From an uncultured Acidobacteriota bacterium (GTDB lineage Bacteria > Acidobacteriota > JAAYUB01): a stretch of 64,000 nt of DNA. How positions within the stretch are numbered: the first letter of the stretch is position 1; each line of letters begins with the position of its first letter. This document shows positions 1-64,000 of the stretch, one piece after another. The translations under genes and the position numbers were made by a program. The stretch spans positions 361,308 through 425,307 of the forward strand of contig CAYPNP010000002.1 of the NCBI GenBank assembly GCA_964412195.1. The letters are read 5' to 3'. The notes beneath the pieces were generated by a model that was not told the DNA's origin, ran no database searches, and saw only the letters and a list, made by a program, of their open reading frames with translations.

Positions 1-30
1 GCGCCCGCCCCGAAAATCAGCCCGACCCCA

Positions 31-498
31 ATGCGGCGGGAACTCGCCCCGCCGAAGGTTGAAAGCGTCGCACCCGTGCTGCCCCCGGCGGTCGACCTGC
101 AACCCGCCCCGCCACCCCAAACCAAGGCCAGGGCCACCGCACCGCCGCCGGCACCCCGCCCGGCTGCCACGACGGTTTTCCCCATCGACGAGCGGTTGGT
201 CCTTTTTCCCCTGCTGGCCATCATGCTGGCCCTCGGCAGCCTGCTCGCGGTCCGCTTCTTTGCCAAGCGCCCGGCTTCCTCTAAAGAAGCGCCCGCCGCC
301 ACGGTGCCGGCAGCCGCGGCGGAACCGGAGGAAATCGTCCTCCCTCCGGAAACATCTTCCGACCCCGAACCCGCGTTCCTCGAGGACCTGCGGTTTCGCG
401 AATCCCTTTTTCAGAAGGGATTCAGCAAGCCGAAACGGGTTTCCAATCGCGACATCGTCGTCGACATTGACACCTATGAGGTAGGAAAAGAACTATGA
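31..498 (+). CDS. Pro-rich single-pass membrane protein, hypothetical; the frame is open back to nt 1, so it may extend upstream of the window
   Basis: ORF with high GC3 bias and one hydrophobic helix (LVLFPLLAIMLALGSLLAVRFF). Its stop overlaps the next start (ATGA at 495-498), which suggests translational coupling. Confidence 0.4.
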   Translation: MRRELAPPKVESVAPVLPPAVDLQPAPPPQTKARATAPPPAPRPAATTVFPIDERLVLFPLLAIMLALGSLLAVRFFAKRPASSKEAPAATVPAAAAEPEEIVLPPETSSDPEPAFLEDLRFRESLFQKGFSKPKRVSNRDIVVDIDTYEVGKEL

Positions 499-1640
499 AA
501 TCACAACACCTGCTCCTCATCTGCTTATTGGCGATTGCCTCGGCGGGCGGCTGCCTGATGGCAGTGGAAAAAGTCCCCGCCAATATCATTGAGATTCGGA
601 ATTCCGGAGACATTGTGCTGGGGGTTCCCTCCAGCGCCGGGCTGTCCGGCGCCAAGGGGGAGATTTTTTACTCGGTCGTCGCCGACGGCGTCAGCCGGGA
701 AGTCGTGCCCGCGACCTTCACGGTTGTCGAGATCCTCGACCTCACCCGGGTGCGGATCCGGATCGACCTCCAGAATGGCCAGATCCAGCCTTCCTACTCC
801 GCCCGGATTCTCACCAGTTCCGTGCCCGCCGTACCGGCTCCGCCGCCACCTCCGGCGACCACCCCCGCCGCCTCGGCTCCCCCGGCGGCCTCCAGGGTCA
901 TGACCGTCAATGAATTCCTGGCGGACAAGATCCTGATCCCCAAAGGCCCCGCCGATATCGGTGTGGATAAGAAGGATTGCAAGTACTGGAACGAAACTCC
1001 CGCCCATCGTGCCCCGGTGGGGGAATTTTACATCGGCAAATACGAGGTGACCGTCGAGCAGTACCGCGAGTTCCTCGAGAAAACCCGTCACGCCATGCCC
1101 TCCAATTGGAAGGATTCCCGCCCTCCGGCCGGCACGGATCACCACCCGATTGTGAACATCACCTACGATGACGCCCAGGATTATTGCGAGTGGGCCATGG
1201 TCCGCCTGCCCTCCGAGGAAGAGTGGGAATGGGCCGGCCGCTGCGGGGTCTACAAGTTCTATCCCTGGGGCGATAAATACAAGGAAAAGTACTCCAACAT
1301 CGAGGAAACCAAGTTCGATGGCCCCATCCCCGTGGGTGACATGCCCAAGGACCTCTCCAAGTTCGGCGTCTGGGACCTGGCGGGCAATGTTTCCGAGTGG
1401 ACGGCGTCCACCTACAAGGCCTACCCCGGCAACACCCACCCGGAACCGGAATACAACCAGGACCTGCGGGTCGTGCGCGGAGGAAACTTCTCCGCCGACA
1501 AGAAGTACTCGCGGCTGATCTTCCGCGCCGCCGTTAAGGACGATTACAAGGCCTGCGATCTCGGATTCCGGGTGGCCATCAGCGTCGAAGCCGTCGACGA
1601 ACTGGTCCGCAAAGGGTTGCTGCGGGCCTCCGGGGAATGA
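495..1640 (+). CDS. lipoprotein with a C-terminal formylglycine-generating-enzyme (FGE-sulfatase/SUMF1) domain
   Basis: Lipobox-type signal (LLAIASAGGC), a Pro-rich linker, and a C-terminal domain carrying FGE-family motifs (GVWDLAGNVSEWT, RVVRGGNF, DLGFRVA). Confidence 0.75.
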   Translation: MKSQHLLLICLLAIASAGGCLMAVEKVPANIIEIRNSGDIVLGVPSSAGLSGAKGEIFYSVVADGVSREVVPATFTVVEILDLTRVRIRIDLQNGQIQPSYSARILTSSVPAVPAPPPPPATTPAASAPPAASRVMTVNEFLADKILIPKGPADIGVDKKDCKYWNETPAHRAPVGEFYIGKYEVTVEQYREFLEKTRHAMPSNWKDSRPPAGTDHHPIVNITYDDAQDYCEWAMVRLPSEEEWEWAGRCGVYKFYPWGDKYKEKYSNIEETKFDGPIPVGDMPKDLSKFGVWDLAGNVSEWTASTYKAYPGNTHPEPEYNQDLRVVRGGNFSADKKYSRLIFRAAVKDDYKACDLGFRVAISVEAVDELVRKGLLRASGE

Positions 1641-2362
1641 CCGATCTCCACAATCACCTGCTCTGGGGGGTGGACGATGGGGCGTCCACCCTTTCGGATT
1701 CCCGGTCGATGCTTGCCGCCTACGCCCGTCTGGGCTATGTCCGGATCGCCTGCACTCCGCACAGCTTTCACCCCAGCTTCCCCCCGCCGGATCCGGACCT
1801 GCTTCAGGACCGTTTTCAGGAACTCGAATCTGTCGGACGCGAAATGGGATTGGAGCTGCTGCTCTGGAGCGAGCATTATCTGTCCGCTGAATTGATCGAT
1901 GCCATGGAGACCCGGACGGGTCGCCTGAGCCTGCTCCAGGATCGCTATCTGCTGGTGGAACTCGGCGCATTCACCAACCTGCAGCACTTTGGCAACTTCT
2001 CCTTCCGGTTGCAGCTGGCCCGCATCACGCCGATCCTGGCGCACCCGGAACGTTATGCCCACGTGGAGCGCCAATGGCCCCAGTTCACCCGCATCCGGGA
2101 GTGCGGGTGCCTGTTCCAATTGAACGCCGCCAGCCTCGCCGGGATCGAGGGCAAGCAGGTCAAACAGCGCGCCCTGCGTCTGATCGAGGAAGGATTGGCC
2201 GACCTGGTGGCCAGCGACGCCCACACGGCCGACGATGTGGCGAGGTTCGTGCCCCCCGCCCTCGCCTGCGTCAAGCAGTCGTTCGGTCCCGAGGCGGTCC
2301 GCCTTCTCTTCTCCGAGAATCCCGGCCGGATCGCCCGGGGAGCGGCGCCGACCACCTGTTGA
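1637..2362 (+). CDS. CpsB/YwqE-family PHP-domain protein-tyrosine phosphatase
   Basis: N-terminus MTDLHNHLLWGVDDGA and a downstream SDAH motif, typical of capsule-locus Mn-dependent tyrosine phosphatases. Start overlaps the previous stop. Confidence 0.75.
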   Translation: MTDLHNHLLWGVDDGASTLSDSRSMLAAYARLGYVRIACTPHSFHPSFPPPDPDLLQDRFQELESVGREMGLELLLWSEHYLSAELIDAMETRTGRLSLLQDRYLLVELGAFTNLQHFGNFSFRLQLARITPILAHPERYAHVERQWPQFTRIRECGCLFQLNAASLAGIEGKQVKQRALRLIEEGLADLVASDAHTADDVARFVPPALACVKQSFGPEAVRLLFSENPGRIARGAAPTTC

Positions 2363-2409
2363 CCCGATCCTCTCGCTGGAGGCATTGATTCCCATTTCGA
2401 GGTGAAGAC

Positions 2410-3678
2410 TTGTCCCGGTACCGGATCGCCTTCAGGGTCATCGCCGCGCTCCTCCTGTTCGCGTTGGCGGCGTGGAACCTCCTCCTTTCCATCTCCGCCG
2501 TGGACCGAACCCAGGAGACAGACCTCGCCGTCATCCAGCGGAAGGTCCGCCAATACCCCTGGCGGGCGGAGAGCTGGTATATCCTCGGCAGCATCCGGGC
2601 CGTCGACATGCGCTTCGCCTCCGCCGCGGACGCCCGCCGTTGCCTCGAGCGCGCCGTCAATCTCAATCCGTGGAACTACAAATACTGGGCGTCCCTCGCC
2701 GATGTCCTGACGGCCGCTGGAGACGACGCCCCTGCGCAGGAATGCATGGCTGCCTCCCTGGAACTCAACCGGGCCTTCACCGACCTCTACTGGCGGGCGG
2801 CCAATTTCTACGTCCGCCGCCAGGATTTCGAAAATGCCGCACGCTGCTTCCGGCAGTCGCTGGCGGGCGATCCCGGTCTGCTGCGCCCGGTGCTGACCAT
2901 CTGCTGGCGGGCCTGGCCCGATCGTGCCGCAATCCTCCGGGACGTCATCCCCTCGACGACACCCATGACCTTGAATGCGCTGCAGTGGTGCCTGGAGACG
3001 AAGGAGCTGGCCCTCGCCCGGCATTGCTGGGACCGGGTGATCCAGTCCGGTGAAATCATCGCGCCGCAGTCCTCGTTCGGATACATCAACGCCCTCATCC
3101 AGGCGGGACTGCCCGCGGATGCCCACCGGGTATGGGAGGAAACTCTCTCCAGGTCCGGCGGGGTCAGGCAGGCGGACAGCCCCAACCACGTTTACAACGG
3201 GAGCTTCGAACAGCCGTTTCTCAACGGCGGATTTGACTGGCGGCTCCGCACGTCGCCCCACCTGTCCGTGTTCGAAGCATCAGACCAGCGCTTTCACGAG
3301 TACCGTTCACTCAAACTGGTGTTCGACGGGGAGGAGAACTGGTCCGGGCCGATCCTGTTCCAGTACGTGTGGTTGGAAAAGAGGGGGGTCTACCACCTGG
3401 ACTACGCGCTCCAGAGCGAAGGCCTTTCGACCGACAAGGGCCTCTATTTCGAGATCCGGCAAGTCAGCCCGGAGGGGAATCCCGCCCTCCTCGCCAAGGG
3501 GCCGGAGCACCTGGACGATTCGGACTGGTCGATCCACTCGGTGCCGTTCACGGTCAGGGGGGACGGCACGCTGGTCGCATTCTCCCTCTGCCGCGACCCC
3601 TCCCGGAAAATCGACTGCCAGATCAAGGGCAAGGCTTGGCTGGACGACGTCCGCATCGAACGGGAGGCAGGCCCATGA
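2410..3678 (+). CDS. TPR-repeat membrane protein with a C-terminal beta-rich domain (hypothetical); TTG start
   Basis: N-terminal TM helix (IAALLLFALAAWNLLLSI), TPR-like helical repeats, and good coding bias. Stop overlaps the start of the next gene. Confidence 0.55.
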   Translation: MSRYRIAFRVIAALLLFALAAWNLLLSISAVDRTQETDLAVIQRKVRQYPWRAESWYILGSIRAVDMRFASAADARRCLERAVNLNPWNYKYWASLADVLTAAGDDAPAQECMAASLELNRAFTDLYWRAANFYVRRQDFENAARCFRQSLAGDPGLLRPVLTICWRAWPDRAAILRDVIPSTTPMTLNALQWCLETKELALARHCWDRVIQSGEIIAPQSSFGYINALIQAGLPADAHRVWEETLSRSGGVRQADSPNHVYNGSFEQPFLNGGFDWRLRTSPHLSVFEASDQRFHEYRSLKLVFDGEENWSGPILFQYVWLEKRGVYHLDYALQSEGLSTDKGLYFEIRQVSPEGNPALLAKGPEHLDDSDWSIHSVPFTVRGDGTLVAFSLCRDPSRKIDCQIKGKAWLDDVRIEREAGP

Positions 3679-5105
3679 CCCTTGCAATCCAGGAACTCCT
3701 CCTGTTCCTCTCCCTGGGATTTGCCGTGGTGGCGTTCGGGGCGAATCCCGACTGGGCCCGCCACATCTTCTGCATGCTGGTTTTTCTCACCGGCGCCTTC
3801 ATCGTGTTGACCACCCCGCCGGTTCCGACCGGCCGGCCTCTCCGCCGGTCCGCCGCGGTCCTGGCCGTCCTGATGGCCATCCCGCTCCTCCAGGTGGTCC
3901 CGCTGCCCACGCCCGTCCAGCAGGCGCTTTCACCGGTCCACGCCGCAATGATCCAACGGCTGGCCCAGACTGGCCTCCTGGAATCCTCCCCGGCCCACCG
4001 GACCCTGAGCATCTACCCCTTCGGCACCCTGGAACAATACGCGGTGCTCCTGGCGGCCGGGGTGCTTTTCTACGTGGGACGGCGTCGTTTCCTCGACACC
4101 GGCAGCCTTCAGCGGCTGGCCTGGGTCGTCCTGGGCCTGGGTTTCCTGGAATCCCTCTATGGCCTGTTTCAATACCTCGGCAAGATCCCGCACCCGTTCC
4201 TGCAGCCCGGATACGAGCTGGCGTCGGTGGCCAGCGGAACGTACGTCAACCGGAACCATTTCGCCGGCCTGCTTGAAATGGCCTTCCCCATCGCCATCGC
4301 CATCGCCTACGCGCACTTCCTCGTCCGGATCCACCCCGAGGTCCGCAGGACCCGCCGGTGGGTCCGCGCCCTGCTGACCCACCCCGACATGCCGCTCTTC
4401 TGCCTGTTCCTCTTCATCGCGGTGTGGATCTGCCTCGGGATCATCTTCTCCATGTCGCGGACCGGGATCACCAGCATGCTGGTGACCAGCCTCCTGATGG
4501 TCTTGCTGCTGGGGATCCGCCACAGCCGGCGCAGGATCCAGGTCCTCGGGCTGGTGTTCCTCCTGGCTGTCGCGGGCTATGCGGCGTACATCGGGATGGA
4601 AGAGGTGCTTCAGAGATTCGAACAGCTGCTGCGGGAGGATGCGGTGCTGCGGGAAGGGCGGATGGAAGTCTGGCGAGACTCCGTCACCATGATCCGCGAC
4701 TTCCCCCTGACTGGTGTCGGGTTGGGGAACTACCAGCACGCCTTCCACAAGTACAACCAGGTGCCCCGAAACGTGATTTACGACCACGCCCACAACGACT
4801 ACCTGGAATTCATCTCCGAGTTGGGCATACCGGCGGGTCTCCTGTTGATCGGCGCGGTCCTGTTCATCTTCGGGCGGGGGCTTCTCGCCTTCTTCCGGGT
4901 GGAGGGCAATCCCACGCTCCAAGCCATGCTCCTGGGCACCACCGGGGGGATCTTCAGCCTGCTGCTGCATAGCTTCACCGACTTCAACCTGCAGATCCCC
5001 GCCAACCTGGCCCTGTTCGCCCTGATCCTGGCGGCCGCCGCGGCCATGACGGAGAAGGAAGCTGCCGATTGGGCCGAAGCGGAGGCGGAGGCCGAACCGG
5101 AGTGA
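3675..5105 (+). CDS. O-antigen ligase family (Wzy_C) polytopic membrane protein
   Basis: Multiple TM segments plus the conserved region NRNHFAGLLEMAF...GVGLGNYQHAF...YDHAHNDYLEFISELG typical of WaaL/Wzy_C. The internal ATG at 3675 overlaps the upstream stop; the track ORF begins earlier (3369) in non-coding-looking sequence. Confidence 0.7.
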   Translation: MTLAIQELLLFLSLGFAVVAFGANPDWARHIFCMLVFLTGAFIVLTTPPVPTGRPLRRSAAVLAVLMAIPLLQVVPLPTPVQQALSPVHAAMIQRLAQTGLLESSPAHRTLSIYPFGTLEQYAVLLAAGVLFYVGRRRFLDTGSLQRLAWVVLGLGFLESLYGLFQYLGKIPHPFLQPGYELASVASGTYVNRNHFAGLLEMAFPIAIAIAYAHFLVRIHPEVRRTRRWVRALLTHPDMPLFCLFLFIAVWICLGIIFSMSRTGITSMLVTSLLMVLLLGIRHSRRRIQVLGLVFLLAVAGYAAYIGMEEVLQRFEQLLREDAVLREGRMEVWRDSVTMIRDFPLTGVGLGNYQHAFHKYNQVPRNVIYDHAHNDYLEFISELGIPAGLLLIGAVLFIFGRGLLAFFRVEGNPTLQAMLLGTTGGIFSLLLHSFTDFNLQIPANLALFALILAAAAAMTEKEAADWAEAEAEAEPE

Positions 5106-5204
5106 GCCCCGGGAGAACGGGAAATCGCCTGGAAAATCTCCTGTTGTCCCCCCTTTCCCCGCCGTGCTATACTGCCGTTGCGTTATTTGCATCGGTTGGA
5201 ATCA

Positions 5205-5303
5205 GTTTGGCTCTGGGGCACCAATTCAGAACCTCGAACCCTGCCAGATCCGGAAGGAAGCAACAGTAAGAGCGCCCTCTGTTTGTGGTGTTTCCAGAGC
5301 CTT
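5205..5303 (+). ncRNA. ffs: signal recognition particle RNA (small SRP RNA / 4.5S, ffs)
   Basis: Conserved SRP domain IV motif CCAGATCCGGAAGGAAGCAACAG. A terminal helix is formed by GGCTCTGG (5209) and CCAGAGCC (5294-5301), followed by a T-rich tail. It sits immediately upstream of dnaX, as in many bacteria. Confidence 0.55.
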
Positions 5304-5331
5304 TTATTCTTTCGTCCCAGCTTGAGCTGAC

Positions 5332-6975
5332 ATGCAGTACAAAGTCATCGCCCGGAAATGGCGCCCCCAGCAGTTTGACGACGTCGTGGGGCAGAAGACG
5401 ATCACCCGGACGCTGCAGAACGCCATCCAGCAGAACCGGATCGCCCACGCCTACCTCTTCACCGGCACGCGGGGCGTCGGGAAGACCTCCACCGCGCGCA
5501 TCCTGGCCAAGGCGCTCAACTGCGCCCAGGGCCCCACGCCGCACCCCTGCGACCAGTGCGACTCCTGCACCGAGATCATGCAGGGCAACTCGGTGGATGT
5601 CCTGGAGATCGACGCCGCCTCCAACCGCGGCATCGGCGAGATCCGCGAGCTGCGCGAAAACGTGCAGTACGCCCCCTCCCGGGACCGCTACAAGATCTTC
5701 ATCATCGACGAAGTCCACATGCTCACCATGGAGGCCTTCAACGCGCTCCTCAAGACCCTGGAGGAGCCGCCCGGGCACGTGATCTTCATCCTGGCGACCA
5801 CCGAGCTGTACAAGATCCCGCAGACCATCGTCTCGCGCTGCCAGCAGTTCGATTTCCGGATCGTGCCGTTCGACGAGATCTTCCAGCGGCTGAAGCGGAT
5901 CCTGCGGGCCGAGCAGATGGAGATTTCGGACCAGGCCCTGCACTTCGTCGTCAAGGCGAGCGGCGGCAGCATGCGCGATGCCGAGTCCGCCCTCCAGAAA
6001 ATCGTTTCGCTCGGCGGGGAAGGCGTCAGCGACGAGGACGTGGCCTCCCTGCTCGGCGTCATCCACCAGGATTCCCTAAACCGGATGATGAAGGCCATCC
6101 TCGAGCAGGACCGGCCGGCGATCATCGAACTGATCGACCAGCTGTACGAACGGGGCCACGACCTGCAGAATTTCCTCCGCTCGTTCATGGAATTCGTCCG
6201 CCACGTGGCCATCTACCAGATCACCCGGTCCGACTACCACCTCGTCTCGCTTTCAAAGGACGACATCGGCTTCATCGGGGAGGTGGCCACCCAGATGCAG
6301 CTCGAGGACTGCATCCGGTATTACGACCTGCTGCTGCGGAGCGACAGCGAGCTGCGCTGGACGCCCTTCGTGCGCTTCCACGTCGAAATGGCGTTCCTCA
6401 AGCTGGCTGCCCTGCCCCATCTGGCCTCCCTCGAGGAGATCGTGCTGGCGCTGCAGGAATTGCCCTCCGCCCTCCCCGGCGAGGAGCCGCCCGCCCCGGT
6501 GCGGTTCGATGCGGTCCCGTCGAATTCGAAATCCCCTCCGGCGCCGGCCGCCCCGCCCCCCGCTCCTGGGCCGGTGGCTCCAGCCGCGGCCGGGGATCGG
6601 GACAAGCTTCGCCTTCTCCGGGAGGAGATCGGCAAGAAAATAGCCCCCCTCCAACCCTTCCTCGCCCGCCTGGAGCTCCGGCTAGCTGGCAAGACCCTGC
6701 AGATCATCGTGCCGGAGAACAGCTTCTTCGAGAAAACCCTCCGCCAACCCAATACTCAGCAGCAGCTGGGCGAGGTCTACAGAAGCCTGTTCAACACCAC
6801 GCCGGAAATCGTCATCCAGCCCAAGCCGGTGGAAGTCAACGTCTCCAGCGAGGCGGAGAAAAAAAAACTGGCGGAGGAGCAGAAGCGCATCGAAGCCCTC
6901 TTCATGGATGACCCGGTGGCCCGCATCCTGATCGACAAGGTCTCGGGCAAGTGGATCTTCCGGAAGCCGTCCTGA
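5332..6975 (+). CDS. dnaX: DNA polymerase III subunit gamma/tau
   Basis: N-terminus MQYKVIARKWRPQQFDDVVGQ, a Walker A (GTRGVGKTS), zinc-module cysteines, and a Pro-rich linker. Confidence 0.9.
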   Translation: MQYKVIARKWRPQQFDDVVGQKTITRTLQNAIQQNRIAHAYLFTGTRGVGKTSTARILAKALNCAQGPTPHPCDQCDSCTEIMQGNSVDVLEIDAASNRGIGEIRELRENVQYAPSRDRYKIFIIDEVHMLTMEAFNALLKTLEEPPGHVIFILATTELYKIPQTIVSRCQQFDFRIVPFDEIFQRLKRILRAEQMEISDQALHFVVKASGGSMRDAESALQKIVSLGGEGVSDEDVASLLGVIHQDSLNRMMKAILEQDRPAIIELIDQLYERGHDLQNFLRSFMEFVRHVAIYQITRSDYHLVSLSKDDIGFIGEVATQMQLEDCIRYYDLLLRSDSELRWTPFVRFHVEMAFLKLAALPHLASLEEIVLALQELPSALPGEEPPAPVRFDAVPSNSKSPPAPAAPPPAPGPVAPAAAGDRDKLRLLREEIGKKIAPLQPFLARLELRLAGKTLQIIVPENSFFEKTLRQPNTQQQLGEVYRSLFNTTPEIVIQPKPVEVNVSSEAEKKKLAEEQKRIEALFMDDPVARILIDKVSGKWIFRKPS

Positions 6976-6995
6976 GCCGCCCCGAGGATATCTCC

Positions 6996-7301
6996 ATGGA
7001 CATGCGCAAACTCTTCGAACAGGCCCAGCAGGTTCAGCAGCAGCTCGCGAAGGAGCTTGAGCAGGCCGAAGTGGAGGCTGCCAGCGGCGGCGGGCTGGTG
7101 CGGGTCCGGATGAACGGGAAGAAGGAACTCCTTTCCCTCATCATCGAGGAGGAGGCCTTGGCCGGGGGTGACCGTGGGATGTTGCAGGACCTGATCATCG
7201 CCGCCATCAACCAGGGCTCCCGGAAAATCGACGAGCTTCTCGCCTCCCGGATGGGCAGCCTGGCCGGGAAGCTCGGCCTTTCAGGGCTCCTGGGAGGCTG
7301 A
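6996..7301 (+). CDS. ybaB: nucleoid-associated protein YbaB/EbfC
   Basis: MDMRKLFEQAQQVQQQL...VRVRMNGKKELLSLIIEEEAL is the YbaB family signature. It completes the dnaX-ybaB-recR synteny. Confidence 0.8.
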   Translation: MDMRKLFEQAQQVQQQLAKELEQAEVEAASGGGLVRVRMNGKKELLSLIIEEEALAGGDRGMLQDLIIAAINQGSRKIDELLASRMGSLAGKLGLSGLLGG

Positions 7302-7305
7302 GACA

Positions 7306-7338
7306 ATTGCGGATTGCGAATTGCGGATTGCGGATTTC
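7306..7338. repeat. tandem ATTGCGG/ATTGCGA heptamer repeat, one copy of a dispersed family
   Basis: AATTGCGGATTGCGAATTGCGGATTGCGGATTT seen directly. Related copies occur at 29455-29493 (reverse orientation) and 60652-60738. Confidence 0.7.
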
Positions 7339-7435
7339 AATTTAGAAACGTCGGATTTCGGACATCGGGTCGCGGACCTCGCCCGATCCCAACCCGATAT
7401 CCGAGGTCCGAAGTCCGATGGCCGGATGACCACCG

Positions 7436-8035
7436 ATGAACGCTTTCACTGAACCGCTGGAAAAGATGATGGAGGTGCTCAAGCGCCTCCCGGGCATCGG
7501 TCCGAAGTCGGCCCAGCGCATCGCTTTTTTCCTCCTGCAGTGCGAGGAGGAATACATCCGGACCCTGCTCCAGTCGATCAGCGACGCCCGGTTCACCATC
7601 CGCCTCTGTCGGCAGTGCAACAACTACACCAACGCGGACCGGTGCGAGATCTGCTCCGACCCGCGCCGGGACCACTCGGTCATCTGCGTGGTGGAGCGCC
7701 CGTTCGAGATCGCGGCCATCGAGAAGAGCCGGCACTTCCGCGGCACCTACCACGTGCTGCACGGCGCCCTCTCGCCCATCAACGGGATCGGGCCCGACGA
7801 GCTGAAGCTGGCCAACCTGCTGACCCGCCTCCATCCGGAGCACGTCTCGGAGGTCATCCTCGCGACGAACCCGGACGTGGAGGGTGAGGCCACCGCCCTC
7901 TATCTGGCCCAGCTCATCAAGCCGCTGCAGGTGAAGGTCTCCCGGATCGCACTGGGACTGCCCATGGGCTCCAACCTGGAGTACGCCGATGAGATCACCA
8001 TCACCCGCGCCTTGGAGGGCCGGACCCTCCTCTGA
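7436..8035 (+). CDS. recR: recombination protein RecR
   Basis: HhH motif (LPGIGPKSAQRIAF), C4 zinc finger (CRQCNNYTNADRCEICSD), and a Toprim domain. Confidence 0.9.
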   Translation: MNAFTEPLEKMMEVLKRLPGIGPKSAQRIAFFLLQCEEEYIRTLLQSISDARFTIRLCRQCNNYTNADRCEICSDPRRDHSVICVVERPFEIAAIEKSRHFRGTYHVLHGALSPINGIGPDELKLANLLTRLHPEHVSEVILATNPDVEGEATALYLAQLIKPLQVKVSRIALGLPMGSNLEYADEITITRALEGRTLL

Positions 8036-8055
8036 TCCTGCCGGGGAAATCTTCG

Positions 8056-10464
8056 CTACTGCCGGACTTTCCACTCGATGATCCCGCCGGAAAATCCCGG
8101 CTGGAGCCGGGCCCGGATCCGGATCGCGCCAGTGGTCACAGGCTTGAAATGGACCTCGTTGTAGCGGTCCTCGGCGGTTCCGTACGTATCCAGAGCCTCG
8201 GCAATTGCCCAATCGTCGCCGGACTTGTAGAGCACCTCCCAGGAGGCCGGCATGCGGGCGACGCAGTCGTACTGGTCCGTCACCAGCCAATAGACTTGGA
8301 CGTCGGAGATGGTCGTCTCGCCAGGAAAATCGTACTGCACCCATTCCTCCGTCCCGTTCTGGAGCCACCAGGTGAAGTAGGGTTTGGAGGTGTCGCGGGA
8401 GCTTTTCGGCTCGTACAGGTCATTCAGGCCGTCCGCATACCCCGCCGACGAGCTGGCCTTGCTCCGGGAAGCGAGGGTTGGCTCGGGCACCGGCAGGGCG
8501 GTCCCGACCGAGGCCGGGATCCAGACCGCCATCTCGTCCCGGCCGCGGTTGTTCCACAAGGCGTATGGAATGGCGTGGAACTTCCCTTTCACCGGATGGG
8601 GATGGCCTTCCGCCTCCCTCTCCAGGAAACCGCAAGTCCCCTCAAGGACCACCGCCCCGCCGAGGAAATCCGGCTTGTATTTCGCCTGGATCCCCTCCAC
8701 TGCCGGCAGGAAAGCGTTCATGACGTGGCCGCCCGGCTGGTCCTTCCCCTCCAGACAGAAAACCACGGGCCCCCGTTCCAGGGCGACCTTGCTGCGGTCG
8801 TCCTCCACGCCGGCATCGGCACGCACCGTTCGCACCGGCATGGGCAGGCGCAGCGCAACCCGGTCCCCGCGCCCCCAGCGCCGCTCGATCCGGGCGAACC
8901 CTCCCTCCAGCTTGATCTCGAACGGCCGTCCATTGACCGACAGCGTCGCCCTTTGCCTGTCGGCTGAGCTGAACGTGTACAGATCACTGGGAATGGGCTG
9001 GTTCCGGGCCCAGCCGGGGATCCGGACCATCAAGGAGAACTCCCGTTCCCGGTCTGGAGTGACGGTCAGCGATACATCCCCCTGCCATGGGTAACCCGTC
9101 TTCTGGGCAATCTCAATCTTTCCCCCACCATCCGTGATGGAAGCCCGGCCGGATACAAACAGGTTCACATAAATCTCCCGGCCGCTGACGGCGTAGGCGT
9201 AGCCGGGCACCGATGGGATGAACCGGGTGACGTTCCCCGGGCAGCAGGCGCAGCCGAACCAGGGCGCCCGCTCGTGGGAGCCGTTGGATTCCAGGGGATT
9301 GTCGTAGAAGAAGCGGTCGCCGCTCAGCGAAACGCCCGACAGGACGCCGTTGTAAAGGGCCCGCTCCAGGACGTCGATATATTTCGCGTCCCCGCTGAGC
9401 AGAAACATCCGGTAGTTCCAGAACACGTTGGCGATGGAGGCGCAGGTCTCGCAATAGGCGGTCAGGTTCGGCAGCTCGTAGTTGTCGCCGAAACCTTCCC
9501 CCGCGCCGCGCGCCCCCATCCCGCCGGTGAGGTAGAGCTTCTTCGAGACCAGGTTGTCCCACAGCCGGTCCAGGGCGGCCCGATACGCCTCGTTTCCGGT
9601 CAGGCGGGCCACGTCGGCGACGCCGGCGTACAGGTATCCCGCGCGGACCGCGTGCCCGACCATCTCGTCCTGATCGACAACCGGCTGGTGGTCCTGGCTG
9701 TAAGGGCTCAGCTTGTGCCCGTCCCGCCCCCGCCCGGTCTCCTCGATAAAGAAGCCCGCCAGTTCGAGGTAATCGCGCATGCCCGTCACGAGGTACAGCT
9801 TGACCAGGGCCATCTCGATGATCGGGTGGCCGGACGGGCATTTCCGCTGGCCGGGCCCGGGGCCGAACTCCCGCCGGACCAGGTCGGCGTTCTTCAGGGC
9901 CACGTCGAGCAGCGCCCGCTTGCCCGTGGCCTGGTAGTGCGCCACCGCGGCCTCGTACAGATGGCCGCAATTATACAGTTCGTGGCTGTTCAGCTTTTCC
10001 CACCGCGCCGCGCCCATCCAGCGCTCCAGCCGGGAACACTGGTTGGTCCGGCAGGTGTACAGGTATCCGTCATCCTCCTGGGCGGCGGCGATCAGGGCGA
10101 TGATCTTGTCCAGATACTGATCCAGCTTGGGATCCGGATGCGTGGCCAGGGAGTAGGAGGCGCCCTCGATGACCTTGTACACATCGGTGTCGTCGAACGG
10201 GTAGTCGCCCTTGTGCTCGCCCTGGATCAACCCGCCGGCCAGCGCGAAATTGTCCATCCGGCCGGTTTCCTCGCACTTCCGGAAGGCGGACGGGATGGAG
10301 ACAGTGCGGTTGGTCTCGATCCGCGGCCGCCAGAAATCGTCCTCAAAGTGCACCCGCGTGAACGGCACCGGCTGGATTTCGGCGCGTTCCGCTCCCCGAA
10401 CGTTCTTGCCGGCAAACATCACCGGAAGCCCGATCGCCACGAGAATCTGGACCGCCTTTCGCAT
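8056..10464 (-). CDS. glycoside hydrolase family 127-like (DUF1680, beta-L-arabinofuranosidase-like) with a C-terminal carbohydrate-binding-like domain; secreted
   Basis: Signal peptide MRKAVQILVAIGLPVMFA after a GGAGGA RBS. Motifs YCETCAS and GCACCPGN match the Glu/Cys3 zinc site of GH127 HypBA1. The upstream 49 codons of the track ORF are likely non-coding. Confidence 0.8.
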   Translation of the reverse strand: MRKAVQILVAIGLPVMFAGKNVRGAERAEIQPVPFTRVHFEDDFWRPRIETNRTVSIPSAFRKCEETGRMDNFALAGGLIQGEHKGDYPFDDTDVYKVIEGASYSLATHPDPKLDQYLDKIIALIAAAQEDDGYLYTCRTNQCSRLERWMGAARWEKLNSHELYNCGHLYEAAVAHYQATGKRALLDVALKNADLVRREFGPGPGQRKCPSGHPIIEMALVKLYLVTGMRDYLELAGFFIEETGRGRDGHKLSPYSQDHQPVVDQDEMVGHAVRAGYLYAGVADVARLTGNEAYRAALDRLWDNLVSKKLYLTGGMGARGAGEGFGDNYELPNLTAYCETCASIANVFWNYRMFLLSGDAKYIDVLERALYNGVLSGVSLSGDRFFYDNPLESNGSHERAPWFGCACCPGNVTRFIPSVPGYAYAVSGREIYVNLFVSGRASITDGGGKIEIAQKTGYPWQGDVSLTVTPDREREFSLMVRIPGWARNQPIPSDLYTFSSADRQRATLSVNGRPFEIKLEGGFARIERRWGRGDRVALRLPMPVRTVRADAGVEDDRSKVALERGPVVFCLEGKDQPGGHVMNAFLPAVEGIQAKYKPDFLGGAVVLEGTCGFLEREAEGHPHPVKGKFHAIPYALWNNRGRDEMAVWIPASVGTALPVPEPTLASRSKASSSAGYADGLNDLYEPKSSRDTSKPYFTWWLQNGTEEWVQYDFPGETTISDVQVYWLVTDQYDCVARMPASWEVLYKSGDDWAIAEALDTYGTAEDRYNEVHFKPVTTGAIRIRARLQPGFSGGIIEWKVRQ

Positions 10465-10708
10465 TTTCACGTTGATTCCTCCAATCATGTACGCCCGAAA
10501 GCGGGTGTGGGATCGCCCCCCATTTATCCCTCTCCGCTGGCGGAATGTCAATCCCGGCGACGCTTTCCCCCCGCGGCCGTCCCGGTGGAGGATCCTGTCC
10601 GGACATGACATTTACCCCTCCCGGTCACAAAATACTTCTTTCTCCTTCGCAAATCTGATATAAAGTGTTGTTTGATTGTTTTATGCATTTTGTAATGGAG
10701 GCAAGCGT

Positions 10709-11287
10709 ATGACGACTTACTTGGAGGTTCGCTGGCACGGGCGCGGCGGCCAGGGGACAGTCACCGGCGCCAAGACCCTCGCCGAGGCGATCCTGAACGT
10801 CGGCAAACATATCCAGGCGTTTCCCGAGTACGGACCCGAGCGGCGCGGTGCGCCGGTCCGGGTGTACAACCGGTTTTCGAGCAATCCGATCCGGGTGCAC
10901 ACCCCCGTGAAAACCCCGGACGTCATCATCGTGGTCGATCCAACCCTCATCGGCGCGGCGGACCTCACCGGCGGCGCCAAGGACAATTCGATCTTCCTGA
11001 TCAACTCCACCGAGGAGGCCCCGGCCCTGCGCAAGAAACTCGGACTTCTGCCCACCCAGAAGCTGTTCATCATCCCGGCGACCAAGATCAGCGTGGAGGA
11101 GATCGGGCGGGCCCTGCCGAACGTCCCGATGCTCGGCGGATTCACCAAGGCCGTGCCCATGATCGGCATCGACGAGCTGATGAAGGAGATCCGCGAGAGC
11201 TTCGAGGGCAAGTTCCCGGAAAAAATCATCGAGGGTAACCTCGCGGCCACCCGCCGTGGGTACGAGGAGGCAAAGAGCGATGTTTAA
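10709..11287 (+). CDS. porG: pyruvate:ferredoxin oxidoreductase gamma subunit
   Basis: MTTYLEVRWHGRGGQGTVTGAKTLAEA is the PorC/gamma signature. First gene of a 4-gene por cluster; GGAGG RBS. Confidence 0.85.
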   Translation: MTTYLEVRWHGRGGQGTVTGAKTLAEAILNVGKHIQAFPEYGPERRGAPVRVYNRFSSNPIRVHTPVKTPDVIIVVDPTLIGAADLTGGAKDNSIFLINSTEEAPALRKKLGLLPTQKLFIIPATKISVEEIGRALPNVPMLGGFTKAVPMIGIDELMKEIRESFEGKFPEKIIEGNLAATRRGYEEAKSDV

Positions 11288-11570
11288 GCTGAAGAACTGG
11301 AAGGAAGTTCCCATCGGCGGCGCCGTGGACCAGCCGGGATCCGCCATGGAGAACAAGACCGGCTCCTGGCGCGTCGAGCGCCCGATCTGGGACGAGGCCA
11401 AATGCATCCACTGCCTGCGCTGCTGGGTGTTCTGCCCCGACATGAGCATCAACACGGTCGACGGCAAGATGACCGGCATGAACTACGAGTACTGCAAGGG
11501 CTGCGGGATCTGCGCCCAGGTGTGCCCCGAAAAGGTCAAGGCCATCACCATGCAGCCGGAAGAACAGTAA
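11280..11570 (+). CDS. porD: pyruvate:ferredoxin oxidoreductase delta subunit (2x[4Fe-4S] ferredoxin)
   Basis: Two cysteine clusters, CIHCLRCWVFCP and CKGCGICAQVCP. Start overlaps the porG stop. Confidence 0.85.
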   Translation: MFKLKNWKEVPIGGAVDQPGSAMENKTGSWRVERPIWDEAKCIHCLRCWVFCPDMSINTVDGKMTGMNYEYCKGCGICAQVCPEKVKAITMQPEEQ

Positions 11571-11586
11571 GAAGGAGGCACACACC

Positions 11587-12768
11587 ATGGCAAAAATCGT
11601 CGCAACCACCGGCAACTCCGCCATCGCCTACGCGATGAAGCAGATCAACCCGGACGTCTGCGCCGCCTACCCGATCACCCCCTCCACCCAGGTCATGGAG
11701 GAGTTCTCGAAGTACGTGGCCGACGGCGTCGTCAACACCAACCTGGTCGCCGTCGAGAGCGAGCACAGCGCCATGAGCGCCTGCGTGGGCGCCGCGGCCG
11801 CGGGCGGGCGGGTCATCACCGCCACCAGCGCCAACGGCATGGCCCTGATGTGGGAGATGCTCTACATCGCCGCGGGCATGCGCCTGCCCATCACCCTGGC
11901 CCTCGTCAACCGCGCCCTTAGCGCCCCCATCAACATCCACTGCGACCACAGCGACTCCTTCGGCGCGCGCGACACCGGCTGGATCCAGCTGTACTCCGAG
12001 AACGCCCAGGAAGCCTACGACAACATGATCATGGCCATCCGGATCGGCGAGCACAACGACGTCCGCCTGCCCGTGATGGTCTGCCAAGACGGCTTCATCA
12101 TCAGCCACTCCATCGAACGGATGGAGTACCTCGAGGACGAACAGGTCCAGAAATTCGTCGGGCCCTTCCAGCCGAAGTACGCCCTGCTCGACTACGACAA
12201 TCCCGTCACGCTCGGCTCGCTGGACCTGCAGGACTACTACATCGAGCACAAGCGCGAGCAGCACGAGGCCTACAAGCGGGCCCTGCCGGTGATCGACCAG
12301 GTGACCAAGGAATTCGCGGCGCTGACCGGCCGCTCCTATGGCATGTTCGAATCCTACCGGCTGGATGACGCCGAGATCGCCGTCGTGGTCGTCAACTCCT
12401 CCGCCGGCACGATGAAGGACATCGTCGACCAGTACCGGAGCAAGGGCGTCAAGGTCGGCCTCCTGAAGCCCCGCGTCTACCGGCCCTTCCCGATGGCGCA
12501 CTACGCCAAGGCGCTCGGCCACCTGAAGGCGCTGACCGTGCTGGATCGGGTGGACTCCTTCGGCGCGCCGGCCGGCCCGCTGGCCATGGAAGTACGCTCC
12601 GCGCTGTACGACCTCCCGAAGCGCCCCGTCACCATCAGCAAGATTTACGGCCTGGGCGGACGCGACCTCGAGGAGCAGCACTGCCAGTACGTCCTTGACG
12701 AGCTGGTGCAGGTCGCCCAGACCGGCAAGTATGCCAATCTCTGTGAATACATCACAGTGCGCGAATAG
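11587..12768 (+). CDS. porA: pyruvate:ferredoxin oxidoreductase alpha subunit
   Basis: MAKIVATTGNSAIAYAMKQINPDVCAAYPITPST and overall POR alpha similarity. Confidence 0.9.
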   Translation: MAKIVATTGNSAIAYAMKQINPDVCAAYPITPSTQVMEEFSKYVADGVVNTNLVAVESEHSAMSACVGAAAAGGRVITATSANGMALMWEMLYIAAGMRLPITLALVNRALSAPINIHCDHSDSFGARDTGWIQLYSENAQEAYDNMIMAIRIGEHNDVRLPVMVCQDGFIISHSIERMEYLEDEQVQKFVGPFQPKYALLDYDNPVTLGSLDLQDYYIEHKREQHEAYKRALPVIDQVTKEFAALTGRSYGMFESYRLDDAEIAVVVVNSSAGTMKDIVDQYRSKGVKVGLLKPRVYRPFPMAHYAKALGHLKALTVLDRVDSFGAPAGPLAMEVRSALYDLPKRPVTISKIYGLGGRDLEEQHCQYVLDELVQVAQTGKYANLCEYITVRE

Positions 12769-12789
12769 TGTGAGGAACGAGGTGTAACC

Positions 12790-13734
12790 ATGGCAACCCT
12801 GAAAGAACTGTCCAAGAAACCGGACTACTTCACCGCAGGACACCGGCTCTGCGCCGGCTGCGGCATCCCGATCATCCCGAAGCTGCTCTACAAGGTGACG
12901 GACTACGACATCATCGTGTCCAGCGCCACCGGCTGCTTCGAGGTGGCCACCACCATCTACCCCTATACCTCGTGGCTCAAGCCGTTCGTCCACAGCGCGT
13001 TCGAGAACTCGGCCGCCACCATCAGCGGCGTGGAGGCCATGTACCAATCCCTGAAGAAGCAGGGCAAGATCCCCGCCGAGCGGAAGCTCAAGTTCGTGGC
13101 CTTCGGCGGCGACGGCGGCACGTACGATATCGGCCTGCAGTCGCTGTCCGGCGCCCTCGAGCGCGGCCACGACATCCTGTACATCTGCTACGACAACGGC
13201 GCGTACATGAACACCGGCATCCAGCGCTCCAGCGCCACCCCCTACGGGGCGGCCACCACGACCTCCCCCGCCGGCAAGGTCATCCCGGGCAAGATGCAGA
13301 AACGCAAGGACCTGACCAACATCGCCGCCGCCCACCACGTCGAGTTCGTGGGCCAGAGCGCCGTCAGCCACTGGAACGACCTGGCCACCAAGCTCAAGAA
13401 GGGCCTGGACGTGGACGGCCCGGCGTTCCTGAACGTGATCTCGCCGTGCGTGCCGGGCTGGATGACGCCCTCCGACCAGAGCATCGAGATCACCCGGCTC
13501 GCCGTGGAAACCTGCTACTGGCCACTGTTCGAGGTGGAAAATGGCGTGCTCAAGATCAACTACAAGCCCAAGACCAAGCTGCCGGTCCGCGAGTGGACCA
13601 AGACGCAGGGCCGCTTCCGCCACCTGAGCAAGCCGGAGTTCTCTTACGTCCTCGACGAGCTGCAGCGCCAGGTGGACGAGTACTGGGAGTACCTGCTCCG
13701 CCAGGAAGCCCTGACGGCCCCCGCCGCCAAGTAA
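12790..13734 (+). CDS. porB: pyruvate:ferredoxin oxidoreductase beta subunit (TPP-binding)
   Basis: CAGCG motif and a GDGG TPP-binding motif (FGGDGGTYDIG). Confidence 0.9.
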   Translation: MATLKELSKKPDYFTAGHRLCAGCGIPIIPKLLYKVTDYDIIVSSATGCFEVATTIYPYTSWLKPFVHSAFENSAATISGVEAMYQSLKKQGKIPAERKLKFVAFGGDGGTYDIGLQSLSGALERGHDILYICYDNGAYMNTGIQRSSATPYGAATTTSPAGKVIPGKMQKRKDLTNIAAAHHVEFVGQSAVSHWNDLATKLKKGLDVDGPAFLNVISPCVPGWMTPSDQSIEITRLAVETCYWPLFEVENGVLKINYKPKTKLPVREWTKTQGRFRHLSKPEFSYVLDELQRQVDEYWEYLLRQEALTAPAAK

Positions 13735-13754
13735 CATCCCGACAAATCCTCGCC

Positions 13755-13790
13755 GGGCGGGAATCCTCCGATTCCCGCCCGTTTCATTTC
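13755..13790. terminator. bidirectional rho-independent terminator between the convergent porB and STAS genes
   Basis: GGGCGGGAATC-ctcc-GATTCCCGCCC hairpin followed by a T-rich tract. Confidence 0.5.
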
Positions 13791-13907
13791 CGGCTGCTCC
13801 GGGAAGGCGGGTCGATGACCGACAAGCAGTCCAGGCCGGCTATCCCGGATGGGGTACGGGAAACGCCGGCGACTGCCGGCGTCCATCGGATCGTTGGGCG
13901 CGGAGGC

Positions 13908-14252
13908 TCAGGGCTTGAGGAAGGAGGCGATGGCGTCCCGCTCGCTGCTGTAGGATTCGAACACCGTGAGCAGCTTGGTCATCTGCAGGAGATTGGAAAC
14001 CTTCTGGGACGCCCGCACCAGCTTGACGCTGCCCCCCTGGGCGTTGACGGTCGTGTAGCAGTTGACCAGTTCGCCGATGCCGGAGCTGTCCAGGTACGAG
14101 ACGTCTTCCAGGTTCAGCAGGATGTTGCGGAATCCGTCGTTCATGACGTCCCGGATGGTGTTCCGGAAGTTGTACAGGGCCTCGCCGATGACCACGCGGC
14201 CGGCGAGGTCCACCACCGCGACGTTGCTGATTTTGCGCACCGCGACGTTCAT
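13908..14252 (-). CDS. STAS-domain anti-sigma-factor antagonist (SpoIIAA/RsbV-like)
   Basis: Conserved phosphorylatable-serine context DLEDVSYLDSSGIGELV; 114 aa. Confidence 0.8.
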   Translation of the reverse strand: MNVAVRKISNVAVVDLAGRVVIGEALYNFRNTIRDVMNDGFRNILLNLEDVSYLDSSGIGELVNCYTTVNAQGGSVKLVRASQKVSNLLQMTKLLTVFESYSSERDAIASFLKP

Positions 14253-14253
14253 G

Positions 14254-14700
14254 TCAGTTGCTTTCCACCTGCTTCTGGAAAGATAGCTTCTTTTCCATGA
14301 CCACCGAAGTCCCGGCGGAGATCCCGCGCCGGAACGACACGTTGTCCATGAAGGACCGGATGTAGAAAATCCCGCGCCCCGAAGGCTTCAGGATGTTCTC
14401 GTCGTTCAGGGGATTCGGCACCTCGTCCACGTTGAAGCCCTTCCCCTCGTCGGTCACTTCCACGTGAAGCGTGCTGTCGTCGATCCGGACCAGCAGCTGG
14501 ACATACTTCTCGGGATTGAACTGGTTGCCGTGCTTGATGGCGTTGATGACCGCCTCCCGCACGGCCAGGGAGATCCAGAACACCTCGTCCTCGATCACCG
14601 AGAACTTGTGGAGGATTCTCTGCACCACGTCCTGCGTCAGATCGATGAAGAACAGCTCGCTGATGAATCGCAGGCTGATCAGCTCTTGGTGCACATCCAT
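14254..14700 (-). CDS. anti-sigma regulatory factor serine kinase (RsbW/SpoIIAB-like GHKL ATPase)
   Basis: HATPase_c motifs (AVINAIKHGN, DEGKGF, GRGIF). It lies directly upstream of, and is translationally coupled to, the STAS gene. Confidence 0.75.
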   Translation of the reverse strand: MDVHQELISLRFISELFFIDLTQDVVQRILHKFSVIEDEVFWISLAVREAVINAIKHGNQFNPEKYVQLLVRIDDSTLHVEVTDEGKGFNVDEVPNPLNDENILKPSGRGIFYIRSFMDNVSFRRGISAGTSVVMEKKLSFQKQVESN

Positions 14701-15041
14701 CGACCGGAGCTCCCATGATGAGATATCATAAACTTACCCCGCCCCCCCAGAGTTGTCAAGCAGGAAACGCCTCGTCCTACGATAGGCGCATGGACCAATG
14801 GCGCCTCCTCCGCACCAGGGGCCCGCTCGCCGGGAGCCAGTGGGTGCTGCCAGCAGGCGAATCCGTCCGGATCGGTCGGGCGCCGGGCAACCGGATTGCC
14901 ATCCCCGACGCGGCCTTGTCTTGACAACGCAGACCGGGAACACCTGCAGCCGGCCGACTGGAAATGGCACCTGGGCACCGGCGACTGTTTCAAGGGAATT
15001 CACTTCGACCGGGTGGAAAAGGCCATCCTGGAGCGGATCGT

Positions 15042-16622
15042 TCAGACCATCAGGGGCTTGGGGGGATCTCCCTCCACCGATCCGAGTTGAAGGATCTGGA
15101 CCACCTTCTTCTGAAACTCTTGAAGACTGAACGGCTTGCCGATGAATCCGGCCGCTCCCTGGCTGAGCAGGTCCCGGTTCTGGGACATGTAATCCTGCCC
15201 GCTGACGAAGAGGACCGGCAGGTTGGGCAGCAGCCGGCGGATCTGCTGGAAGATGTCGATTCCGGACATGTCCTCCAGCACCATGTCGAGGATCACCAGC
15301 CGGATCTCCTTCCCTTCCTGAACCATGGCTTCGAGAGCCTCCTCCCCCGACTTGGCGGGGATGACCCGGAGCCCGATCTCGCCGAGGATCCGCTTCATGA
15401 TTTCCAGGATGTCCGGTTCATCATCCACCACCAGCACCGAGGCCGGCTTCATCCTGGGGGGGCTTTTCCGGCGTTTCTCCACTCCCGCGGAAGCCCCGAC
15501 CGCCGGCATGGTGTAGGCGGGCAGGAACATTTTCACCGTGGTCCCCTTGCCCCGCTTGCTGGACAAGCGGATTTCACCCCCGTGGGCCTGGACGATGCCG
15601 AGCGCGACCGGCAGGCCCAGGCCGAGGCTCTCGCTGCTCTGCTTGGTGGTGAAGAACGGTTCGAAGGCCTGGGCCACTTCTTCGCCGTCCATGCCCCGGC
15701 CACTGTCGGCGATGGCGATCTGGACCGCCTGGTACATTTCCACGGACTGGAAGGCGTCGGGCGTCGAGATCCGCCGCCGTTTCAGCGCCGCCTGGATGGT
15801 GATGCGGCCCGGCCTCCCGCCGTAAGACTCGACCGCGTTCAGGAAAACGTTTTCAATCGCCTCCATCAACTGGAAGCGGTCCCCCATCAGATATATCCGC
15901 CGATTCATCGGACTGACCTCGAACGCCACCGAGTGCTTCTGCGCCACCGGAGTCATCTTCTCGACCACCTCCTGCAGCAGAGCGTTCACCTCCACCGGCG
16001 CGGTGAAGGACCGGTCCCGGCCCGAAAAAGAGGAGAGCCTCCGGTTCACGTCGGCTCCCCGCTCCGCCAGTCTCTCGATACCAACGGCGTAGGCCGCGAT
16101 GGGCGACTTGCTGTCGTCCAGCCACTGCCGGATCAGCCCGGCGTACCCCTTGATCCCCGCCAGGATGTTGTTGAAATTGTGGGTGATCCCGGCAGTGAGA
16201 GTGACGAGGGACTGGTATTTTTCCATTTCCAGGTTCTGGCGGTACAGTGCCAGGTTCCGGGAGCTGTCGTAGAAATGCAGGAGGTACTCGTATCGTTTCT
16301 TGGAGGGAAGCGGCATGAAGTCCAGGTCGAACCGGATGCTGCCCCCGCCGGCGCCCTTGCCGGCGCCGAAGAAGGCGGCGCTTCGCCGAGAGCGTCGCTG
16401 GATGAGCTGCAGCAACCGGGAGGCAATCCTCGTTTCCAGCCGGGCCAGCAGTTCGGCCGCGCTGCCGATCTCGCCGAACCAGGCGGTGAACTGGCGGTTG
16501 ACGAAAACGATCTCCCCCGCACCGTCCAGGCAGGCAACCGGATCCACCCAGAAATTCAATTGGCAGGTCTTCAAGCAGTCCGGGAAATGATCAGCCGACT
16601 TTGCCCCTGTCCGCTTGGCCAT
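15042..16622 (-). CDS. hybrid sensor histidine kinase / response regulator (PAS-like + HisKA + HATPase + REC)
   Basis: H-box ITHNFNNILAGI, the G-box region, and a C-terminal receiver domain (VLVVDDEPDILE...ILDMVLEDMSG...KPF). Confidence 0.8.
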   Translation of the reverse strand: MAKRTGAKSADHFPDCLKTCQLNFWVDPVACLDGAGEIVFVNRQFTAWFGEIGSAAELLARLETRIASRLLQLIQRRSRRSAAFFGAGKGAGGGSIRFDLDFMPLPSKKRYEYLLHFYDSSRNLALYRQNLEMEKYQSLVTLTAGITHNFNNILAGIKGYAGLIRQWLDDSKSPIAAYAVGIERLAERGADVNRRLSSFSGRDRSFTAPVEVNALLQEVVEKMTPVAQKHSVAFEVSPMNRRIYLMGDRFQLMEAIENVFLNAVESYGGRPGRITIQAALKRRRISTPDAFQSVEMYQAVQIAIADSGRGMDGEEVAQAFEPFFTTKQSSESLGLGLPVALGIVQAHGGEIRLSSKRGKGTTVKMFLPAYTMPAVGASAGVEKRRKSPPRMKPASVLVVDDEPDILEIMKRILGEIGLRVIPAKSGEEALEAMVQEGKEIRLVILDMVLEDMSGIDIFQQIRRLLPNLPVLFVSGQDYMSQNRDLLSQGAAGFIGKPFSLQEFQKKVVQILQLGSVEGDPPKPLMV

Positions 16623-16791
16623 ACACCCCCTTGACAGCCCGTTCAGAATGACTCCGTTCGGATTTTATCCACATCCGCCCCGCTTGCCAAGCAAAATCCT
16701 TTTCCCGCACGGCTGCAGCTCGAATTTCCGCTTTCATTTTTTTAAAAAATGTTTACAATTGTTGTGATTTTTCCAAGGAGGCATCAAATTT

Positions 16792-17745
16792 ATGAGCGAC
16801 CAACCGAAAGGCCCGGGCGTTCCGCCCCCTCCGCCGGTGAACGACCCCATGTTCCGGACCCTCGACAAGACCGGTCCGCTGGAAAAAGCCGTCCGCAACG
16901 CCAAGAAGGAAGGCGGCGGCTCCTGGCTCATCCCGGGGATCCTGTTCGCCTGCGTCTTCCTGCTGCTCGCGTACTGCATCTTCCTGACCGTGATGAACAA
17001 CAAGGCGGATGACAAGATCCTGCAGCTGACCAAGGACCTCGACTCCTCGGACAACCGGATCGACCAGCTGGAGGAGCAGATCTACAAGACCCAGAATGAG
17101 CTGGCCAAGCAGATCGATGCTACCAGCCGGGAGCTGTCCTCCGTCCAGCAGCAGCAGTCCCAGCAGGTGGCTCGGCTGAGCGACGAGATGGCGAGGAAAG
17201 CCGGCAAGGAGGAAGTCGCCTCCGTCAATCGGAAGACGGAGACGATCGGCTCGACGGTGGGCACCCTCAAGGACAACCTCCAGAACGTCGACCAGTCCGT
17301 CAAGCAGGTGGACACCAAGGTGGGCGACCTGGGCCAGAAGGTCGAAGAACAGGGCAAAACCATCGAGGAGCAGCGCAAGCTGATCGAACAGAACATCCAC
17401 AACATCAACGCCACCCGCGAGATGCTGGACCAGACCACAAACAGCCTGATGAACCTGAAGACATCCCTCGACCGGGACTACTTCGTGTTCCAGTTGACGA
17501 AGAAGGCCGGGATCATCCGGGTGAAGGACGTGGGGCTGCGGTTGAAGAAGACCAAGCAGAAGGACCAGAACTTCGACATCGAGATCTTCTACGACGACCA
17601 GAAGATGGCGAAGAAGAAGGTCGCAGCCAACGAGCCCGTGTACTTCTTCAAGATGGGATACAAGAAACCCTATGAGATGGTCTGCACCAAGGTGCAGGAC
17701 GACCAGATCCAGGGCTACATCTCCGTCCCGAAAGTCACCGACTGA
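16792..17745 (+). CDS. membrane-anchored coiled-coil protein, hypothetical
   Basis: Pro-rich N-terminus, one TM helix, a long Q/K/E-rich coiled coil, and a C-terminal beta domain. AAGGAGG RBS with an AT-rich promoter region upstream. Confidence 0.6.
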   Translation: MSDQPKGPGVPPPPPVNDPMFRTLDKTGPLEKAVRNAKKEGGGSWLIPGILFACVFLLLAYCIFLTVMNNKADDKILQLTKDLDSSDNRIDQLEEQIYKTQNELAKQIDATSRELSSVQQQQSQQVARLSDEMARKAGKEEVASVNRKTETIGSTVGTLKDNLQNVDQSVKQVDTKVGDLGQKVEEQGKTIEEQRKLIEQNIHNINATREMLDQTTNSLMNLKTSLDRDYFVFQLTKKAGIIRVKDVGLRLKKTKQKDQNFDIEIFYDDQKMAKKKVAANEPVYFFKMGYKKPYEMVCTKVQDDQIQGYISVPKVTD

Positions 17746-17802
17746 CCATAAACGCCCGCAGGCCGCCGTCCCCGCCGGCGGCGGCCCCGCGGACACCTCG
17801 CC

Positions 17803-18288
17803 ATGAAGAAACCTCACTGGCTGGCTCTTGCCGGAACCTGCTTTCTCCTGGATGTGGCAACGAAGTTGTGGGTGGCCCAGCGTCTTCCGATCCGTGAGGA
17901 GATCGTTGTCATCACGGGCTTTTTCAGCATCACCCCCATCACCAACAACGGGATCGCGTTCAGCCTGCTCGCCGGCCCCGACTCCATCTGGAGGACGGCG
18001 TTGCTGACCGCAGCGGCGGCGATCTCCCTGGCCTACATCGCCTGGCTGGTCTGGCGTGAACCCCGCCTCGGCGGCCTGCTGGGCTCCGGTCTGGCGATGG
18101 TGAGCGGAGGGATCCTCGGCAATTCCGTCAACCGCCTCCTGACCGGCTCCGTCGTGGATTTCCTGGACTTCCACTTCCGCCACCTGGCCTGGCCCACCTT
18201 CAACCTGGCGGACACCTTCATCTCCGTGGGCGCCGGCTTGATCGTGCTGCATCTGCTCCGCCCGCCAAAGGAAAAGCCGTGCCCCTGA
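17803..18288 (+). CDS. lspA: lipoprotein signal peptidase (signal peptidase II)
   Basis: Conserved LspA blocks (NNGIAFSLL, FNLADTFISVG). Confidence 0.85.
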   Translation: MKKPHWLALAGTCFLLDVATKLWVAQRLPIREEIVVITGFFSITPITNNGIAFSLLAGPDSIWRTALLTAAAAISLAYIAWLVWREPRLGGLLGSGLAMVSGGILGNSVNRLLTGSVVDFLDFHFRHLAWPTFNLADTFISVGAGLIVLHLLRPPKEKPCP

Positions 18289-18899
18289 TCGCTGCCACCC
18301 TCCTCCTGTGCCTGGCGGGGACCGCCCCTGAACCGGACGCCCTCCGCCGGTTCCTGGACGATTTCCAGCGCGTCCAGACCCTCGAAGCCCGCTTCGAGCA
18401 GCAGGTCGAAACGGCGGCCGGGCTCGAGTCTGCGTCCGGCGTGGTCTGGATGCGGCGCCCCGACCGCTTGAAGTGGGAATACCAGCAGCCCGAACGGAAG
18501 CTCTTCTTCCTCAAGAAGAACCGGTACCAATTCTACCTCCCCGGCGAAAATCAGCTGGTCGTGCAGGACCTGGAACCGGCCGAGCTCGACGAGACGCCCC
18601 TGGTGTTCATCCTGGGCGGCCGGAAGGGACTGAAGGAGTCCTACTCCAGCCAGCTCGTCGAATCGCGGGACGGCCGGTGGCGCTATCTGCTGACCGCCCG
18701 GAAAACGGGGGCGCCATTTCCCCGGGTCATCCTGACCCTTGCCGGGGAACCGCTGTTCATCGAGGAAATGGTCCTGCACGAGGACAGCGGGTCGGTTTAC
18801 ACCTACCGGTTCCGGGACGTCCGGTTCAATCCCAGGCTGCCGGGAGACCTGTTCGACTTCCGTCCCCCGCCCGGCGTGGAAATCGTCCGGATGGAATAG
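18279..18899 (+). CDS. LolA-like outer-membrane lipoprotein carrier / sorting protein; GTG start overlapping the lspA stop
   Basis: Signal peptide and LolA-like beta-rich composition; the pairing with lspA supports an envelope-biogenesis role. Similarity is weak. Confidence 0.55.
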   Translation: MPLIAATLLLCLAGTAPEPDALRRFLDDFQRVQTLEARFEQQVETAAGLESASGVVWMRRPDRLKWEYQQPERKLFFLKKNRYQFYLPGENQLVVQDLEPAELDETPLVFILGGRKGLKESYSSQLVESRDGRWRYLLTARKTGAPFPRVILTLAGEPLFIEEMVLHEDSGSVYTYRFRDVRFNPRLPGDLFDFRPPPGVEIVRME

Positions 18900-18969
18900 G
18901 CGCCCCCACGAAACTTCCGGACCCGTTCCGTCATCATTAGGTCCCGACAGGACACCAGAGCCGTTGACC

Positions 18970-20010
18970 ATGGAATATAAGGACTACTACAAAGTTCTCG
19001 GAGTGCCCAAAGACGCCGACCAGGCCGCGATCAAGAAAGCCTACCGCCGTCTGGCCCGCAAGCATCATCCCGACTTCAACAAGGGAAACCCGGAGTCCGA
19101 GCGGAAGTTCAAGGAAATCAACGAGGCATATCAAGTTCTGGGCGATCCCGACAAACGCAAGCGGTACGACCAGCTGGGGGCCAACTGGGACAGCTTCGGC
19201 CAGACCGGGGGCGCCCCGCCCGATTTCTCCGGTTTCCAGGGCTATCCCGGCGGCGGTTTCCAGGATTTTTCCGCCGGCAAGTTTTCGGGCTTCAGCGATT
19301 TCTTCAAGACGTTCTTCGGCGGCTTTGACCTCTTCACCGACACGGAGGAGCCCCGCGCATCCCGGCGTGCCTCCTCGCGAAGGGCTGCGGAGAAAACCGC
19401 CGACGCGAGTGCGGAGATCCACATCACCCTGCGTGAGGCCGTGCAGGGCGGCCGGGCCCGTCTGACCCTCCAGCGGGAGACCCCCTGCCGCCAATGCGGC
19501 GGTCAGGGCCTGTCCGGCAGCGGGATCTGCCCGGCCTGCATGGGGCGCGGCAGCGTCTTCCAGCCCGAGGACATCGAGGTGAACATCCCGGCCGGGGTGC
19601 AGCAGGGCTCGCGGATCCGCCTCCAGGGCAAGGGCGGGGCGTCGGCCCGGTCGGGCCAGCCCGGCGACCTTTACCTCTCGGTCAACATCCAGGAGGACAA
19701 GTCCTTCCACCTGCGCGGCCGCAACATCCACATGGAAGTGCCGCTGACCTCGAGCGAGGCGGCGTTGGGCGCCGAGGTGGATGTCCCGACCGTGACCGGC
19801 AAGGTCCGGATGCGGATCCCTCCGGAAACCCAGAACGGGACCACGTTCCGCCTCAAGGGCAAGGGCCTGCCCGCGCTGGGCCGCCACGCCGCCGGCGACC
19901 AGATCGTGACAGTCCGCATCGTCATCCCGTCCAACCTGTCGGCGCGGGAGAAGGAGCTGTACCACGAGCTGGCGCGGATCCGCCGCTGGGATCCCCGCTC
20001 GGGCAGCTGA
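18970..20010 (+). CDS. DnaJ-domain chaperone (CbpA/DnaJ-like)
   Basis: J-domain (DYYKVLGV...HHPDFN), a G/F-rich region, one CxxCxGxG zinc-finger pair, and a C-terminal substrate-binding domain. The internal ATG at 18970 is the likely start. Confidence 0.8.
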   Translation: MEYKDYYKVLGVPKDADQAAIKKAYRRLARKHHPDFNKGNPESERKFKEINEAYQVLGDPDKRKRYDQLGANWDSFGQTGGAPPDFSGFQGYPGGGFQDFSAGKFSGFSDFFKTFFGGFDLFTDTEEPRASRRASSRRAAEKTADASAEIHITLREAVQGGRARLTLQRETPCRQCGGQGLSGSGICPACMGRGSVFQPEDIEVNIPAGVQQGSRIRLQGKGGASARSGQPGDLYLSVNIQEDKSFHLRGRNIHMEVPLTSSEAALGAEVDVPTVTGKVRMRIPPETQNGTTFRLKGKGLPALGRHAAGDQIVTVRIVIPSNLSAREKELYHELARIRRWDPRSGS

Positions 20011-20120
20011 GGCCGGCCCCGCCGCGGATCGTCCAAGACACCCGGCCCGACATCTGATAGCATGGAAGCACCCGCCGCCGGAGCCGGATCCGGAAGGGGG
20101 GCAAGGAGCAACGCGACGCC

Positions 20121-20957
20121 ATGAACAACATGAAAACGGTATTGCTGATGGGTCTGCTGACCGGCATCTTCCTCGCCATCGGCAGCATCTGGGGCCGCGG
20201 GGGCCTGACGCTGGCCCTGGCGGCCGCGGCCGTGATGAACTTCGTTTCCTATTTTTTCTCCGACAAGATCGTACTGGCCATGTACCGCGCCCGGCGGCTG
20301 GAGCCCGGCCAAGCCCCGGCGCTGGACCGGATCGTCCACACTCTCGCCAGCCAGGCGGGCTTCCCCGTCCCACCGGTATACCTCATCCCAAGCGACGCCC
20401 TCAACGCCTTCGCCACCGGCCGCAGCCCCAGCCACGCCGCCGTGGCGGTGACCGAAGGGCTGCTGCGACGATTGGACGAGCCGATGCTCACGGGGGTGCT
20501 CGCCCACGAGTTCTCCCACATCAAGAACCGCGACATCCTGATCGGCTCCGTGGCGGCCACCCTGGCCGGCGCCATCATGTGGGCGGCCAGCCTGGTCCGG
20601 TGGGGCGCGATCTTCGGCGGCGGCGGGCGCGACGACCGCGACGGGGGCAGCCCGCTGGTCATGCTGGCCATGGTGATCCTCGCCCCCATCGCCGCCATGC
20701 TGGTCCAGATGGCCATCTCCCGCTCCCGGGAGTACGAGGCTGATGCCGGCGGCGCCCGGCTGGCCGGCACGCCGGACGGCCTGGCCCGCGCCCTGCAGGT
20801 CATCGAGGATTCCAGCCGGCGCGCCCCCATGCCCGCCTCGCCCGCCACGGCCCACATGTTCATCATGAAGCCGTTCAGCGGCCGCGGGCTCATGAACCTC
20901 TTCAGCACCCACCCGCCGGTGGAAAAGCGGATCGCCCGCCTGATGGGGCGGGAGTAG
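20121..20957 (+). CDS. htpX: protease HtpX homolog (M48 zinc metalloprotease)
   Basis: HEFSH zinc motif, TM helices, and the HtpX C-terminus. Confidence 0.85.
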   Translation: MNNMKTVLLMGLLTGIFLAIGSIWGRGGLTLALAAAAVMNFVSYFFSDKIVLAMYRARRLEPGQAPALDRIVHTLASQAGFPVPPVYLIPSDALNAFATGRSPSHAAVAVTEGLLRRLDEPMLTGVLAHEFSHIKNRDILIGSVAATLAGAIMWAASLVRWGAIFGGGGRDDRDGGSPLVMLAMVILAPIAAMLVQMAISRSREYEADAGGARLAGTPDGLARALQVIEDSSRRAPMPASPATAHMFIMKPFSGRGLMNLFSTHPPVEKRIARLMGRE

Positions 20958-20966
20958 ACCGCGGCG

Positions 20967-21905
20967 ATGGCCTACCGGTATCTCTTTGGACCCGTGCCCT
21001 CCCGCCGCCTGGGGATTTCCCTGGGCGTCGACCTCGTACCGCCCAAGATCTGCTCGATGGACTGCGTGTACTGCGAGTGCGGCCGCACAACGGAGCTGAC
21101 CCTGGAGCGGGGGGAATACGTGCCCACGACCGAGGTGGCCCGGGAGCTGGACCATTTCCTGGCCGGCCACCCGGCGCCGGACTTCGTCACCTTCTCCGGC
21201 GCCGGCGAGCCCACCCTGCACAGCGGCATCGGGAGGATCCTCTCGCATCTGAAGGCCGCCCACCGGGCGCCCGTGGCCCTGATCACCAACGCCACGCTGC
21301 TCGACCGGCCGGAGTTGCGCCGGGAGCTGCGGGACCTCGACGTGATCCTGCCGTCCCTGGACTCGGCCACAGCTGCCGGGCTCCGGCAGATCAACCGCCC
21401 CCATCCGGACATCCGGCCGGAGCGGATCGTGGACGGCCTGGCCGCCTTCCGGGAGGAGTTCCCGGGCGAAATCTGGCTGGAGATCTTCCTGCTGCACCCG
21501 TTCAACACCACGGACGCCGAGCTGGGGCAGCTGCAGGCCGCCGTCGACCGCATCCGGCCCGACCGGGTGCAGCTCAACTCCCTCGACCGCCCCGGGACGG
21601 AAGCCTGGGTGGAAAAGGTGTCGCAGGCCGATCTGGAATCCATCGCCGCCCGGCTCGCTCACCCACGGGTGGAAATCATTTCAAAGTACCGCCGGCGCCT
21701 GGACATCCGGGCCTACCGGCAGGACATCGAAGCGGCCATCGTCGAGACCATCTCCCGGCGGCCCTGCACCGTCCACGACCTCTGCGACGTCCTGGGCCTC
21801 CGGCCCCTGGAGGTCCGCAAGTACCTGGACGTCCTGGAGTCCGACCGGCGCCTGAAGGCGGAAATCCAGGACCGCGGCATCTTCTACCGGCTCCTCGTAC
21901 CCTAA
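20967..21905 (+). CDS. radical SAM protein with a C-terminal winged-helix-like domain
   Basis: CSMDCVYCEC is a CxxxCxxC radical-SAM cluster motif. Confidence 0.75.
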   Translation: MAYRYLFGPVPSRRLGISLGVDLVPPKICSMDCVYCECGRTTELTLERGEYVPTTEVARELDHFLAGHPAPDFVTFSGAGEPTLHSGIGRILSHLKAAHRAPVALITNATLLDRPELRRELRDLDVILPSLDSATAAGLRQINRPHPDIRPERIVDGLAAFREEFPGEIWLEIFLLHPFNTTDAELGQLQAAVDRIRPDRVQLNSLDRPGTEAWVEKVSQADLESIAARLAHPRVEIISKYRRRLDIRAYRQDIEAAIVETISRRPCTVHDLCDVLGLRPLEVRKYLDVLESDRRLKAEIQDRGIFYRLLVP

Positions 21906-21947
21906 AGCAGCCGATCCTGTGGCCGCGCCGGGGCCGGAAAATAAAAA

Positions 21948-21970
21948 GGACCCTTGCGGGTCCTTTCACG
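21948..21970 (+). terminator. rho-independent terminator after the radical SAM gene
   Basis: GGACCC-ttgc-GGGTCC hairpin followed by TTTCACGTTT. Confidence 0.55.
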
Positions 21971-22484
21971 TTTGGGGAGGTTGGTGTTTTTCGGAAATCG
22001 CTATTGCAATGCTGATGCCAACCGAGGGATTTCCCAATTATCATTTTTATTTTCAGTTAATTGCGCGCGGATTAGCCGGTTGATCTGCTCTGAAGGGATT
22101 CCCAAAACGCAACGAAGTGTTTCAGCCCGCCGGAATCCCGCCCGCCGGAATCCATCATCCCAAGCGAGATTAATTTGCAACTGATTGATATATTATGCTT
22201 TTAATAATATGATCAGCAGCGCAACAATTTGATGCAGGAGCGAATTGGAATATTTTCAATTCTGTTATGATTTTGATTCATGAAAAATCTCACCCTGCCG
22301 GAGGCCGTTGACGTCTGGCAGTTTCCCCCTTGGCCCTCCTGCAACGTTATGTGGCACCCATCAACCCTCCTGGAAGCGGTCCCGGCCGTTGCGTCCCGGC
22401 CATCCCTGTGGTATAAAGGCCATTACTTCGCCCCCCGTCCGCCCGGATTTTGTCCGAACCGGCCGGCCGCCCAGGAGTTATGTG

Positions 22485-23438
22485 ATGGAGGAGACGCTCG
22501 AGAAGATCCGCCAGGGAGACCGGCGCGCACTCGCGCGGGCCATCAGCCGCATCGAGAACGGCGACCCGGCGGCCGTGGATCTCCTCAAGCAGGCCTTCCG
22601 GCACACCGGCCACGCCCTGGTGATCGGCGTGACCGGCGCCCCGGGGGCCGGCAAGAGTTCCCTGGTCGACCAGCTGACGGCCCAGATCCGCCAGTCCGGC
22701 CGCACCGTGGCGGTGGTCGCCGTCGACCCGTCCAGCCCTTTCAGCGGAGGCGCGATCCTGGGGGACCGCGTCCGGATGCAGCGGCACGCATCCGATCCCG
22801 GGACCTTCATCCGGAGCATGGCCACCCGCGGCAACCTCGGCGGCTTGTCCGGCACCACGGCCGACGTGGTGCTCCTGCTGGACGCCGCCGGCTTCGACTG
22901 CATCCTGGTGGAAACTGTCGGCGTCGGCCAGGACGAGGTGGACATCGTCAAGACGGCCCACGTCTGCCTGGTCGTCCTCGTGCCGGGCATGGGCGACGAC
23001 ATCCAGGCCATCAAGGCCGGCATCATGGAGATCGGCGACATCTTCGTCATCAACAAGGCCGACCGCGAGGGCACCCAGAAAACCGAGCAGGAGATCCGGG
23101 CCATCCTGGCCATGAACCACCGCGAGGACGGCTGGGACCCGCCGGTGGTCCGGACCGTCGCCATCCGCGGGGAGGGGACCGAGGATCTCCTCGGCGCGAT
23201 CCGGCGCACGGAGCAATTCCTGGAAACCCGCCACCGGCAGGGGCGGTTCGCCCTGCGCTCCACCCAGGAGAAGCTGTTGCAGCTGTCGCGGGATCGCCTG
23301 TTCCAGGACTTCCTGGAGGCTTCCGGCTTCGCCGAAAACCTCAAGGAACTGGCGGAAAAAGTGTTGGACAAATCCGTCGATCCCTATTCTATAATAGAAA
23401 ACTTCATCACCCGGTACAAAGGCAAAGGAGAGGTCTGA
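22485..23438 (+). CDS. meaB: methylmalonyl-CoA-mutase-associated GTPase MeaB/ArgK
   Basis: P-loop GVTGAPGAGKSS, the NKAD motif, and overall MeaB similarity. CAGGAG RBS 7 nt upstream. Confidence 0.85.
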   Translation: MEETLEKIRQGDRRALARAISRIENGDPAAVDLLKQAFRHTGHALVIGVTGAPGAGKSSLVDQLTAQIRQSGRTVAVVAVDPSSPFSGGAILGDRVRMQRHASDPGTFIRSMATRGNLGGLSGTTADVVLLLDAAGFDCILVETVGVGQDEVDIVKTAHVCLVVLVPGMGDDIQAIKAGIMEIGDIFVINKADREGTQKTEQEIRAILAMNHREDGWDPPVVRTVAIRGEGTEDLLGAIRRTEQFLETRHRQGRFALRSTQEKLLQLSRDRLFQDFLEASGFAENLKELAEKVLDKSVDPYSIIENFITRYKGKGEV

Positions 23439-23845
23439 TGTTCAAGAAAGTCGACCACATCGGCATCGCCGTGCCGAGCCTGGCGGAGACGCAGAAATTC
23501 TACCAGGACGCGCTCGGCCTGCACCTGCACGAGATCGAGGAAGTGCCCGAGCAGAAGGTCCGCGTGGCCATGTTCCCCGTCGGGGAGACCAACCTGGAGT
23601 TCCTCGAGCCCACCGGCCCCGAGTCCCCCATCGCCAAGTTCATCGAGAAGAAGGGATCCGGCATCCACCACGTCGCCATCCAGGTGGAGGACATCGACCG
23701 GCTGCTGGCCGACCTCAAGAGCCGCGGCGTCCGCCTGATCAACGAGACGCCCGTTCCCGGCGCCGGGGGCAAGCGGATCGCCTTCGTCCACCCCGCCTCC
23801 ACCGGCGGCATCCTCCTGGAGCTGTCCCAGGAAAAGCGCTCCTGA
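23438..23845 (+). CDS. mce: methylmalonyl-CoA epimerase (VOC/glyoxalase family)
   Basis: [12 protein letters not shown]...[11 protein letters not shown] is the VOC fold. Start overlaps the meaB stop. Confidence 0.8.
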
Positions 23846-23882
23846 CGGCCGTCGGGACCACCACCCCGCAAGGAGTCATCGC

Positions 23883-24755
23883 ATGAACCAGATCCCCCTT
23901 GGCATCATCGGCGGCAGCGGCCTTTACAACATGAAGGAGTTGTCTGACATCGAGGAGATCAAGGTCGACACCCCCTTCGGCGCGCCCAGCGACAACTATA
24001 TCGTCGGCACTCTCGCGAAGCACCGGGTGGCGTTCCTGCCCCGGCACGGGCGGGGGCACCGCTTCTCGCCGTCGGAGATCAACTACCGGGCGAACATCTA
24101 CGGTTTCAAGAAACTGGGCGTGGGACAGATCCTGTCGGTCTCGGCCGTGGGCTCCCTCAAGGAAGAACACAAGCCGCTGGACATCATCCTGCCGGACCAG
24201 TTCGTGGACCGCACCACGCGGCGGGTCTCGACGTTTTTCGGCGACGGGATCGTCGCCCACATCGGATTCGGCGACCCGGTCTGCCACTCGCTGGCAGGTT
24301 TCGTCTGGCAGGGCGCCGAAAACGCCGGCATCCCGGTCAAGACGGGCGGGACCTATCTCTGCATGGAAGGCCCGGCCTTCTCCACCCGCGCCGAGAGCAA
24401 TCTTTACCGGAAGTGGGGCCTGGACATCATCGGCATGACCAACCTGCAGGAGGCGAAGCTGGCGCGGGAGGCGGAGATTTGCTACGTCACCATTGCCCTC
24501 GTGACCGACTATGACTGCTGGCACGAATCGGAGGAGGAGGTCAGCGTCGACATCATCATCGCCAACCTGATGAAGAACAACGAGAACGCCCAGAAGATCA
24601 TCAAGGAAACCCTCAAGCTCCTGCCGGAAGAGCGCGACTGCTCTTGCCGCCACGCCTTACAGAACGCCATCATCACCCAGCCGGACGCCATCCCCCCGGA
24701 GACTCGCGAAAAGCTGGCCCTGCTGGTGGGCAAGTACCTCCCCGGCAAGGAATGA
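23883..24755 (+). CDS. mtnP: S-methyl-5'-thioadenosine phosphorylase
   Basis: [11 protein letters not shown]-terminus and PNP/MTAP family blocks. Confidence 0.85.
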
Positions 24756-24786
24756 CCGGGATCTTCCTACTGCCGAGGAGACACGC

Positions 24787-25701
24787 ATGAATCAAAGCCC
24801 TATCCGCCTGCTGGCTGTTGGGTCGGTCGCGTTCGACAGCGTCAGGACACCGTTCGGCCACGCGGACCGCGTGGTCGGCGGCTCCGCCACCTACTTCAGC
24901 CTGGCCGCCAGCTACTTCGCCGAAGTGGCCATCGTGGCCGTCGTGGGGGAGGATTTCCGGGAGGAGCACTTCCGGCCCTTTGTCGAAAAGGGCATCGACG
25001 TCCGCCAGGTCCAACGTGCCCGGGGAAAATCCTTTTACTGGGCCGGCGAGTACGGCGCCAACCTCAACGAGGCGAAGACCCTGGTGACGGAATTGAACGT
25101 CTTCGCCGACTTCCAGCCCGAGATCCATCCGGATTACCGCCACGCGCCGGTGCTCTTCCTCGGCAACATCGACCCGGTCCTGCAAAACCACGTGCTGGAC
25201 CAGATGGAGCGCCCCCGGCTGACGGGCCTGGACACGATGAACTACTGGATCCAGAACCGGCCCCGCGAACTGGCCGCCGTGCTCGGCCGCATCGACATCC
25301 TGTTCGTCAACGAGACCGAAGCCCGGATGCTCACCGGCGAGTTTCACCTGCTGCGCGCCCTGCGCCGGATCACGGCCATGGGCCCGCGGACCGTCGTCGT
25401 GAAGCGGGGCGAGTACGGGGCGCTCGTCTACCGGGACGGGGAGCTGTTCATCGCCCCAGCCTACCTCATGGAGGAGGTGTTCGACCCCACGGGGGCGGGC
25501 GACTGCTTCGGCGGCGGGTTCATGGGTTACCTCGCCAGCGTCCCGGAGGCCGATTTCCCTGCCCTGCGCCAGGCAGTCCTATACGGCACCACCATGGCCT
25601 CGTTCAACATCGAGAGCTTCTCAGTTGAGCGGCTGCGGTTATTGACCTTCCCCGAGATCCGCGAGCGCTGCGACCGGTTCCGGAAGATGATCACCGTCTG
25701 A
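24787..25701 (+). CDS. PfkB-family carbohydrate/nucleoside kinase
   Basis: Ribokinase-like GG motif and a C-terminal DPTGAGDCF anion-hole motif. Confidence 0.8.
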   Translation: MNQSPIRLLAVGSVAFDSVRTPFGHADRVVGGSATYFSLAASYFAEVAIVAVVGEDFREEHFRPFVEKGIDVRQVQRARGKSFYWAGEYGANLNEAKTLVTELNVFADFQPEIHPDYRHAPVLFLGNIDPVLQNHVLDQMERPRLTGLDTMNYWIQNRPRELAAVLGRIDILFVNETEARMLTGEFHLLRALRRITAMGPRTVVVKRGEYGALVYRDGELFIAPAYLMEEVFDPTGAGDCFGGGFMGYLASVPEADFPALRQAVLYGTTMASFNIESFSVERLRLLTFPEIRERCDRFRKMITV

Positions 25702-25774
25702 CCCCAATCGCCGGGTTGTTGGTTGTTTGGCTTTCGGGGGGATTCATTGACAACACGCCGTCGTCCAGGTTGAG

Positions 25775-27916
25775 ATGTTTACCGCTCCCGAGTCGAAAGA
25801 ATCGAAAAATTGCTCTTCTGAGCCAACAAGGATTTCCCGTGTTGAGTTGATATTTTTTCTGGTCCTTTTCCTCTTCACTGCCTGTATTCTGATCATGCAC
25901 TTCGATTTCCCCCCGCTCCCCCACAACGATTTCGTCCAATTCTCCAGTCCAGCCAAAGCCTGGCTGGAATTTCAGATGCCGAAGTATTACAAAATCATGC
26001 CAGCCTTCCCGCTGGCGATCGCCGGCGTATCCCTGCTGGTCCCCCATGATCCGACTTTGTTGCATTCTTGCGAAATCGTAGTCCTGGGATCGGCTCTGGT
26101 CTTCTTGATTTTCTTCTGGCTCATTGTCCGACGCATCCTGCCCCACCTATGGCCCGTGCTGATGCTGTTCATCGTGATCAACCCCTACTTCATGGAATTC
26201 TCGCTTCAGACCCTCATGGAGATGTTCATTCTGGCGTCATTCACGGTCACTTTATGGGCATGTTCCAGACGAACGGAGTGGTCCGCGCTGCCGGCTGCCT
26301 GGACTTCGTTGACCCGATACGATTCCGTGTTTGTCGTGCCGCTTGTCGGCATCTTCCAGTATTTGAAGGGCGGCAAGAAAATCCGTACTCTGATCATCAC
26401 GATCCTGGCCGGCACCCCTTTCCTGATCTGGCTGGTACTCAGCGTGATCCACTCCCCCATGGTGAATCCCTACGTGGAAGAGATCCTCGATCCCACCCGG
26501 GAATTCGCCTTCATTCCCCTCGTCCGGATGCTGGTGCGGATGCTGATCGGCAGATCCCCTGTAGCTTGGCCTGCTCTGACAGGAGGAGAGATCGTTCTGG
26601 GCTTGGGGGTATTTGTCCTCGCATTGATTGGCGCTGTCCGGCTATGGAAAAGCAATCGAATCACGACCGGAGTCATGATCGGTTTCATTGCGAGCTATTT
26701 CCTCGTCCACGCCATCTTCAGGGCGGCCAACTACAGGTACAACTATCCGATCATCCCCTATTTGGGCTTGCTCGTCTTCATCAGCTTGGAACCTCGGAAT
26801 TCCGCCATCCGGTTTGCCTGGTCCTGGCGGAGGGCGGCACTCTTTCTGCTCCCCGGCGCCCTCCTGATTTGGGGCACGTGGGGATCGATCTTGTCCGGAT
26901 GGGTCCTGGCAATGTGGCTGTTCGCCATCGCCTGGTTCACCGTGCTTTTCGGGTGGAAAGAAGCAGGATCCCGGAAAAGGCGAGTCATCGCGTTTTTCAT
27001 CGGTTTGGCTGGATTGCTATGTCTCTGGCCTCCTCTTAAAATCTGGGATCTATCGTACTTTGAACAGCGGGGCCGTTTTTCCGAACTCATCGCCGCTTAC
27101 CGGTGGGTGAAGCAGAACTGCTCTCCGGACGATCGAGTCCTCATGGTCACTCCGTGGTATCTGGAAGCCAGGTATCCCCGCGGAGAATTGAAGAATTTCG
27201 TAGCCACCGATAATTTGCAGAGTAAGGATGCGCTGGGTTTCATCGACGAGTGCCGGATTCAGGATTTGGACTATGTTATCTGGCTGAGCTATGCCAAGGA
27301 TTTCGGCCGGGTGGACTATTTTCACAAGGAGACGCGCGAGTACCTTTTAAACGAGGCTCAACTGGGCGATCCCCGATCGAAACCCAATTTCCAGCTGATT
27401 CGGGTGCTGCCTGGTTTAACCGGCCAACAAGCGTTGGTCTATAAATTCCGGCCGGAATCGTCCACGCGCATGCAGCAGGATTTCCTGGATTTCAACCGGG
27501 AAGACAACTTCCGCTTGCTTCTCTCTGAAGGATGGTGTCCATCATTGGACGGCCATCCCGGTGGCAGGTTCTTGTGGGCGGTGGGGAAAGCCTCCAATTT
27601 CAATCTATTCCTGAAGAATGTAAAATCGGGGGGATCATTAAATTTCGTGGCTTTTCCCTTGGTAGGAGATAAACTGCCCTCCCAGACGATCGATGTATTC
27701 GTGAACGATCACTGGACGGGCAAGGTGGTGCTGATCCCGAAGGAAGAGAGGTACTCTGTGGATTTGAAGGGAGATTTCCTCCTGACGGGCAGGAATCGTT
27801 TCCGCTTTGAATATGCTTTCTGCGCCAGGCCCATAGACCTGGGTACAGGTCCAGACGTCCGCGAGCTTTCCGTACTCTTCAAGAAGATATATTTTCTTTC
27901 CAACGGGAACCGGTGA
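25775..27916 (+). CDS. large polytopic membrane protein with a periplasmic C-terminal domain; putative GT-C-fold (ArnT/PMT-like) glycosyltransferase; start uncertain
   Basis: At least 10 predicted TM helices in the N-terminal 430 aa, then a soluble domain. The gene is markedly lower in GC (about 50%) than its neighbours and is immediately followed by a Dpm1-like GT2. Confidence 0.55.
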   Translation: MFTAPESKESKNCSSEPTRISRVELIFFLVLFLFTACILIMHFDFPPLPHNDFVQFSSPAKAWLEFQMPKYYKIMPAFPLAIAGVSLLVPHDPTLLHSCEIVVLGSALVFLIFFWLIVRRILPHLWPVLMLFIVINPYFMEFSLQTLMEMFILASFTVTLWACSRRTEWSALPAAWTSLTRYDSVFVVPLVGIFQYLKGGKKIRTLIITILAGTPFLIWLVLSVIHSPMVNPYVEEILDPTREFAFIPLVRMLVRMLIGRSPVAWPALTGGEIVLGLGVFVLALIGAVRLWKSNRITTGVMIGFIASYFLVHAIFRAANYRYNYPIIPYLGLLVFISLEPRNSAIRFAWSWRRAALFLLPGALLIWGTWGSILSGWVLAMWLFAIAWFTVLFGWKEAGSRKRRVIAFFIGLAGLLCLWPPLKIWDLSYFEQRGRFSELIAAYRWVKQNCSPDDRVLMVTPWYLEARYPRGELKNFVATDNLQSKDALGFIDECRIQDLDYVIWLSYAKDFGRVDYFHKETREYLLNEAQLGDPRSKPNFQLIRVLPGLTGQQALVYKFRPESSTRMQQDFLDFNREDNFRLLLSEGWCPSLDGHPGGRFLWAVGKASNFNLFLKNVKSGGSLNFVAFPLVGDKLPSQTIDVFVNDHWTGKVVLIPKEERYSVDLKGDFLLTGRNRFRFEYAFCARPIDLGTGPDVRELSVLFKKIYFLSNGNR

Positions 27917-27922
27917 GTCGTG

Positions 27923-28681
27923 ATGGAACCAACAAAAACAGGGGAAATTCCTCCAGCGACGAATGAAGATGCATCTCCGCCGAAAACGGAATCCCCCCTC
28001 CTCTCCGTCCTCATGCCCGTGTACAACGAGCGGGCGACGGTGGCGGAGATTCTCCGGCGGGTCCGGGCGGTGCCCCTGCCCCTGGAGGTCGTGGTGGTGG
28101 ACGACGGCTCCACCGACGGCACCCGCGAGATCCTGGCCGGCCTGGCCGCCGAAGATCCTGCCGTCCGGGTAATCTTTCACGAGCGCAACCAGGGGAAGGG
28201 CGCCGCCATCCGCACGGCCATCCGCCATGCCCGGGGGGAGATCTGCATCGTCCAGGACGCCGATCTGGAGTACGATCCCGGCGACTACCCGACCCTCATC
28301 GCCCCCATCCGCGAAGGCCGGACGCAGGTGGTATACGGCTCCCGGCCTCTCCACCCGGAGAACCACTATCCCCTTGACCGGTTCCGGCTCGGTTCTCTGG
28401 CGCTCACCCTGGCCGCCAACTTCCTGTACTTCTGCTGGATCACGGATGAACCGACCTGCTACAAGGTGTTCCAGACCGGGTTGCTTCAGTCGATCCCGCT
28501 CCGGTGCACCGGTTTCGAGTTCTGTCCCGAGATCACCGCCAAGGTCCGCAAGCGCGGCTGCCGGATCGTGGAAGTCCCCATTCGGTACCACAAGCGGAGC
28601 GTCGCCGAAGGAAAGAAGATCCGCTTCCGCGACGCCTGCATCGGTCTCTGGACACTGATCAAGTATCGGTTTACCGACTAG
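27923..28681 (+). CDS. family 2 glycosyltransferase, polyprenol-phosphate sugar (Dpm1/GtrB-like) synthase
   Basis: GT2 DXD region (VVVDDGSTDGT...QDADLEYDP) at the size of Dpm1-type enzymes. Confidence 0.8.
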   Translation: MEPTKTGEIPPATNEDASPPKTESPLLSVLMPVYNERATVAEILRRVRAVPLPLEVVVVDDGSTDGTREILAGLAAEDPAVRVIFHERNQGKGAAIRTAIRHARGEICIVQDADLEYDPGDYPTLIAPIREGRTQVVYGSRPLHPENHYPLDRFRLGSLALTLAANFLYFCWITDEPTCYKVFQTGLLQSIPLRCTGFEFCPEITAKVRKRGCRIVEVPIRYHKRSVAEGKKIRFRDACIGLWTLIKYRFTD

Positions 28682-28693
28682 CCGGCCCCGCCT

Positions 28694-29185
28694 TTATCGG
28701 AAGTAGACGTCCACGTAGTCGACCACGTCGTCGCAGGGGTTCTGCATCTCCTTCAACCGCCAGTATTTGCGCTTGCCGATGATCCGGAAAGTGAAGGTCC
28801 CCTCCCGCCGGCAGGGCTGTCCGCCGAAGATGTATCTGATTTGAGTGACGATCCGGCCCTGGAAGACGAACGCATCGGAGCGCACATCGAGGATGATCCC
28901 CTCCATCTCGATGAAATCGCCGCCTCCCTCCTGCCGCTGGCCGGCCCGGATGAACATCGTGCCGTCCCGCTCGGTCACCTCCGCCCGGCCGAATCGCTCC
29001 CAGCTGATCCACTGGAGCGAGAACTTATGCTCCCCGAGCAGCCGCTGCCGGGCCGCCTCGTCGCGGATCACCGTGCGGGGCGGCGCCGGCCCCGTCTCCC
29101 CCTGCCCGCACAGCGGGACCGCCAGTCCGGCCAAAATCACCAGAAGCGCTGTCAGACGAGAGAGCGACCGCGCCATCGATTTCAT
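28694..29185 (-). CDS. secreted hypothetical protein (signal peptide)
   Basis: N-terminal signal peptide LTALLVILAGLAVPLCGQG and good coding bias. Confidence 0.5.
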   Translation of the reverse strand: MKSMARSLSRLTALLVILAGLAVPLCGQGETGPAPPRTVIRDEAARQRLLGEHKFSLQWISWERFGRAEVTERDGTMFIRAGQRQEGGGDFIEMEGIILDVRSDAFVFQGRIVTQIRYIFGGQPCRREGTFTFRIIGKRKYWRLKEMQNPCDDVVDYVDVYFR

Positions 29186-29252
29186 CCGGAAACCTCCACG
29201 GACAAGATTTTGCTCAATTCTACCGGTCCTCCCGCCGGAATTCCATGAATGA

Positions 29253-29376
29253 ATGGGATGGTGCCAACGGGATGGTGCCAGGCTCCGTCACAATTCCGCA
29301 TGGAAAGGAACGGTGCCAGGCTCTGTCACAATCTGGATGACCGGAATGGGATGGTGCCAAGCTCTGTCACAATTTC
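29253..29376. repeat. array of three about 22-bp direct repeats (GGTGCCAGGCTCYGTCACAAT) with 16-20 bp spacers in the divergent promoter region upstream of glyQ
   Basis: Seen directly: repeats at 29274-29295, 29312-29332 and 29353-29374. An additional GGGATGGTGCC motif recurs three times. Confidence 0.7.
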
Positions 29377-29454
29377 TTCCCTCGCTGGTACGGCGTGAGC
29401 TATGGGAGGACTACGGCTCGCCAAATCCATACTCTTCATTCCGCGCTCCGCATT

Positions 29455-29493
29455 CCGCAGATCCGCAATTCGCAATTGTCAATCCGCAATTGA
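29455..29493. repeat. copy of the ATTGCGG-type dispersed repeat, in reverse orientation
   Basis: CCGCAGATCCGCAATTCGCAATTGTCAATCCGCAATTG is the reverse complement of the 7306 and 60652 motif. Confidence 0.6.
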
Positions 29494-29559
29494 GTGTTCC
29501 CTTCCAGATCCAATTTTGGTATAGTGTTTCACTTTGGATCCCTACGGGAGTAGCTCGCG

Positions 29560-30448
<889 letters not shown>

Positions 30449-30456
<8 letters not shown>

Positions 30457-32539
30457 GGAACTCCTCCTGGAAATCGGCTGCGAAGAAATCCCCGCCGGGA
30501 TGATCCCCGACGCGCTGTCCTGGCTGGCGTCCAACCTCACCCAGGTGCTGGACAAGAACCAGCTGGCCGCCGGCGAGCCGTGGACCGCGGCCACGCCGCG
30601 CCGGCTGACCGTCTGCCTGCCCGGCGTCCCCGAGTCCCAGCCGGACCGCGAGGAGGAGATCCTCGGCCCGGCCGCCGCCATCGGCGTCGACGCCTCGGGC
30701 GCCTTCACCAAAGCCGCCCTCGGCTTCGCCAGGAAGCAGGGCGCCGCCGCAGACCAGCTGCGCCTGGTCGAGACGCCCAAGGGCGCCTACGTGGGCTTCC
30801 GCAAGCAGATCGCCGGCCGTCCGGCCGCGGACGTGCTGGGGGAACTTCTGCCATCCCTGATCGCCGGCATTCCCTTCCCCAAGACCATGTACTGGCGCGC
30901 GGACAAGTTCCGCTTCGTCCGGCCCATCCGCAATATCCTGTGCCTGCTGGGCGGCGACGTCGTGCCGTTCGAGTTGGCCGGCATCGCCAGCTCCGACCGG
31001 ACTTTCGGACACCGTTTCCTGGGCGCGCCGAGCATCACCGTGGAATCCTGCGCCGCCTACCGCCAGGCCCTGTCTGACAACCGCGTCCTGGTGGACGCCG
31101 GCGAGAGGGAGCGGAAGATCGCCGCGGAGATGCAGGCGCTGGAGAATCAGACCAGCCTGCAGGTCATTCCCGACCCGGGCCTGGCGCGAGAGGTTATCTA
31201 CCTCAACGAGTATCCCTCCGTCATTCTTGGCGCGTTCGATGAGAAGTTCCTCGCCATCCCCCGGGAAGTCCTCATCACGGTCATGCGCAAGCACCAGAAG
31301 TACTTCGCCCTGACCGGGCCGGGCGGCCGGCTGGCGCCGCGGTTCCTGGCGGTCATCAACATGGACGAGGACCGGCAGGGCCTGATCCGGCAGGGGCACG
31401 AGCGCGTGCTCAAGGCGCGCCTGGTGGACGCCGAGTTCTTCTGGAACGGCGACCGCAAGCGCAGCCTGGCCGACCGCGTGCCGGCGCTGGGCCAGGTGCT
31501 GTTCCAGGAGTCCCTGGGCAGCTACCTGGAGAAGTCCAAGCGCCTCGCGAATCTTGCCGGTTTCCTGGCCGAAAAAGTACATTTCGACATCGCGTTCCTA
31601 AAAACCGTCCAAGAAGCCGCACGCCTCTGTAAAACCGACCTGACCACCGACATGGTCAAGGAGATCACCGAGCTGCAGGGCGTCATGGGCGGCTTGTACG
31701 CCCGGGAAGAGGGGCTGTCCGAGGCCGTCTGGAAGGCCATCTACGACCACTACCGGCCCGAGGGCATGGACGACCGGCTGCCCGAGACGCCGGGCGGCGC
31801 CGTGCTCGCCCTGGCCGACAAGCTCGACACCATCACCGGCATGCTGGCCCTGGGCTTCACCCCCACGGGCTCGAAGGACCCGTTCGGCCTGCGCCGGCTG
31901 GCCAACGGCGTGTACCGCATCCTGCTCGAGAAGGGGCTGGACCTCGACCTGGAGGCCGCCTTCCGCGAGGCCCACCGCTCGCTGGCGGGCAAGGTCGCCG
32001 TCCCCTGGGAAGAGCTGCGGCCCGCCATCGCCACTTTCCTGGAGACCCGGCTCCGCTTCTTCTACCAAACCGCCGGGTTCCGCTACGACGAAATCAACGC
32101 GGTCATCGACCGCTCGCTGTTCCGGCCGCTGGACGGCCGCCGGCGCCTCGACGCCCTGCAGGCCATCCGCCCGGTGGCGGCGTTCACCTCCATCTTCAAG
32201 GCCAAGAAGCGCATCCAGAACATCCTGGACAAGCAGGCCGGCGCCTCCCCGCAGTGGCACGGGCCGGACCAGCTGGTGGAGCCGGAGGAGAAGGCCCTCC
32301 ACCGGCAGCTTGCCGACCAGGGTCCCGCCATCGGCGAGGCCGTCGACCGCGGCGACTACCCCGAGGCGCTGAAGCGCATCGAATCCTTCGCGCAGCCCGT
32401 GGACGCCTTCTTCGACAAGGTCCTGGTGATGCACGAAGATCCGGTCCTCAGGTCGAACCGCCTGGGGCTGCTGCACGATATCGGAAATCTGTTTGACCGC
32501 TTCTGCGATTTTTCCAAGTTTGTCATCGAAGAACCGTGA
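30449..32539 (+). CDS. glyS: glycine--tRNA ligase beta subunit
   Basis: [13 protein letters not shown]-terminus and the GlyS family. GTG start overlaps the glyQ end. Confidence 0.9.
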
Positions 32540-32575
32540 AGTGGCCGAGATTCAATTCACAAATCGAGGGTCATC

Positions 32576-33895
32576 ATGATTGAAAAAGGTGTCAAGATCG
32601 CTTCTCCGGAAGGAAAACTCGGGATCCTGATTCCGGGTCTGGGCGCCGTCGCCACCACGTTCATCGCCGGAGTCCTCAGCGTCCGCCGCGGCTTGGGACG
32701 GCCGTTCGGGTCCATGACCCAGATGGGCACCATCCGGATCGGCAAGCGCACCGACAAGAAATCGCCGCTGGTCAAGGATTTCGTCCCGCTGGCCGGCCTC
32801 GACCAACTGGTCTTCGGCGGGTGGGACATCTTCACCGACACCGCCTACGAGTCCGCCGCCAACGCCGGCGTGCTGCAGCCGGAGGACCTCGCCCCGGTGC
32901 GCGAGGAGCTGCAGAAGATCCAGCCGATGAAGGCCGTCTTCGACCGCCGGTACGTCAAGAAGCTGGACGGCCCCAACGTGAAGAAGGCCGCCACCAAGTG
33001 GGACCTGGCCCAGATGCTGATGGACGACATCCGCCGCTTCAAGGAAGAGAACGGCTGCAGCCGCCTGGTCATGATCTGGTGCGGCTCCACGGAGATCTTC
33101 ATCGAGGAGTCGGCGGTCCACCAGAGCATCGAGGCGCTGGAGGAAGGTCTCAAGAAGAACGACCCAAACATCCCCTCCAGCATGATCTACGCGTACGCCG
33201 CGCTGAAGCTGGGCATCCCCTTCGCCAACGGCGCGCCCAACCTGACCGTGGACACCCCGGCCCTCGAGGAGCTGGCCAAGCAGAACAAGGTGCCTATCGC
33301 CGGCAAGGACTTCAAGACCGGCCAGACCCTCATGAAGACCATCCTGGCGCCGGGCCTGAAGGCCCGCCTCATCGGCATCTCCGGCTGGTTCTCCGCCAAC
33401 ATCCTGGGCAACCGGGACGGCGAGGTGCTGGACGACCCGGACTCCTTCAAGACCAAGGAAACCAGCAAGCTGTCCGTGCTGGAACAGATCCTGCAGCCGG
33501 ACCTCTACCCCGAGCTGTACAAGGACCTCTACCATAAAGTGCGGATCCACTACTACCCGCCCCGCGGCGACAACAAGGAAGGGTGGGACAACATCGACAT
33601 TTTCGGCTGGATGGGCTATCCCATGCAGATCAAGATCGATTTCCTCTGCCGCGACAGCATCCTGGCCGCGCCCATCGTCCTGGACCTGGTCCTGCTCATG
33701 GATCTGGCCCAGCGCTGCGGCCTCTACGGCATCCAGGAGTGGCTGTCGTTCTTCTTCAAGAGCCCGCACCACCTGCGCGGCCTCTACCCCGAGCACGATC
33801 TCTTCATCCAGCAGATGAAGCTGAAGAATACTCTCCGGTATCTCAAGGGCGAGGAGCAGATCACCCACCTCGGGCTCGAGTACTACTACGACTAA
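32576..33895 (+). CDS. inositol-3-phosphate synthase (myo-inositol-1-phosphate synthase family)
   Basis: MIPS family blocks, an NAD-binding N-terminus, and the conserved SxxxNxLGNRDG region. Confidence 0.85.
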   Translation: MIEKGVKIASPEGKLGILIPGLGAVATTFIAGVLSVRRGLGRPFGSMTQMGTIRIGKRTDKKSPLVKDFVPLAGLDQLVFGGWDIFTDTAYESAANAGVLQPEDLAPVREELQKIQPMKAVFDRRYVKKLDGPNVKKAATKWDLAQMLMDDIRRFKEENGCSRLVMIWCGSTEIFIEESAVHQSIEALEEGLKKNDPNIPSSMIYAYAALKLGIPFANGAPNLTVDTPALEELAKQNKVPIAGKDFKTGQTLMKTILAPGLKARLIGISGWFSANILGNRDGEVLDDPDSFKTKETSKLSVLEQILQPDLYPELYKDLYHKVRIHYYPPRGDNKEGWDNIDIFGWMGYPMQIKIDFLCRDSILAAPIVLDLVLLMDLAQRCGLYGIQEWLSFFFKSPHHLRGLYPEHDLFIQQMKLKNTLRYLKGEEQITHLGLEYYYD

Positions 33896-33924
33896 CGCCA
33901 GTTCCCCAGGAGGTTACAACAACA

Positions 33925-36621
33925 ATGGCGACCAAAAATGCAACGAAAAAGTATGTCTATTTCTTTGGCAAGGGCAAGGCCGAAGGCCATGGCAAAATGA
34001 AGGACGTCCTCGGCGGGAAAGGCGCCGGCCTGGCTGAGATGACCAACGCCGGCCTGCCCGTGCCGCCGGGCTTCACCATCTCCACCGCCGCCTGCACCCT
34101 GTACTACCAGAACAAGAAGAAGCTCTCCAAGGAAATCCTGCAGCAGATCGACGCCGCGCTGGCCCGGCTGGAGGAGGTCCAGGGCAAGAAGCTGGGCTCC
34201 ACCAAGGTCCCGCTGCTGGTATCGGTGCGCTCCGGCGCGAAATTCTCGATGCCGGGCATGATGGACACCGTCCTCAACCTGGGCCTCAACGACCAGACCG
34301 TGTTGGTCGGGGCCAGGATCACCGGGAATCCCCGCTTCGCCTGGGACTGCTACCGCCGATTCATCCAGATGTTCTCCGACGTGGCGCTGGGCGTGCCCAA
34401 GCACGAATTCGAGCACATCCTCGACGCGCTCAAGACCGAGAAGAAGGTCAAGCTGGACACTCAGCTCGACGCCGCCGACCTGCAGGAGCTGGTTAAGCGC
34501 TACAAGGCCTACGTCCGCAAGAAGACGAAGCTGGACTTCCCCCAGGACGCCAGGAAACAGCTCATGATGGCGGTCAACGCCGTGTTCGAGTCCTGGAACA
34601 ACGCCCGGGCCATCAAGTACCGCGAGATGAACGACATCCCGCATGACCTCGGCACGGCCGTGAACGTCCAGGCCATGGTGTTCGGCAACACCGGCGAGAA
34701 ATCCGGTTCCGGCGTGGGCTTCACCCGCAATCCGTCCACCGGCGCCAAGGAGTTCTATGGCGAGTACCTGCCCAACGCCCAGGGCGAGGATGTGGTCGCC
34801 GGCATCCGGACTCCCCTCAAGCTCACCGAGCTGAAGAAAAACATGCCGAAGATCTACGACCAGCTCAAGGCCATCACCGACCGGCTGGAGAAGCACTACA
34901 AGGACATGCAGGACTTCGAGTTCACCATCGAGGAAGGCAAGCTATACATGCTGCAGACCCGGAACGGCAAGCGCACCGGCGCCGCCGCCGTGAAAGTCGC
35001 CATCGACATGGTGAAGGAGAAGCTGATCACCCCGATGGAAGCCGTCCTGCGCGTGGAGCCGCAGCAGCTCGACCAGCTCCTGCACCCGATCTTCGACGCC
35101 AAGAACACCTTCAAGGTCATTGCCAAGGGCCTGCCCGCCTCGCCGGGCGCGGCCGTGGGGCGGATTGCCTTCACCTCCGAGGAGGCGGTGAAGGTCGCGG
35201 AGAAGAAGGAAAAAGTCATCCTGGTCCGGCTCGAGACCTGCCCCGATGACATCCACGGCATGGAAGTCTCCCAGGGCATCCTGACCGCCCGCGGCGGCAT
35301 GACCTCCCACGCGGCCGTGGTGGCCCGCGGCATGGGCGTGCCGTGCGTCGCCGGCTCCGCCGACATCCTCATCGACGAGAAGAAGCGCACCGTCACCTTC
35401 CCCGGCGGCAAGGTCCTCAAGGGTGGCGATTTCATCTCGCTGGACGGCAGCCGGGGAGAGGTCTACGAGGGCGAGCTGAAGACGATGCGGCCCGACCTGC
35501 ATTCCGGCGATTTCGGCCGGTTCATGGCGCTGGCCGACAAGATCCGAAAGCTCAAGGTTCGCACCAACGCCGACATCCCGCGTGACGCCAAGGTGGCCCG
35601 CGACTTCGGCGCCGAGGGCATTGGCCTCTGCCGCACCGAGCACATGTTCTTCGCCCCCGACCGCCTGCCCCACATGCAGGCGATGATCCTGGCCGACGAC
35701 ACGGCCGCCCGCGAGAAGGCCCTGCTGAAGCTGCTGCCCATGCAGCGCGAGGACTTCCTGGGCATCTTCCAGGCGATGGACGGCTACCCGGTGACCATCC
35801 GGACGCTGGATCCGCCGCTCCACGAGTTCCTGCCCAAGCGGGAGGAGCTGATGGTGGAGATCGCCGTGATGAAGGAGCGGGGCAAACCGGCCGGGCAGAT
35901 CGCGAAGAAGGAAAAGCTGCTTGCCCGCGTCCAGGCGCTGCACGAGCTCAATCCGATGATGGGACTGCGCGGCTGCCGCCTGGGCATCGTGTTCCCCGAG
36001 GTGACCCGCATGCAGGCGCGGGCCATCCTGGAGGCCGCCTGCCTGGCCAAGAAGAAGAAGATCCAGGTCCTTCCCGAGATCATGATCCCGCTGGTCGGCA
36101 AAGTGGCCGAGCTGAAGGCCCAGCGCGACATCGTCATGGATGTGGCCGAACAGGTGTTCAAGGAGCAGAAGACCCGGGTCGAGTTCCTGGTGGGCACCAT
36201 GATCGAGATCCCCCGGGCCGCCGTGACCGCCGACGAGATCGCCGGCGTGGCGGAGTTCTTCTCATTCGGCACCAACGACCTGACCCAGATGACCTTCGGC
36301 TACTCCCGCGACGACGCCGGCGTGTACATCCGGGAATACATCAAGCAGGGCATCCTGGAGAAGGACCCCTTTCAGATCCTGGACCGCGACGGCGTGGGCC
36401 AGCTGGTGAAGATGGCCGTGGAGCACGGGCGCAAGGCCCGGCCCGGCATCAAGCTGGGGATCTGCGGCGAGCACGGCGGCGAGCCCTCCTCCGTGGAGTA
36501 CTGCCACCTGGTCGGCTTGAACTACGTGAGCTGCTCCCCCTACCGGGTGCCCATCGCCCGGCTGGCGGCCGCCCAGGCGGTGGCCGTCACCCAGGTCGAA
36601 AAGGGCACGCAGCAGAAGTAA
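33925..36621 (+). CDS. ppdK: pyruvate, phosphate dikinase
   Basis: PPDK N-terminus (YVYFFGKGKAEG...GGKGAGLAEM), the catalytic His region (GGMTSHAAVVARGMG), and a PEP-utilizing C-terminal Cys (GICGE). Confidence 0.9.
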   Translation: MATKNATKKYVYFFGKGKAEGHGKMKDVLGGKGAGLAEMTNAGLPVPPGFTISTAACTLYYQNKKKLSKEILQQIDAALARLEEVQGKKLGSTKVPLLVSVRSGAKFSMPGMMDTVLNLGLNDQTVLVGARITGNPRFAWDCYRRFIQMFSDVALGVPKHEFEHILDALKTEKKVKLDTQLDAADLQELVKRYKAYVRKKTKLDFPQDARKQLMMAVNAVFESWNNARAIKYREMNDIPHDLGTAVNVQAMVFGNTGEKSGSGVGFTRNPSTGAKEFYGEYLPNAQGEDVVAGIRTPLKLTELKKNMPKIYDQLKAITDRLEKHYKDMQDFEFTIEEGKLYMLQTRNGKRTGAAAVKVAIDMVKEKLITPMEAVLRVEPQQLDQLLHPIFDAKNTFKVIAKGLPASPGAAVGRIAFTSEEAVKVAEKKEKVILVRLETCPDDIHGMEVSQGILTARGGMTSHAAVVARGMGVPCVAGSADILIDEKKRTVTFPGGKVLKGGDFISLDGSRGEVYEGELKTMRPDLHSGDFGRFMALADKIRKLKVRTNADIPRDAKVARDFGAEGIGLCRTEHMFFAPDRLPHMQAMILADDTAAREKALLKLLPMQREDFLGIFQAMDGYPVTIRTLDPPLHEFLPKREELMVEIAVMKERGKPAGQIAKKEKLLARVQALHELNPMMGLRGCRLGIVFPEVTRMQARAILEAACLAKKKKIQVLPEIMIPLVGKVAELKAQRDIVMDVAEQVFKEQKTRVEFLVGTMIEIPRAAVTADEIAGVAEFFSFGTNDLTQMTFGYSRDDAGVYIREYIKQGILEKDPFQILDRDGVGQLVKMAVEHGRKARPGIKLGICGEHGGEPSSVEYCHLVGLNYVSCSPYRVPIARLAAAQAVAVTQVEKGTQQK

Positions 36622-36681
36622 CTCACCGCGGGAGCCGGGCGCGGCCCGGCTCCCGCGTATTTTCCCTGCGGATCAAGACCG

Positions 36682-36960
36682 ATGGCACCTGACTCCTCCA
36701 GCCCCGCTCCCCGAAAGCTCACGCTGAAGTTCTTCGCCGGCGCCCGCGACGCGGTCGGGCAGCCGTGGCTCGCGGCAGAGATTGGCCCCGATGTGCGGAC
36801 GGTCCGGGACCTCGTCGCCTGGCTGTGCCGACGCCATCCCGCCCTCGCCCATCTGCAGAGCCGCCTGCTGGCCGCCCGCAACCTCAAGTACACCTCCCCC
36901 GACACGACGGTGGAGGACGGCGACGAGATCGCCTTCTTCCCGCCCGTCAGCGGCGGGTGA
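36682..36960 (+). CDS. moaD: MoaD/ThiS-family sulfur-carrier protein (molybdopterin synthase small subunit)
   Basis: Ends in GG, has ubiquitin-like beta-grasp length, and is followed by moaE. Confidence 0.7.
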   Translation: MAPDSSSPAPRKLTLKFFAGARDAVGQPWLAAEIGPDVRTVRDLVAWLCRRHPALAHLQSRLLAARNLKYTSPDTTVEDGDEIAFFPPVSGG

Positions 36961-36979
36961 TCCTCCGGCCGAGGTGGCG

Positions 36980-37471
36980 ATGAAATCCCGGGACCCCATC
37001 CCGCCAGTCCCTCCTCCCGGCCCGGCCGGCGAGGGCGGACCCGGCCTGTTCGTGGCCCTCACGCGCGAATCCATCGCCGCCGATCACCTGGCCGCCTCCC
37101 TGATCGCGCCCGATTGCGGGGCGGTGGTGACCTTCACGGGGACGGTCCGGGACCACCATCAGGGCCGCCGGGTGACCGGACTGACCTACGACGCCTACGA
37201 GGCCATGGCCCTCCCGCTTCTGCAGGAGATCGCCGCCGCGGCCCGGGATCGGCATGCCCTGTCCCGGGTGGTGGTGGTGCACCGGCTGGGTGATATGGCC
37301 ATCGGGGAAGCCAGCGTTTTCATCGGCGCCGCCTCGCCGCACCGGGAGGAAGCTTTCGCCGCCTGCCGGTACCTGATCGACACAATCAAGGCCCAGGTCC
37401 CCATCTGGAAGAAGGAGTATTACGACGATGGCTCCGCATGGATCGAAGGAGACGCCCCGGCCGGCCTTTAA
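36980..37471 (+). CDS. moaE: molybdopterin synthase catalytic subunit MoaE
   Basis: MoaE family blocks (GAVVTFTGTVRD...VVVHRLGD...PIWKKE). Confidence 0.75.
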   Translation: MKSRDPIPPVPPPGPAGEGGPGLFVALTRESIAADHLAASLIAPDCGAVVTFTGTVRDHHQGRRVTGLTYDAYEAMALPLLQEIAAAARDRHALSRVVVVHRLGDMAIGEASVFIGAASPHREEAFAACRYLIDTIKAQVPIWKKEYYDDGSAWIEGDAPAGL

Positions 37472-37952
37472 GACCGCCGTGCTGACGGTCAGCGACAGCG
37501 CCAGCCGGGGCGAGCGGGCAGACCTCTCCGGCCCGCGCTGCCGGGAGCTCCTGGCCGGAATGGGCTTCGACTGCGTGGCCCACCGGGTGGTCCCCGACGA
37601 CGTCCCGGCCATCGCGGCCCAACTCCGGGAATGGTGCGACGGCGGCCGCGTCCAGCTCGTGGTCACCGCCGGCGGCACCGGCCTCAGCCCCCGGGACGTG
37701 ACGCCGGAAGCCACCCGCCAGGTCATCGAGCGGGAGGCGCCCGGCTTCGGCGAGTTGCTGCGGATGGAAGGCTTCCGGAAGAACCCGCGGGCCGTGCTCA
37801 GCCGCGGCACGGCCGGCCTCCGCAACCGCACGCTCATCATCAACTTGCCGGGCAGCGTCCGGGGCGTCGAGGACGGCCTGCAGACGCTGGCCCCGATCCT
37901 GGCCCACGCCCTGGAAATTGCCGGGGGCGAGGCCGGCCGCTGCGGCTCCTGA
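37428..37952 (+). CDS. mogA: molybdenum cofactor biosynthesis protein MogA/MoaB (molybdopterin adenylyltransferase)
   Basis: MogA/MoaB fold motifs (TVSDSAS, GGTG). Confidence 0.75.
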   Translation: MAPHGSKETPRPAFKTAVLTVSDSASRGERADLSGPRCRELLAGMGFDCVAHRVVPDDVPAIAAQLREWCDGGRVQLVVTAGGTGLSPRDVTPEATRQVIEREAPGFGELLRMEGFRKNPRAVLSRGTAGLRNRTLIINLPGSVRGVEDGLQTLAPILAHALEIAGGEAGRCGS

Positions 37953-37997
37953 TCGCCGCCGGCGGATTGCCAACAACTTATTCTTCGGCGAGGCACC

Positions 37998-38669
37998 ATG
38001 GCGACCCATCTCATCCAGATCGATCCCGGAAACCCGGACCGTTCCACCCTGCGCGCCGTCGCCCGCCGGATCGTGCGGGGGGAAATCTGCGTCCTGCCCA
38101 CCGACACGATCTACGGTTTCCACTGCCGGGCGGACAACACCGAGCTCCTCTCCCAGCTCCACCAGCTGAAGGGGCGGCAGGAGCAGAAGCCGTTCCTCCT
38201 GCTGATCCAGGGCGTGGAGTACCTTGTCCACCGGGAGATCGACCTGCCGCCGGCCGCCCGCGGATTGATGGAGCGGTTCTGGCCGGGGCCGCTGACCCTG
38301 GTCCTGACCTCCCGGGAGCGGTGGCCGGAAGACCTCTCCGAGGATGGCTTCTCCATCGCCGTCAGGCAGCCGGGCTATCCCATCCTCAACCGGATCATCG
38401 ATTACGCCGGGGTGCCGCTGGCCTCCACCAGCGCCAACCTCGCCGGCCGGGAGCCCCTGCAGACCGTGGAGGAGATCGTCTCCGCCTTCGGCGACCGGGT
38501 GGACTGCGTCCTGGACGCCGGCCTCCTGCCGGCGGCGAAGCCCTCCACCATCGTCTCCTTCCGGACGTCGCCGCCGTCCATCCTGCGGGAAGGCTCCATC
38601 CCCGCCGGATTCATCCAGCCGTTCCTGAACGCACCGCCGGGCCGGCCATTCCCCGACGGCGCGGAGTGA
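37998..38669 (+). CDS. tsaC: L-threonylcarbamoyladenylate synthase (TsaC/YrdC/Sua5 family)
   Basis: YrdC domain (VLPTDTIYG...STSANLAG). Confidence 0.8.
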   Translation: MATHLIQIDPGNPDRSTLRAVARRIVRGEICVLPTDTIYGFHCRADNTELLSQLHQLKGRQEQKPFLLLIQGVEYLVHREIDLPPAARGLMERFWPGPLTLVLTSRERWPEDLSEDGFSIAVRQPGYPILNRIIDYAGVPLASTSANLAGREPLQTVEEIVSAFGDRVDCVLDAGLLPAAKPSTIVSFRTSPPSILREGSIPAGFIQPFLNAPPGRPFPDGAE

Positions 38670-38690
38670 ATCCCCGAGGAGAGCGTCGCC

Positions 38691-39185
38691 ATGACGGATC
38701 CCCCGCCCGGCGAGACCTACCTGGAGCACGGCTGGAAGCTGCTCCGGGCGTTCTACGACTGGGAGGTGCGCCGCGGCCGGACGGCGCTGGAAGCGGGAAC
38801 GCGCTGCAAGACGCTGGCCTACATTCATGAGCAGTTTCTGGCACGATTCTTTTCCTCCCCGGACGCCCCGCCGGTTTCCCTCGACCGGCTGACCGCGGAG
38901 GTCCTCGACGCGTACCTCGGCGGGTGGTACCTGGCCGAGTCGGGCCTGGCCGGACTGGACGACCTCGAGCGCCAGCTGACCGCCCTCCGGGATCTGGTCG
39001 AGTACCTCGGCGGGGAGTCGCGATACCAGGGCTCCGGCGCGGACTGGCAGGCACTGGAGCACCACCTGGACGACCCCGAGCGGTTCCGCCGCCACCTGCG
39101 GCAATGGGAGGAATTCCGGCGGGAGATCGCCGGCACCCCCGACTGGATCGAACGCCAGGAGCGTTGGTTGTCAGGGGAATGGTAA
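38691..39185 (+). CDS. hypothetical protein
   Basis: Coding bias only; no recognisable family. Confidence 0.45.
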   Translation: MTDPPPGETYLEHGWKLLRAFYDWEVRRGRTALEAGTRCKTLAYIHEQFLARFFSSPDAPPVSLDRLTAEVLDAYLGGWYLAESGLAGLDDLERQLTALRDLVEYLGGESRYQGSGADWQALEHHLDDPERFRRHLRQWEEFRREIAGTPDWIERQERWLSGEW

Positions 39186-39283
39186 GCACCCGGGGCCGCG
39201 GAACATCCGGCGAGTTTCCACTTTTACTTTTTCCGGCCTTTCATTACAATACGGATTCGCGGAATCCCCTCCCGAGGTAGACC

Positions 39284-39772
39284 ATGGCTTTCTTCAAAAA
39301 AGAGCAAATCGAAGAGGACCAGAGCCCCGCCGCCCCGCGCCCGCGTACTGAAGCCGCCGAGACCGCCGCGCCCCGCGGCGAAGGCTCGCTGATCGGCAAG
39401 AACATCAAGATTGTGGGCGAGGTCACCGGCAACAGCGACCTGACCGTGGACGGAAGGGTCGAAGGCAAGATCCGGATCTCCAAGATGCTCACCATCGGCC
39501 CCGCCGGGGACGTGGTGGCCGAGATCCACGGCGAGAACGTCGTCGTGATCGGCCGGGTGAATGGGAATGTCTCCGCCGACCAGAAAGTGATCCTCAAACC
39601 CACGGCCATGGTCACCGGCAACATTTCCTGCCAGAGCTTCATCGTCAACGAGGGCGCCAGTTTCGAGGGCAACATCCAGATGAAACAGGCGGAAAAGAAA
39701 GCCGAACCGCTTTCCCCGCCGTCCTCCCCCGCACCCGGCAAGGACAAAGACAAGGACAAGCCGAAGAATTGA
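39284..39772 (+). CDS. bactofilin family cytoskeletal protein
   Basis: Beta-helical bactofilin repeats (IGKNIKIVGEVTGNSDLTVDGRVEGKI...) with disordered Pro/Lys-rich termini. Confidence 0.8.
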   Translation: MAFFKKEQIEEDQSPAAPRPRTEAAETAAPRGEGSLIGKNIKIVGEVTGNSDLTVDGRVEGKIRISKMLTIGPAGDVVAEIHGENVVVIGRVNGNVSADQKVILKPTAMVTGNISCQSFIVNEGASFEGNIQMKQAEKKAEPLSPPSSPAPGKDKDKDKPKN

Positions 39773-39835
39773 CGTCCGGCCCCCCGGATCGGTCCGCGGG
39801 ACCTCCCTGGCGACGGGGAAAGACTGCGCCATGCG

Positions 39836-40522
39836 TCAGAACGTCCCCCCGCCGTGCAGCCGCTGCCGACGCCCGGACCGGAACAGGACCAGTAGCCCGA
39901 AGAGAAATCCCCCCACGTGGGCGCCCCACGCCACGCCGCCCGCCGCTTGATCCGAAAGCAGCCCACCGGCGAGCTGCATCACGAACCAGAGGCCGACCCA
40001 GACCAGGGCGGGGATCTCCACCAGTTGGAAGAAGATGAAAATCGGCAGCAGGGTCAGGATCCGGCCGTGGGGATGGAACAGCACATAGGCCGCCAGCACG
40101 CCGGAGACCGCCCCGCTCGCCCCGATGGTCGGCAGCTGGGACTCCAGGTTGAAGAGGATGTGCACGGCGTCGGCGGCCAGGCCGCAGCCCAGGTAGAAGA
40201 GGAGGTAGGGCCCATGGCCCAGCCGGTCCTCCACGTTGTCCCCGAAGATGAACAGGAACCACATGTTGCCAATGATGTGAAGCCAGCCGCCGTGGAGGAA
40301 CATCGACGCGAATAGCGGGACGACGAGGCCGGCCAGGGTGATCTCCGGGTAGTCGAAGAATTGGAGGAACCGCGCCGGCACCACCCCATAGGTGAACAGG
40401 AACCGGTCCAGCGCCGACCCCAGGCTCAACTCGTACAGGAAGACGAGCCCGTTGACGGCGATCAGGCCCCAGGTCACCCAGGGGGTGCGGACGGACGGGA
40501 CATCGTCCCGCAATGGGATCAT
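39836..40522 (-). CDS. rhomboid-family intramembrane serine protease
   Basis: Catalytic GASGAVSG serine motif and the conserved His in AHVGGFLFG. Start taken at MIPLRDD; the track ORF extends 15 codons further. Confidence 0.7.
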   Translation of the reverse strand: MIPLRDDVPSVRTPWVTWGLIAVNGLVFLYELSLGSALDRFLFTYGVVPARFLQFFDYPEITLAGLVVPLFASMFLHGGWLHIIGNMWFLFIFGDNVEDRLGHGPYLLFYLGCGLAADAVHILFNLESQLPTIGASGAVSGVLAAYVLFHPHGRILTLLPIFIFFQLVEIPALVWVGLWFVMQLAGGLLSDQAAGGVAWGAHVGGFLFGLLVLFRSGRRQRLHGGGTF

Positions 40523-40702
40523 GGCGGCAATCCTCCGAACATACCGCTTGTAATGATTCCACGCCATGGGACAGTTTGCAAGATCTTCGGCGCGGCTTCC
40601 GTCTGCGGGAATTTCCCGGCGAAGATCGGTTCATCCGCCGCGGGATATTTGTTACAATATGTCGATTGGCCCGCCGGGGCTCCCCGGCAGGAGGAGCAGC
40701 AC

Positions 40703-41644
40703 ATGGATCTCCGCACCACCATCGGCCCCCTGGCGTTGCAGAATCCCGTCATGACGGCCAGCGGCACCTTCGGGTACGGCCTGGAATTCGAACCCTACAT
40801 GGACCTCAACCGGCTGGGCGCCCTGGTGGTCAAGGGACTGAGCCTGAAGCCGCGCCCGGGCAATCCCGCCCCCCGGATCTACGAAACGCCCTCCGGCATG
40901 CTCAACGCCATCGGCCTCCAGAACGTCGGAGTGGACGCCTTCCTCCAGGAGAAACTCCCCCAGCTCCGCCACGTCCGCGCGCCCATCATCGCCAACGCCC
41001 TCGGCAACACCGTGGACGAGTACGTGGAGGTCTGCGGCCGGCTGGCCGGGGCGCCCGGCATCGCCGCCATCGAGCTGAATATCTCCTGCCCCAACGTCAA
41101 GGAGGGAGGCATCCAGTTCGCCAACGACCCGGGCCAGACCCGCGCCGTCACAGCGGCGGTTCGCGCCGCCATCGGCTCTTTCCCCCTGATCGTCAAGCTG
41201 TCCCCGAACGTCACGGACATCGTGGCCTTCGCCCGGGCCTGCCGGGACGCCGGCGCGGACGCCGTGTCCCTGGTGAACACCTTCGTCGGACTGGCCATCG
41301 ACCTCGAGAAGATGGCGCCCCGGCTAGCCAACGTCACCGGCGGCCTCAGCGGCCCGGCCATCAAGCCGCTGGCCCAGCGGATGGTGCACGACGTGTGCCG
41401 CAGCGTGGACATCCCGGTCATCGGCATCGGCGGCATCATGACGGCCACCGACGCCCTCGAGTACCTCGCCCTCGGCGCCCGGGCGGTCCAGGTGGGCACG
41501 GCCAACTACATCCGCCCGGCCGTCACGGTGGAGATCATCGACGGCATCGAGGACTGGTGCCGCCGGCACGGCATCGAAGCGATCCAGTCGTTCATCGGCC
41601 AATTCCTCCGGCGCGACCAGCCGGAATCCTGCAGGAGGTGCTGA
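40703..41644 (+). CDS. pyrD: dihydroorotate dehydrogenase catalytic subunit (class 1B-like)
   Basis: LQNPVMTASGTFGYG N-terminus and conserved DHOD blocks. The internal ATG has a GGAGGAG RBS. Confidence 0.85.
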   Translation: MDLRTTIGPLALQNPVMTASGTFGYGLEFEPYMDLNRLGALVVKGLSLKPRPGNPAPRIYETPSGMLNAIGLQNVGVDAFLQEKLPQLRHVRAPIIANALGNTVDEYVEVCGRLAGAPGIAAIELNISCPNVKEGGIQFANDPGQTRAVTAAVRAAIGSFPLIVKLSPNVTDIVAFARACRDAGADAVSLVNTFVGLAIDLEKMAPRLANVTGGLSGPAIKPLAQRMVHDVCRSVDIPVIGIGGIMTATDALEYLALGARAVQVGTANYIRPAVTVEIIDGIEDWCRRHGIEAIQSFIGQFLRRDQPESCRRC

Positions 41645-41645
41645 C

Positions 41646-42389
41646 ATGCCCGCAACGAAGACCGACGCGCGCGACCGGCTGATCGTGGCGCTGGACGTGG
41701 ACTCCGCCGCGGAGGCCCTGGCGATCGTGAAGAAAACCGCCCCCCACGTGGGCTGCTACAAAGTCGGCCTCCAGCTCTTCGTCCAGGAGGGGCCCGCCCT
41801 CGTCCGCGAGCTCGTCTCCTCGGGCCGGAAGGTCTTCCTGGACCTCAAGCTACACGACATCCCGAACACCGTCCTGTCGGCCTCGCGGCGGGTGGCGGAG
41901 CTGGGCGTTTCCCTCTTCACCGTCCACTGCCTGAACGGGCGACGCTCCCTGGCCCAGTGCCTGCAGGGGCTGCAGGAACACTGCGCCCGGAAGTCGATCG
42001 AGGTCCCGGCCATGGTGGGTGTGACCATTCTGACCAGCATGACGGACGCCGACCTCCACGGCACCGGGCTCGTCCTGAGCGTGGAGAAGGCGGTGGAAAA
42101 CCTGGTCGGCCAGAGCTACCGGGCCGGATTGCGGCACTTCGTCGCCTCCGCCCGGGAGGCGAAGCTGATCAAGCAGTCGTTCCCCGACGCGTACCTGATC
42201 ACCCCCGGCATCCGCCCGGCCGGTTCTCCCGCCGAGGACCAGTCCCGCGCGATGACGCCGGGGGAGGCCATCCCCGCGGGCGCGGACGCCCTCGTGGTCG
42301 GCCGCCCCATCCTGCGGGCGCCGGACCCGGCCGCGGCCGCCCGGATGGTCGTCGAGGAGATCGAGGAGGCCTTGATCCGGAGGGCCTGA
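41646..42389 (+). CDS. pyrF: orotidine 5'-phosphate decarboxylase
   Basis: LIVALDV...DLKLHDIPNT are the OMPdecase motifs. Confidence 0.85.
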   Translation: MPATKTDARDRLIVALDVDSAAEALAIVKKTAPHVGCYKVGLQLFVQEGPALVRELVSSGRKVFLDLKLHDIPNTVLSASRRVAELGVSLFTVHCLNGRRSLAQCLQGLQEHCARKSIEVPAMVGVTILTSMTDADLHGTGLVLSVEKAVENLVGQSYRAGLRHFVASAREAKLIKQSFPDAYLITPGIRPAGSPAEDQSRAMTPGEAIPAGADALVVGRPILRAPDPAAAARMVVEEIEEALIRRA

Positions 42390-42521
42390 CGCCGCCGGCG
42401 TCCTTGACTTGGCGGGGAAGTCGTTCTATCATGCCCGTTTGCTGAAACTTCGGAGAACTATTTCCGAATAATAGGCATCTATGGAAGGTTCGAGGCGCTG
42501 AAATCCAAGTGGAGGCTTACC

Positions 42522-43178
42522 GTGGTGGCATTAGGAATCTTCGGAACCCTGGTGGACTACTTCAGCAAGGGCGGACCTGTGATGTGGCCGCTCCTCGCCT
42601 GTTCCATCATCGGATTGATCTTCCTCGTCGAGCGCGCCATCTATTTCCACCGGATCCCCCTGGATCCCGGCATGATCTTCGGCAAGGTCCGGCAGCTGAT
42701 GCTGGCCCGGGACCTCGAGGGAGCCATCCGGCTCACCGACGAAGCCAAAGGCCCCATGCCGGACATCCTCAAGGCCGGCTTGCTCCGGTTCGGCAAGCCC
42801 CACGAGGAAATCCTCCGCGCCATCGAAAGCGTCTCGCTGCATGAAGTCGCCAAGCTGGAGCGCGGCCTCTGGATCCTGGCCACCATCGCCAACGTCGCCC
42901 CCCTGCTTGGCTTCCTGGGGACGGTCACGGGCATGATCCAATCCTTCGACGTTTTGTCCACCGCCGGCTTCGGCAACCCGAAGCTGGTGGCCAAGGGCAT
43001 CGCCGAGGCCCTGATCACCACCGCCGCCGGCCTGATGATCGCATTCCCCGTCCAATTGGGATACAACTACTTCACCACCAAGGTCGGCTCCTTCGTCCTG
43101 ACGGCGGAAACCACTTCCGCCATGCTCCTCGAGACCATTTCCGAGCTGGAAGAGGAGAACCACAAGGTCAAGTCATGA
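42522..43178 (+). CDS. exbB: MotA/TolQ/ExbB-family proton-channel protein (GTG start; the ATG at 42582 is an alternative)
   Basis: Three TM helices and the conserved C-terminal region (GMIQSF...TTAAGLMIAFP). Confidence 0.8.
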   Translation: MVALGIFGTLVDYFSKGGPVMWPLLACSIIGLIFLVERAIYFHRIPLDPGMIFGKVRQLMLARDLEGAIRLTDEAKGPMPDILKAGLLRFGKPHEEILRAIESVSLHEVAKLERGLWILATIANVAPLLGFLGTVTGMIQSFDVLSTAGFGNPKLVAKGIAEALITTAAGLMIAFPVQLGYNYFTTKVGSFVLTAETTSAMLLETISELEEENHKVKS

Positions 43179-43606
43179 TCCGCTACCGCGCCCGAAAAAT
43201 CAGCGCCATCATCCCCACCGCCTCCATGGCAGACATCGCCTTCCTGCTGATCACTTTCTTCATGTACACGACCACCTTCAGCGTCGACCGGACCGAGGTG
43301 ATCCTGCCGGAATCCTTCATCCGGCAGATGGTGGAGAAGGACGCGGCCATCATCGCGATCACCGCCCGTGGTCAGATCAACGTCTCCGACGGCGTGCGGG
43401 AGAGCGAGCCGGCGGCCAGCCCGGAAGCCCTCGAGCAAACAGTCCGGGAGATCATCCAGAAGTCGCCCAACCGCCAGTTCATCATCAAGTGCGACAAGGC
43501 GGCGCCCTACCGGGCCTTCAACCAGGTGTACGAGGTGCTGCTGAAGACCAAGGCCCACGACATCTCCCTACTGACCGAACGCAAGACCGGAACGGAGGGG
43601 CCATGA
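43175..43606 (+). CDS. exbD: ExbD/TolR-family biopolymer transport protein
   Basis: N-terminus IPTASMADIAFLLITFFM with the conserved Asp in the TM helix. Confidence 0.8.
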   Translation: MIRYRARKISAIIPTASMADIAFLLITFFMYTTTFSVDRTEVILPESFIRQMVEKDAAIIAITARGQINVSDGVRESEPAASPEALEQTVREIIQKSPNRQFIIKCDKAAPYRAFNQVYEVLLKTKAHDISLLTERKTGTEGP

Positions 43607-44043
43607 GAGCAGCCCGCCTGAAAGACCGGATGACGGCGGAGATTCCCACCGCCTCCATGGCCGACATCGCCTTCCTGCTTATCACCTTCTTCATGGTGAC
43701 CACCGTGTTCACGGCCATCCACGGCATCGAGTACGGCATGCCGAAGCGCGAGCCCACCTCCAATGTCAAGCCGCAGGAGTCCGTTTACATTCACGTCATG
43801 TACAACGGTCAGGTCCAGGTGGATTTCGTCCCCATCGGCTCGATGGAGAACCTCGCCACCTACGTCAAGACCAAGATGGAACAGACGCAGGGCCGGAAGC
43901 CCGTCATCATCCGGACGGATCCCGACGCCCCCTACGGGAAGACGGTCGAAGTCCTGGACGTCCTCAAGCAGCTCGATGTGAAGAACATCACCCTGCCCAC
44001 GGAGAAAGAGATCGAGGTCTGGAAGGCCTATTTCCGAGACTGA
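43603..44043 (+). CDS. exbD: second ExbD/TolR-family protein
   Basis: Paralogous N-terminus (EIPTASMADIAFLLITFFM) and periplasmic domain. Confidence 0.8.
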   Translation: MRAARLKDRMTAEIPTASMADIAFLLITFFMVTTVFTAIHGIEYGMPKREPTSNVKPQESVYIHVMYNGQVQVDFVPIGSMENLATYVKTKMEQTQGRKPVIIRTDPDAPYGKTVEVLDVLKQLDVKNITLPTEKEIEVWKAYFRD

Positions 44044-44080
44044 ATCGCCCGGCCCCCATCGCCACCCACGGGAATCCAGC

Positions 44081-45076
44081 ATGACACATACCCGAACCCG
44101 ACCTTCCACCGATCGCCGGCGGAACGCGTTCATCGCGCTGGTGCTCGCCGCGCTCTGCCTGGCGGCGTTCACCGCGGAGGCCCTGGCGGATTACAAGACG
44201 GCGATCTCCCTTTTCAAGCGCCAGAAGTACCGCGACGCGCTCAAGGAGCTCCAGCCCGACGTCAGCCGCAACCCCGACTGGGAATTCGGCCACCGCCTGG
44301 CCGGCCTCTGCTACTTCTACCTCAAGGAATACGACAACGCCGCCCGGGCCTTCGAGCGGGCTGTGGAGCTCAAGAGCACCGAACCCTCGGTGTACCTGGG
44401 GCTGGCGGAATCTTACTACCAGTCGGGGAAACCGGACCAGGCCCTGGCCGCCGTCGAAAAGGGCAAGGCCTACTTCACCAAGAAGCCGGACCTGTACAAT
44501 TACAACCGGATCCGCGCGTTCGTTTTCTACAAGCAGCAGCGGTTCGCCAACTCCGCCGACGCCGTGGTGGCTTCCTTCCAGTACCAGGCCGGCACCGCCC
44601 AGGACTGGCTCATCCTCGGCATCAGCTATTTCATGACCGGCCAGGACACCCAAGCGCGGCAGGCGCTGTCCACGGCGCAACAGATGGACCGCTCGCTGAC
44701 CGGCGCCCAGACCTACCTGGACCGGCTGGCCGTCCGCGAAGCGGAAAACGCCCTCAAGTCCCAGAACTACGCCCAGGCCCGCGACGCCTTCCAGGCCATC
44801 CTGCAGCAGCACCCGGAAGACAACGCCATCCGCTTCAACCTGGCCCTGGCCGAGATCGGCCTCAAGAACTGGCCCGGCGCCGAGGCGCTCCTCCGGCCCA
44901 TGGAAACCGCCTACACAGGATCTTTCCGCTACTACTACTTCCACGGGTACGTACTGGAGAATCTGGGGAAGAATGAAGAGGCCGAGAAGTCCTACCGCAA
45001 GGCGCTGCAGATCAACAACGACCCGCAGGCAAGAGAGGCCCTCCAGCGGGTGCTCCGCCGGATGGGGAAAAAATGA
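44081..45076 (+). CDS. TPR-repeat protein with an N-terminal signal/anchor, last gene of the exbB-exbD-exbD cluster
   Basis: N-terminal hydrophobic segment followed by TPR motifs. Confidence 0.65.
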   Translation: MTHTRTRPSTDRRRNAFIALVLAALCLAAFTAEALADYKTAISLFKRQKYRDALKELQPDVSRNPDWEFGHRLAGLCYFYLKEYDNAARAFERAVELKSTEPSVYLGLAESYYQSGKPDQALAAVEKGKAYFTKKPDLYNYNRIRAFVFYKQQRFANSADAVVASFQYQAGTAQDWLILGISYFMTGQDTQARQALSTAQQMDRSLTGAQTYLDRLAVREAENALKSQNYAQARDAFQAILQQHPEDNAIRFNLALAEIGLKNWPGAEALLRPMETAYTGSFRYYYFHGYVLENLGKNEEAEKSYRKALQINNDPQAREALQRVLRRMGKK

Positions 45077-45099
45077 ACCCCGCCGGGGAGGCGGGGTTC
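45075..45099. terminator. bidirectional rho-independent terminator between the TPR gene (+) and the STAS gene (-)
   Basis: GAACCCCGCC-gggga-GGCGGGGTTC perfect 10-bp stem. Confidence 0.55.
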
Positions 45100-45106
45100 A
45101 TGGGAT

Positions 45107-45445
45107 TCACTTGTAGCTCTTGACTGCGTCGTCGACGCTCTTGTAATACTCGAAAACCGTGATCAGTTTGGTGATGGTCAGCAGGTCCACGATCCGCTCG
45201 GTGACGTTGGCCAGTTTCAGCGTGCCGCTGGCCTTGCGCATGGTGGTGTAGCAGCGGATCAGTTCGCCCAGCCCGGAGCTGTCGATGTACGGCACATCGG
45301 CGAGATCCAGGACCACGTTCTTGACGTTTTCCGCCAGGAGCTCGTCGACCTTTTTCTTGATCGCGATATCGCCTTCACCCATCAGAATTTTGCCGTGAAT
45401 TTCAAGTACCGTGACGCCGTTGACCTCTCTCTCGTTGATCTGCAT
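45107..45445 (-). CDS. second STAS-domain anti-sigma-factor antagonist (orphan)
   Basis: DLADVPYIDSSGLGELI conserved serine context; 112 aa; lower GC than its surroundings. Confidence 0.75.
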   Translation of the reverse strand: MQINEREVNGVTVLEIHGKILMGEGDIAIKKKVDELLAENVKNVVLDLADVPYIDSSGLGELIRCYTTMRKASGTLKLANVTERIVDLLTITKLITVFEYYKSVDDAVKSYK

Positions 45446-45557
45446 GAAGACCTCCTGAAAGTTATTGGTTATTTCCTTTCATACATATCACAGCCCTTTG
45501 GGGGTGTCAAACCCTATTTCAACAAGGCGCTGAAAGGCCCCCCGCCGAAAAAAAACC

Positions 45558-45586
45558 TTGCATCACTTCGCCTCCTGTGCTTATAT
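45558..45586 (+). promoter_or_regulatory. sigma70-type promoter of the rpsP operon
   Basis: TTGCAT (-35), a 17-bp spacer, and TTATAT (-10), preceded by an A8 UP-like tract. It lies about 33 nt upstream of the rpsP start. Confidence 0.45.
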
Positions 45587-45618
45587 AGGGGGCTGTATTT
45601 TTGAGGACGGAGGTTCCA

Positions 45619-45870
45619 TTGATCGCTATCAGGTTAACCCGCAAAGGCTCCAAGAAGAAACCCGTGTACCGCGTCGTGGTTGCGGAGAAGACGGCTCCCC
45701 GTGACGGCAGATTCCTCGAGATCCTCGGCCACTACAACCCGGTCTCGACACCGGCCGAGTTCCAGCTGGACCTGGAAAGAGTCAACCACTGGCTCAGCAA
45801 GGGCGCGAAACCGTCCGACACCGTTCGGCGTCTCATCGAGAAGGCGACAGCTTCCGCGAAGACTGATTGA
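45619..45870 (+). CDS. rpsP: 30S ribosomal protein S16 (TTG start)
   Basis: IAIRLTRKGSKKKPVYRVVV is the S16 signature, with a GAGGACGGAGG RBS. Confidence 0.85.
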   Translation: MIAIRLTRKGSKKKPVYRVVVAEKTAPRDGRFLEILGHYNPVSTPAEFQLDLERVNHWLSKGAKPSDTVRRLIEKATASAKTD

Positions 45871-45931
45871 ATTTCGCCATTTTACGCGGCTTGTTCTTCA
45901 TAAAACCACGTTCTGACCACAGGAGGAGCAC

Positions 45932-46162
45932 ATGAAAGAGCTGTTGGAAATGATTGCGAAAGTTCTAGTTGACAATCCGGATCAGGTCCAAGTCACGGAA
46001 GTGGAAGGTGAGCAGACCACCGTCCTCGAGCTGCGTGTGGCGCAAGTGGACCTTGGCAAGGTCATCGGCAAGCAGGGACGCACCGCCCGGGCGATCCGCA
46101 CGATCCTCGGCGCGGCCGGCATGAAGATGCACAAGCGCTTCGTCCTGGAGATCCTGGAATAG
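45932..46162 (+). CDS. KH-domain RNA-binding protein (YlqC/UPF0109)
   Basis: [15 protein letters not shown] is a KH GXXG loop, in the conserved position between rpsP and rimM. Confidence 0.75.
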
Positions 46163-46167
46163 GACAG

Positions 46168-46698
46168 GTGGCGAAACACGACCATCTGGTAGTCGTCGGT
46201 ACCATCATCAAGCCACACGGAATTCTCGGGGAAGTCGTCGTCGAGCCGTACACCGATTCCCCGGGCGTGTTCGCGACCGGCGCGCGGTTGTTTCTGACGC
46301 GGGAAGGATCCGCGCCGCGCCCCTGCAGGATGCGGAGTTGCCGGGCGCACCAGGGCCGGTGGCTTGTCGGCCTGGACGGCGTGAACGGCCGGACCGAGGC
46401 CGAGCAGCTGAGAAACCACGATCTTTGCATCGATAAAGACAGCCTGGCCCCCCTTGCGGCGGGCGAGTGCTATGTGTTCGAGGTCGTCGACGCCGCCGTG
46501 CAGGATGCCGATGGAAATGAAATCGGAATCGTGCAGGCCGTGGCGGAAACGGCGGCCGGCCATCTCCTGGAGATCCGCACCCCGGAAACGGTGTTCTACC
46601 TGCCCTTCGTGGACGAATACATCCAGGAGATCCGCCGGGAAGACGCCGTGGTGGTGATCCGGAATTTCGAGGGCCTGCTGGACCTGGAGCGGGGATGA
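46168..46698 (+). CDS. rimM: ribosome maturation factor RimM
   Basis: VVVGTIIKPHGILGEV N-terminus and a PRC barrel. Confidence 0.8.
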   Translation: MAKHDHLVVVGTIIKPHGILGEVVVEPYTDSPGVFATGARLFLTREGSAPRPCRMRSCRAHQGRWLVGLDGVNGRTEAEQLRNHDLCIDKDSLAPLAAGECYVFEVVDAAVQDADGNEIGIVQAVAETAAGHLLEIRTPETVFYLPFVDEYIQEIRREDAVVVIRNFEGLLDLERG

Positions 46699-47411
46699 AG
46701 ATCGACATCATCACCATCTTCCCCGGGCTGGTCGAGCCGATGCTGGAGTTCGGCATCCTGGGCAAGGCGCGCCGGGGCGGGCAGGTGGCGATCCGGGCTA
46801 TCGACCTACGCGACTTCACCACGGACCGCCACCGCACCGTCGACGACCGCCCCTTCGGGGGAGGCGAGGGCATGGTGTTCAAGCCCGAGCCGCTCGCCGC
46901 GGCCATCCGGTCCCTGAAAACCGGCGCGCCCGGAGAGCGGGTCGTCTACCTCAGCCCGCAGGGCCGCCTGCTGACGCAGCAGCGGGTCCGCGGACTGGCC
47001 GGCTGGGAACACCTGATCCTCATCTGCGGCCGCTACGAGGGGATCGACCAGCGGGTGATCGACCTGCTCGTTGACGAGCAGGTTTCGATCGGCGACTACG
47101 TCCTGAGCGGCGGGGAGCTGCCGGCGATGGTCCTGGTGGAAGCGGTCGCCCGGCTCGCCCCCGGCGTGGTCGGGCATCCGGACTCGATCCGGAACGAGTC
47201 GTTCGAGGCGGACCTGCTGGACTGCCCGGTCTACACGCGGCCCGAGGTGTTTGAGGGGCTGGCGGTTCCCGAGGTCCTCATGTCCGGAAACCACGAGCGC
47301 GTCCGCCGCTGGCGGGCCGAACAGGCGCTGGCGAACACCCGCCGGCACCGGCCGGAGTTGTTGGAAAAGCCATTATCAAGAAACGATATCGAGGAGAACA
47401 GTCATGAATGA
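46695..47411 (+). CDS. trmD: tRNA (guanine37-N1)-methyltransferase
   Basis: [10 protein letters not shown], the SPQG and GRYEGIDQR motifs. Confidence 0.9.
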
Positions 47412-47745
47412 GATCGATTTCATCGAACAGGAAATCATCAAGCCGGATATTCCCAATTTCCGGATTGGGGACACCGTCCGGGTGCACGTGAAGATCGTGG
47501 AAGGCGACAAGTACCGCATCCAGATTTTCGAGGGCCTCGTGATCGCCCGCAAGCACGGCGGGAGCCGCGAGACGTTCACCGTGCGGAAGATCTCCGCCGG
47601 CTACGGCGTGGAAAGGGTGTTTCCCCTGCACGCGCCGGTGATCGACAAAATCGAGGTCGTCCGTTCCGGAAAGGTCCGCCGGGCCAAGCTATACTTCCTC
47701 CGCAACTTGCGGGGCAAGGCCGCCCGCCTCAAGGAAATCCGCTAG
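47404..47745 (+). CDS. rplS: 50S ribosomal protein L19
   Basis: [33 protein letters not shown] is the L19 family. Confidence 0.9.
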
Positions 47746-47774
47746 TTCCTGCGGCCCCCACTCCAGACTCTCCA

Positions 47775-47800
47775 AACCCGGTTTCGGCCGGGTTTTTTCG
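47775..47800 (+). terminator. rho-independent terminator after rplS
   Basis: AACCCGG-tttcgg-CCGGGTT hairpin followed by a T6 tract. Confidence 0.5.
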
Positions 47801-47851
47801 TTTCAAAATTATTCTACCCACTCCGTTAAAATTGCTATAATATGAAAGTGT

Positions 47852-48508
47852 ATGGCGGAAGTGGTGCAGAAGGATCTTTTCGACAGGGAGTGGACGATCC
47901 CGGCGGAGAAGGACTTCTTCGCTCGCGGCCTTCGACTCATCGCAGGGGTGGATGAGGTCGGTCGCGGGGCGCTGGCCGGACCAGTAGTCACGGCGGCGGT
48001 GATCCTGAACCCCGATGACCCGATCGCCGGGATCCGGGACTCCAAGCAGCTTTCTCCGTCACGGCGGGAAGCTCTGGATGGGGAGATCCGCAAGCGGGCC
48101 ATCGCTTGGAGCATCGACTTCATCGGCAACGACGACGTGGACCGGATCAACGTCCTGGAGGCCACACGGGTGTCGATGGGCCGTGCCGTACGCCGGCTGT
48201 CGGTGGCTCCCCAGCTGGTCCTGACCGATGCGATGGAATTGGATCTCCTTGACATCCCTTTGGTTAGTCTGATAAAAGGGGACGCGAGATCCAACTGTGT
48301 GGGTGCCGCTTCCATCATCGCCAAGGTGCACAGGGACCGCTGGATGTGCCGGGCGGCCCTCCTTTTCCCGGCCTATGAGTTTGAACGGCACAAGGGGTAC
48401 GGCACGCGGCGCCACCTGGAGATCATCTCACGGCTGGGACCGTGTCCGTTGCACCGGCGGAGCTTCAAGCCACTGAGCGGGACGTCAGAAAATGGTCGCC
48501 ATCAATAA
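47852..48508 (+). CDS. rnhB: ribonuclease HII
   Basis: GVDEVGRGALAGPVV catalytic DEDD motif region. Confidence 0.85.
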   Translation: MAEVVQKDLFDREWTIPAEKDFFARGLRLIAGVDEVGRGALAGPVVTAAVILNPDDPIAGIRDSKQLSPSRREALDGEIRKRAIAWSIDFIGNDDVDRINVLEATRVSMGRAVRRLSVAPQLVLTDAMELDLLDIPLVSLIKGDARSNCVGAASIIAKVHRDRWMCRAALLFPAYEFERHKGYGTRRHLEIISRLGPCPLHRRSFKPLSGTSENGRHQ

Positions 48509-51500
48509 GGAAAAACTTCTCAAGAACGCCCAGAAGTTCGTCGCCCAGGGCAAGCTGGAGAACGCTATCAAGGAGTACGAGAAGATCCTGGAGGGCGAGC
48601 CGCACGACACGTCCATCTTGAACACCATCGGCGACCTGAACCTCCACCTCAGCCGGACGCAGACGGCCATCAGCTACTTCCGGCGGGCCGCGCAGAAATT
48701 CATCGACGACGGATTCTACGGCCGGGGCGTGGCGCTCTACCGCAAGATCGTGCTGGCCGACACCAAGAACCTCGAGAACGTGGAGATCCTCGCCGACCTC
48801 TTCATCAAGGAAGGCGTCGTTTCCGAGGCCAAAAAGCACTACGCCGAGATCGGGCGGGCCTATCTCAGCCAGAACAACTTCACCAAGGCTTACCACATCT
48901 TCAAGAAACTGGCCGACCTGACCCAGGACGACCCCAACATCCACCTGAAACTCGCCGAACTGAGCATCAAGATGGAGATGCTGGAGAACGCGCGGGAATC
49001 CTACCTGAACGCCGCGTTGATCTGCAGCCGCAAGGGGCTGTTCCAGCAGGGCATGAACGCCATCAAGATGGCCCTGGAGATCGATCCCTTCCACATGGGA
49101 TCGCTCAAGATCCTGTTCAAGATCTCCCTGGAACTGCGGGACTACAAGCTCCTCACCGAATACCTGCAGAAGGGGCTGAAGCAATCCCCCGGCAACCGGG
49201 AACTCCTCGAGATGCTCGGCCAATGCCAGATGTTCCAGGGGAACATCCGGGATTCCTACACCACCTTCGACACGATTTTCAAGGAGGATGAGAGCAAGTA
49301 TTTCCTCCTGTTCGATCTGGCGGAATCGGCGTTCAAGCTCGGCGAGTTCAAGGTCGCCGTCGAGGCGATCGGCCGGGTCCAGCCCATCCTCATGGCCCGA
49401 AAGGAAAACGTCAAGCTGATCGAGTTCCTGAAGGCGGTGGTGGACAAGGATCCGACCAACACCGACGCGCTCCAGAGCCTGTCCGAGGCCTACATCCACG
49501 TCAACGACAACTTCAACTACGTCAGCACGCTGGACAAGCTGATCGAGTGCCTGATGCGCGAACGCAACTTCGCGCGGGCCCTGGAAGTCCTGGAAAAGAT
49601 CCTGTCCATGGACCCGGGCAACGAGAAGTACCGGAAATACCACCGCGACGCGTTCGAAAGGGTCTACCCCAACGAGACCTACATCCCCTTTGGGACCGCC
49701 GCGGAGGATGCGGAGGAGGCGGAGGCCAGCTCGATCTTCGAGTTCGACACCACGGAGCTGTCCTCCGGCAAGGCCTTCTCCACCATGAAGGAATCGGACG
49801 CCGCGCTGGAGATCGAGCTCTTCCTCAGCTACGGGCTGAAGGACAAGGCCAAGAACCGGCTGCAGGAAAAGATCAAGGAGGACCCCAACGACGTGATCTT
49901 CCGCGAGAAGCTGAAGAACATCTACAAGGAAGAGGGGAGCCTCAAGCAGGCCGCGGATATCTGTTTCGAGATGGTCAACATCCTCACCCTCAAGGGGGAG
50001 CATGAGCGGGCGGCCGCGTTCCTCGAGGAAGGCCGGGGGCTGGACCCGTCCCGGAGCGACATTTCCATCCCGACGGGCTACCTTGACAAGGGGATATCCT
50101 TCCCCGAAGAGTTGGACACGTCCAACACCGGCTTCGAACTGCTCGAGATCGAGGACGAATCGATCGACCTGACGAACGATCTCTCCGAGATCCTGGTCGG
50201 CCACGTGGACGAGGAGCCCGCCCCGCCCCCCAAGGCGGCCACTCCGCCGCCGACGCCGGTGAAGGCGATTCCCGTCGGGCCGGCCAAGGAAAAATCCCCG
50301 CCCGCCCCCGTGCAGGCCGCTCCGGTCGAACCGCCGCCGAAGGAGAAAGTGCCGCCGGCGCCCAAAAAACCGGCCGCCGCCAAGGCCGCCCCGCCTCCCC
50401 AGGCAGCCCCGTCCTTTGAAGAGCCGACCCCGAAGTATGCCCCTAGCGCCGACATCGACACCGACGTCAGCCAGCGGCTGGAGGAGACTCTGAAATCGCT
50501 GCAGGACCTGGGCATTTTTTCGCCCATCCTGATGCACGAGAAGCCCGCGGAGGAAGCGCCGCAGGAACCGGAGATCCTGCTGACCCCCGAGTCTCTGATC
50601 TCGCATCCCGACACTGCCCTGCCGGAGCCCGAGATCGAGGAACCGGCCCCAAAGGCCGCGACTCCCCCGCCTCCGGAGGTGGTCACCACCCCCGCGGCCA
50701 TGGACAAGATCCTCGAAAACGCCCTGCGGGAAATCGATTTTTACATCAAGCTCGGTTTCAACGACAACGCGCGGGAGGAGCTGAGCAAGCTCCAGGCGAA
50801 CTATCCGGACCATCCGGAGATCGTCTCCCGCCTCCAGTCCCTGGCGCCGAAAGCGGCGCCGCCGGCCCCGGCCGAGCCGGAAATCCACGAGGAAGAGGCC
50901 TTCCCTCCGCCGAAGATCGAGATCCAGGAGATATCGCGGTTGAAGGACATTCCGGAAGAGGCCGCCTCCACGACGGGCCCGATGGTCGAGGAGATTGCCG
51001 CCGAGGACGTCAACATCGACCTCTTCAGCATGATCTCGGTGGATTCGGTCAAGGAGGAGACGGAGCGGCCTAGCAGCAGTTACGAGGCCCGCAAGAACCT
51101 GCCCGTCATCGACCAGCCGCCGCCGGAGCCCGAAAAACCCGCAGCTGCGCCGCCGGAAGCCCAACCGGCGGGCATCTTCGGAGACCTCGAGGCGGACGAA
51201 GTCCTGGGCAACTCGCTCCTGTTCGGTGAGGAGAAGACCTCCACCCAGCTGGGCGGGAACGGCCTTTTCCTGCCGAAGGAGGCCGAGGAGCCGGAGCACG
51301 CGGCCGGGGGCCCCAAGGGCAAGAATCTCTCCGCCATGCAGAACATCTTCGCCGACATCGTCGAAGAGGCCAACAAGGTCTTCATCAGCGACCAGGAGGG
51401 CGAGGCGGATTTCGACACCCACTACAACCTGGGGATCGCCTACAAGGAGATGAGCCTGCTGGACGATGCCATTTCCGAGTTCCAGAAGTCATACAACTTC

Positions 51501-51794
51501 ATCAAGGATCAGCCGACCTCCTCCCAGTTCATCCAGGCCTGTCACATGCTCAGCCTGTGCTTCTTCGAGAAGGCCCTGTACAAGTCATCGATCAAGTGGT
51601 GCGAACGCGGCCTCAACAGCAAGGGCCATGAGGACCACGAGTACCAGGCGCTGCGGTACGACATGGCCCGCGCCTACGAGATGATGAACGAACACAAGCA
51701 GGCCCTGGATGTCTACTCGGAGATCTATGCCGAGGACATCAACTACCGGGACGTGTCGGAGAAGATGGACGAGATCCGGAAAAAACTGACATAG
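48492..51794 (+). CDS. large (1100 aa) TPR-repeat protein with a central Pro/Ala/Glu-rich disordered linker, hypothetical
   Basis: Uninterrupted ORF with strong coding bias. TPR-like helical repeats sit at both ends, with low-complexity PAPK/PPAP repeats in the middle. Start overlaps the rnhB end. Confidence 0.7.
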   Translation: MVAINKEKLLKNAQKFVAQGKLENAIKEYEKILEGEPHDTSILNTIGDLNLHLSRTQTAISYFRRAAQKFIDDGFYGRGVALYRKIVLADTKNLENVEILADLFIKEGVVSEAKKHYAEIGRAYLSQNNFTKAYHIFKKLADLTQDDPNIHLKLAELSIKMEMLENARESYLNAALICSRKGLFQQGMNAIKMALEIDPFHMGSLKILFKISLELRDYKLLTEYLQKGLKQSPGNRELLEMLGQCQMFQGNIRDSYTTFDTIFKEDESKYFLLFDLAESAFKLGEFKVAVEAIGRVQPILMARKENVKLIEFLKAVVDKDPTNTDALQSLSEAYIHVNDNFNYVSTLDKLIECLMRERNFARALEVLEKILSMDPGNEKYRKYHRDAFERVYPNETYIPFGTAAEDAEEAEASSIFEFDTTELSSGKAFSTMKESDAALEIELFLSYGLKDKAKNRLQEKIKEDPNDVIFREKLKNIYKEEGSLKQAADICFEMVNILTLKGEHERAAAFLEEGRGLDPSRSDISIPTGYLDKGISFPEELDTSNTGFELLEIEDESIDLTNDLSEILVGHVDEEPAPPPKAATPPPTPVKAIPVGPAKEKSPPAPVQAAPVEPPPKEKVPPAPKKPAAAKAAPPPQAAPSFEEPTPKYAPSADIDTDVSQRLEETLKSLQDLGIFSPILMHEKPAEEAPQEPEILLTPESLISHPDTALPEPEIEEPAPKAATPPPPEVVTTPAAMDKILENALREIDFYIKLGFNDNAREELSKLQANYPDHPEIVSRLQSLAPKAAPPAPAEPEIHEEEAFPPPKIEIQEISRLKDIPEEAASTTGPMVEEIAAEDVNIDLFSMISVDSVKEETERPSSSYEARKNLPVIDQPPPEPEKPAAAPPEAQPAGIFGDLEADEVLGNSLLFGEEKTSTQLGGNGLFLPKEAEEPEHAAGGPKGKNLSAMQNIFADIVEEANKVFISDQEGEADFDTHYNLGIAYKEMSLLDDAISEFQKSYNFIKDQPTSSQFIQACHMLSLCFFEKALYKSSIKWCERGLNSKGHEDHEYQALRYDMARAYEMMNEHKQALDVYSEIYAEDINYRDVSEKMDEIRKKLT

Positions 51795-51804
51795 AAGCCC
51801 CGCC

Positions 51805-52083
51805 ATGCCTGCCTCCCCCAAATCCCCTTCTCTTCTCGTCAAGTACACCCTGGTGGTGTACGTGATCTTCTGCTTTTACGTGGGGAGCGCGTTGGTGGCC
51901 ATGCCCTGGATTTCCTGGATTTGGGAAAACAATTACTTCCTCTTCCGGTTCCCATATGCCAAAGCCCTGGTCCTCAGCCCATTCTTTCGGGGCGCGGTGT
52001 CGGGCTTGGGCATCCTGACCATCCTCATCGGGATCGAGGAAATCCTCGTCTATCGTCGATGGAAGCGGGGGCACCCCGGGTAG
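51805..52083 (+). CDS. small two-helix membrane protein, hypothetical
   Basis: Two hydrophobic helices and coding bias; lies directly downstream of the TPR protein. Confidence 0.4.
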   Translation: MPASPKSPSLLVKYTLVVYVIFCFYVGSALVAMPWISWIWENNYFLFRFPYAKALVLSPFFRGAVSGLGILTILIGIEEILVYRRWKRGHPG

Positions 52084-52174
52084 ACGGTCCGCCCGGGACA
52101 GGTCCCCACTTTTCCGAACGGACGGCCGGACAGGCGGACCTGCCTTCTTTCGGAAATCAATTCTTGCCAAGGTG

Positions 52175-53482
52175 ATGCACATGTCGACCATTCTGAAACA
52201 GATCCAGACCGGGAACGCGCCCGGATTCCTGAAGGAGATCGCCGCCCGCGAGGGCCGCGACCCGTCGTTCCTGCTCGCGGGGCTCCAGGCCGGCCGGATC
52301 GTCGTTCCGCAGAACAACGGGAAGACCCTCCGGAAGCCGGTAGCCATCGGAGAGGGGCTCCTGACCAAGATCAACGCCAACTTTGGCACCTCGCCCGACC
52401 ACGACAGCATCGAGGAGGAGTTGGAAAAGCTCCGGGTGGCCGTTCTCTGCGGATCCGACACGGTGATGGACCTCAGCACGGGGGCCCGCATCGTTGAGAC
52501 CCGTCAGCGCATCATCGACGCGTCCGACGTGCCGGTCGGGACCGTGCCGATGTACGAGGCGGCGGTCCGGAGCCGGGACAAGTATAAGGCTTTCGTGCAC
52601 ATGACCACGGACAACCTCTTCGACGTGATCGACGGCCATGGGCGGGACGGGGTGGATTTCATCACCGTCCACTGCGGGGCCACCCGGGGCGTGGTGGAAC
52701 TCCTCGAACGACAGGGGCGGATCATGGACATCGTCAGCCGCGGAGGGGCGCTCCTGGTGGAGTGGATGATCTACCACGACCGGGAGAATCCGCTCTACGA
52801 GCATTTCGACCGACTGCTGGAGATCGCCCTCCGCTGGGACATGACCCTCTCGCTGGGCGACGGCCTGCGGCCGGGTTGCCTCGCGGACGCCTCCGACCGT
52901 CCCCAGATCGGCGAACTGCTGGTCCTGGGGGAACTGACCCGCCGGGCCCGGGAAGCCGGGGTGCAGGTCATGATCGAGGGGCCCGGCCACGTCCCCCTGC
53001 ACAAAATCCACGAAAACGTGCGGATCCAGAAGTCGCTCTGCGAAGGGGCGCCCTTCTACGTGCTGGGGCCGCTGGTGACCGACATCGCACCGGGCTACGA
53101 CCACATCACCGGCGCCATCGGCGGTGCCGTGGCCGCCATGTACGGCGCCGACTTCCTGTGCTACGTGACGCCCGCCGAGCACCTCCGGCTGCCCACCGTG
53201 GAGGATGTGCGGCAGGGGGTGATCGCCTCCAAGATCGCCGCCCACGCCGCAGACATCGCCAAGGGAGTCCCCGGAGCGATGGAACCCGACATCGCCCTCA
53301 GCAAGGCGCGGAAAAGCCTGGACTGGGACGGGCAGTTCGAGCACGCCCTCGACCCCGAGCTGGCCGCGCGGATGCGGAAGGAGCGGCCGCCGGCCCAAAA
53401 GGAAGTCTGCACGATGTGCGGGGAGTTCTGCGCCATCAAGGCAAGCACGGAGGCCTACCGGCTCCTTCGGGGCAAGAAATAG
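52175..53482 (+). CDS. thiC: phosphomethylpyrimidine synthase ThiC
   Basis: ThiC radical-SAM C-terminal CxxCxxxxC (CTMCGEFCAIK) and conserved blocks throughout. Confidence 0.85.
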   Translation: MHMSTILKQIQTGNAPGFLKEIAAREGRDPSFLLAGLQAGRIVVPQNNGKTLRKPVAIGEGLLTKINANFGTSPDHDSIEEELEKLRVAVLCGSDTVMDLSTGARIVETRQRIIDASDVPVGTVPMYEAAVRSRDKYKAFVHMTTDNLFDVIDGHGRDGVDFITVHCGATRGVVELLERQGRIMDIVSRGGALLVEWMIYHDRENPLYEHFDRLLEIALRWDMTLSLGDGLRPGCLADASDRPQIGELLVLGELTRRAREAGVQVMIEGPGHVPLHKIHENVRIQKSLCEGAPFYVLGPLVTDIAPGYDHITGAIGGAVAAMYGADFLCYVTPAEHLRLPTVEDVRQGVIASKIAAHAADIAKGVPGAMEPDIALSKARKSLDWDGQFEHALDPELAARMRKERPPAQKEVCTMCGEFCAIKASTEAYRLLRGKK

Positions 53483-53491
53483 CCGGATCCG

Positions 53492-54235
53492 CTACCGGGC
53501 GGGAACCAACTCGAGAATGTAGACGGAGCAGCCCTTGTCCTTGTCCAGGATGCGGATGCGCACCGCCCCGGGTGAAGGCCCCGGCGGCAACAGCGACGCT
53601 TCCCCCCGGCCCCGCAAAACCCGCAGTTCGTAGCGTTCCTCGGGGAAGACCGGCCGGCCGGCCGGAAAATCATACTTGAGCGACAGGACCCCGTGGCCGC
53701 CGAGAGGCCGAGGAGTCACCTGCCGCCCGGAAATCTCGATCACCGCTTCGTCATCCACTTCGGCATAGAGGGACAGGATCACCCGGTCGGGCACCCGGGA
53801 GTGGTCCCGGTACGCTGAAAACCGGTAGAAGCCCGCCCCCCCGAGGTGCTGGTCATCCACGCGCACCACCAGCATGTAGGCGTTGAACTCGTCCCCCTGC
53901 CGGATGATCTCAATATTCCCCCGCCCCTGCTCTTTTCGGATCCACACGGGGAAGGCGGTCGGATCGATCGGCCGGAATGACTGGAATTTCATCTGTCGCA
54001 CCGGGCGGAGGGCCTCATGTTCCAGCAGGCACTCGCGGCCCCGGAATTTCAGGGTGTCCCGCCCGTCGACCATGCCCTCCCAGCGGAAGAGGAGCTCCGC
54101 TGCCGCCGATCCCGGAGGGGAGTTCCCGGCGGCAGGGTTCTCCGGCGGCGCCGGGCCGCGGCAAGCGGCCCCCGCCGCCAGCAGCAACCAAGGCAGCGTC
54201 TTCCAGAGAATGTGACGGGTCCGGTCCCGCGGCAT
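53492..54235 (-). CDS. hypothetical lipoprotein/secreted protein; start about +/-2 nt, placed at the internal Met (MPRDRTRHILWKTLPWLLLAAGAAC)
   Basis: Signal peptide with a lipobox-like AAC and good coding bias after this Met. The upstream 82 codons of the track ORF look like a GC-frame artifact. Confidence 0.45.
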   Translation of the reverse strand: MPRDRTRHILWKTLPWLLLAAGAACRGPAPPENPAAGNSPPGSAAAELLFRWEGMVDGRDTLKFRGRECLLEHEALRPVRQMKFQSFRPIDPTAFPVWIRKEQGRGNIEIIRQGDEFNAYMLVVRVDDQHLGGAGFYRFSAYRDHSRVPDRVILSLYAEVDDEAVIEISGRQVTPRPLGGHGVLSLKYDFPAGRPVFPEERYELRVLRGRGEASLLPPGPSPGAVRIRILDKDKGCSVYILELVPAR

Positions 54236-54270
54236 GATCGACTCCCAGGCGGTGACGGCGGCAGCCCGAT

Positions 54271-54474
54271 TCAGTACACCAGGTTCCGGATCGCCGTGTA
54301 GTACAGCCGGATCTCCTTCCCCGCCGGATCCCGCAGCACGAACTGCGGGCCGTTGGTCGACCGGCTGACCTCCACAAACTCCCCCCGGAACCGGCGCCCG
54401 TCGACGTGGTCCACTTCCACAAAACGCACCTGCCCCTGGAGGACCGGCTCCAACTTGGCCACCCACTCCAGCAT
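54271..54474 (-). CDS. small hypothetical protein (67 aa)
   Basis: Strong GC3 coding bias in this frame, in contrast to the overlapping 329-aa frame. Forms an operon with the lipoprotein gene. Confidence 0.35.
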   Translation of the reverse strand: MLEWVAKLEPVLQGQVRFVEVDHVDGRRFRGEFVEVSRSTNGPQFVLRDPAGKEIRLYYTAIRNLVY

Positions 54475-54595
54475 CGGCCACCTCGAAGATGGAACTCGGC
54501 GGGACGAACGCTCACCTGGCCCGCCGGCTGTGTCTCATGGTATCGGAGCGACCCGGCAAAAGCAAGCGACCCCTCCGCTCCGCCGTCGACCGGGA

Positions 54596-55627
54596 TCACT
54601 GGATCCGTCGGTACAAGCCGAGCATCCGCTCCGCAACCCGGGCCCAGGAGAACTGCTCGGCTTTCGCCCGCGCCGCGTCGCCCATCCGGCGGAGTAGGTC
54701 GCGGTTCTCGTCCGCCTGGATGAGCGCGTCCACCAGGGCATCGGCGTCATGAAGGCGCACCATGCGGCCGCACGAATCGTCCACGTAATCCCGGATGGAG
54801 CCGACCTCGGAGGTGAACACGGGCAGCCCGCAGGCCATGGATTCCAGCACGGCGTTGTTGGCGGTGCAGTCGTTGAGGGGCATCAGCAGGAGGTGGGCTT
54901 TCCGGTACAGTTCCAGAAGCTGCCCGTCGGGGACGCCGCTGTACAGGTGTACGTTGCGCAGGCCCTCGTAGTGCTTCAGGCACCAGTCGAAGGCGACGAT
55001 GTGGAACTCGACCTTGCGCGCCCGGAACTCGCCGAACGTGGCGATGACCTTCCGGATGGCGTCGACGTCCCTCAGCCACCACCCCACCACGATGCAGCGC
55101 AGGGGGCCGTCCCAGTCCTTCTGCCCGGATGGCGTGAAGAATTCGGTATCGATCCCGTGGGGCACGAGGTAGACGTTGTCCCGGCCGGTGAGGCTCCGGA
55201 AGAAATCCAGCTGGCTGCTGCCCACCGCGACGATGGCGTCGGCCCGGGCGATGCACGCCGGCCGGGCGATGGCGCGTGGGAACACGTCGGGAGGCTGGTG
55301 GAAGGTCGCCACGATCCGGTTGCGGCGCCGGAAGGGCACCACCCCGATGTTCCGGTACATGTTCTCCCCGTACAGGAAGTGGAAGGTGGTGCCGTTCACC
55401 AGGTTGAGGCGGGCCATCAGCTCGGTTTCCACGCAGAAGTACTCGAAACTGTACCACTCGGGATCGATGAGGCGGTTCCAGCGGAAAAGGCGCGGGTCCC
55501 GGCGGTAGAGGAAATGGAAGATCTTGCCCGGACGGTAGTGGGTGGCGGACATGTGGCGGGTGAGCTGGTCGTAGCCGGAATGGCCGGAGTGGTGGTCGAT
55601 CCGTTTGAAGATGTGCAGGATTTTCAT
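54596..55627 (-). CDS. family 4 glycosyltransferase (GT4, Glycos_transf_1)
   Basis: GT4 C-terminal EX7E-type region (LLMPLNDCTANNAVLESMACGLPVFTSEVG). Confidence 0.8.
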   Translation of the reverse strand: MKILHIFKRIDHHSGHSGYDQLTRHMSATHYRPGKIFHFLYRRDPRLFRWNRLIDPEWYSFEYFCVETELMARLNLVNGTTFHFLYGENMYRNIGVVPFRRRNRIVATFHQPPDVFPRAIARPACIARADAIVAVGSSQLDFFRSLTGRDNVYLVPHGIDTEFFTPSGQKDWDGPLRCIVVGWWLRDVDAIRKVIATFGEFRARKVEFHIVAFDWCLKHYEGLRNVHLYSGVPDGQLLELYRKAHLLLMPLNDCTANNAVLESMACGLPVFTSEVGSIRDYVDDSCGRMVRLHDADALVDALIQADENRDLLRRMGDAARAKAEQFSWARVAERMLGLYRRIQ

Positions 55628-55844
55628 GCGGCCCGGGTGTCCTTTCAGCCGTTCCGGGAAAATCGATCGCCCCTGGCGGCCGGTCCCGCCGGCATGATCC
55701 GGAGGGACCGGCGGGCGCGTGAAATTCCCGCGGAGCGATAGTATAATGGCCCGCCCGACGGGGTGTCAACCGGATCCGGGCCGGTGGGGGCCGCCAGGTG
55801 GCGCCTCCGGACTCTCCCGCGCCGATCCCATCCGTGGAGTGGAA

Positions 55845-57683
55845 ATGCCTCGGCGGCAAATACTGGCGGCGGCAATCCTGTTCCTGGTCCTGCCCGCCTT
55901 TCCGGCCGGCGAACAGCCGGAAGCGGAGGGGCCGGTGGAGACCGTGGTGGTGTCCGCCTCCCTCACGCCGGAGACCGCCAGCCAAGTCAACCGGGAAGTG
56001 CTGGTGGTGTCGGGCGACGAGCTGCGCCGGTTGCCGGTCCGCACCATCGACGATCTGCTGGCGTTCCTGGCACCCCTCGACGTCCGGCCCCGCGTGGCCG
56101 GAGGGCTGTTCGGGGACGTCTCCCTCCGGGGCGCCAGCGAGTCGGGCGTGCTGGTGTGCATCGACGGCATGCGCTGGAACGACCCGCAGACCGGCCACTT
56201 CAACCTCGAGATCCCGGTCCCGCTGGAGCTGATCGAGCGCGTCGAGGTGCTGTGCGGCTCGCAATCCATCTATTTCGGCGCCGACGCAGTGGGCGGCGTG
56301 ATCCACATCATCACCCGGCGGGAAGTGCCGCCCCAGGTGCAAGCCTCGCTCACCGCGGGGTCGTTCGGCACCGGCTCGGTCTCGGCCCTCGGCGCGGGCG
56401 TGCGCGGCCGGTGGAGAGGACAGGTTTTCGCGGGTGGGGCCCGCAGCGACGGATTCGCCTCCGACCGGGACTTCCGGATCGGGCAGCTGATGGGCGCGGC
56501 CCGCATAACCCACGGGCTCGGCTGGACCGACGTGTCGGCCATCCGCCTGGACAACCGGTTCGGCGCCGCCGGCTTCTACGGCCCCTATCCCTCTTACGAG
56601 CAGACGCTGACCGACGCCTTCTGGACGGTCACGGCGCTGCGCGCCGGGCCGTTCCGGCAGTTCCCGACGGAGTGCCGCTTCTCCCTCAAGCGGCACGACG
56701 ACGAATTCACCCTGATCCGCGAGCGGCCGGAGTTCTACCGCAACTGGAACACCACCCGGACGGCCCTCTTCCAGTCGACCACGCGGCTGCTCCAGTCGGG
56801 CGGCACGACCGTCGCCGCCGCCCTGGAAGTCGCCGGCAGCGCCCTGGAGAGCAGCCGGATGGGCCGCCATGCGGTCCGTCGCGGTTCGGCGGCGGTGGAG
56901 GTGCAGCAGGAGATCCGGCCCGGCTGGGTGGTCGAAGGGAGCCTCCGCTTCGACGAGTACTCTTCCTGGGGCGGCCGCTGGACCCCCGGCGCCGGCTGCA
57001 GCTGGTTCCCGCGGCCGGACCTGAAACTGCGCGGGTACTACGGACAGGCCTTCCGGGCGCCGACTTTCACGGAGCTGTACTACCAGAGCCCAGGCGACCG
57101 GGGCGATCCCGGCCTGGCCCCGGAGACGGCCCAGACTGTCGAGGCCGGCGCCGACTGGTACGCCCGGCCGGAATTCACCCTCTCCTTCACCGTCTTCCGC
57201 CGCTGGGACCGGGACATGATTGACTGGATCCGGCGGGACCCGGCCGCGCCCTGGCAGGCCGCCAACATCGGGCGGGTGGACGTCGCCGGATGCTCCCTGC
57301 TTGCCTCCGGGACCGTCGCCGGGGGCGTGCGTTTCCAGGGGGGATACAGCTGGAACGGCCTGGATCCCGGCGCCGTGGACTACCGGTCGAAGTACGCCCT
57401 CAACTACGCCCGGCACCACCTGTCGGCGCTGGTGACCGCCCCCCTCGGCCGTGCGACCTGGCTGAACGCGGCCCTGCACTTCAAGCAGCGTTCCGACGGC
57501 CAGGCCTACACGCCCGCCTACGTGGAGGTTCGCCATTCCTGGAGGGATTTGGAGTTTCTGGGCCGGATCGACAACCTGTTCGACGAGTCCTACGAGGAGA
57601 TCCCCGGAGTGGCCATGCCGGGCCGGTGCCTGGCCATCGGCGTCCGCTTCCGCCACGCTTTCGAGACCGGCAGCGGAAAATGA
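55845..57683 (+). CDS. TonB-dependent outer-membrane receptor (plug + beta-barrel), BtuB-size
   Basis: Signal peptide, a plug domain (VVSASLTPE...[10 protein letters not shown]...VSLRGAS...VLVCIDG), and a barrel ending in the aromatic C-terminal motif ([10 protein letters not shown]). Confidence 0.8.
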
Positions 57684-57723
57684 AGTGGATCCCGGCGGGC
57701 CGCATCCCCGCAGGATGCCCGCC

Positions 57724-58410
57724 TCAGTTATATCGCCGGGGATCGTCGCGCTTGGGCTTCCGGTCGGAGGTGTACACCTTGAATTTCCTCCGGTACCACC
57801 AGCCGCGCAACCGCAGCCAGTAGTACTTGACGTCCGGCAGGAGGGTCCGGCGCTTCAGGTACACGTAGCCGAAGGCGAGGCCACCCAAGTGGGCGGCGTG
57901 GGCGATGCCGTCCCGGGCCCCGGAGACGGAGAAGACCAGCTCCGCCACCACGGTGAGGACGACCAGGTACTTGGCCTTGATGGGCAGCACGAAGAAGAGG
58001 AGCAGCTCCCGCTCGGGAAAGAAGAGGGCAAACGCCAGCAGCAGGCCGTACATGGCGCCCGATGCCCCCACCACCGGGACGTCGGACCAGGGATGGATCG
58101 CGTAGCTGCAGAGGCCGGCGCCGATGCCGGTGAAGAAATAATACGAGACGAACCGCCGCCGGCCCAGCGCGCGCTCCACGTCGGGGCCGAACATCCACAG
58201 CACGAACATGTTGAACAGGATGTGCATGGGGGAGGGACCGTGGAGAAACATGTAGGTGACCAGCCGCCAGAGCTGGTAGCCGCCGGTGACCGCCGCCGGA
58301 ATCAGGGAAAACCACTGATCCAGCAAGTAGTATTTCAGAGTCCGGTCTACGGTGGAGAGCAGGTAGACGCCGAAATTCAGCCCCAGGAAGAGCTTCACCA
58401 TGGGGGTCAT
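57724..58410 (-). CDS. rhomboid-family intramembrane serine protease (second copy); start uncertain (58410, 58452 or the 58608 track start)
   Basis: GASGAMYG catalytic serine and the AHLGGLAFG histidine motif. Confidence 0.65.
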
Positions 58411-58647
58411 CGCCGGTCCGATCTGGATGCGGGTTTCCTGTCCATAGCCCATGCGCGCCACTATACCCAAACCGCGCCCCCGAAACAAGGGGGGGCCCCG
58501 CCCCTGGCTGGGGTGCGTGGCGCGGAGGTCCCTCGCCGGCCTGCCGCAATTCCTTCTGTCCCCTCGGATTTTGTGTTGAAATTGGATGGAGGCTCCGTTA
58601 CAATCCACCCGTCATCAACAACAAGCCGGTTTCATGCAGGAGGAGAC

Positions 58648-58956
58648 ATGAGCGATTCGATGGAAGCCTTGGGCATGATCGAGACCCGCGGATTCACCGC
58701 CATGGTGGAAGCCGCCGACGCGATGGTCAAGGCCGCCAAGGTCACGCTGGTGGGTTACGAGAAAACCGGCGGCGGGCTCAACACCGCCATCGTGCGCGGC
58801 GACGTGGCCGCGGTCAAGGCCGCCACCGACGCCGGCGCCGCAGCCGCCCGGAAGGTGGGCGAGCTGATCGCCGTCCATGTCATCCCCAGGCCGCACGCCA
58901 ACCTGGACGAGGTCCTGCCCATCGTCCCCCGCGATAAGGCCAAGGCCAAAGCCTGA
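58648..58956 (+). CDS. bacterial microcompartment shell protein, BMC-H (PduA/EutM/CcmK type, Pfam00936-like)
   Basis: [54 protein letters not shown]...VHVIPRPH is the canonical BMC-H sequence. GGAGGAG RBS. Confidence 0.85.
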
Positions 58957-59009
58957 CCGGAGGGCCGCGCCCCGGCCCCCGCCGGGGCGCCCGCCTCCAG
59001 GAAGCCGCC

Positions 59010-59279
59010 ATGATCATCGGCAAAGTCCGCGGCACCGTGGTCGCCACCCGCAAGGATCCCAAGCTCGAAGGGAAAAAACTCCTGATCGTGGAGAAAATCA
59101 ACCCGGCCGACGGGTCCTCCGGCGGATACGTCATCGCCGTCGACACGGTCGGCGCCGGCGCGGGAGAGACGGTCCTGTGCGTCAGCGGCTCGTCCGCCCG
59201 GCTGTCTCACGGCATGAAGGACCATCCCGTGGACACGGCCATCATCGGCATCATCGACACCATCCAGTTCAACCCGTAG
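59010..59279 (+). CDS. bacterial microcompartment vertex protein, BMC-P (EutN/PduN/CcmL family)
   Basis: MIIGKVRGTVVATRK...LLIVEK...VIAVDTVGAGAGETVL is a BMC pentamer family sequence of the expected 89 aa. Confidence 0.85.
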   Translation: MIIGKVRGTVVATRKDPKLEGKKLLIVEKINPADGSSGGYVIAVDTVGAGAGETVLCVSGSSARLSHGMKDHPVDTAIIGIIDTIQFNP

Positions 59280-59289
59280 GGCCCCGCCC

Positions 59290-60639
59290 GTGCCCCCCCC
59301 GAAACGGATTCCCCCGGCTTACAGCACCCTGGTGGACGCGGTGCGCGCCGCCGGCGTCGTCGGCATGGGCGGAGCGGGCTTCCCGACCCACCTGAAACTC
59401 CGGCCCCGGCTCGAGACCGTGATCATCAACGGGGCGGAGTGCGAGCCGCTGCTGGCCTGCGACCGGCACCTCCTCCAGCGCCACGCCCCGCTGGTCCTGG
59501 ACGGCGCCGCGCGGGTCGCCGCCGCCACGGGCGCCGGGGAAGTCGTCCTGGCGGTGAAGAAAAAGAACCGCGAATTGGCGGAAACCTTCGCCTCCCTCAC
59601 CTCCTCGATTCCGCTCCGGACCGTCCTGATGGACGACGTCTACCCTTCCGGCGACGAGTTCTTCGTGGTGCGGGACGCCTGCGGGAAAGCCCTGCCTCCC
59701 GGCGCCATCCCGGTGGACCATGGCATCCTCGTCGGCAACGCCGCGACCTTCAAGGCGGTCAGCGACGCCTGCGCCGGCGTCCCGTTAACCCGCCGCTTCG
59801 TCAGCGTCTGCGGCGCCGTCCACCGGCCCGTCACGCTGGAGGTCCCCGTCGGCGCCGCTTTTCACGAGCTGATCGCCGCCGCCGGCGGCCTGTCCGTCCC
59901 GGAGGCCGCGCTGTTGGAAGGCGGCGTGCTCATGGGCGAGCTCGCCGTGCCGGACGGCGTGGTGAAGAAGACCACCGCGGCCGTGGTCGCCCTGCCGCCG
60001 GACCACCCGGCGGTGCTGGAACGGACCCGGCCCCTCAGCTACTCCGTCAAGCTCGCCGAACACAGCTGCTGCCAGTGCGTGAAGTGCACCGAGCTGTGCT
60101 CGCGCAACCTGCTCGGCCACGAGATCGAGCCCCACAAGGCCATGCGCCTGGTGGGCTCGGCCCGCGACTACCGCGAGCTGTCCATGCCGTCGCTGTGGCA
60201 GTGCTCCGGCTGCGGGCTCTGCTCGCTGGTCGCCTGCCCGTTCGACCTGGGCGTCCGGCGGTTGATCCTGGAAGCGAGGAAGGGGCTGCCCCGATCCGCG
60301 CCGCCATCGGAGGTCCCCCGGGAGAGGCCGGACGCGGGCCTGTTTCTGGTGCCCACCCGACGGCTGATCCGGCGGCTCCGGCTGGACACCTACGACCGGC
60401 CCCAGCCGTTCGGCGGGCCGCTCCCCGCGCCTGCCCTTCTCCGGATCCCCTGCAAGCAGCACGTCGGCGCTCCCGCCGTGCCGGTGGTGGCCGAGGGACA
60501 GGCGGTGCGGGCCGGCGACCTGCTGGCCGCGGCGCCCGACGGGGCCGTCGGCGCCCACGTCCATGCCCCCGCCGCCGGACGCGTGGCCTCGGTCGGCGCC
60601 GAGATCGTGATCGAGACCGGTGAATCGGTGAGTCGGTGA
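59290..60639 (+). CDS. RnfC/PduS-like flavo-iron-sulfur protein (BMC-associated electron-transfer subunit); GTG start, uncertain
   Basis: GMGGAGFPTHLKL (RnfC/complex I 51 kDa-type nucleotide-binding/SLBB region), two ferredoxin motifs (CCQCVKCTELCSRN and CSGCGLCSLVACP), and a C-terminal RnfC_N-like barrel domain (RIPCKQHVGAPAVPVVAEGQAVRAGDLLA). Confidence 0.75.
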   Translation: MPPPKRIPPAYSTLVDAVRAAGVVGMGGAGFPTHLKLRPRLETVIINGAECEPLLACDRHLLQRHAPLVLDGAARVAAATGAGEVVLAVKKKNRELAETFASLTSSIPLRTVLMDDVYPSGDEFFVVRDACGKALPPGAIPVDHGILVGNAATFKAVSDACAGVPLTRRFVSVCGAVHRPVTLEVPVGAAFHELIAAAGGLSVPEAALLEGGVLMGELAVPDGVVKKTTAAVVALPPDHPAVLERTRPLSYSVKLAEHSCCQCVKCTELCSRNLLGHEIEPHKAMRLVGSARDYRELSMPSLWQCSGCGLCSLVACPFDLGVRRLILEARKGLPRSAPPSEVPRERPDAGLFLVPTRRLIRRLRLDTYDRPQPFGGPLPAPALLRIPCKQHVGAPAVPVVAEGQAVRAGDLLAAAPDGAVGAHVHAPAAGRVASVGAEIVIETGESVSR

Positions 60640-60651
60640 ATCGGCAGCAAC

Positions 60652-60779
<128 letters not shown>

Positions 60780-60818
60780 CTCTGTCCGTGATAGCATGGT
60801 TTCACAAGGAGCATCGTC

Positions 60819-61370
60819 ATGATTTCCCCCGCCATCGGCGCCCTCGAGTTCAACAGCATCGCCCGCGGCATCGAGGCTGCCGACGCCATGGTCAAGGCTG
60901 CCCAGGTGGAGCTGTTCGCCTCCAAAACCATCTGCCCCGGGAAGTACCTCTCGCTGTTGCACGGAGAGGTCTCCAGCGTGGCCGCCGCCATCGAGGCCGG
61001 CAAGGCGGTCGCCCGGGTGGCCCTCGTGGACGAGTTCGTCATCCCCAACGTCCACCCCCAGGTCTTCCCCGCCCTCACCGGCACCGCGACGCTCCATGAG
61101 ATGCTGGCTATCGGGGTGCTGGAAAGCTATTCCGCGCTGACCGGCATCCTGGCGGGCGACGCCGCCGCCAAGGCCGCCGCGGTGGACTTGATCGAGATCC
61201 GCCTGGCCAACGGGATCGGCGGCAAGGCGGTCCTGACCCTCACCGGCAACGTCGCCGACGTGGAGGCGGCCATCCGCGCCGGCGAGGCGGCCATCGCCCA
61301 CACCGGCCTGTTCGTCGCCGCCGTGGTCATCCCCGGCCCCCACGCCGACATCAAGAAGTTCCTGATCTGA
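60819..61370 (+). CDS. tandem-domain BMC-T shell protein, PduT-like (predicted 4Fe-4S-binding pore cysteine)
   Basis: Two BMC domains in 183 aa. N-terminus [43 protein letters not shown] closely parallels PduT, including the Cys in KTICPGK that ligates the Fe-S cluster in PduT. Confidence 0.8.
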   Translation: MISPAIGALEFNSIARGIEAADAMVKAAQVELFASKTICPGKYLSLLHGEVSSVAAAIEAGKAVARVALVDEFVIPNVHPQVFPALTGTATLHEMLAIGVLESYSALTGILAGDAAAKAAAVDLIEIRLANGIGGKAVLTLTGNVADVEAAIRAGEAAIAHTGLFVAAVVIPGPHADIKKFLI

Positions 61371-61627
61371 CGTCCTCTTCCCGGATTTTCAGCCGGACCC
61401 AAGCCGGTTCCCCTGCCGGCTGATTGTCAATGCATCTTGGGAAAATACACACAATTCAAACACAATTACCAGAAAGGTATAAATTTTTTATCTCATTCTA
61501 TTTCAGTGGGTTATCATAATAATCCGTTGACATCCCGGAGGTTCCATGCTTAATTGAATGTATGCGTGGAAATTTATCTTTTGCCAGACGAATCCGAACA
61601 TCGGCACGCCATGCCAGGGAGGCTGGA

Positions 61628-64000
61628 ATGTTCCATAACCGAAGAAATTCCAACATGTTGCGCGGGCTCTTGCTCCTGTCGCTGCTGATTGTCGGCAGCG
61701 GATTCTGGTCGTCGTCGGCCCTCGGGGCGGACAGGCCTTCGCGAGTCCCCCCCGCCGTCGTCGATCCTGACACCGGCGAGCGGATCGTCGTCATCGATCC
61801 GAACTGGCAATCCCTCGAGCCTTTCGCGGGCCGCTTCGCCGCCAAGAACTCGAAAGTAGAAGGCAGCCATTACATCGCCCTCGCCGCCATCTTCATGGAC
61901 ACGGACAAGCTGGTCACTACCGACCGCAAGGGCCGGCGCTCCTTCCTCGAGCCGGACCTCTCGAGCTTCCCCTCGGAAACGATCGGCCGGCCCTTCCAGA
62001 CCGGTTCGATGGATTACTTCCTCATCCAGGCCCGCTCGCCGGAGGACCAGATCCGGGTCCGCGGCTGGCTCGAGGAGAACGGCATCGTCATCCTCGACTA
62101 CATCCCCGACCTGGCATACCTGGTCCGGACGGACAAGACCGGCCTCTACGCACTGCAGCAGTTGAAGGAAGTTTACTGGACCGGCTACTTCCAGCCGGCC
62201 TTCCGCCTGGCTCCCAAGCTAGATTACGTCATCGAGGCGGATTTCGCCCACCCGCTCATGCTGACCGCGCATTTTGACCTCGTTGATTACGCGGATCTCA
62301 ACGACATCCTGGATGTGCTGCAGCCGCTGAACCTCCAGGTCACCGACTTCGCCCGGACGGACGCCTACTGGCTCATCCGACTGGAAGGACCGGCCGTGGA
62401 GGCCCGCCGCTTGATCACGATCCCAGGTTGCCTCTGGGTGGAACGCTTCGTGGAACGCGAGCTACACAACAATGTCGCCCGCACCTCAGCCAACACCACC
62501 ACCGGCCGCGGCGCCACCGCCGGCCCCATCATGGACGTGGAGGACGTGTGGGCCCGTGGCATCCGCGGCGAGGGCCAGATCGCCTCGGCCGCCGACACCG
62601 GCCTGTCCACCGGTAATATCACCACCCCCAACAGCATGCATTATGATTTCGGTCAAGTTGGCTCGGCTACCAATCCGATGCGCGTCCTCAAGGGCTACGC
62701 CCTCGGGCGAGCGACTTGGGACGACGACCAGACCACCGGCGGCGGCCACGGGACGCACACATCGGGGTCCATTGTGGGTAATGGAATTCGCTCTGGTTCG
62801 ACACCCAGCACGAACACGTTCCCTTCCACCTGCTATGCTGGCACGGCACCGAAGGCTCAATTTATTATTCAATCACTAATGGATTCTGATGGAAACCTGG
62901 GAGGATTACCCGCTGATTTAACGCAACTCTTTCTCCCTCCTTATAACGATGGCGCGCGTGTGCATTCCAACTCATGGGGGGCTCCAGTCGGCGGAGCCTA
63001 CAATACAGATTCACAGAATGTCGACAAATTCTGTTGGAATTACCAAGATATGTTAATCACTTTTTCTGCGGGAAATAGTGGAACAGACTCATCCACTTCA
63101 GATGGATTGATTGATAGCGATTCTATGGGAGCTCCTGGGACTGCTAAGAATTGTGTAACTGTGGGCGCATCTGAGAATTATCGGACAGATTTTGAATATG
63201 GTTACTATACAAATCGGGTCCGTTGTCAATCTTCTCCAACTTGGGGTTGGTTCAATTCATCTAATTTCCCCAATAATCCTATCAATTCAGATTTGATGGC
63301 AAATAATGCAAATGGGATGGGTGCATTTTCTTCCCGCGGTCCCACTAGCGATGGCCGGTTCAAGCCAGATGTAACTGCGCCTGGAATAGCCATATTTTCG
63401 ACACGGACTGATTTGCATCAAGCATTCGAAGAATGGGGATATTGCAATCTCAGTACCACGCTACGGCAGTATTACATCGCCATGGGTGGAACATCTATGG
63501 CGAATCCTCTCACAGCTGGAGCTTGTGTTCTGATTCGCCAATACTATACCCAAGGTTGGCATGCAAATGGTAGTAATATCACTCATACATCTCCAGTGAT
63601 CGCTGATGGTTTTTCACCATCTTCTGCCCTTGTGAAGGCCACACTGATCAATGGAGCTTGGGACATGAGTCCGGGGCAGTATGGAACTGGCACTACCCGG
63701 GAAATCCCCCCCAGTTGGGACACCGGACACGACCTGCCCAACAATGCGGAAGGTTATGGTCGGGTAGACTTGGAACACTCCCTCTTTCCAGGCTCAGGGT
63801 ACGGAGATATGACAGGGCGGTTGCTCGAGGTCCACGATGTTACGCCCGGTCTGCAAACAGCCGAAAGCAAATCGTATGCGTTCACCGTCGGCTCGAACGC
63901 CAACCCCTTGATCGTCACGTTGGTGTGGACGGACCCGTATGGCGCGACGTACGTGGGCACCGAGCTGGTCAATGATCTGGATCTGTTGGTCACGGCACCG
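61628..64000 (+). CDS. secreted subtilisin-like serine protease (peptidase S8), 3' end outside the window; not in the ORF track because no stop is reached
   Basis: Manual translation shows an uninterrupted 791-codon frame. It has a signal peptide (MLRGLLLLSLLIVGSGFWSSSALG) and S8 catalytic-triad contexts: Asp (SAADTGL), His (GGGHGTHTSGS) and Ser (GGTSMANP). GGGAGG RBS 6 nt upstream. Confidence 0.75.
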   Translation, partial: MFHNRRNSNMLRGLLLLSLLIVGSGFWSSSALGADRPSRVPPAVVDPDTGERIVVIDPNWQSLEPFAGRFAAKNSKVEGSHYIALAAIFMDTDKLVTTDRKGRRSFLEPDLSSFPSETIGRPFQTGSMDYFLIQARSPEDQIRVRGWLEENGIVILDYIPDLAYLVRTDKTGLYALQQLKEVYWTGYFQPAFRLAPKLDYVIEADFAHPLMLTAHFDLVDYADLNDILDVLQPLNLQVTDFARTDAYWLIRLEGPAVEARRLITIPGCLWVERFVERELHNNVARTSANTTTGRGATAGPIMDVEDVWARGIRGEGQIASAADTGLSTGNITTPNSMHYDFGQVGSATNPMRVLKGYALGRATWDDDQTTGGGHGTHTSGSIVGNGIRSGSTPSTNTFPSTCYAGTAPKAQFIIQSLMDSDGNLGGLPADLTQLFLPPYNDGARVHSNSWGAPVGGAYNTDSQNVDKFCWNYQDMLITFSAGNSGTDSSTSDGLIDSDSMGAPGTAKNCVTVGASENYRTDFEYGYYTNRVRCQSSPTWGWFNSSNFPNNPINSDLMANNANGMGAFSSRGPTSDGRFKPDVTAPGIAIFSTRTDLHQAFEEWGYCNLSTTLRQYYIAMGGTSMANPLTAGACVLIRQYYTQGWHANGSNITHTSPVIADGFSPSSALVKATLINGAWDMSPGQYGTGTTREIPPSWDTGHDLPNNAEGYGRVDLEHSLFPGSGYGDMTGRLLEVHDVTPGLQTAESKSYAFTVGSNANPLIVTLVWTDPYGATYVGTELVNDLDLLVTAP

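Follow-up and report, generated by a model that had tools for sequence, protein, structure and literature searches.

A foreign gene of an unnamed GT-C glycosyltransferase family upstream of a resident GT2 gene in an Acidobacteriota genome

The analysis of a 64,000-nt stretch of Acidobacteriota DNA (the window) revealed a compositionally foreign gene for a polytopic membrane protein of an unnamed GT-C glycosyltransferase family, lying directly upstream of a resident GT2 gene. The foreign gene (X713; 25775-27916, + strand, ATG start) encodes 713 amino acids. It is followed on the same strand, after 3 nt, by the gene for a 253-aa GT2 (27920-28681, + strand, GTG start; an alternative ATG is present at 27923), and both ORFs sit where the first-pass annotation of this DNA had placed them. 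The reading we prefer, with a probability of about one half, is that the 713-aa protein is an inverting-type GT-C enzyme that uses a lipid-linked donor supplied by the GT2 and transfers the sugar to a glycan in the periplasm. Systems of this kind are already known; the enzyme family of the 713-aa protein is unannotated.

Insertion of a foreign gene between pfkB and the GT2 gene

The 713-aa ORF is a real gene under purifying selection. Homologues of its product were found in sequence searches, and comparison with the ortholog in a close relative, L088, gave a dN/dS of 0.18 across all three domains of the protein. In the NCBI annotation the protein starts at Met41 (673 aa). We preferred the 713-aa start because L088 has Ser in place of Met41 and retains both the upstream ATG and TM1.

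The GC content of the gene is 0.535, compared with 0.644 for the rest of the window, and its GC3 is 0.68, compared with 0.82-0.92 for the neighbouring genes. Among stretches of 2142 nt the gene is the GC minimum of the window; the other stretches have a mean of 0.646 (sd 0.029) and a minimum of 0.55. The contrast of about 50% to about 67% reported at first pass was therefore correct in direction and somewhat overstated in size.

The 713-aa gene is absent from two more distant relatives, L092 and L093, in which pfkB and the GT2 gene overlap directly and the site is empty; in L092 the pfkB stop and the GT2 start overlap as ATGA. L088 and L092 both have a GT2 ortholog at this locus, and the sequence comparison shows the GT2 gene to be resident and vertically inherited. 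Seven loci with homologues of the 713-aa protein had no GT2 relative in their sequenced flanks, which are short at several of these loci. Because L092 and L093 lack the 713-aa gene and the available flanks of the seven homologue loci lack the GT2, we conclude that the GT-C gene is foreign and came to lie between pfkB and the GT2 gene downstream by insertion, the GT2 gene itself being vertically inherited. Horizontal transfer from a lower-GC donor brought the GT-C gene in, and the insertion goes back to the ancestor shared by L088 and the window organism. The horizontal acquisition of the membrane-protein gene suggested by the first-pass annotation is thus borne out by composition and by the empty site. 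The suggestion that the two genes form a dedicated module is not: the GT2 occurs at this locus without the GT-C gene, the homologues of the 713-aa protein occur without the GT2 in the available flanks, and comparison of genomic context detected no conserved pairing. As judged from these sequences, the pairing is a lineage-specific juxtaposition. Since the GT2 is present at the same locus without the GT-C gene in L092 and L093, it must have another role or another partner. The filled and empty sites clearly illustrate, in nature, how a foreign GT-C gene can arrive directly upstream of a donor synthase that was already resident, and a single-gene transfer could thereby create a new surface modification.

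Both junctions of the insertion could be located. At the 5′ junction, pfkB and the 713-aa gene are separated by a spacer of 73 nt (25702..25774, + strand), which is 77% identical to the L088 spacer and absent in L092. A weak terminator-like hairpin is present at 25699-25718. A TTGACA sequence within the spacer (25747-25752) might have been part of an imported promoter, but its best -10 position would fall on the ATG, and the idea was rejected. The 3′ junction is marked by an N-terminal extension of the GT2 (aa 1-27; 27920..28000, + strand) that is low in GC and not conserved. These first 27 codons have a GC3 of 0.41 and are contiguous with the foreign block. They could not be aligned between the window and L088 (dN about 1.1), homologues of the GT2 align from residue 27 or so onwards, and the N-terminus in L092 is different and shorter. 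No flanking direct or inverted repeats, target-site duplication, terminal repeat or mobile-element signature was found at the junctions.

Fold, conserved residues and family of the 713-aa protein

Hydropathy analysis identified at least nine strong hydrophobic segments in the 713-aa protein. In a high-confidence structural model there are 13 membrane helices followed by approximately 280 residues outside the membrane. A first AF2 model, built from five sequences, was poor (pLDDT 62), yet already indicated GT-C; the later model was used instead. When compared with known folds, as the first-pass annotation had proposed, the model resembled solved GT-C enzymes, with ALG12 as the best structural match and EmbA/B/C and AftD also among the matches. 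The GT-C architecture expected at first pass is seen in the 13-helix model, in an Asp of the first loop, and in a profile-profile comparison (hhalign) of the family with PMT_2-type GT-Cs, which gave a probability of 95.7% and an E-value of 9e-9 over 307 columns. In that alignment the D of the PMT_2-type 'DE' motif is aligned with D52. From the model and the alignments, we regard the GT-C fold and the conserved Asp as established.

The membrane domain (aa 1-433; 25775..27073, + strand) comprises about 13 TM helices and has a cytoplasmic N-terminus, as assigned from the model, conservation and a positive-inside count. Lys and Arg account for 13 of the 57 residues of the predicted cytoplasmic loops, against 10 of 121 for the predicted periplasmic ones. 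A topology with the N-terminus inside and the active-site loop outside is consistent with the positive-inside rule. The predicted first periplasmic loop (aa 42-95; 25898..26059, + strand), delimited by the model and conservation, has two short helices (53-64 and 77-86) between TM1 and TM2 and contains the conserved motif L-P-H-N-D-F at aa 48-53. Across an alignment of 70 diverse sequences (A2), neither D52 nor P76 varies, and K73 is at least 90% conserved. On this first-loop conservation Asp52 (25928-25930, + strand) is the putative catalytic residue. Of the DD/DE motif that was to be looked for in this loop, the conserved Asp is present; DE itself is absent, P-H-x-D-F being found instead. Further near-invariant polar residues are E149, R181 (in the T-R-Y-D motif, aa 180-183), H312 and R321, all of which are predicted to lie at the periplasmic face; this sidedness derives from the secondary structure of the model, conservation and the positive-inside count.

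The 713-aa protein could in principle be a non-catalytic protein of GT-C fold, like PIG-U/GAB1, or the product of a functionless, decaying foreign gene. Both are scarcely credible: the dN/dS value reported above applies to all three domains, the first-loop Asp is invariant, and the polar residues of the periplasmic face are conserved across a family of 2,527 representatives.

This family was visible by exhaustive HMM search, which collected the 2,527 cluster representatives at E<=1e-3. A word-indexed search with the single sequence found five homologues, and the same five were returned with the 70-sequence profile. No relative was detected in the GTDB species genomes when scanned with the 5-sequence alignment; a metagenome scan provided two loci with relatives. 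The 713-aa protein has no Pfam match at E<=0.01, including to PMT_2 (PF13231), PF02366 and GT22 (PF03901), and its homology to PMT_2 was detectable by profile-profile comparison only. Weak matches were seen among the 70 relatives, to Glyco_transf_22 (PF03901) in four (best E 3e-6) and to PMT_2 in three. A search of PDB profiles weakly matched GPI mannosyltransferase 1 over the first loop. As far as these sequence comparisons go, the family has no member in Pfam, NCBIfam or the PDB. The sole named bacterial family touched by its wider membership is NCBIfam NF046093 (AZOBR_p60025 family cell surface glycopolymer formation protein), which was matched by 13 of the 70 members over a region from about TM2 to TM6. 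Those matches scored 17-22 bits where the cut-off is 150, the 713-aa protein itself was unmatched, and a literature search found no publication on NF046093 or the AZOBR_p60025 family. For this sizeable unnamed GT-C family there is thus now a model of high confidence, together with a candidate for the catalytic motif (P-H-x-D-F, T-R-Y-D).

An enzyme resembling the oligosaccharyltransferases or ligases of the PglB/AglB/STT3 type, with an oligosaccharide linked to polyprenyl diphosphate as donor, was also considered, and we give it very little weight. Neither 'WWD' nor W-x-D occurs anywhere in the 713-aa sequence, so that the WWDxG motif of STT3/PglB/AglB (GT66) is missing and membership of that group was rejected. 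Structural matches of the model to oligosaccharyltransferases do occur, and they rank below those to ALG12, Pmt4 and ArnT. The periplasmic part is also different, consisting of an alpha/beta unit and a sandwich resembling carbohydrate-binding modules (CBMs).

The alpha/beta unit (aa 434-565; 27074..27469, + strand) is a predicted periplasmic domain common to most of the wider family: most of the family matches listed cover positions from about 20 to 560 of the query, and W444 and W503 within the domain are near-invariant in the 70-sequence alignment. The C-terminal beta-sandwich (aa 566-713; 27470..27913, + strand) is confined to a small subclade of the family and occurs elsewhere as tandem repeats in other proteins. 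This subclade appears to have acquired a CBM-like, putative acceptor-binding module. CBMs of the GT-C enzymes GT136 ORF12, EmbA-C and AftD bind polysaccharide acceptors (PMC11127046). By analogy, the C-terminal domain favours a glycan rather than a protein as acceptor, and it is unlikely that the 713-aa protein is a PMT/TMTC-like O-glycosyltransferase acting on Ser/Thr of periplasmic or surface proteins.

The GT2 and its genomic neighbours

The 253-aa GT2 has a GT-A fold of the Dpm1/ArnC/GtrB/PpgS type and is a putative polyprenyl-phosphate sugar synthase without TM helices. A DxD motif, D113-A-D115, was read from the sequence at 28256-28264 (+ strand), and the protein matched PF00535 at 6e-38. 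The assignment to polyprenyl-phosphate sugar synthases made at first pass agrees with the best full-length matches, which were P. furiosus DPMS, AglJ, PpgS, ArnC and GtrB. PfDPMS (5mlz) matched at 1e-17 over residues 24-231, including the interface-helix region. The top NCBIfam matches were AglJ (residues 29-246), dolichyl-P hexose transferase (32-227) and PpgS (30-232), all under cut-off: AglJ scored 97.6 bits against a cut-off of 325 and the remaining scores were far under theirs. Because the GT2 is below every equivalog cut-off, it is not an ortholog of any named synthase. No hydrophobic or TM segment was found in its 253 residues, and the C-terminal TM helices of the GtrB/ArnC/PfDPMS subclass are absent. 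We take the GT2 to resemble the anchor-less subclass of human DPM1, the catalytic domain of mycobacterial Ppm1, and PpgS. A processive synthase was rejected: there is no TM domain and no QxxRW, and the matches to PgaC/NodC are N-terminal and partial only. Overall, the sequence comparisons suggest that the GT2 probably makes a lipid-linked sugar. The gene has a dN/dS of 0.20 relative to L088, and its best match in the GTDB species genomes is 56% identical.

Among ten close homologues of the GT2 tested, the membrane protein immediately downstream was PMT_2 in five and YfhO in one. A PMT_2-like gene was present within 3.5 kb at no fewer than 12 of 80 loci with GT2 homologues. Single unannotated membrane proteins beside GT2 homologues gave hhalign probabilities below 50%. 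Some close homologues are situated among GT4 genes with no GT-C nearby, and because of these the acceptor of the GT2 may be non-lipid.

Functional coupling of the GT-C protein and the GT2 is plausible: the genes share a strand, are separated by 3 nt, and have matching biochemistry. The 713-aa protein could nevertheless be independent of the adjacent GT2, with another synthase supplying its donor, the GT2 serving other GT-C enzymes and the adjacency being accidental. The residence of the GT2 in L092/L093 without a GT-C gene, the GT2-free available flanks of the 713-aa homologues and a foreign composition that extends no further than the GT-C gene and the 27 N-terminal codons of the GT2 could all be explained in this way. 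However, the 3-nt gap on one strand means that the genes are co-transcribed and probably translationally coupled, purifying selection has maintained the arrangement ever since the lineages of the window and L088 diverged, and GT-C genes often adjoin this GT2 subfamily elsewhere. We consider independence a possible but doubtful account.

Upstream of the insertion are genes for MTA phosphorylase (MTAP; 23883-24755, + strand; TIGR01694, 312.7 bits, over cut-off) and a PfkB-family sugar kinase (24787-25701, + strand; PF00294), both syntenic with the GT2 gene in L088, L092 and L093. The string of MTAP, PfkB, GT-C and GT2 might, by analogy with a mycobacterial pathway, produce a lipid-linked methylthio-pentose from 5′-methylthioadenosine and place it on a surface glycan. 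The mycobacterial synthase MtxS is a small soluble GT2. According to secondary sources, MtxS (Rv0539) makes the lipid donor of methylthioxylose, the GT-C enzyme MtxT (Rv0541c) transfers it, and 5′-methylthioadenosine is the initial donor (PMC11127046, PMC8780516, PMC12088412); whether methylthioxylose transfer exists outside LAM assembly is described as unclear (PMC11127046). In favour of such a pathway here, the MTAP, PfkB and GT2 genes lie side by side in conserved order in three related lineages, and in L092 the stop of pfkB overlaps the start of the GT2 gene. Nevertheless, MTAP or PfkB was found near GT2 homologues at none of the 80 loci, the operon has no nucleotidyltransferase or epimerase, and unrelated housekeeping genes (MeaB, mce, glyQS) belong to the same gene string. 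We regard the methylthio-sugar pathway as very improbable; if true, it would be the first MtxS/MtxT counterpart outside mycobacterial lipoarabinomannan.

Proposed function and related systems

GT-C enzymes with polyprenyl-phosphate sugar synthases modify O-antigens, teichoic acids, arabinans and proteins, and drive surface antigen diversity. The GT-C gene described here lies directly upstream of that of a probable lipid-sugar synthase, and therefore the most likely role of the two products is to decorate a glycan of the cell surface, outside the cytoplasm. The genome is that of a diderm and includes surface-glycan genes, for a TonB-dependent receptor, ExbB and a protein of the Wzy_C/O-antigen-ligase family. 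In the preferred reading, the soluble GT2 would act at the cytoplasmic face of the inner membrane, where it would charge polyprenyl (undecaprenyl) phosphate with a monosaccharide taken from a nucleotide sugar. The lipid-linked sugar would be flipped by a transporter encoded elsewhere and bound by the GT-C enzyme at the periplasmic face. Asp52 of the first loop would be the catalytic or acceptor-activating residue, and the phosphate would be held by the conserved basic residues K73, R181, H312 and R321. The sugar would then pass to a periplasmic or surface glycan, itself gripped by the CBM-like C-terminal domain. We infer the lipid-linked donor, the coupling to this GT2, the glycan acceptor and the roles of these residues; use of a polyprenyl-linked donor by the 713-aa protein is suggested by the modelled fold and the adjacent GT2.

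The synthase gene also adjoins the GT-C gene in the GtrA/GtrB/Gtr* systems of Shigella and Salmonella and in the system of polyprenyl-phosphoribose synthase, MATE flippase and GT136 (PMC11127046). As on the 713-aa protein, an extracytoplasmic CBM-like domain is present on GT136 ORF12, and seroconversion genes, like the 713-aa gene, are horizontally acquired. There are several differences. The three-component systems include a flippase, whereas the 64-kb window shows no evident flippase gene of the GtrA, SMR or MATE type, either next to the two genes or further away; its other multi-TM ORFs by Pfam scan are Wzy_C, peptidase M48, rhomboid and ExbB, together with an unmatched 92-aa ORF with two TM segments. 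Unlike GtrB, the GT2 has no pair of C-terminal TM helices, and the GT-C protein belongs to a different, unnamed sequence family. In addition, the synthase is resident in a housekeeping context and not mobile, only the GT-C gene being foreign. If activity were shown, the family would probably become a new CAZy GT family, as GT136 did.

Compared with ArnC/ArnT (GT83) and PMT_2 (PF13231), the 713-aa protein is under every Pfam threshold, has P-H-x-D-F instead of DE in the first loop, and has different periplasmic domains; nothing found here points to lipid A as its acceptor. The eukaryotic Dol-P-Man-dependent mannosyltransferases ALG12/ALG9 (GT22, PF03901), which operate with Dpm1, are about 12% identical to the 713-aa protein, which has no Pfam match to them, is bacterial and carries the extra alpha/beta and CBM-like domains. 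Their acceptor, the Dol-PP-oligosaccharide of the N-glycan pathway, is impossible for it. The same domain logic is found in mycobacterial EmbA/B/C and AftD, where a GT-C core is joined to C-terminal CBMs that grip the polysaccharide acceptor (PMC11127046).

The operon is ended by a convergent gene for a secreted protein of 163 amino acids (28694..29185, - strand), identified from its ORF and translation as PM1083-like with a signal peptide. No PM1083-like gene was found near the homologues of the 713-aa protein. The gene occurs alongside the 713-aa gene in L088 and L089 (PF27214) and is absent in L092; its GC is normal (GC3 0.87).

Gene order and composition of the locus

The analysis of the locus revealed two ORFs on one strand, with 3 nt between the stop of the first and the start of the second: the gene of a 713-aa polytopic membrane protein (25775-27916, +, ATG start; the GT-C gene) and a 253-aa GT2 (27920-28681, +, GTG start, with an ATG one codon further on). 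Genes for MeaB, methylmalonyl-CoA epimerase, MTA phosphorylase (MTAP; 23883-24755, +) and a PfkB-family kinase (24787-25701, +) lie upstream on the same strand. Convergent with the GT2 is a gene (28694-29185, −) for a 163-aa protein with a signal peptide, followed by glyQ and glyS; a myo-inositol-1-phosphate synthase gene (32576-33895, +) comes directly after glyS. MeaB was assigned to the frame of ORF 22308-23438 and the 135-aa epimerase to 23438-23845, in agreement with the gene calls of L088, a contig of a close relative, and L092, a contig of a more distant one. A 521-aa ORF at 22280-23845 (GC3 0.60) was rejected as a spurious call in a frame that stays open over a long distance. The 579-nt intergenic region between a radical-SAM gene and MeaB (21906-22484) has a low GC content (about 0.48-0.54) and is 85% identical to the L088 spacer; it contains no convincing ORF and nothing in Rfam at the gathering threshold.

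In NCBI both genes seem to be called too short, by 25775-25894 and 27920-28012. The GT-C call starts at Met41 (673 aa) and loses TM1, and the L088 ortholog has Ser at this position; the GT2 call starts at Met32 (222 aa), so that the first beta-strand, LLSVL, which is conserved, is missing. In the Logan gene calls the two proteins are 713 and 252 aa long.

The GT-C gene has a GC content of 0.535 and a GC3 of 0.68, versus 0.644 for the GC content of the remaining window and 0.82-0.92 for the GC3 of neighbouring genes. It is the lowest in GC among stretches of the same length in the window (others: mean 0.646, sd 0.029, minimum 0.55), and GC is low in the parts encoding all three protein domains. 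The low-GC block runs on into GT2 codons 1-27 (GC3 0.41), the rest of the GT2 being host-like (GC3 0.87). A second atypical stretch (~62700-64000, +, continuing past the window end; GC about 0.50, 1-kb windows down to 0.48) encodes a partial subtilisin-like S8 peptidase, in which HGTHTSG and GTSMANP motifs occur, and may be another foreign gene.

Family and anatomy of the two proteins

No sequence match to the 713-aa protein was found in Pfam, NCBIfam or PDB, and only five relatives turned up among 5.8 billion proteins when these were searched by word index. When 1.84 billion cluster representatives were searched exhaustively with a profile, 2,527 relatives emerged at E≤1e-3, of which 207 reached E≤1e-30; most relatives are 550-620 aa long and span query positions of about 20-560. 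Among the matches listed, about nine representatives aligned over the full length (~700 positions), three of these being longer (888-1,342 aa). When 70 family members were scanned, weak matches were seen to Glyco_transf_22 (4/70), PMT_2 (3/70) and NCBIfam NF046093, "cell surface glycopolymer formation protein" (13/70, 17-22 bits against a cut-off of 150). Profile-profile comparison of the family with five PMT_2-type proteins gave a probability of 95.7% (E 9e-9, 307 columns).

The AlphaFold2 model built from a 70-sequence alignment is confident (pLDDT 92.6, pTM 0.89) and has 13 membrane helices; K+R make up 13 of 57 residues in predicted cytoplasmic loops versus 10 of 121 in periplasmic ones. 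A loop with short helices between TM1 and TM2 is a hallmark of GT-C enzymes. Here this loop has 54 residues, two short helices and the motif L-P-H-N-D-F, whose Asp52 is invariant (70/70 sequences) and aligns with the Asp of the PMT_2-type DE motif. K73, E149, R181 (in T-R-Y-D), H312 and R321, each at least 90% conserved in the 70 sequences, are predicted to lie at the periplasmic face. Oligosaccharyltransferase identity was ruled out because the WWDxG motif is absent. We put the probability that the protein is a GT-C glycosyltransferase, of an unnamed family, at about 0.9.

The C-terminal CBM-like beta-sandwich (aa 566-713) is a mobile module that also appears, alone or as tandem copies, in the proteins P0006, P0012, P0018 and P0025. 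P0006 (1342 aa, L087 1516-5721; from the same metagenome as P0002, another relative) has a GT-C core followed by several tandem sandwiches, which suggests modular expansion of the putative acceptor-binding region in its subclade.

The GT2 matches PF00535 (6e-38), and its full-length matches are polyprenyl-phosphate glycosyltransferases only. Those in NCBIfam are AglJ, haloarchaeal dolichyl-phosphate hexose transferase and PpgS, all far under equivalog cut-offs; solved-structure matches are P. furiosus DPMS (1e-17, residues 24-231), ArnC and GtrB. No TM helix and no processive-synthase feature was detected in it. Among 80 loci with GT2 homologues in GTDB species genomes (best identity 56%), a polytopic membrane ORF lies at most 3.5 kb away in 40 and a PMT_2-like gene equally near in at least 12; the immediately downstream ORFs scanned (n=10) included five PMT_2 and one YfhO. 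The full-length matches, the lack of processive features and the GT-C-type neighbours support a Dpm1/GtrB-type enzyme well; its putative acceptor would be a lipid. The GT-C fold and the polyprenyl-phosphate-type GT2 proposed in the first-pass annotation both stand, and the locus represents family-level novelty within a well-known kind of system.

Origin of the gene pair

Gene order in L088 is exactly that of the window; its housekeeping proteins are 93-98% identical, the 713-aa ortholog (GC3 0.73) 79.5%, and the GT2 83% overall and 90% in its core. In the contigs of the more distant relative (L092/L093), neighbouring proteins are 83-92% and the GT2 core 80% identical, and the order is MeaB-mce-MTAP-PfkB-GT2-glyQ-glyS, with the stop codon of pfkB and the start codon of the GT2 sharing bases (ATGA). 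Neither the 713-aa gene nor the 163-aa gene is present at this locus. The GT2 tree agrees with that of the neighbours, indicating that the GT2 is a resident, vertically inherited gene. Together, the filled site in L088, the empty site in L092/L093 and the foreign composition show that the GT-C gene entered the interval between pfkB and the GT2 before the lineages of the window and of L088 diverged. Had the L092 lineage lost the gene instead, the explanation would be less parsimonious and the composition of the gene would be left unaccounted for. In place of its original N-terminus, the GT2 received a variable extension of low GC through the insertion. The flanks of the insert contain neither repeats nor remnants of mobile elements.

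Horizontal acquisition had been suggested from the sequence and is borne out for the GT-C gene; the accompanying proposal of a two-gene glycosylation module finds no support in the comparative data, as the GT2 resides in L092/L093 without a GT-C gene. The pair is a foreign GT-C gene captured beside a resident putative donor synthase, not an inherited two-gene cassette. None of the known homologues is the donor of the gene, since theirs are high in GC, in keeping with their own contigs. No GT2 relative was found in the available flanks of these homologues, some of which are short. The 163-aa gene, like the GT-C gene, is present in the window, in L088 and at L089, a further locus, and absent from L092, and its GC3 is host-like (0.87); its L088 and L089 products carry a precomputed match to Pfam PF27214, "PM1083".

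Between the window and L088, dN/dS is 0.18 for the GT-C gene (0.10-0.23 per domain) and 0.20 for the GT2 (0.11 in the core), low values which indicate that both genes are functional. Their dS (~0.6) is about twofold that of flanking housekeeping genes (0.12-0.35); either a weaker codon bias in the two genes or their joint exchange by recombination could account for the difference.

Possible donor and acceptor

In the likeliest mechanism, the GT2 would place a monosaccharide on undecaprenyl phosphate at the cytoplasmic step, a flippase from an unlinked gene would carry the lipid-linked sugar across the membrane, and in the periplasm the GT-C would add the sugar to a glycan bound by its own CBM-like domain. 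The adjacent GT2 may well supply the donor, and the acceptor is probably a glycan rather than a protein. GT136 ORF12, EmbA-C and AftD likewise carry a CBM on a GT-C, and the proposed acceptor-holding role parallels that of their CBMs, which bind polysaccharide acceptors (PMC11127046).

In each of the three related lineages, MTAP, the PfkB kinase and the GT2 stand close together as one conserved string (window 23883-25701; L092 1688-4219). In M. tuberculosis, methylthioxylose derives from 5'-methylthioadenosine; MtxS (Rv0539) attaches it to decaprenyl phosphate, and the GT-C MtxT (Rv0541c) carries out its transfer (PMC11127046, PMC8780516, PMC12088412). A similar methylthio-sugar pathway is nevertheless very improbable here: neither MTAP nor PfkB occurs near the GT2 homologue in any of 80 loci, and the MTAP-PfkB-GT-C-GT2 operon has no nucleotidyltransferase or epimerase. 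Ribose-1-phosphate kinases are among the weak NCBIfam matches of the PfkB kinase. The linkage may be functional or mere housekeeping synteny.

The host is a diderm, and surface-glycan genes of the window encode a TonB-dependent receptor, ExbB and a 578-aa Wzy_C/O-antigen-ligase-family membrane protein (3369-5105, +). Further products related to the envelope or to glycans are the myo-inositol-1-phosphate synthase and a GH127 beta-L-arabinofuranosidase (8056-10611, −) with an F5/8-type-C (galactose-binding-like) domain at its C-terminus. The 64-kb window yielded no tRNA gene, and its sole Rfam match is a bacterial small SRP RNA (RF00169, 50.2 bits) at 5209-5304 (+).

Follow-up and report, generated by a model that had tools for sequence, protein, structure and literature searches.

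The protease gene and its surroundings

The window, by which we mean the entire 64,000-nucleotide stretch of DNA that was analysed, ends inside a gene for an S8 family peptidase located downstream of a microcompartment (BMC) shell gene. Its ATG at 61628 opens a frame that runs without stops to the end of the window (790 aa) and continues past 64000; full-length relatives are ~1490-2130 aa long. Peptidase S8 (PF00082) matches residues 351-710 with an E value of 1.8e-33 and 116.5 bits (gathering cut-off, 21.8), and the catalytic residues follow each other in the order Asp-His-(Asn)-Ser within canonical motifs that can be read directly off the translation. The catalytic domain is preceded by a signal peptide and an N-terminal domain of ~290 aa, for which no Pfam match was found. 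The features that matter here are the following:

61371-61627, + strand: intergenic spacer from the BMC shell gene to the protease gene, GC 0.35-0.50
61617-61622, + strand: GGGAGG Shine-Dalgarno sequence upstream of the protease ATG
62594-62596, + strand: Asp323 of the Asp motif AADTGL, in the host-like part of the gene
62747-62749, + strand: His374 of the His motif GHGTHTSG, at the composition boundary, in the invariant GGHGTHTSGSIVGNG block
62969-62971, + strand: Asn448 of the oxyanion motif HSNSWG, within the AT-rich patch
63494-63496, + strand: Ser623 of the Ser motif GGTSMANP, within the AT-rich patch

The gene product is best explained as a large, secreted S8 subtilase, predicted to be KP-43/SubHal-like. 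Matches to PDB entries 5fax and 1wmd cover the catalytic domain with E values of 1e-59 and 1e-58, respectively, at the level of sequence only and for a gene cut at 64000. The protein shares the D-H-N-S residue order with the KP-43/SubHal subgroup, and the C-terminal part of these enzymes aligns with the region following its catalytic domain. Unlike them, it possesses the additional N-terminal domain, is probably longer by over 700 residues at the C-terminus and belongs to an Acidobacteriota family with lengths of ~1490-2130 aa. A GlyGly-CTERM sorting signal, an idea that came from a nearby rhomboid-like gene, is absent from the C-termini of the family, the C-terminus of the window protein itself lying beyond 64000.

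The order of BMC gene, spacer and protease gene is conserved in three assemblies, namely, the window, L001, which represents a second syntenic orthologue, and L023, a contig of a different ENA assembly which is 91% identical to the window at the nucleotide level, has the same BMC-gene synteny and is the only close relative added by a metagenome scan. The host is best explained as an Acidobacteria-like lineage of roughly 64-70% GC in which the subtilase is conserved beside the microcompartment locus. The original prediction considered the AT-rich spacer to be atypical as well. It is, instead, a putative promoter/leader region of the ordinary intergenic kind: it aligns with its counterparts in L023 and L001, and TTGACA (61527-61532 in the window), TTAATT and GGGAGG are shared by all three assemblies. 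A simple consensus scan of 61371-61627 returned neither a promoter nor a terminator, and a riboswitch or structured leader in the same interval was discarded following an Rfam search without a significant match, the only hit being a sub-threshold and irrelevant one to a snoRNA.

Composition and divergence along the gene

GC3 was scanned in 30-codon windows, and change points were obtained from a three-segment maximum-likelihood model with 100 permutations. The scan yields values of 0.73-0.97 up to ~62750, 0.27-0.50 for 62800-63600, 0.57-0.73 for 63650-63850 and 0.97 at 63878. The model places the first change point at nt 62771 (2-LL interval 62756-62780) and the second at 63632 (63620-63878), with GC3 of 0.845, 0.366 and 0.689 in the three fitted segments, and the gain in log-likelihood of 83.0, against a permutation maximum of 12.6, marks the change in composition as abrupt. 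In combination with the alignments described below, the gene can be divided as follows:

61628-62613, + strand: host-like 5′ part with the signal peptide, the N-domain and the start of the catalytic domain including the Asp motif, GC3 ~0.85
62614-62770, + strand: GC-rich in the window yet diverged from L001, starting at the maximum chi-square breakpoint of the alignment and ending at the GGHGTHTSGSIVGNG block
62771-63631, + strand: AT-rich, probably recombinant tract of 287 codons (~860 bp), GC3 0.366, delimited by the change points
63632-63879, + strand: intermediate composition, GC3 ~0.57-0.73, within the 3′ change-point interval 63620-63878
63880-64000, + strand: host-like GC3 again (0.97), from the GC3 windows

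The change points thus confirm the predicted mosaic, that is, an AT-rich core inside a GC-rich S8 gene, and the accompanying switch to AT-ending codons is borne out by the sliding GC3 and a CAI-like index. Within the patch, every synonymous family tested has 40-88% of its codons ending in A or T, versus 6-18% in the 26 other genes of the window; the index, for which these other genes served as the reference, falls from 0.62 in the N part to 0.20 in the patch and rises to 0.41 in the C part, compared with 0.54 to 0.86 for the other genes. Elsewhere in the window, GC3 is reduced only in the gene at 25751-27916 (0.68), without a sharp step. No consistent strand asymmetry of the type expected from deaminase damage was observed. 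As predicted, the switch does not disrupt the frame, which remains single and open with all catalytic residues retained. The extent of the patch, however, differs somewhat from that originally proposed: of the two flanks described as host-like, only the 5′ part qualifies, the 3′ part being intermediate (~0.6-0.7) and host-like only from ~63880, and, of the active-site residues, Asn448 and Ser623 are inside, His374 is at the boundary and Asp323 is in the host-like part. The tract reaches from just past the His motif to ~45 codons beyond the Ser.

Comparison with L001 uncovers a change in divergence within the gene. Identity at 4-fold sites between the two is 0.80 in the BMC gene, 0.83 in an RnfC-like gene and 0.71 in the N-domain (0.44 expected); in the tract, it is 0.34 versus 0.27 expected from composition, which amounts to saturation, and the segment 63632-63879 is still diverged at synonymous sites (0.31-0.44). 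Protein identity is 85% in the N part and 65% in the tract. The maximum chi-square of 89.8 at nt 62614 (permutation maximum, 18.8) defines a sharp breakpoint, with 15.6% differences before and 34.4% after it, and in the three-way DNA alignment near identity extends to ...ACCGGnAAC and is followed by sudden divergence that includes a 9-nt indel. Past the Asp motif, L001 is AT-rich too, but its sequence is a different one and its 5′ boundary lies 157 nt upstream of that in the window; the intervening 62614-62770 has a GC3 of 0.70-0.78 in the window, against 0.32-0.35 in L001, and a 3-codon insertion there (ITTPNSMH) is common to the window and L023 only. As a side remark, the catalytic domain is normally better conserved than other parts of such proteins, yet identity is lower in it here.

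In L023, both the junction and the AT-rich sequence of the window recur, the latter with 97% nucleotide identity over the part of the tract that L023 covers (the contig ends at ~62980, about 200 bp into the tract). Because the junction recurs identically in this independent, 9%-diverged assembly, it is taken to be genuine and not a product of assembly. When the window is compared with L023, amino acid identity is 93% in the N-domain part (61628-62613), and 4-fold-site identity is 0.95 in the AT-rich part and 0.79 in the backbone; conservation of the AT-rich part thus equals or exceeds that of the backbone, and no hypermutation is ongoing.

Neighbor-joining trees with bootstrap, built separately for the N-domain and the catalytic segment, are incongruent in branch lengths and nearest neighbors. 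In the N-domain tree, the window and L001 are paired with 100% bootstrap at a distance of 0.16; in the tract tree, both are on long branches (~0.45), their pairing receives 56% bootstrap, and each is no farther from L020 than from the other. The nearest family member of the window tract is at a distance of 0.41, and the alleles of the window and L001 have the two largest nearest-neighbor distances in the 29-sequence set.

Incongruence extends to an indel in a third lineage, L004, which was compared with its close relative L002; the two differ by an 18-aa Cys-containing insertion common to other members. Their 4-fold-site identity is 0.91-0.96 at the 5′ end and 0.12-0.35 (saturated) across an AT-rich patch in L004, where low GC is restricted to the inside of the gene, on a 5-Mb contig. 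A fourth AT-rich allele, comparably AT-rich to the tract, is contained in the short fragment L030, a sample of the catalytic region only; this allele (P0121/L030) is separate from that of the window. The four are mutually divergent (~60-75% at the amino acid level), with GC3 of ~0.35-0.40 in all, unusually long branches and a slight depletion of G/A/R/P residues, and three of the four lie within genes that, like the genomes around them, are GC-rich. GC3 is uniform along the gene in most family members, and among the sampled genes with the N-terminal part covered, none is AT-rich throughout to the degree of the tract, the lowest GC3 being that of L015 (0.47-0.56). In these uncultured GC-rich Acidobacteriota, the segment appears to have been swapped independently no fewer than three times, in each case for an AT-rich allele.

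Origin of the AT-rich tract

We consider it probable (roughly 0.78) that repeated intragenic recombination replaces the His-to-Ser catalytic part of the gene with divergent AT-rich alleles of the same subtilase family. The composition step, the junction reproduced in L023, the sharp breakpoint, the synonymous saturation and the incongruence of trees and indels are all established. Of the replacement by a low-GC version that had been predicted, the recombination is upheld by these data, and the low GC of the donor is presumed. The alternative offered at the time, in which the entire gene was acquired recently and has been ameliorated in part, is unsupported because the N-domain is as similar to those of L001 and L023 as are the neighboring backbone genes, and synteny is conserved. 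Mechanistically, the ~860 bp (62771-63631) would have been pasted in from a deeply divergent AT-rich allele rather than evolved in place, with the 5′ crossover probably at the invariant GGHGTHTSGSIVGNG block, by recombination, either homologous or homology-facilitated, with conserved motif-coding DNA as the anchor. The recipient and the import would have shared only ~60-70% identity, a level at which exchange by the classical RecA pathway would be inefficient. The sister lineage L001 appears to have taken a different AT-rich allele, beginning right after the Asp motif, and L004 a third. Accelerated evolution could contribute to the long branches of the AT-rich alleles.

The full protein, the window tract alone and the L001 tract were used as queries against a database of 5.8 billion protein clusters, and no donor lineage was found, the best matches to the window tract having a protein identity of 59-71% and those to the tract of L001 one of 62-64%; the separate search with the low-GC segment, envisaged in the original prediction, was thus carried out, and no donor taxon emerged from it. 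Phages and viral contigs gave no match, and plasmid matches were at most 38% identical. Of the candidates considered, P0145 is 71% identical over 41% of the tract, but GC-rich, and P0121/L030 is AT-rich, yet a separate allele. The lack of a donor lowers certainty about the source and not about the recombination itself. The source may be a lower-GC relative outside the current sampling or a pool of old alleles.

The latter possibility leads to a different account, which we regard as rather unlikely, namely, that an old, clade-wide pool of alternative catalytic-segment alleles is maintained by selection of the diversifying or frequency-dependent type, that recombination moves these alleles between related strains, and that low GC reflects the drift of long-lived, rarely recombining alleles to an AT-biased equilibrium in the absence of GC-biased conversion or selection. 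It would accommodate the existence of four mutually divergent AT-rich alleles, three of them inside GC-rich genes of GC-rich genomes, with similar GC3, the failure to find a low-GC donor genome, and the position of the tract alleles within the family, loosely near the clade of their hosts in the tract tree; the AT bias of bacterial mutation (PMC2936529) and the association of recombination with higher GC (PMC4450053) also count in its favor. Conversely, long-term polymorphism is presumed from one or two sequences per lineage, the catalytic core is an unusual target of diversifying selection, saturation of dS precludes an estimate of dN/dS, and low-GC relatives outside the sample are a simpler source. 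More speculatively, the His-to-Ser segment might be a hypervariable module for which GC-rich hosts, under diversifying selection, exchange ancient AT-rich alleles from a standing pool. It is similarly doubtful that such a module would serve, for example, in escape from protease inhibitors or in shifts of substrate range and would owe its low GC to something other than a foreign donor.

Evolution of the tract in place, whether through hypermutation that is local and AT-biased or because rare AT-ending codons were favored (slower translation of the catalytic domain being one conceivable benefit), seems highly improbable. The long branches and slightly AT-shifted amino acid composition of the AT-rich alleles, the weak pairing of the window and L001 that persists in the tract tree and the lack of a donor are compatible with such a scenario, but a backbone 4-fold-site identity of ~0.8 next to a saturated tract would require a more than ten-fold local increase in rate, with edges that are sharp to the single nucleotide and do not coincide in position between the two lineages. 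In the comparison of the window with L023, the tract does not evolve faster than the backbone. Selection on codons would leave the residues alone, yet 35% differ; the insertion that distinguishes L004 from L002 is homologous to one in other family members; and deaminase-type strand asymmetry is not consistent. We give still less credence to recent acquisition of the whole gene or an island edge, or to programmed variation by silent cassettes or a diversity-generating retroelement (DGR), for which the atypical composition and the location of the gene at the window end, with the downstream flank outside, might speak. Instead of the wholly atypical gene and broken synteny of a genomic island, we observe an N-domain with host composition and backbone-level divergence, and synteny in three assemblies; neither a second nor a partial copy of the tract is present in the 64-kb window or within 10 kb on either side in L004, L020 and L002, and no silent cassette or repeat of the tract was found in the window or these loci. 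The results of the phage, viral contig and plasmid searches also argue against this scenario, and the variable region of a DGR would not resemble a tract of 860 bp in which all four bases show differences. Finally, a GC-rich and an AT-rich organism joined at a conserved motif in a chimeric metagenome assembly, an explanation to which the apparently assembled nature of the window and the coincidence of the step with the most conserved motif of the family lend some appeal, is rejected as barely conceivable: apart from the same junction in L023, there are analogous junctions with other sequences in L001 and in the 5-Mb contig of L004, the sequences with GC3 of 0.85 and 0.37 would share no k-mer of assembler length, and the frame and catalytic residues are intact.

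Comparison with known mosaic loci

Replacement by intragenic recombination is a known process, and the subtilase is a well-documented example rather than a new kind of system, its recurrence being of moderate interest. Penicillin-binding-protein genes of pneumococci and Neisseria, like the flagellin and intimin genes in their central variable regions, are intragenic mosaics produced by interspecies or homeologous recombination. As in these genes, divergent blocks with sharp breakpoints are found in a conserved syntenic gene, the frame is kept, and sister lineages have different blocks. The window differs from them in that what has been exchanged is the core of a secreted protease, responsible for catalysis and substrate binding. 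This block has a GC3 of 0.37 inside 0.85, synonymous saturation and 35% amino acid difference, and comes from a donor species that protein, viral and plasmid searches did not recover, the hosts being uncultured Acidobacteriota. A second parallel is provided by low-GC hypervariable surface loci, such as the O-antigen/rfb clusters, for which, to our knowledge, donors have never been found and in which several deeply divergent AT-rich alternatives likewise occupy one position in higher-GC genomes. Those, however, are whole-gene cassettes for polysaccharide synthesis, whereas here a sub-gene segment of one enzyme is concerned, known from one or two sequences per lineage rather than as a population-level polymorphism. 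Should the tentative hypervariable-module interpretation be true, it would be an enzyme-core counterpart of the low-GC O-antigen or flagellin variable regions.

In subtilisins, the oxyanion Asn lies in the His-to-Ser segment together with the strands and pockets that bind the substrate, as seen in the structures of subtilisin BPN′, so a swap of this segment would change the whole specificity-determining core, whereas the secretion signal, N-domain and Asp motif would stay in place, as would the regulatory context. The recurrent swaps are a clean natural example of divergent sequences recombining at conserved motifs and bear on the question of why AT-richness is so frequent in hypervariable segments. 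They also call for caution, in that taxonomic binning or calls of horizontal gene transfer based on the composition or best hits of the subtilase gene depend on the segment considered.

Composition of the subtilase gene

The protease gene is preceded by GGGAGG at 61617-61622, and its product belongs to the S8 subtilases, as indicated by a Pfam match to PF00082 (E = 1.8e-33, residues 351-710), the presence of all catalytic residues, and the nearest solved structures, SubHal (5fax, E = 1e-59) and KP-43 (1wmd, E = 1e-58). The first ~290 residues (N-domain) produced no match in the Pfam search. Relatives are proteins of ~1490-2130 aa from Acidobacteriota MAGs (Thermoanaerobaculia, Holophagae), with top identities of 63% for the whole protein in the protein database and 57% for the N-domain among GTDB species representatives.

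61628 to window end, + strand: S8 subtilase ORF from ATG, 790 codons, stop-free reading frame
62594-62596: catalytic Asp323, AADTGL motif
62747-62749: catalytic His374, GHGTHTSG motif
62969-62971: catalytic Asn448, HSNSWG motif
63494-63496: catalytic Ser623, GGTSMANP motif

In a window with an overall GC content of 64.0%, GC at third codon positions (GC3) of this gene is 0.73-0.97 up to ~62750, 0.27-0.50 until ~63600, and ~0.6-0.7 thereafter, reaching 0.97 at 63878. A three-segment likelihood model of GC3 placed one change point at 62771 (2-LL interval 62756-62780) and another at 63632 (63620-63878), with segment values of 0.845, 0.366, and 0.689, and gained 83 log-likelihood units over a one-segment model, compared to a maximum of 12.6 in 100 permutations. 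Within the AT-rich tract (62771-63631), A/T-ending codons make up 40-88% of each tested synonymous family, against 6-18% in 26 other window genes, and the CAI-like index is 0.20, compared to 0.62 in the 5′ part of the gene; no other gene falls below 0.54. Relative to the matching columns of GC-rich homologs, GC1 is lower (0.48 vs 0.51-0.62) and GC2 is not. The GC mosaic originally noted at 62780-63650 was thus borne out by the GC3 step and by codon usage. Its description required two corrections: the Asp motif sits in the host-like part of the gene, and the 3′ side, taken to be host-like, is only intermediate in GC3 until ~63880.

Divergence and junctions in syntenic orthologs

Upstream of the protease gene the window carries the following features, and two orthologs are syntenic with it.

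59290-60639: PduS/RnfC-like flavoprotein gene, upstream of the shell gene
60819-61370: PduT-like tandem-BMC (bacterial microcompartment) shell gene, directly upstream of the protease
61371-61627: AT-rich spacer between the shell gene and the protease, kept in all three assemblies

One ortholog, L023, a 2.4-kb contig (ENA assembly ERZ1649853) recovered by a metagenome scan with the N-domain, carries the same BMC gene, spacer, and 5′ part of the protease at 91% nucleotide identity (4-fold-site identity 0.79) and spans the tract junction with the same sequence. The interval starting at 62708 shows 89% identity and that starting at 62828 shows 97%, with GC3 values past the junction of 0.35 (window) and 0.40 (L023). 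An assembly artifact was rejected because the two sequences differ by ~9% on both sides, so that the shared join cannot have been made by an assembler. The tract therefore predates the split of the two lineages, and between them it is evolving no faster than the backbone.

The second ortholog, L001 (ENA ERZ28614311; protein P0005), has the RnfC-like gene, BMC gene, spacer, and protease in the same order. Loss of 1 nt from an A-run at ~L001:3700 (A5, not A6) breaks its protease gene into two gene calls; either an error arose there during sequencing or assembly, or the frameshift is genuine and possibly phase-variable. The deletion was repaired before comparisons.

Identity between the window and L001 (amino acid identity; 4-fold-site identity)
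BMC gene: 93%; 0.80
RnfC-like gene: 87%; 0.83
Protease N-domain: 85%; 0.71 (compositional expectation 0.44)
Tract: 65%; 0.34 (0.27 expected), saturated

Other homologs behave in the opposite manner, the catalytic region being 10-20 points better conserved than the N-domain. A maximum chi-square scan located the breakpoint at nt 62614 (chi-square 89.8; permutation maximum 18.8), with nucleotide differences of 15.6% 5′ and 34.4% 3′ of it. In the three-way alignment, near-identity extends through ...GACACCGGCCTGTCCACCGGnAAC and is followed by immediate divergence, with a 9-nt indel. From the equivalent point, GC3 of L001 falls to 0.2-0.5, 157 nt upstream of the step in the window, and the sister lineages therefore carry two distinct AT-rich alleles whose 5′ boundaries differ, following the Asp motif in L001 and the invariant GGHGTHTSGSIVGNG block in the window.

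Neighbor-joining trees (300 bootstraps) were built separately for the two regions. The window and L001 pair in the N-domain tree (distance 0.16, 100% support), whereas in the tract tree both sit on long branches (~0.45) and pair in only 56% of replicates; L020, a lower-GC MAG of the Thermoanaerobaculales, joins them in 84%. Among 29 sequences, their mean distances to GC-rich members (0.47 and 0.50; others 0.33-0.46) and their nearest-neighbor distances (0.41 each; others 0.11-0.33) exceed those of all the rest.

Recurrence and origin of AT-rich alleles

GC3 is uniform along the gene in most family members. In L004, an Acidobacteriota MAG locus on a 5-Mb contig, low GC is restricted to the gene interior: GC3 starts at ~0.85 (N-domain), drops to 0.23-0.45 between residues 412 and 590, becomes patchy, and ends at 0.95-1.0. 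Its 5′ end shares 93-95% nucleotide identity with that of the closely related L002 (4-fold-site identity 0.91-0.96), but over the AT-rich patch the pair is saturated (0.12-0.35); elsewhere, similarity rises and falls in a mosaic pattern. L004 also contains an 18-residue Cys-containing insertion which is absent from L002, has related counterparts at this position in many other family members, and would be hard to produce in place. A fourth AT-rich allele, the 1.2-kb fragment L030, shares 67-75% identity with the others. C-terminal non-catalytic domains of several family members contain additional AT-rich patches (L004 11100-13800, L001 4650-5800, L020 ~10600-10900, L002 9500-10400), so that the whole extracellular part, rather than the catalytic core alone, looks mosaic.

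The best-supported explanation is that intragenic recombination exchanged the His-to-Ser core for that of an AT-rich, deeply divergent allele from within the family, and that such swaps happened several times among these subtilases. The divergence break at 62614, the saturated tract, the shift between trees, and the L023 junction all favor the originally proposed replacement of the catalytic core. The crossover would join sequences only 60-70% identical, either by homologous exchange where short stretches are conserved or by homology-facilitated illegitimate recombination. Hypermutation or codon selection acting in place fits poorly: the edges are single-nucleotide sharp and differently positioned in different lineages, the tract is saturated against a backbone dS of ~0.2-0.3, its rate between the window and L023 is normal, and the indel separating L004 from L002 is common to other family members.

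Searches for a donor in the protein database gave best identities of 59-71% for the window tract and 62-64% for that of L001, none qualifying as the donor. Viral contigs and phages contained no match, plasmids gave matches of 38% identity or less, and the tract had no second copy within the 64-kb window or near L004, L020, or L002. The most AT-rich sampled gene with its N-terminal part covered, L015, has a GC3 of 0.47-0.56; L030, sampled over the catalytic region only, is about as AT-rich as the tract. The source would be either an unsampled low-GC relative or a standing pool of old alleles whose AT-richness would reflect escape from the forces keeping the genome GC-rich; the latter idea has as background the AT bias of bacterial mutation (PMC2936529) and the association of higher GC with recombination (PMC4450053). 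Recombinational replacement of the tract is a clear, multiply replicated instance of a known phenomenon, mosaic genes, and is modestly unusual in that a specificity-determining core was repeatedly exchanged for AT-rich alleles in GC-rich Acidobacteriota.

Upstream spacer and neighboring loci

The region upstream of the protease had been considered atypical as well. The spacer at 61371-61627 shares TTGACA (61527-61532), TTAATT 17 nt downstream, and a Shine-Dalgarno sequence among the three assemblies; Rfam gave no significant match, and a simple consensus scan found neither promoter nor terminator. The spacer represents an ordinary AT-rich intergenic promoter/leader and lies outside the mosaic.

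The BMC locus (59290-61370) lies directly upstream of the protease, and this synteny is kept in three Acidobacteria-like assemblies (L001 3-1489, L023 about 1-980). The spacer upstream of the shell gene (60618-60779) is dense with short tandem repeats (CGGTGAAT x3.4, ATTGCGG x4.6, TTCGTGTGG x2.7, GATTGCG x2.7, TTCGATG x5.6), and the upstream part of L023, judged from translation only, appears to hold similar ones. A rhomboid-family protease gene (57724-58611, - strand) lies 3 kb upstream of the subtilase gene; its rhombosortase match is sub-threshold (49 bits vs a cut-off of 84), and the C-termini of the family proteases, many of which end in PQQ-like beta-propeller repeats, carry no GlyGly-CTERM signal. 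Only one other window gene has reduced GC3 (0.68, patches 0.43-0.9), at 25751-27916. Its product is a polytopic membrane protein of 721 aa that lacks a Pfam match, and the gene is possibly a further surface-related one subject to horizontal exchange. Outside the protease gene, the lowest-GC 300-nt interval is 22001-22300 (0.42), between an ORF end at 21905 and an ORF start at 22284.
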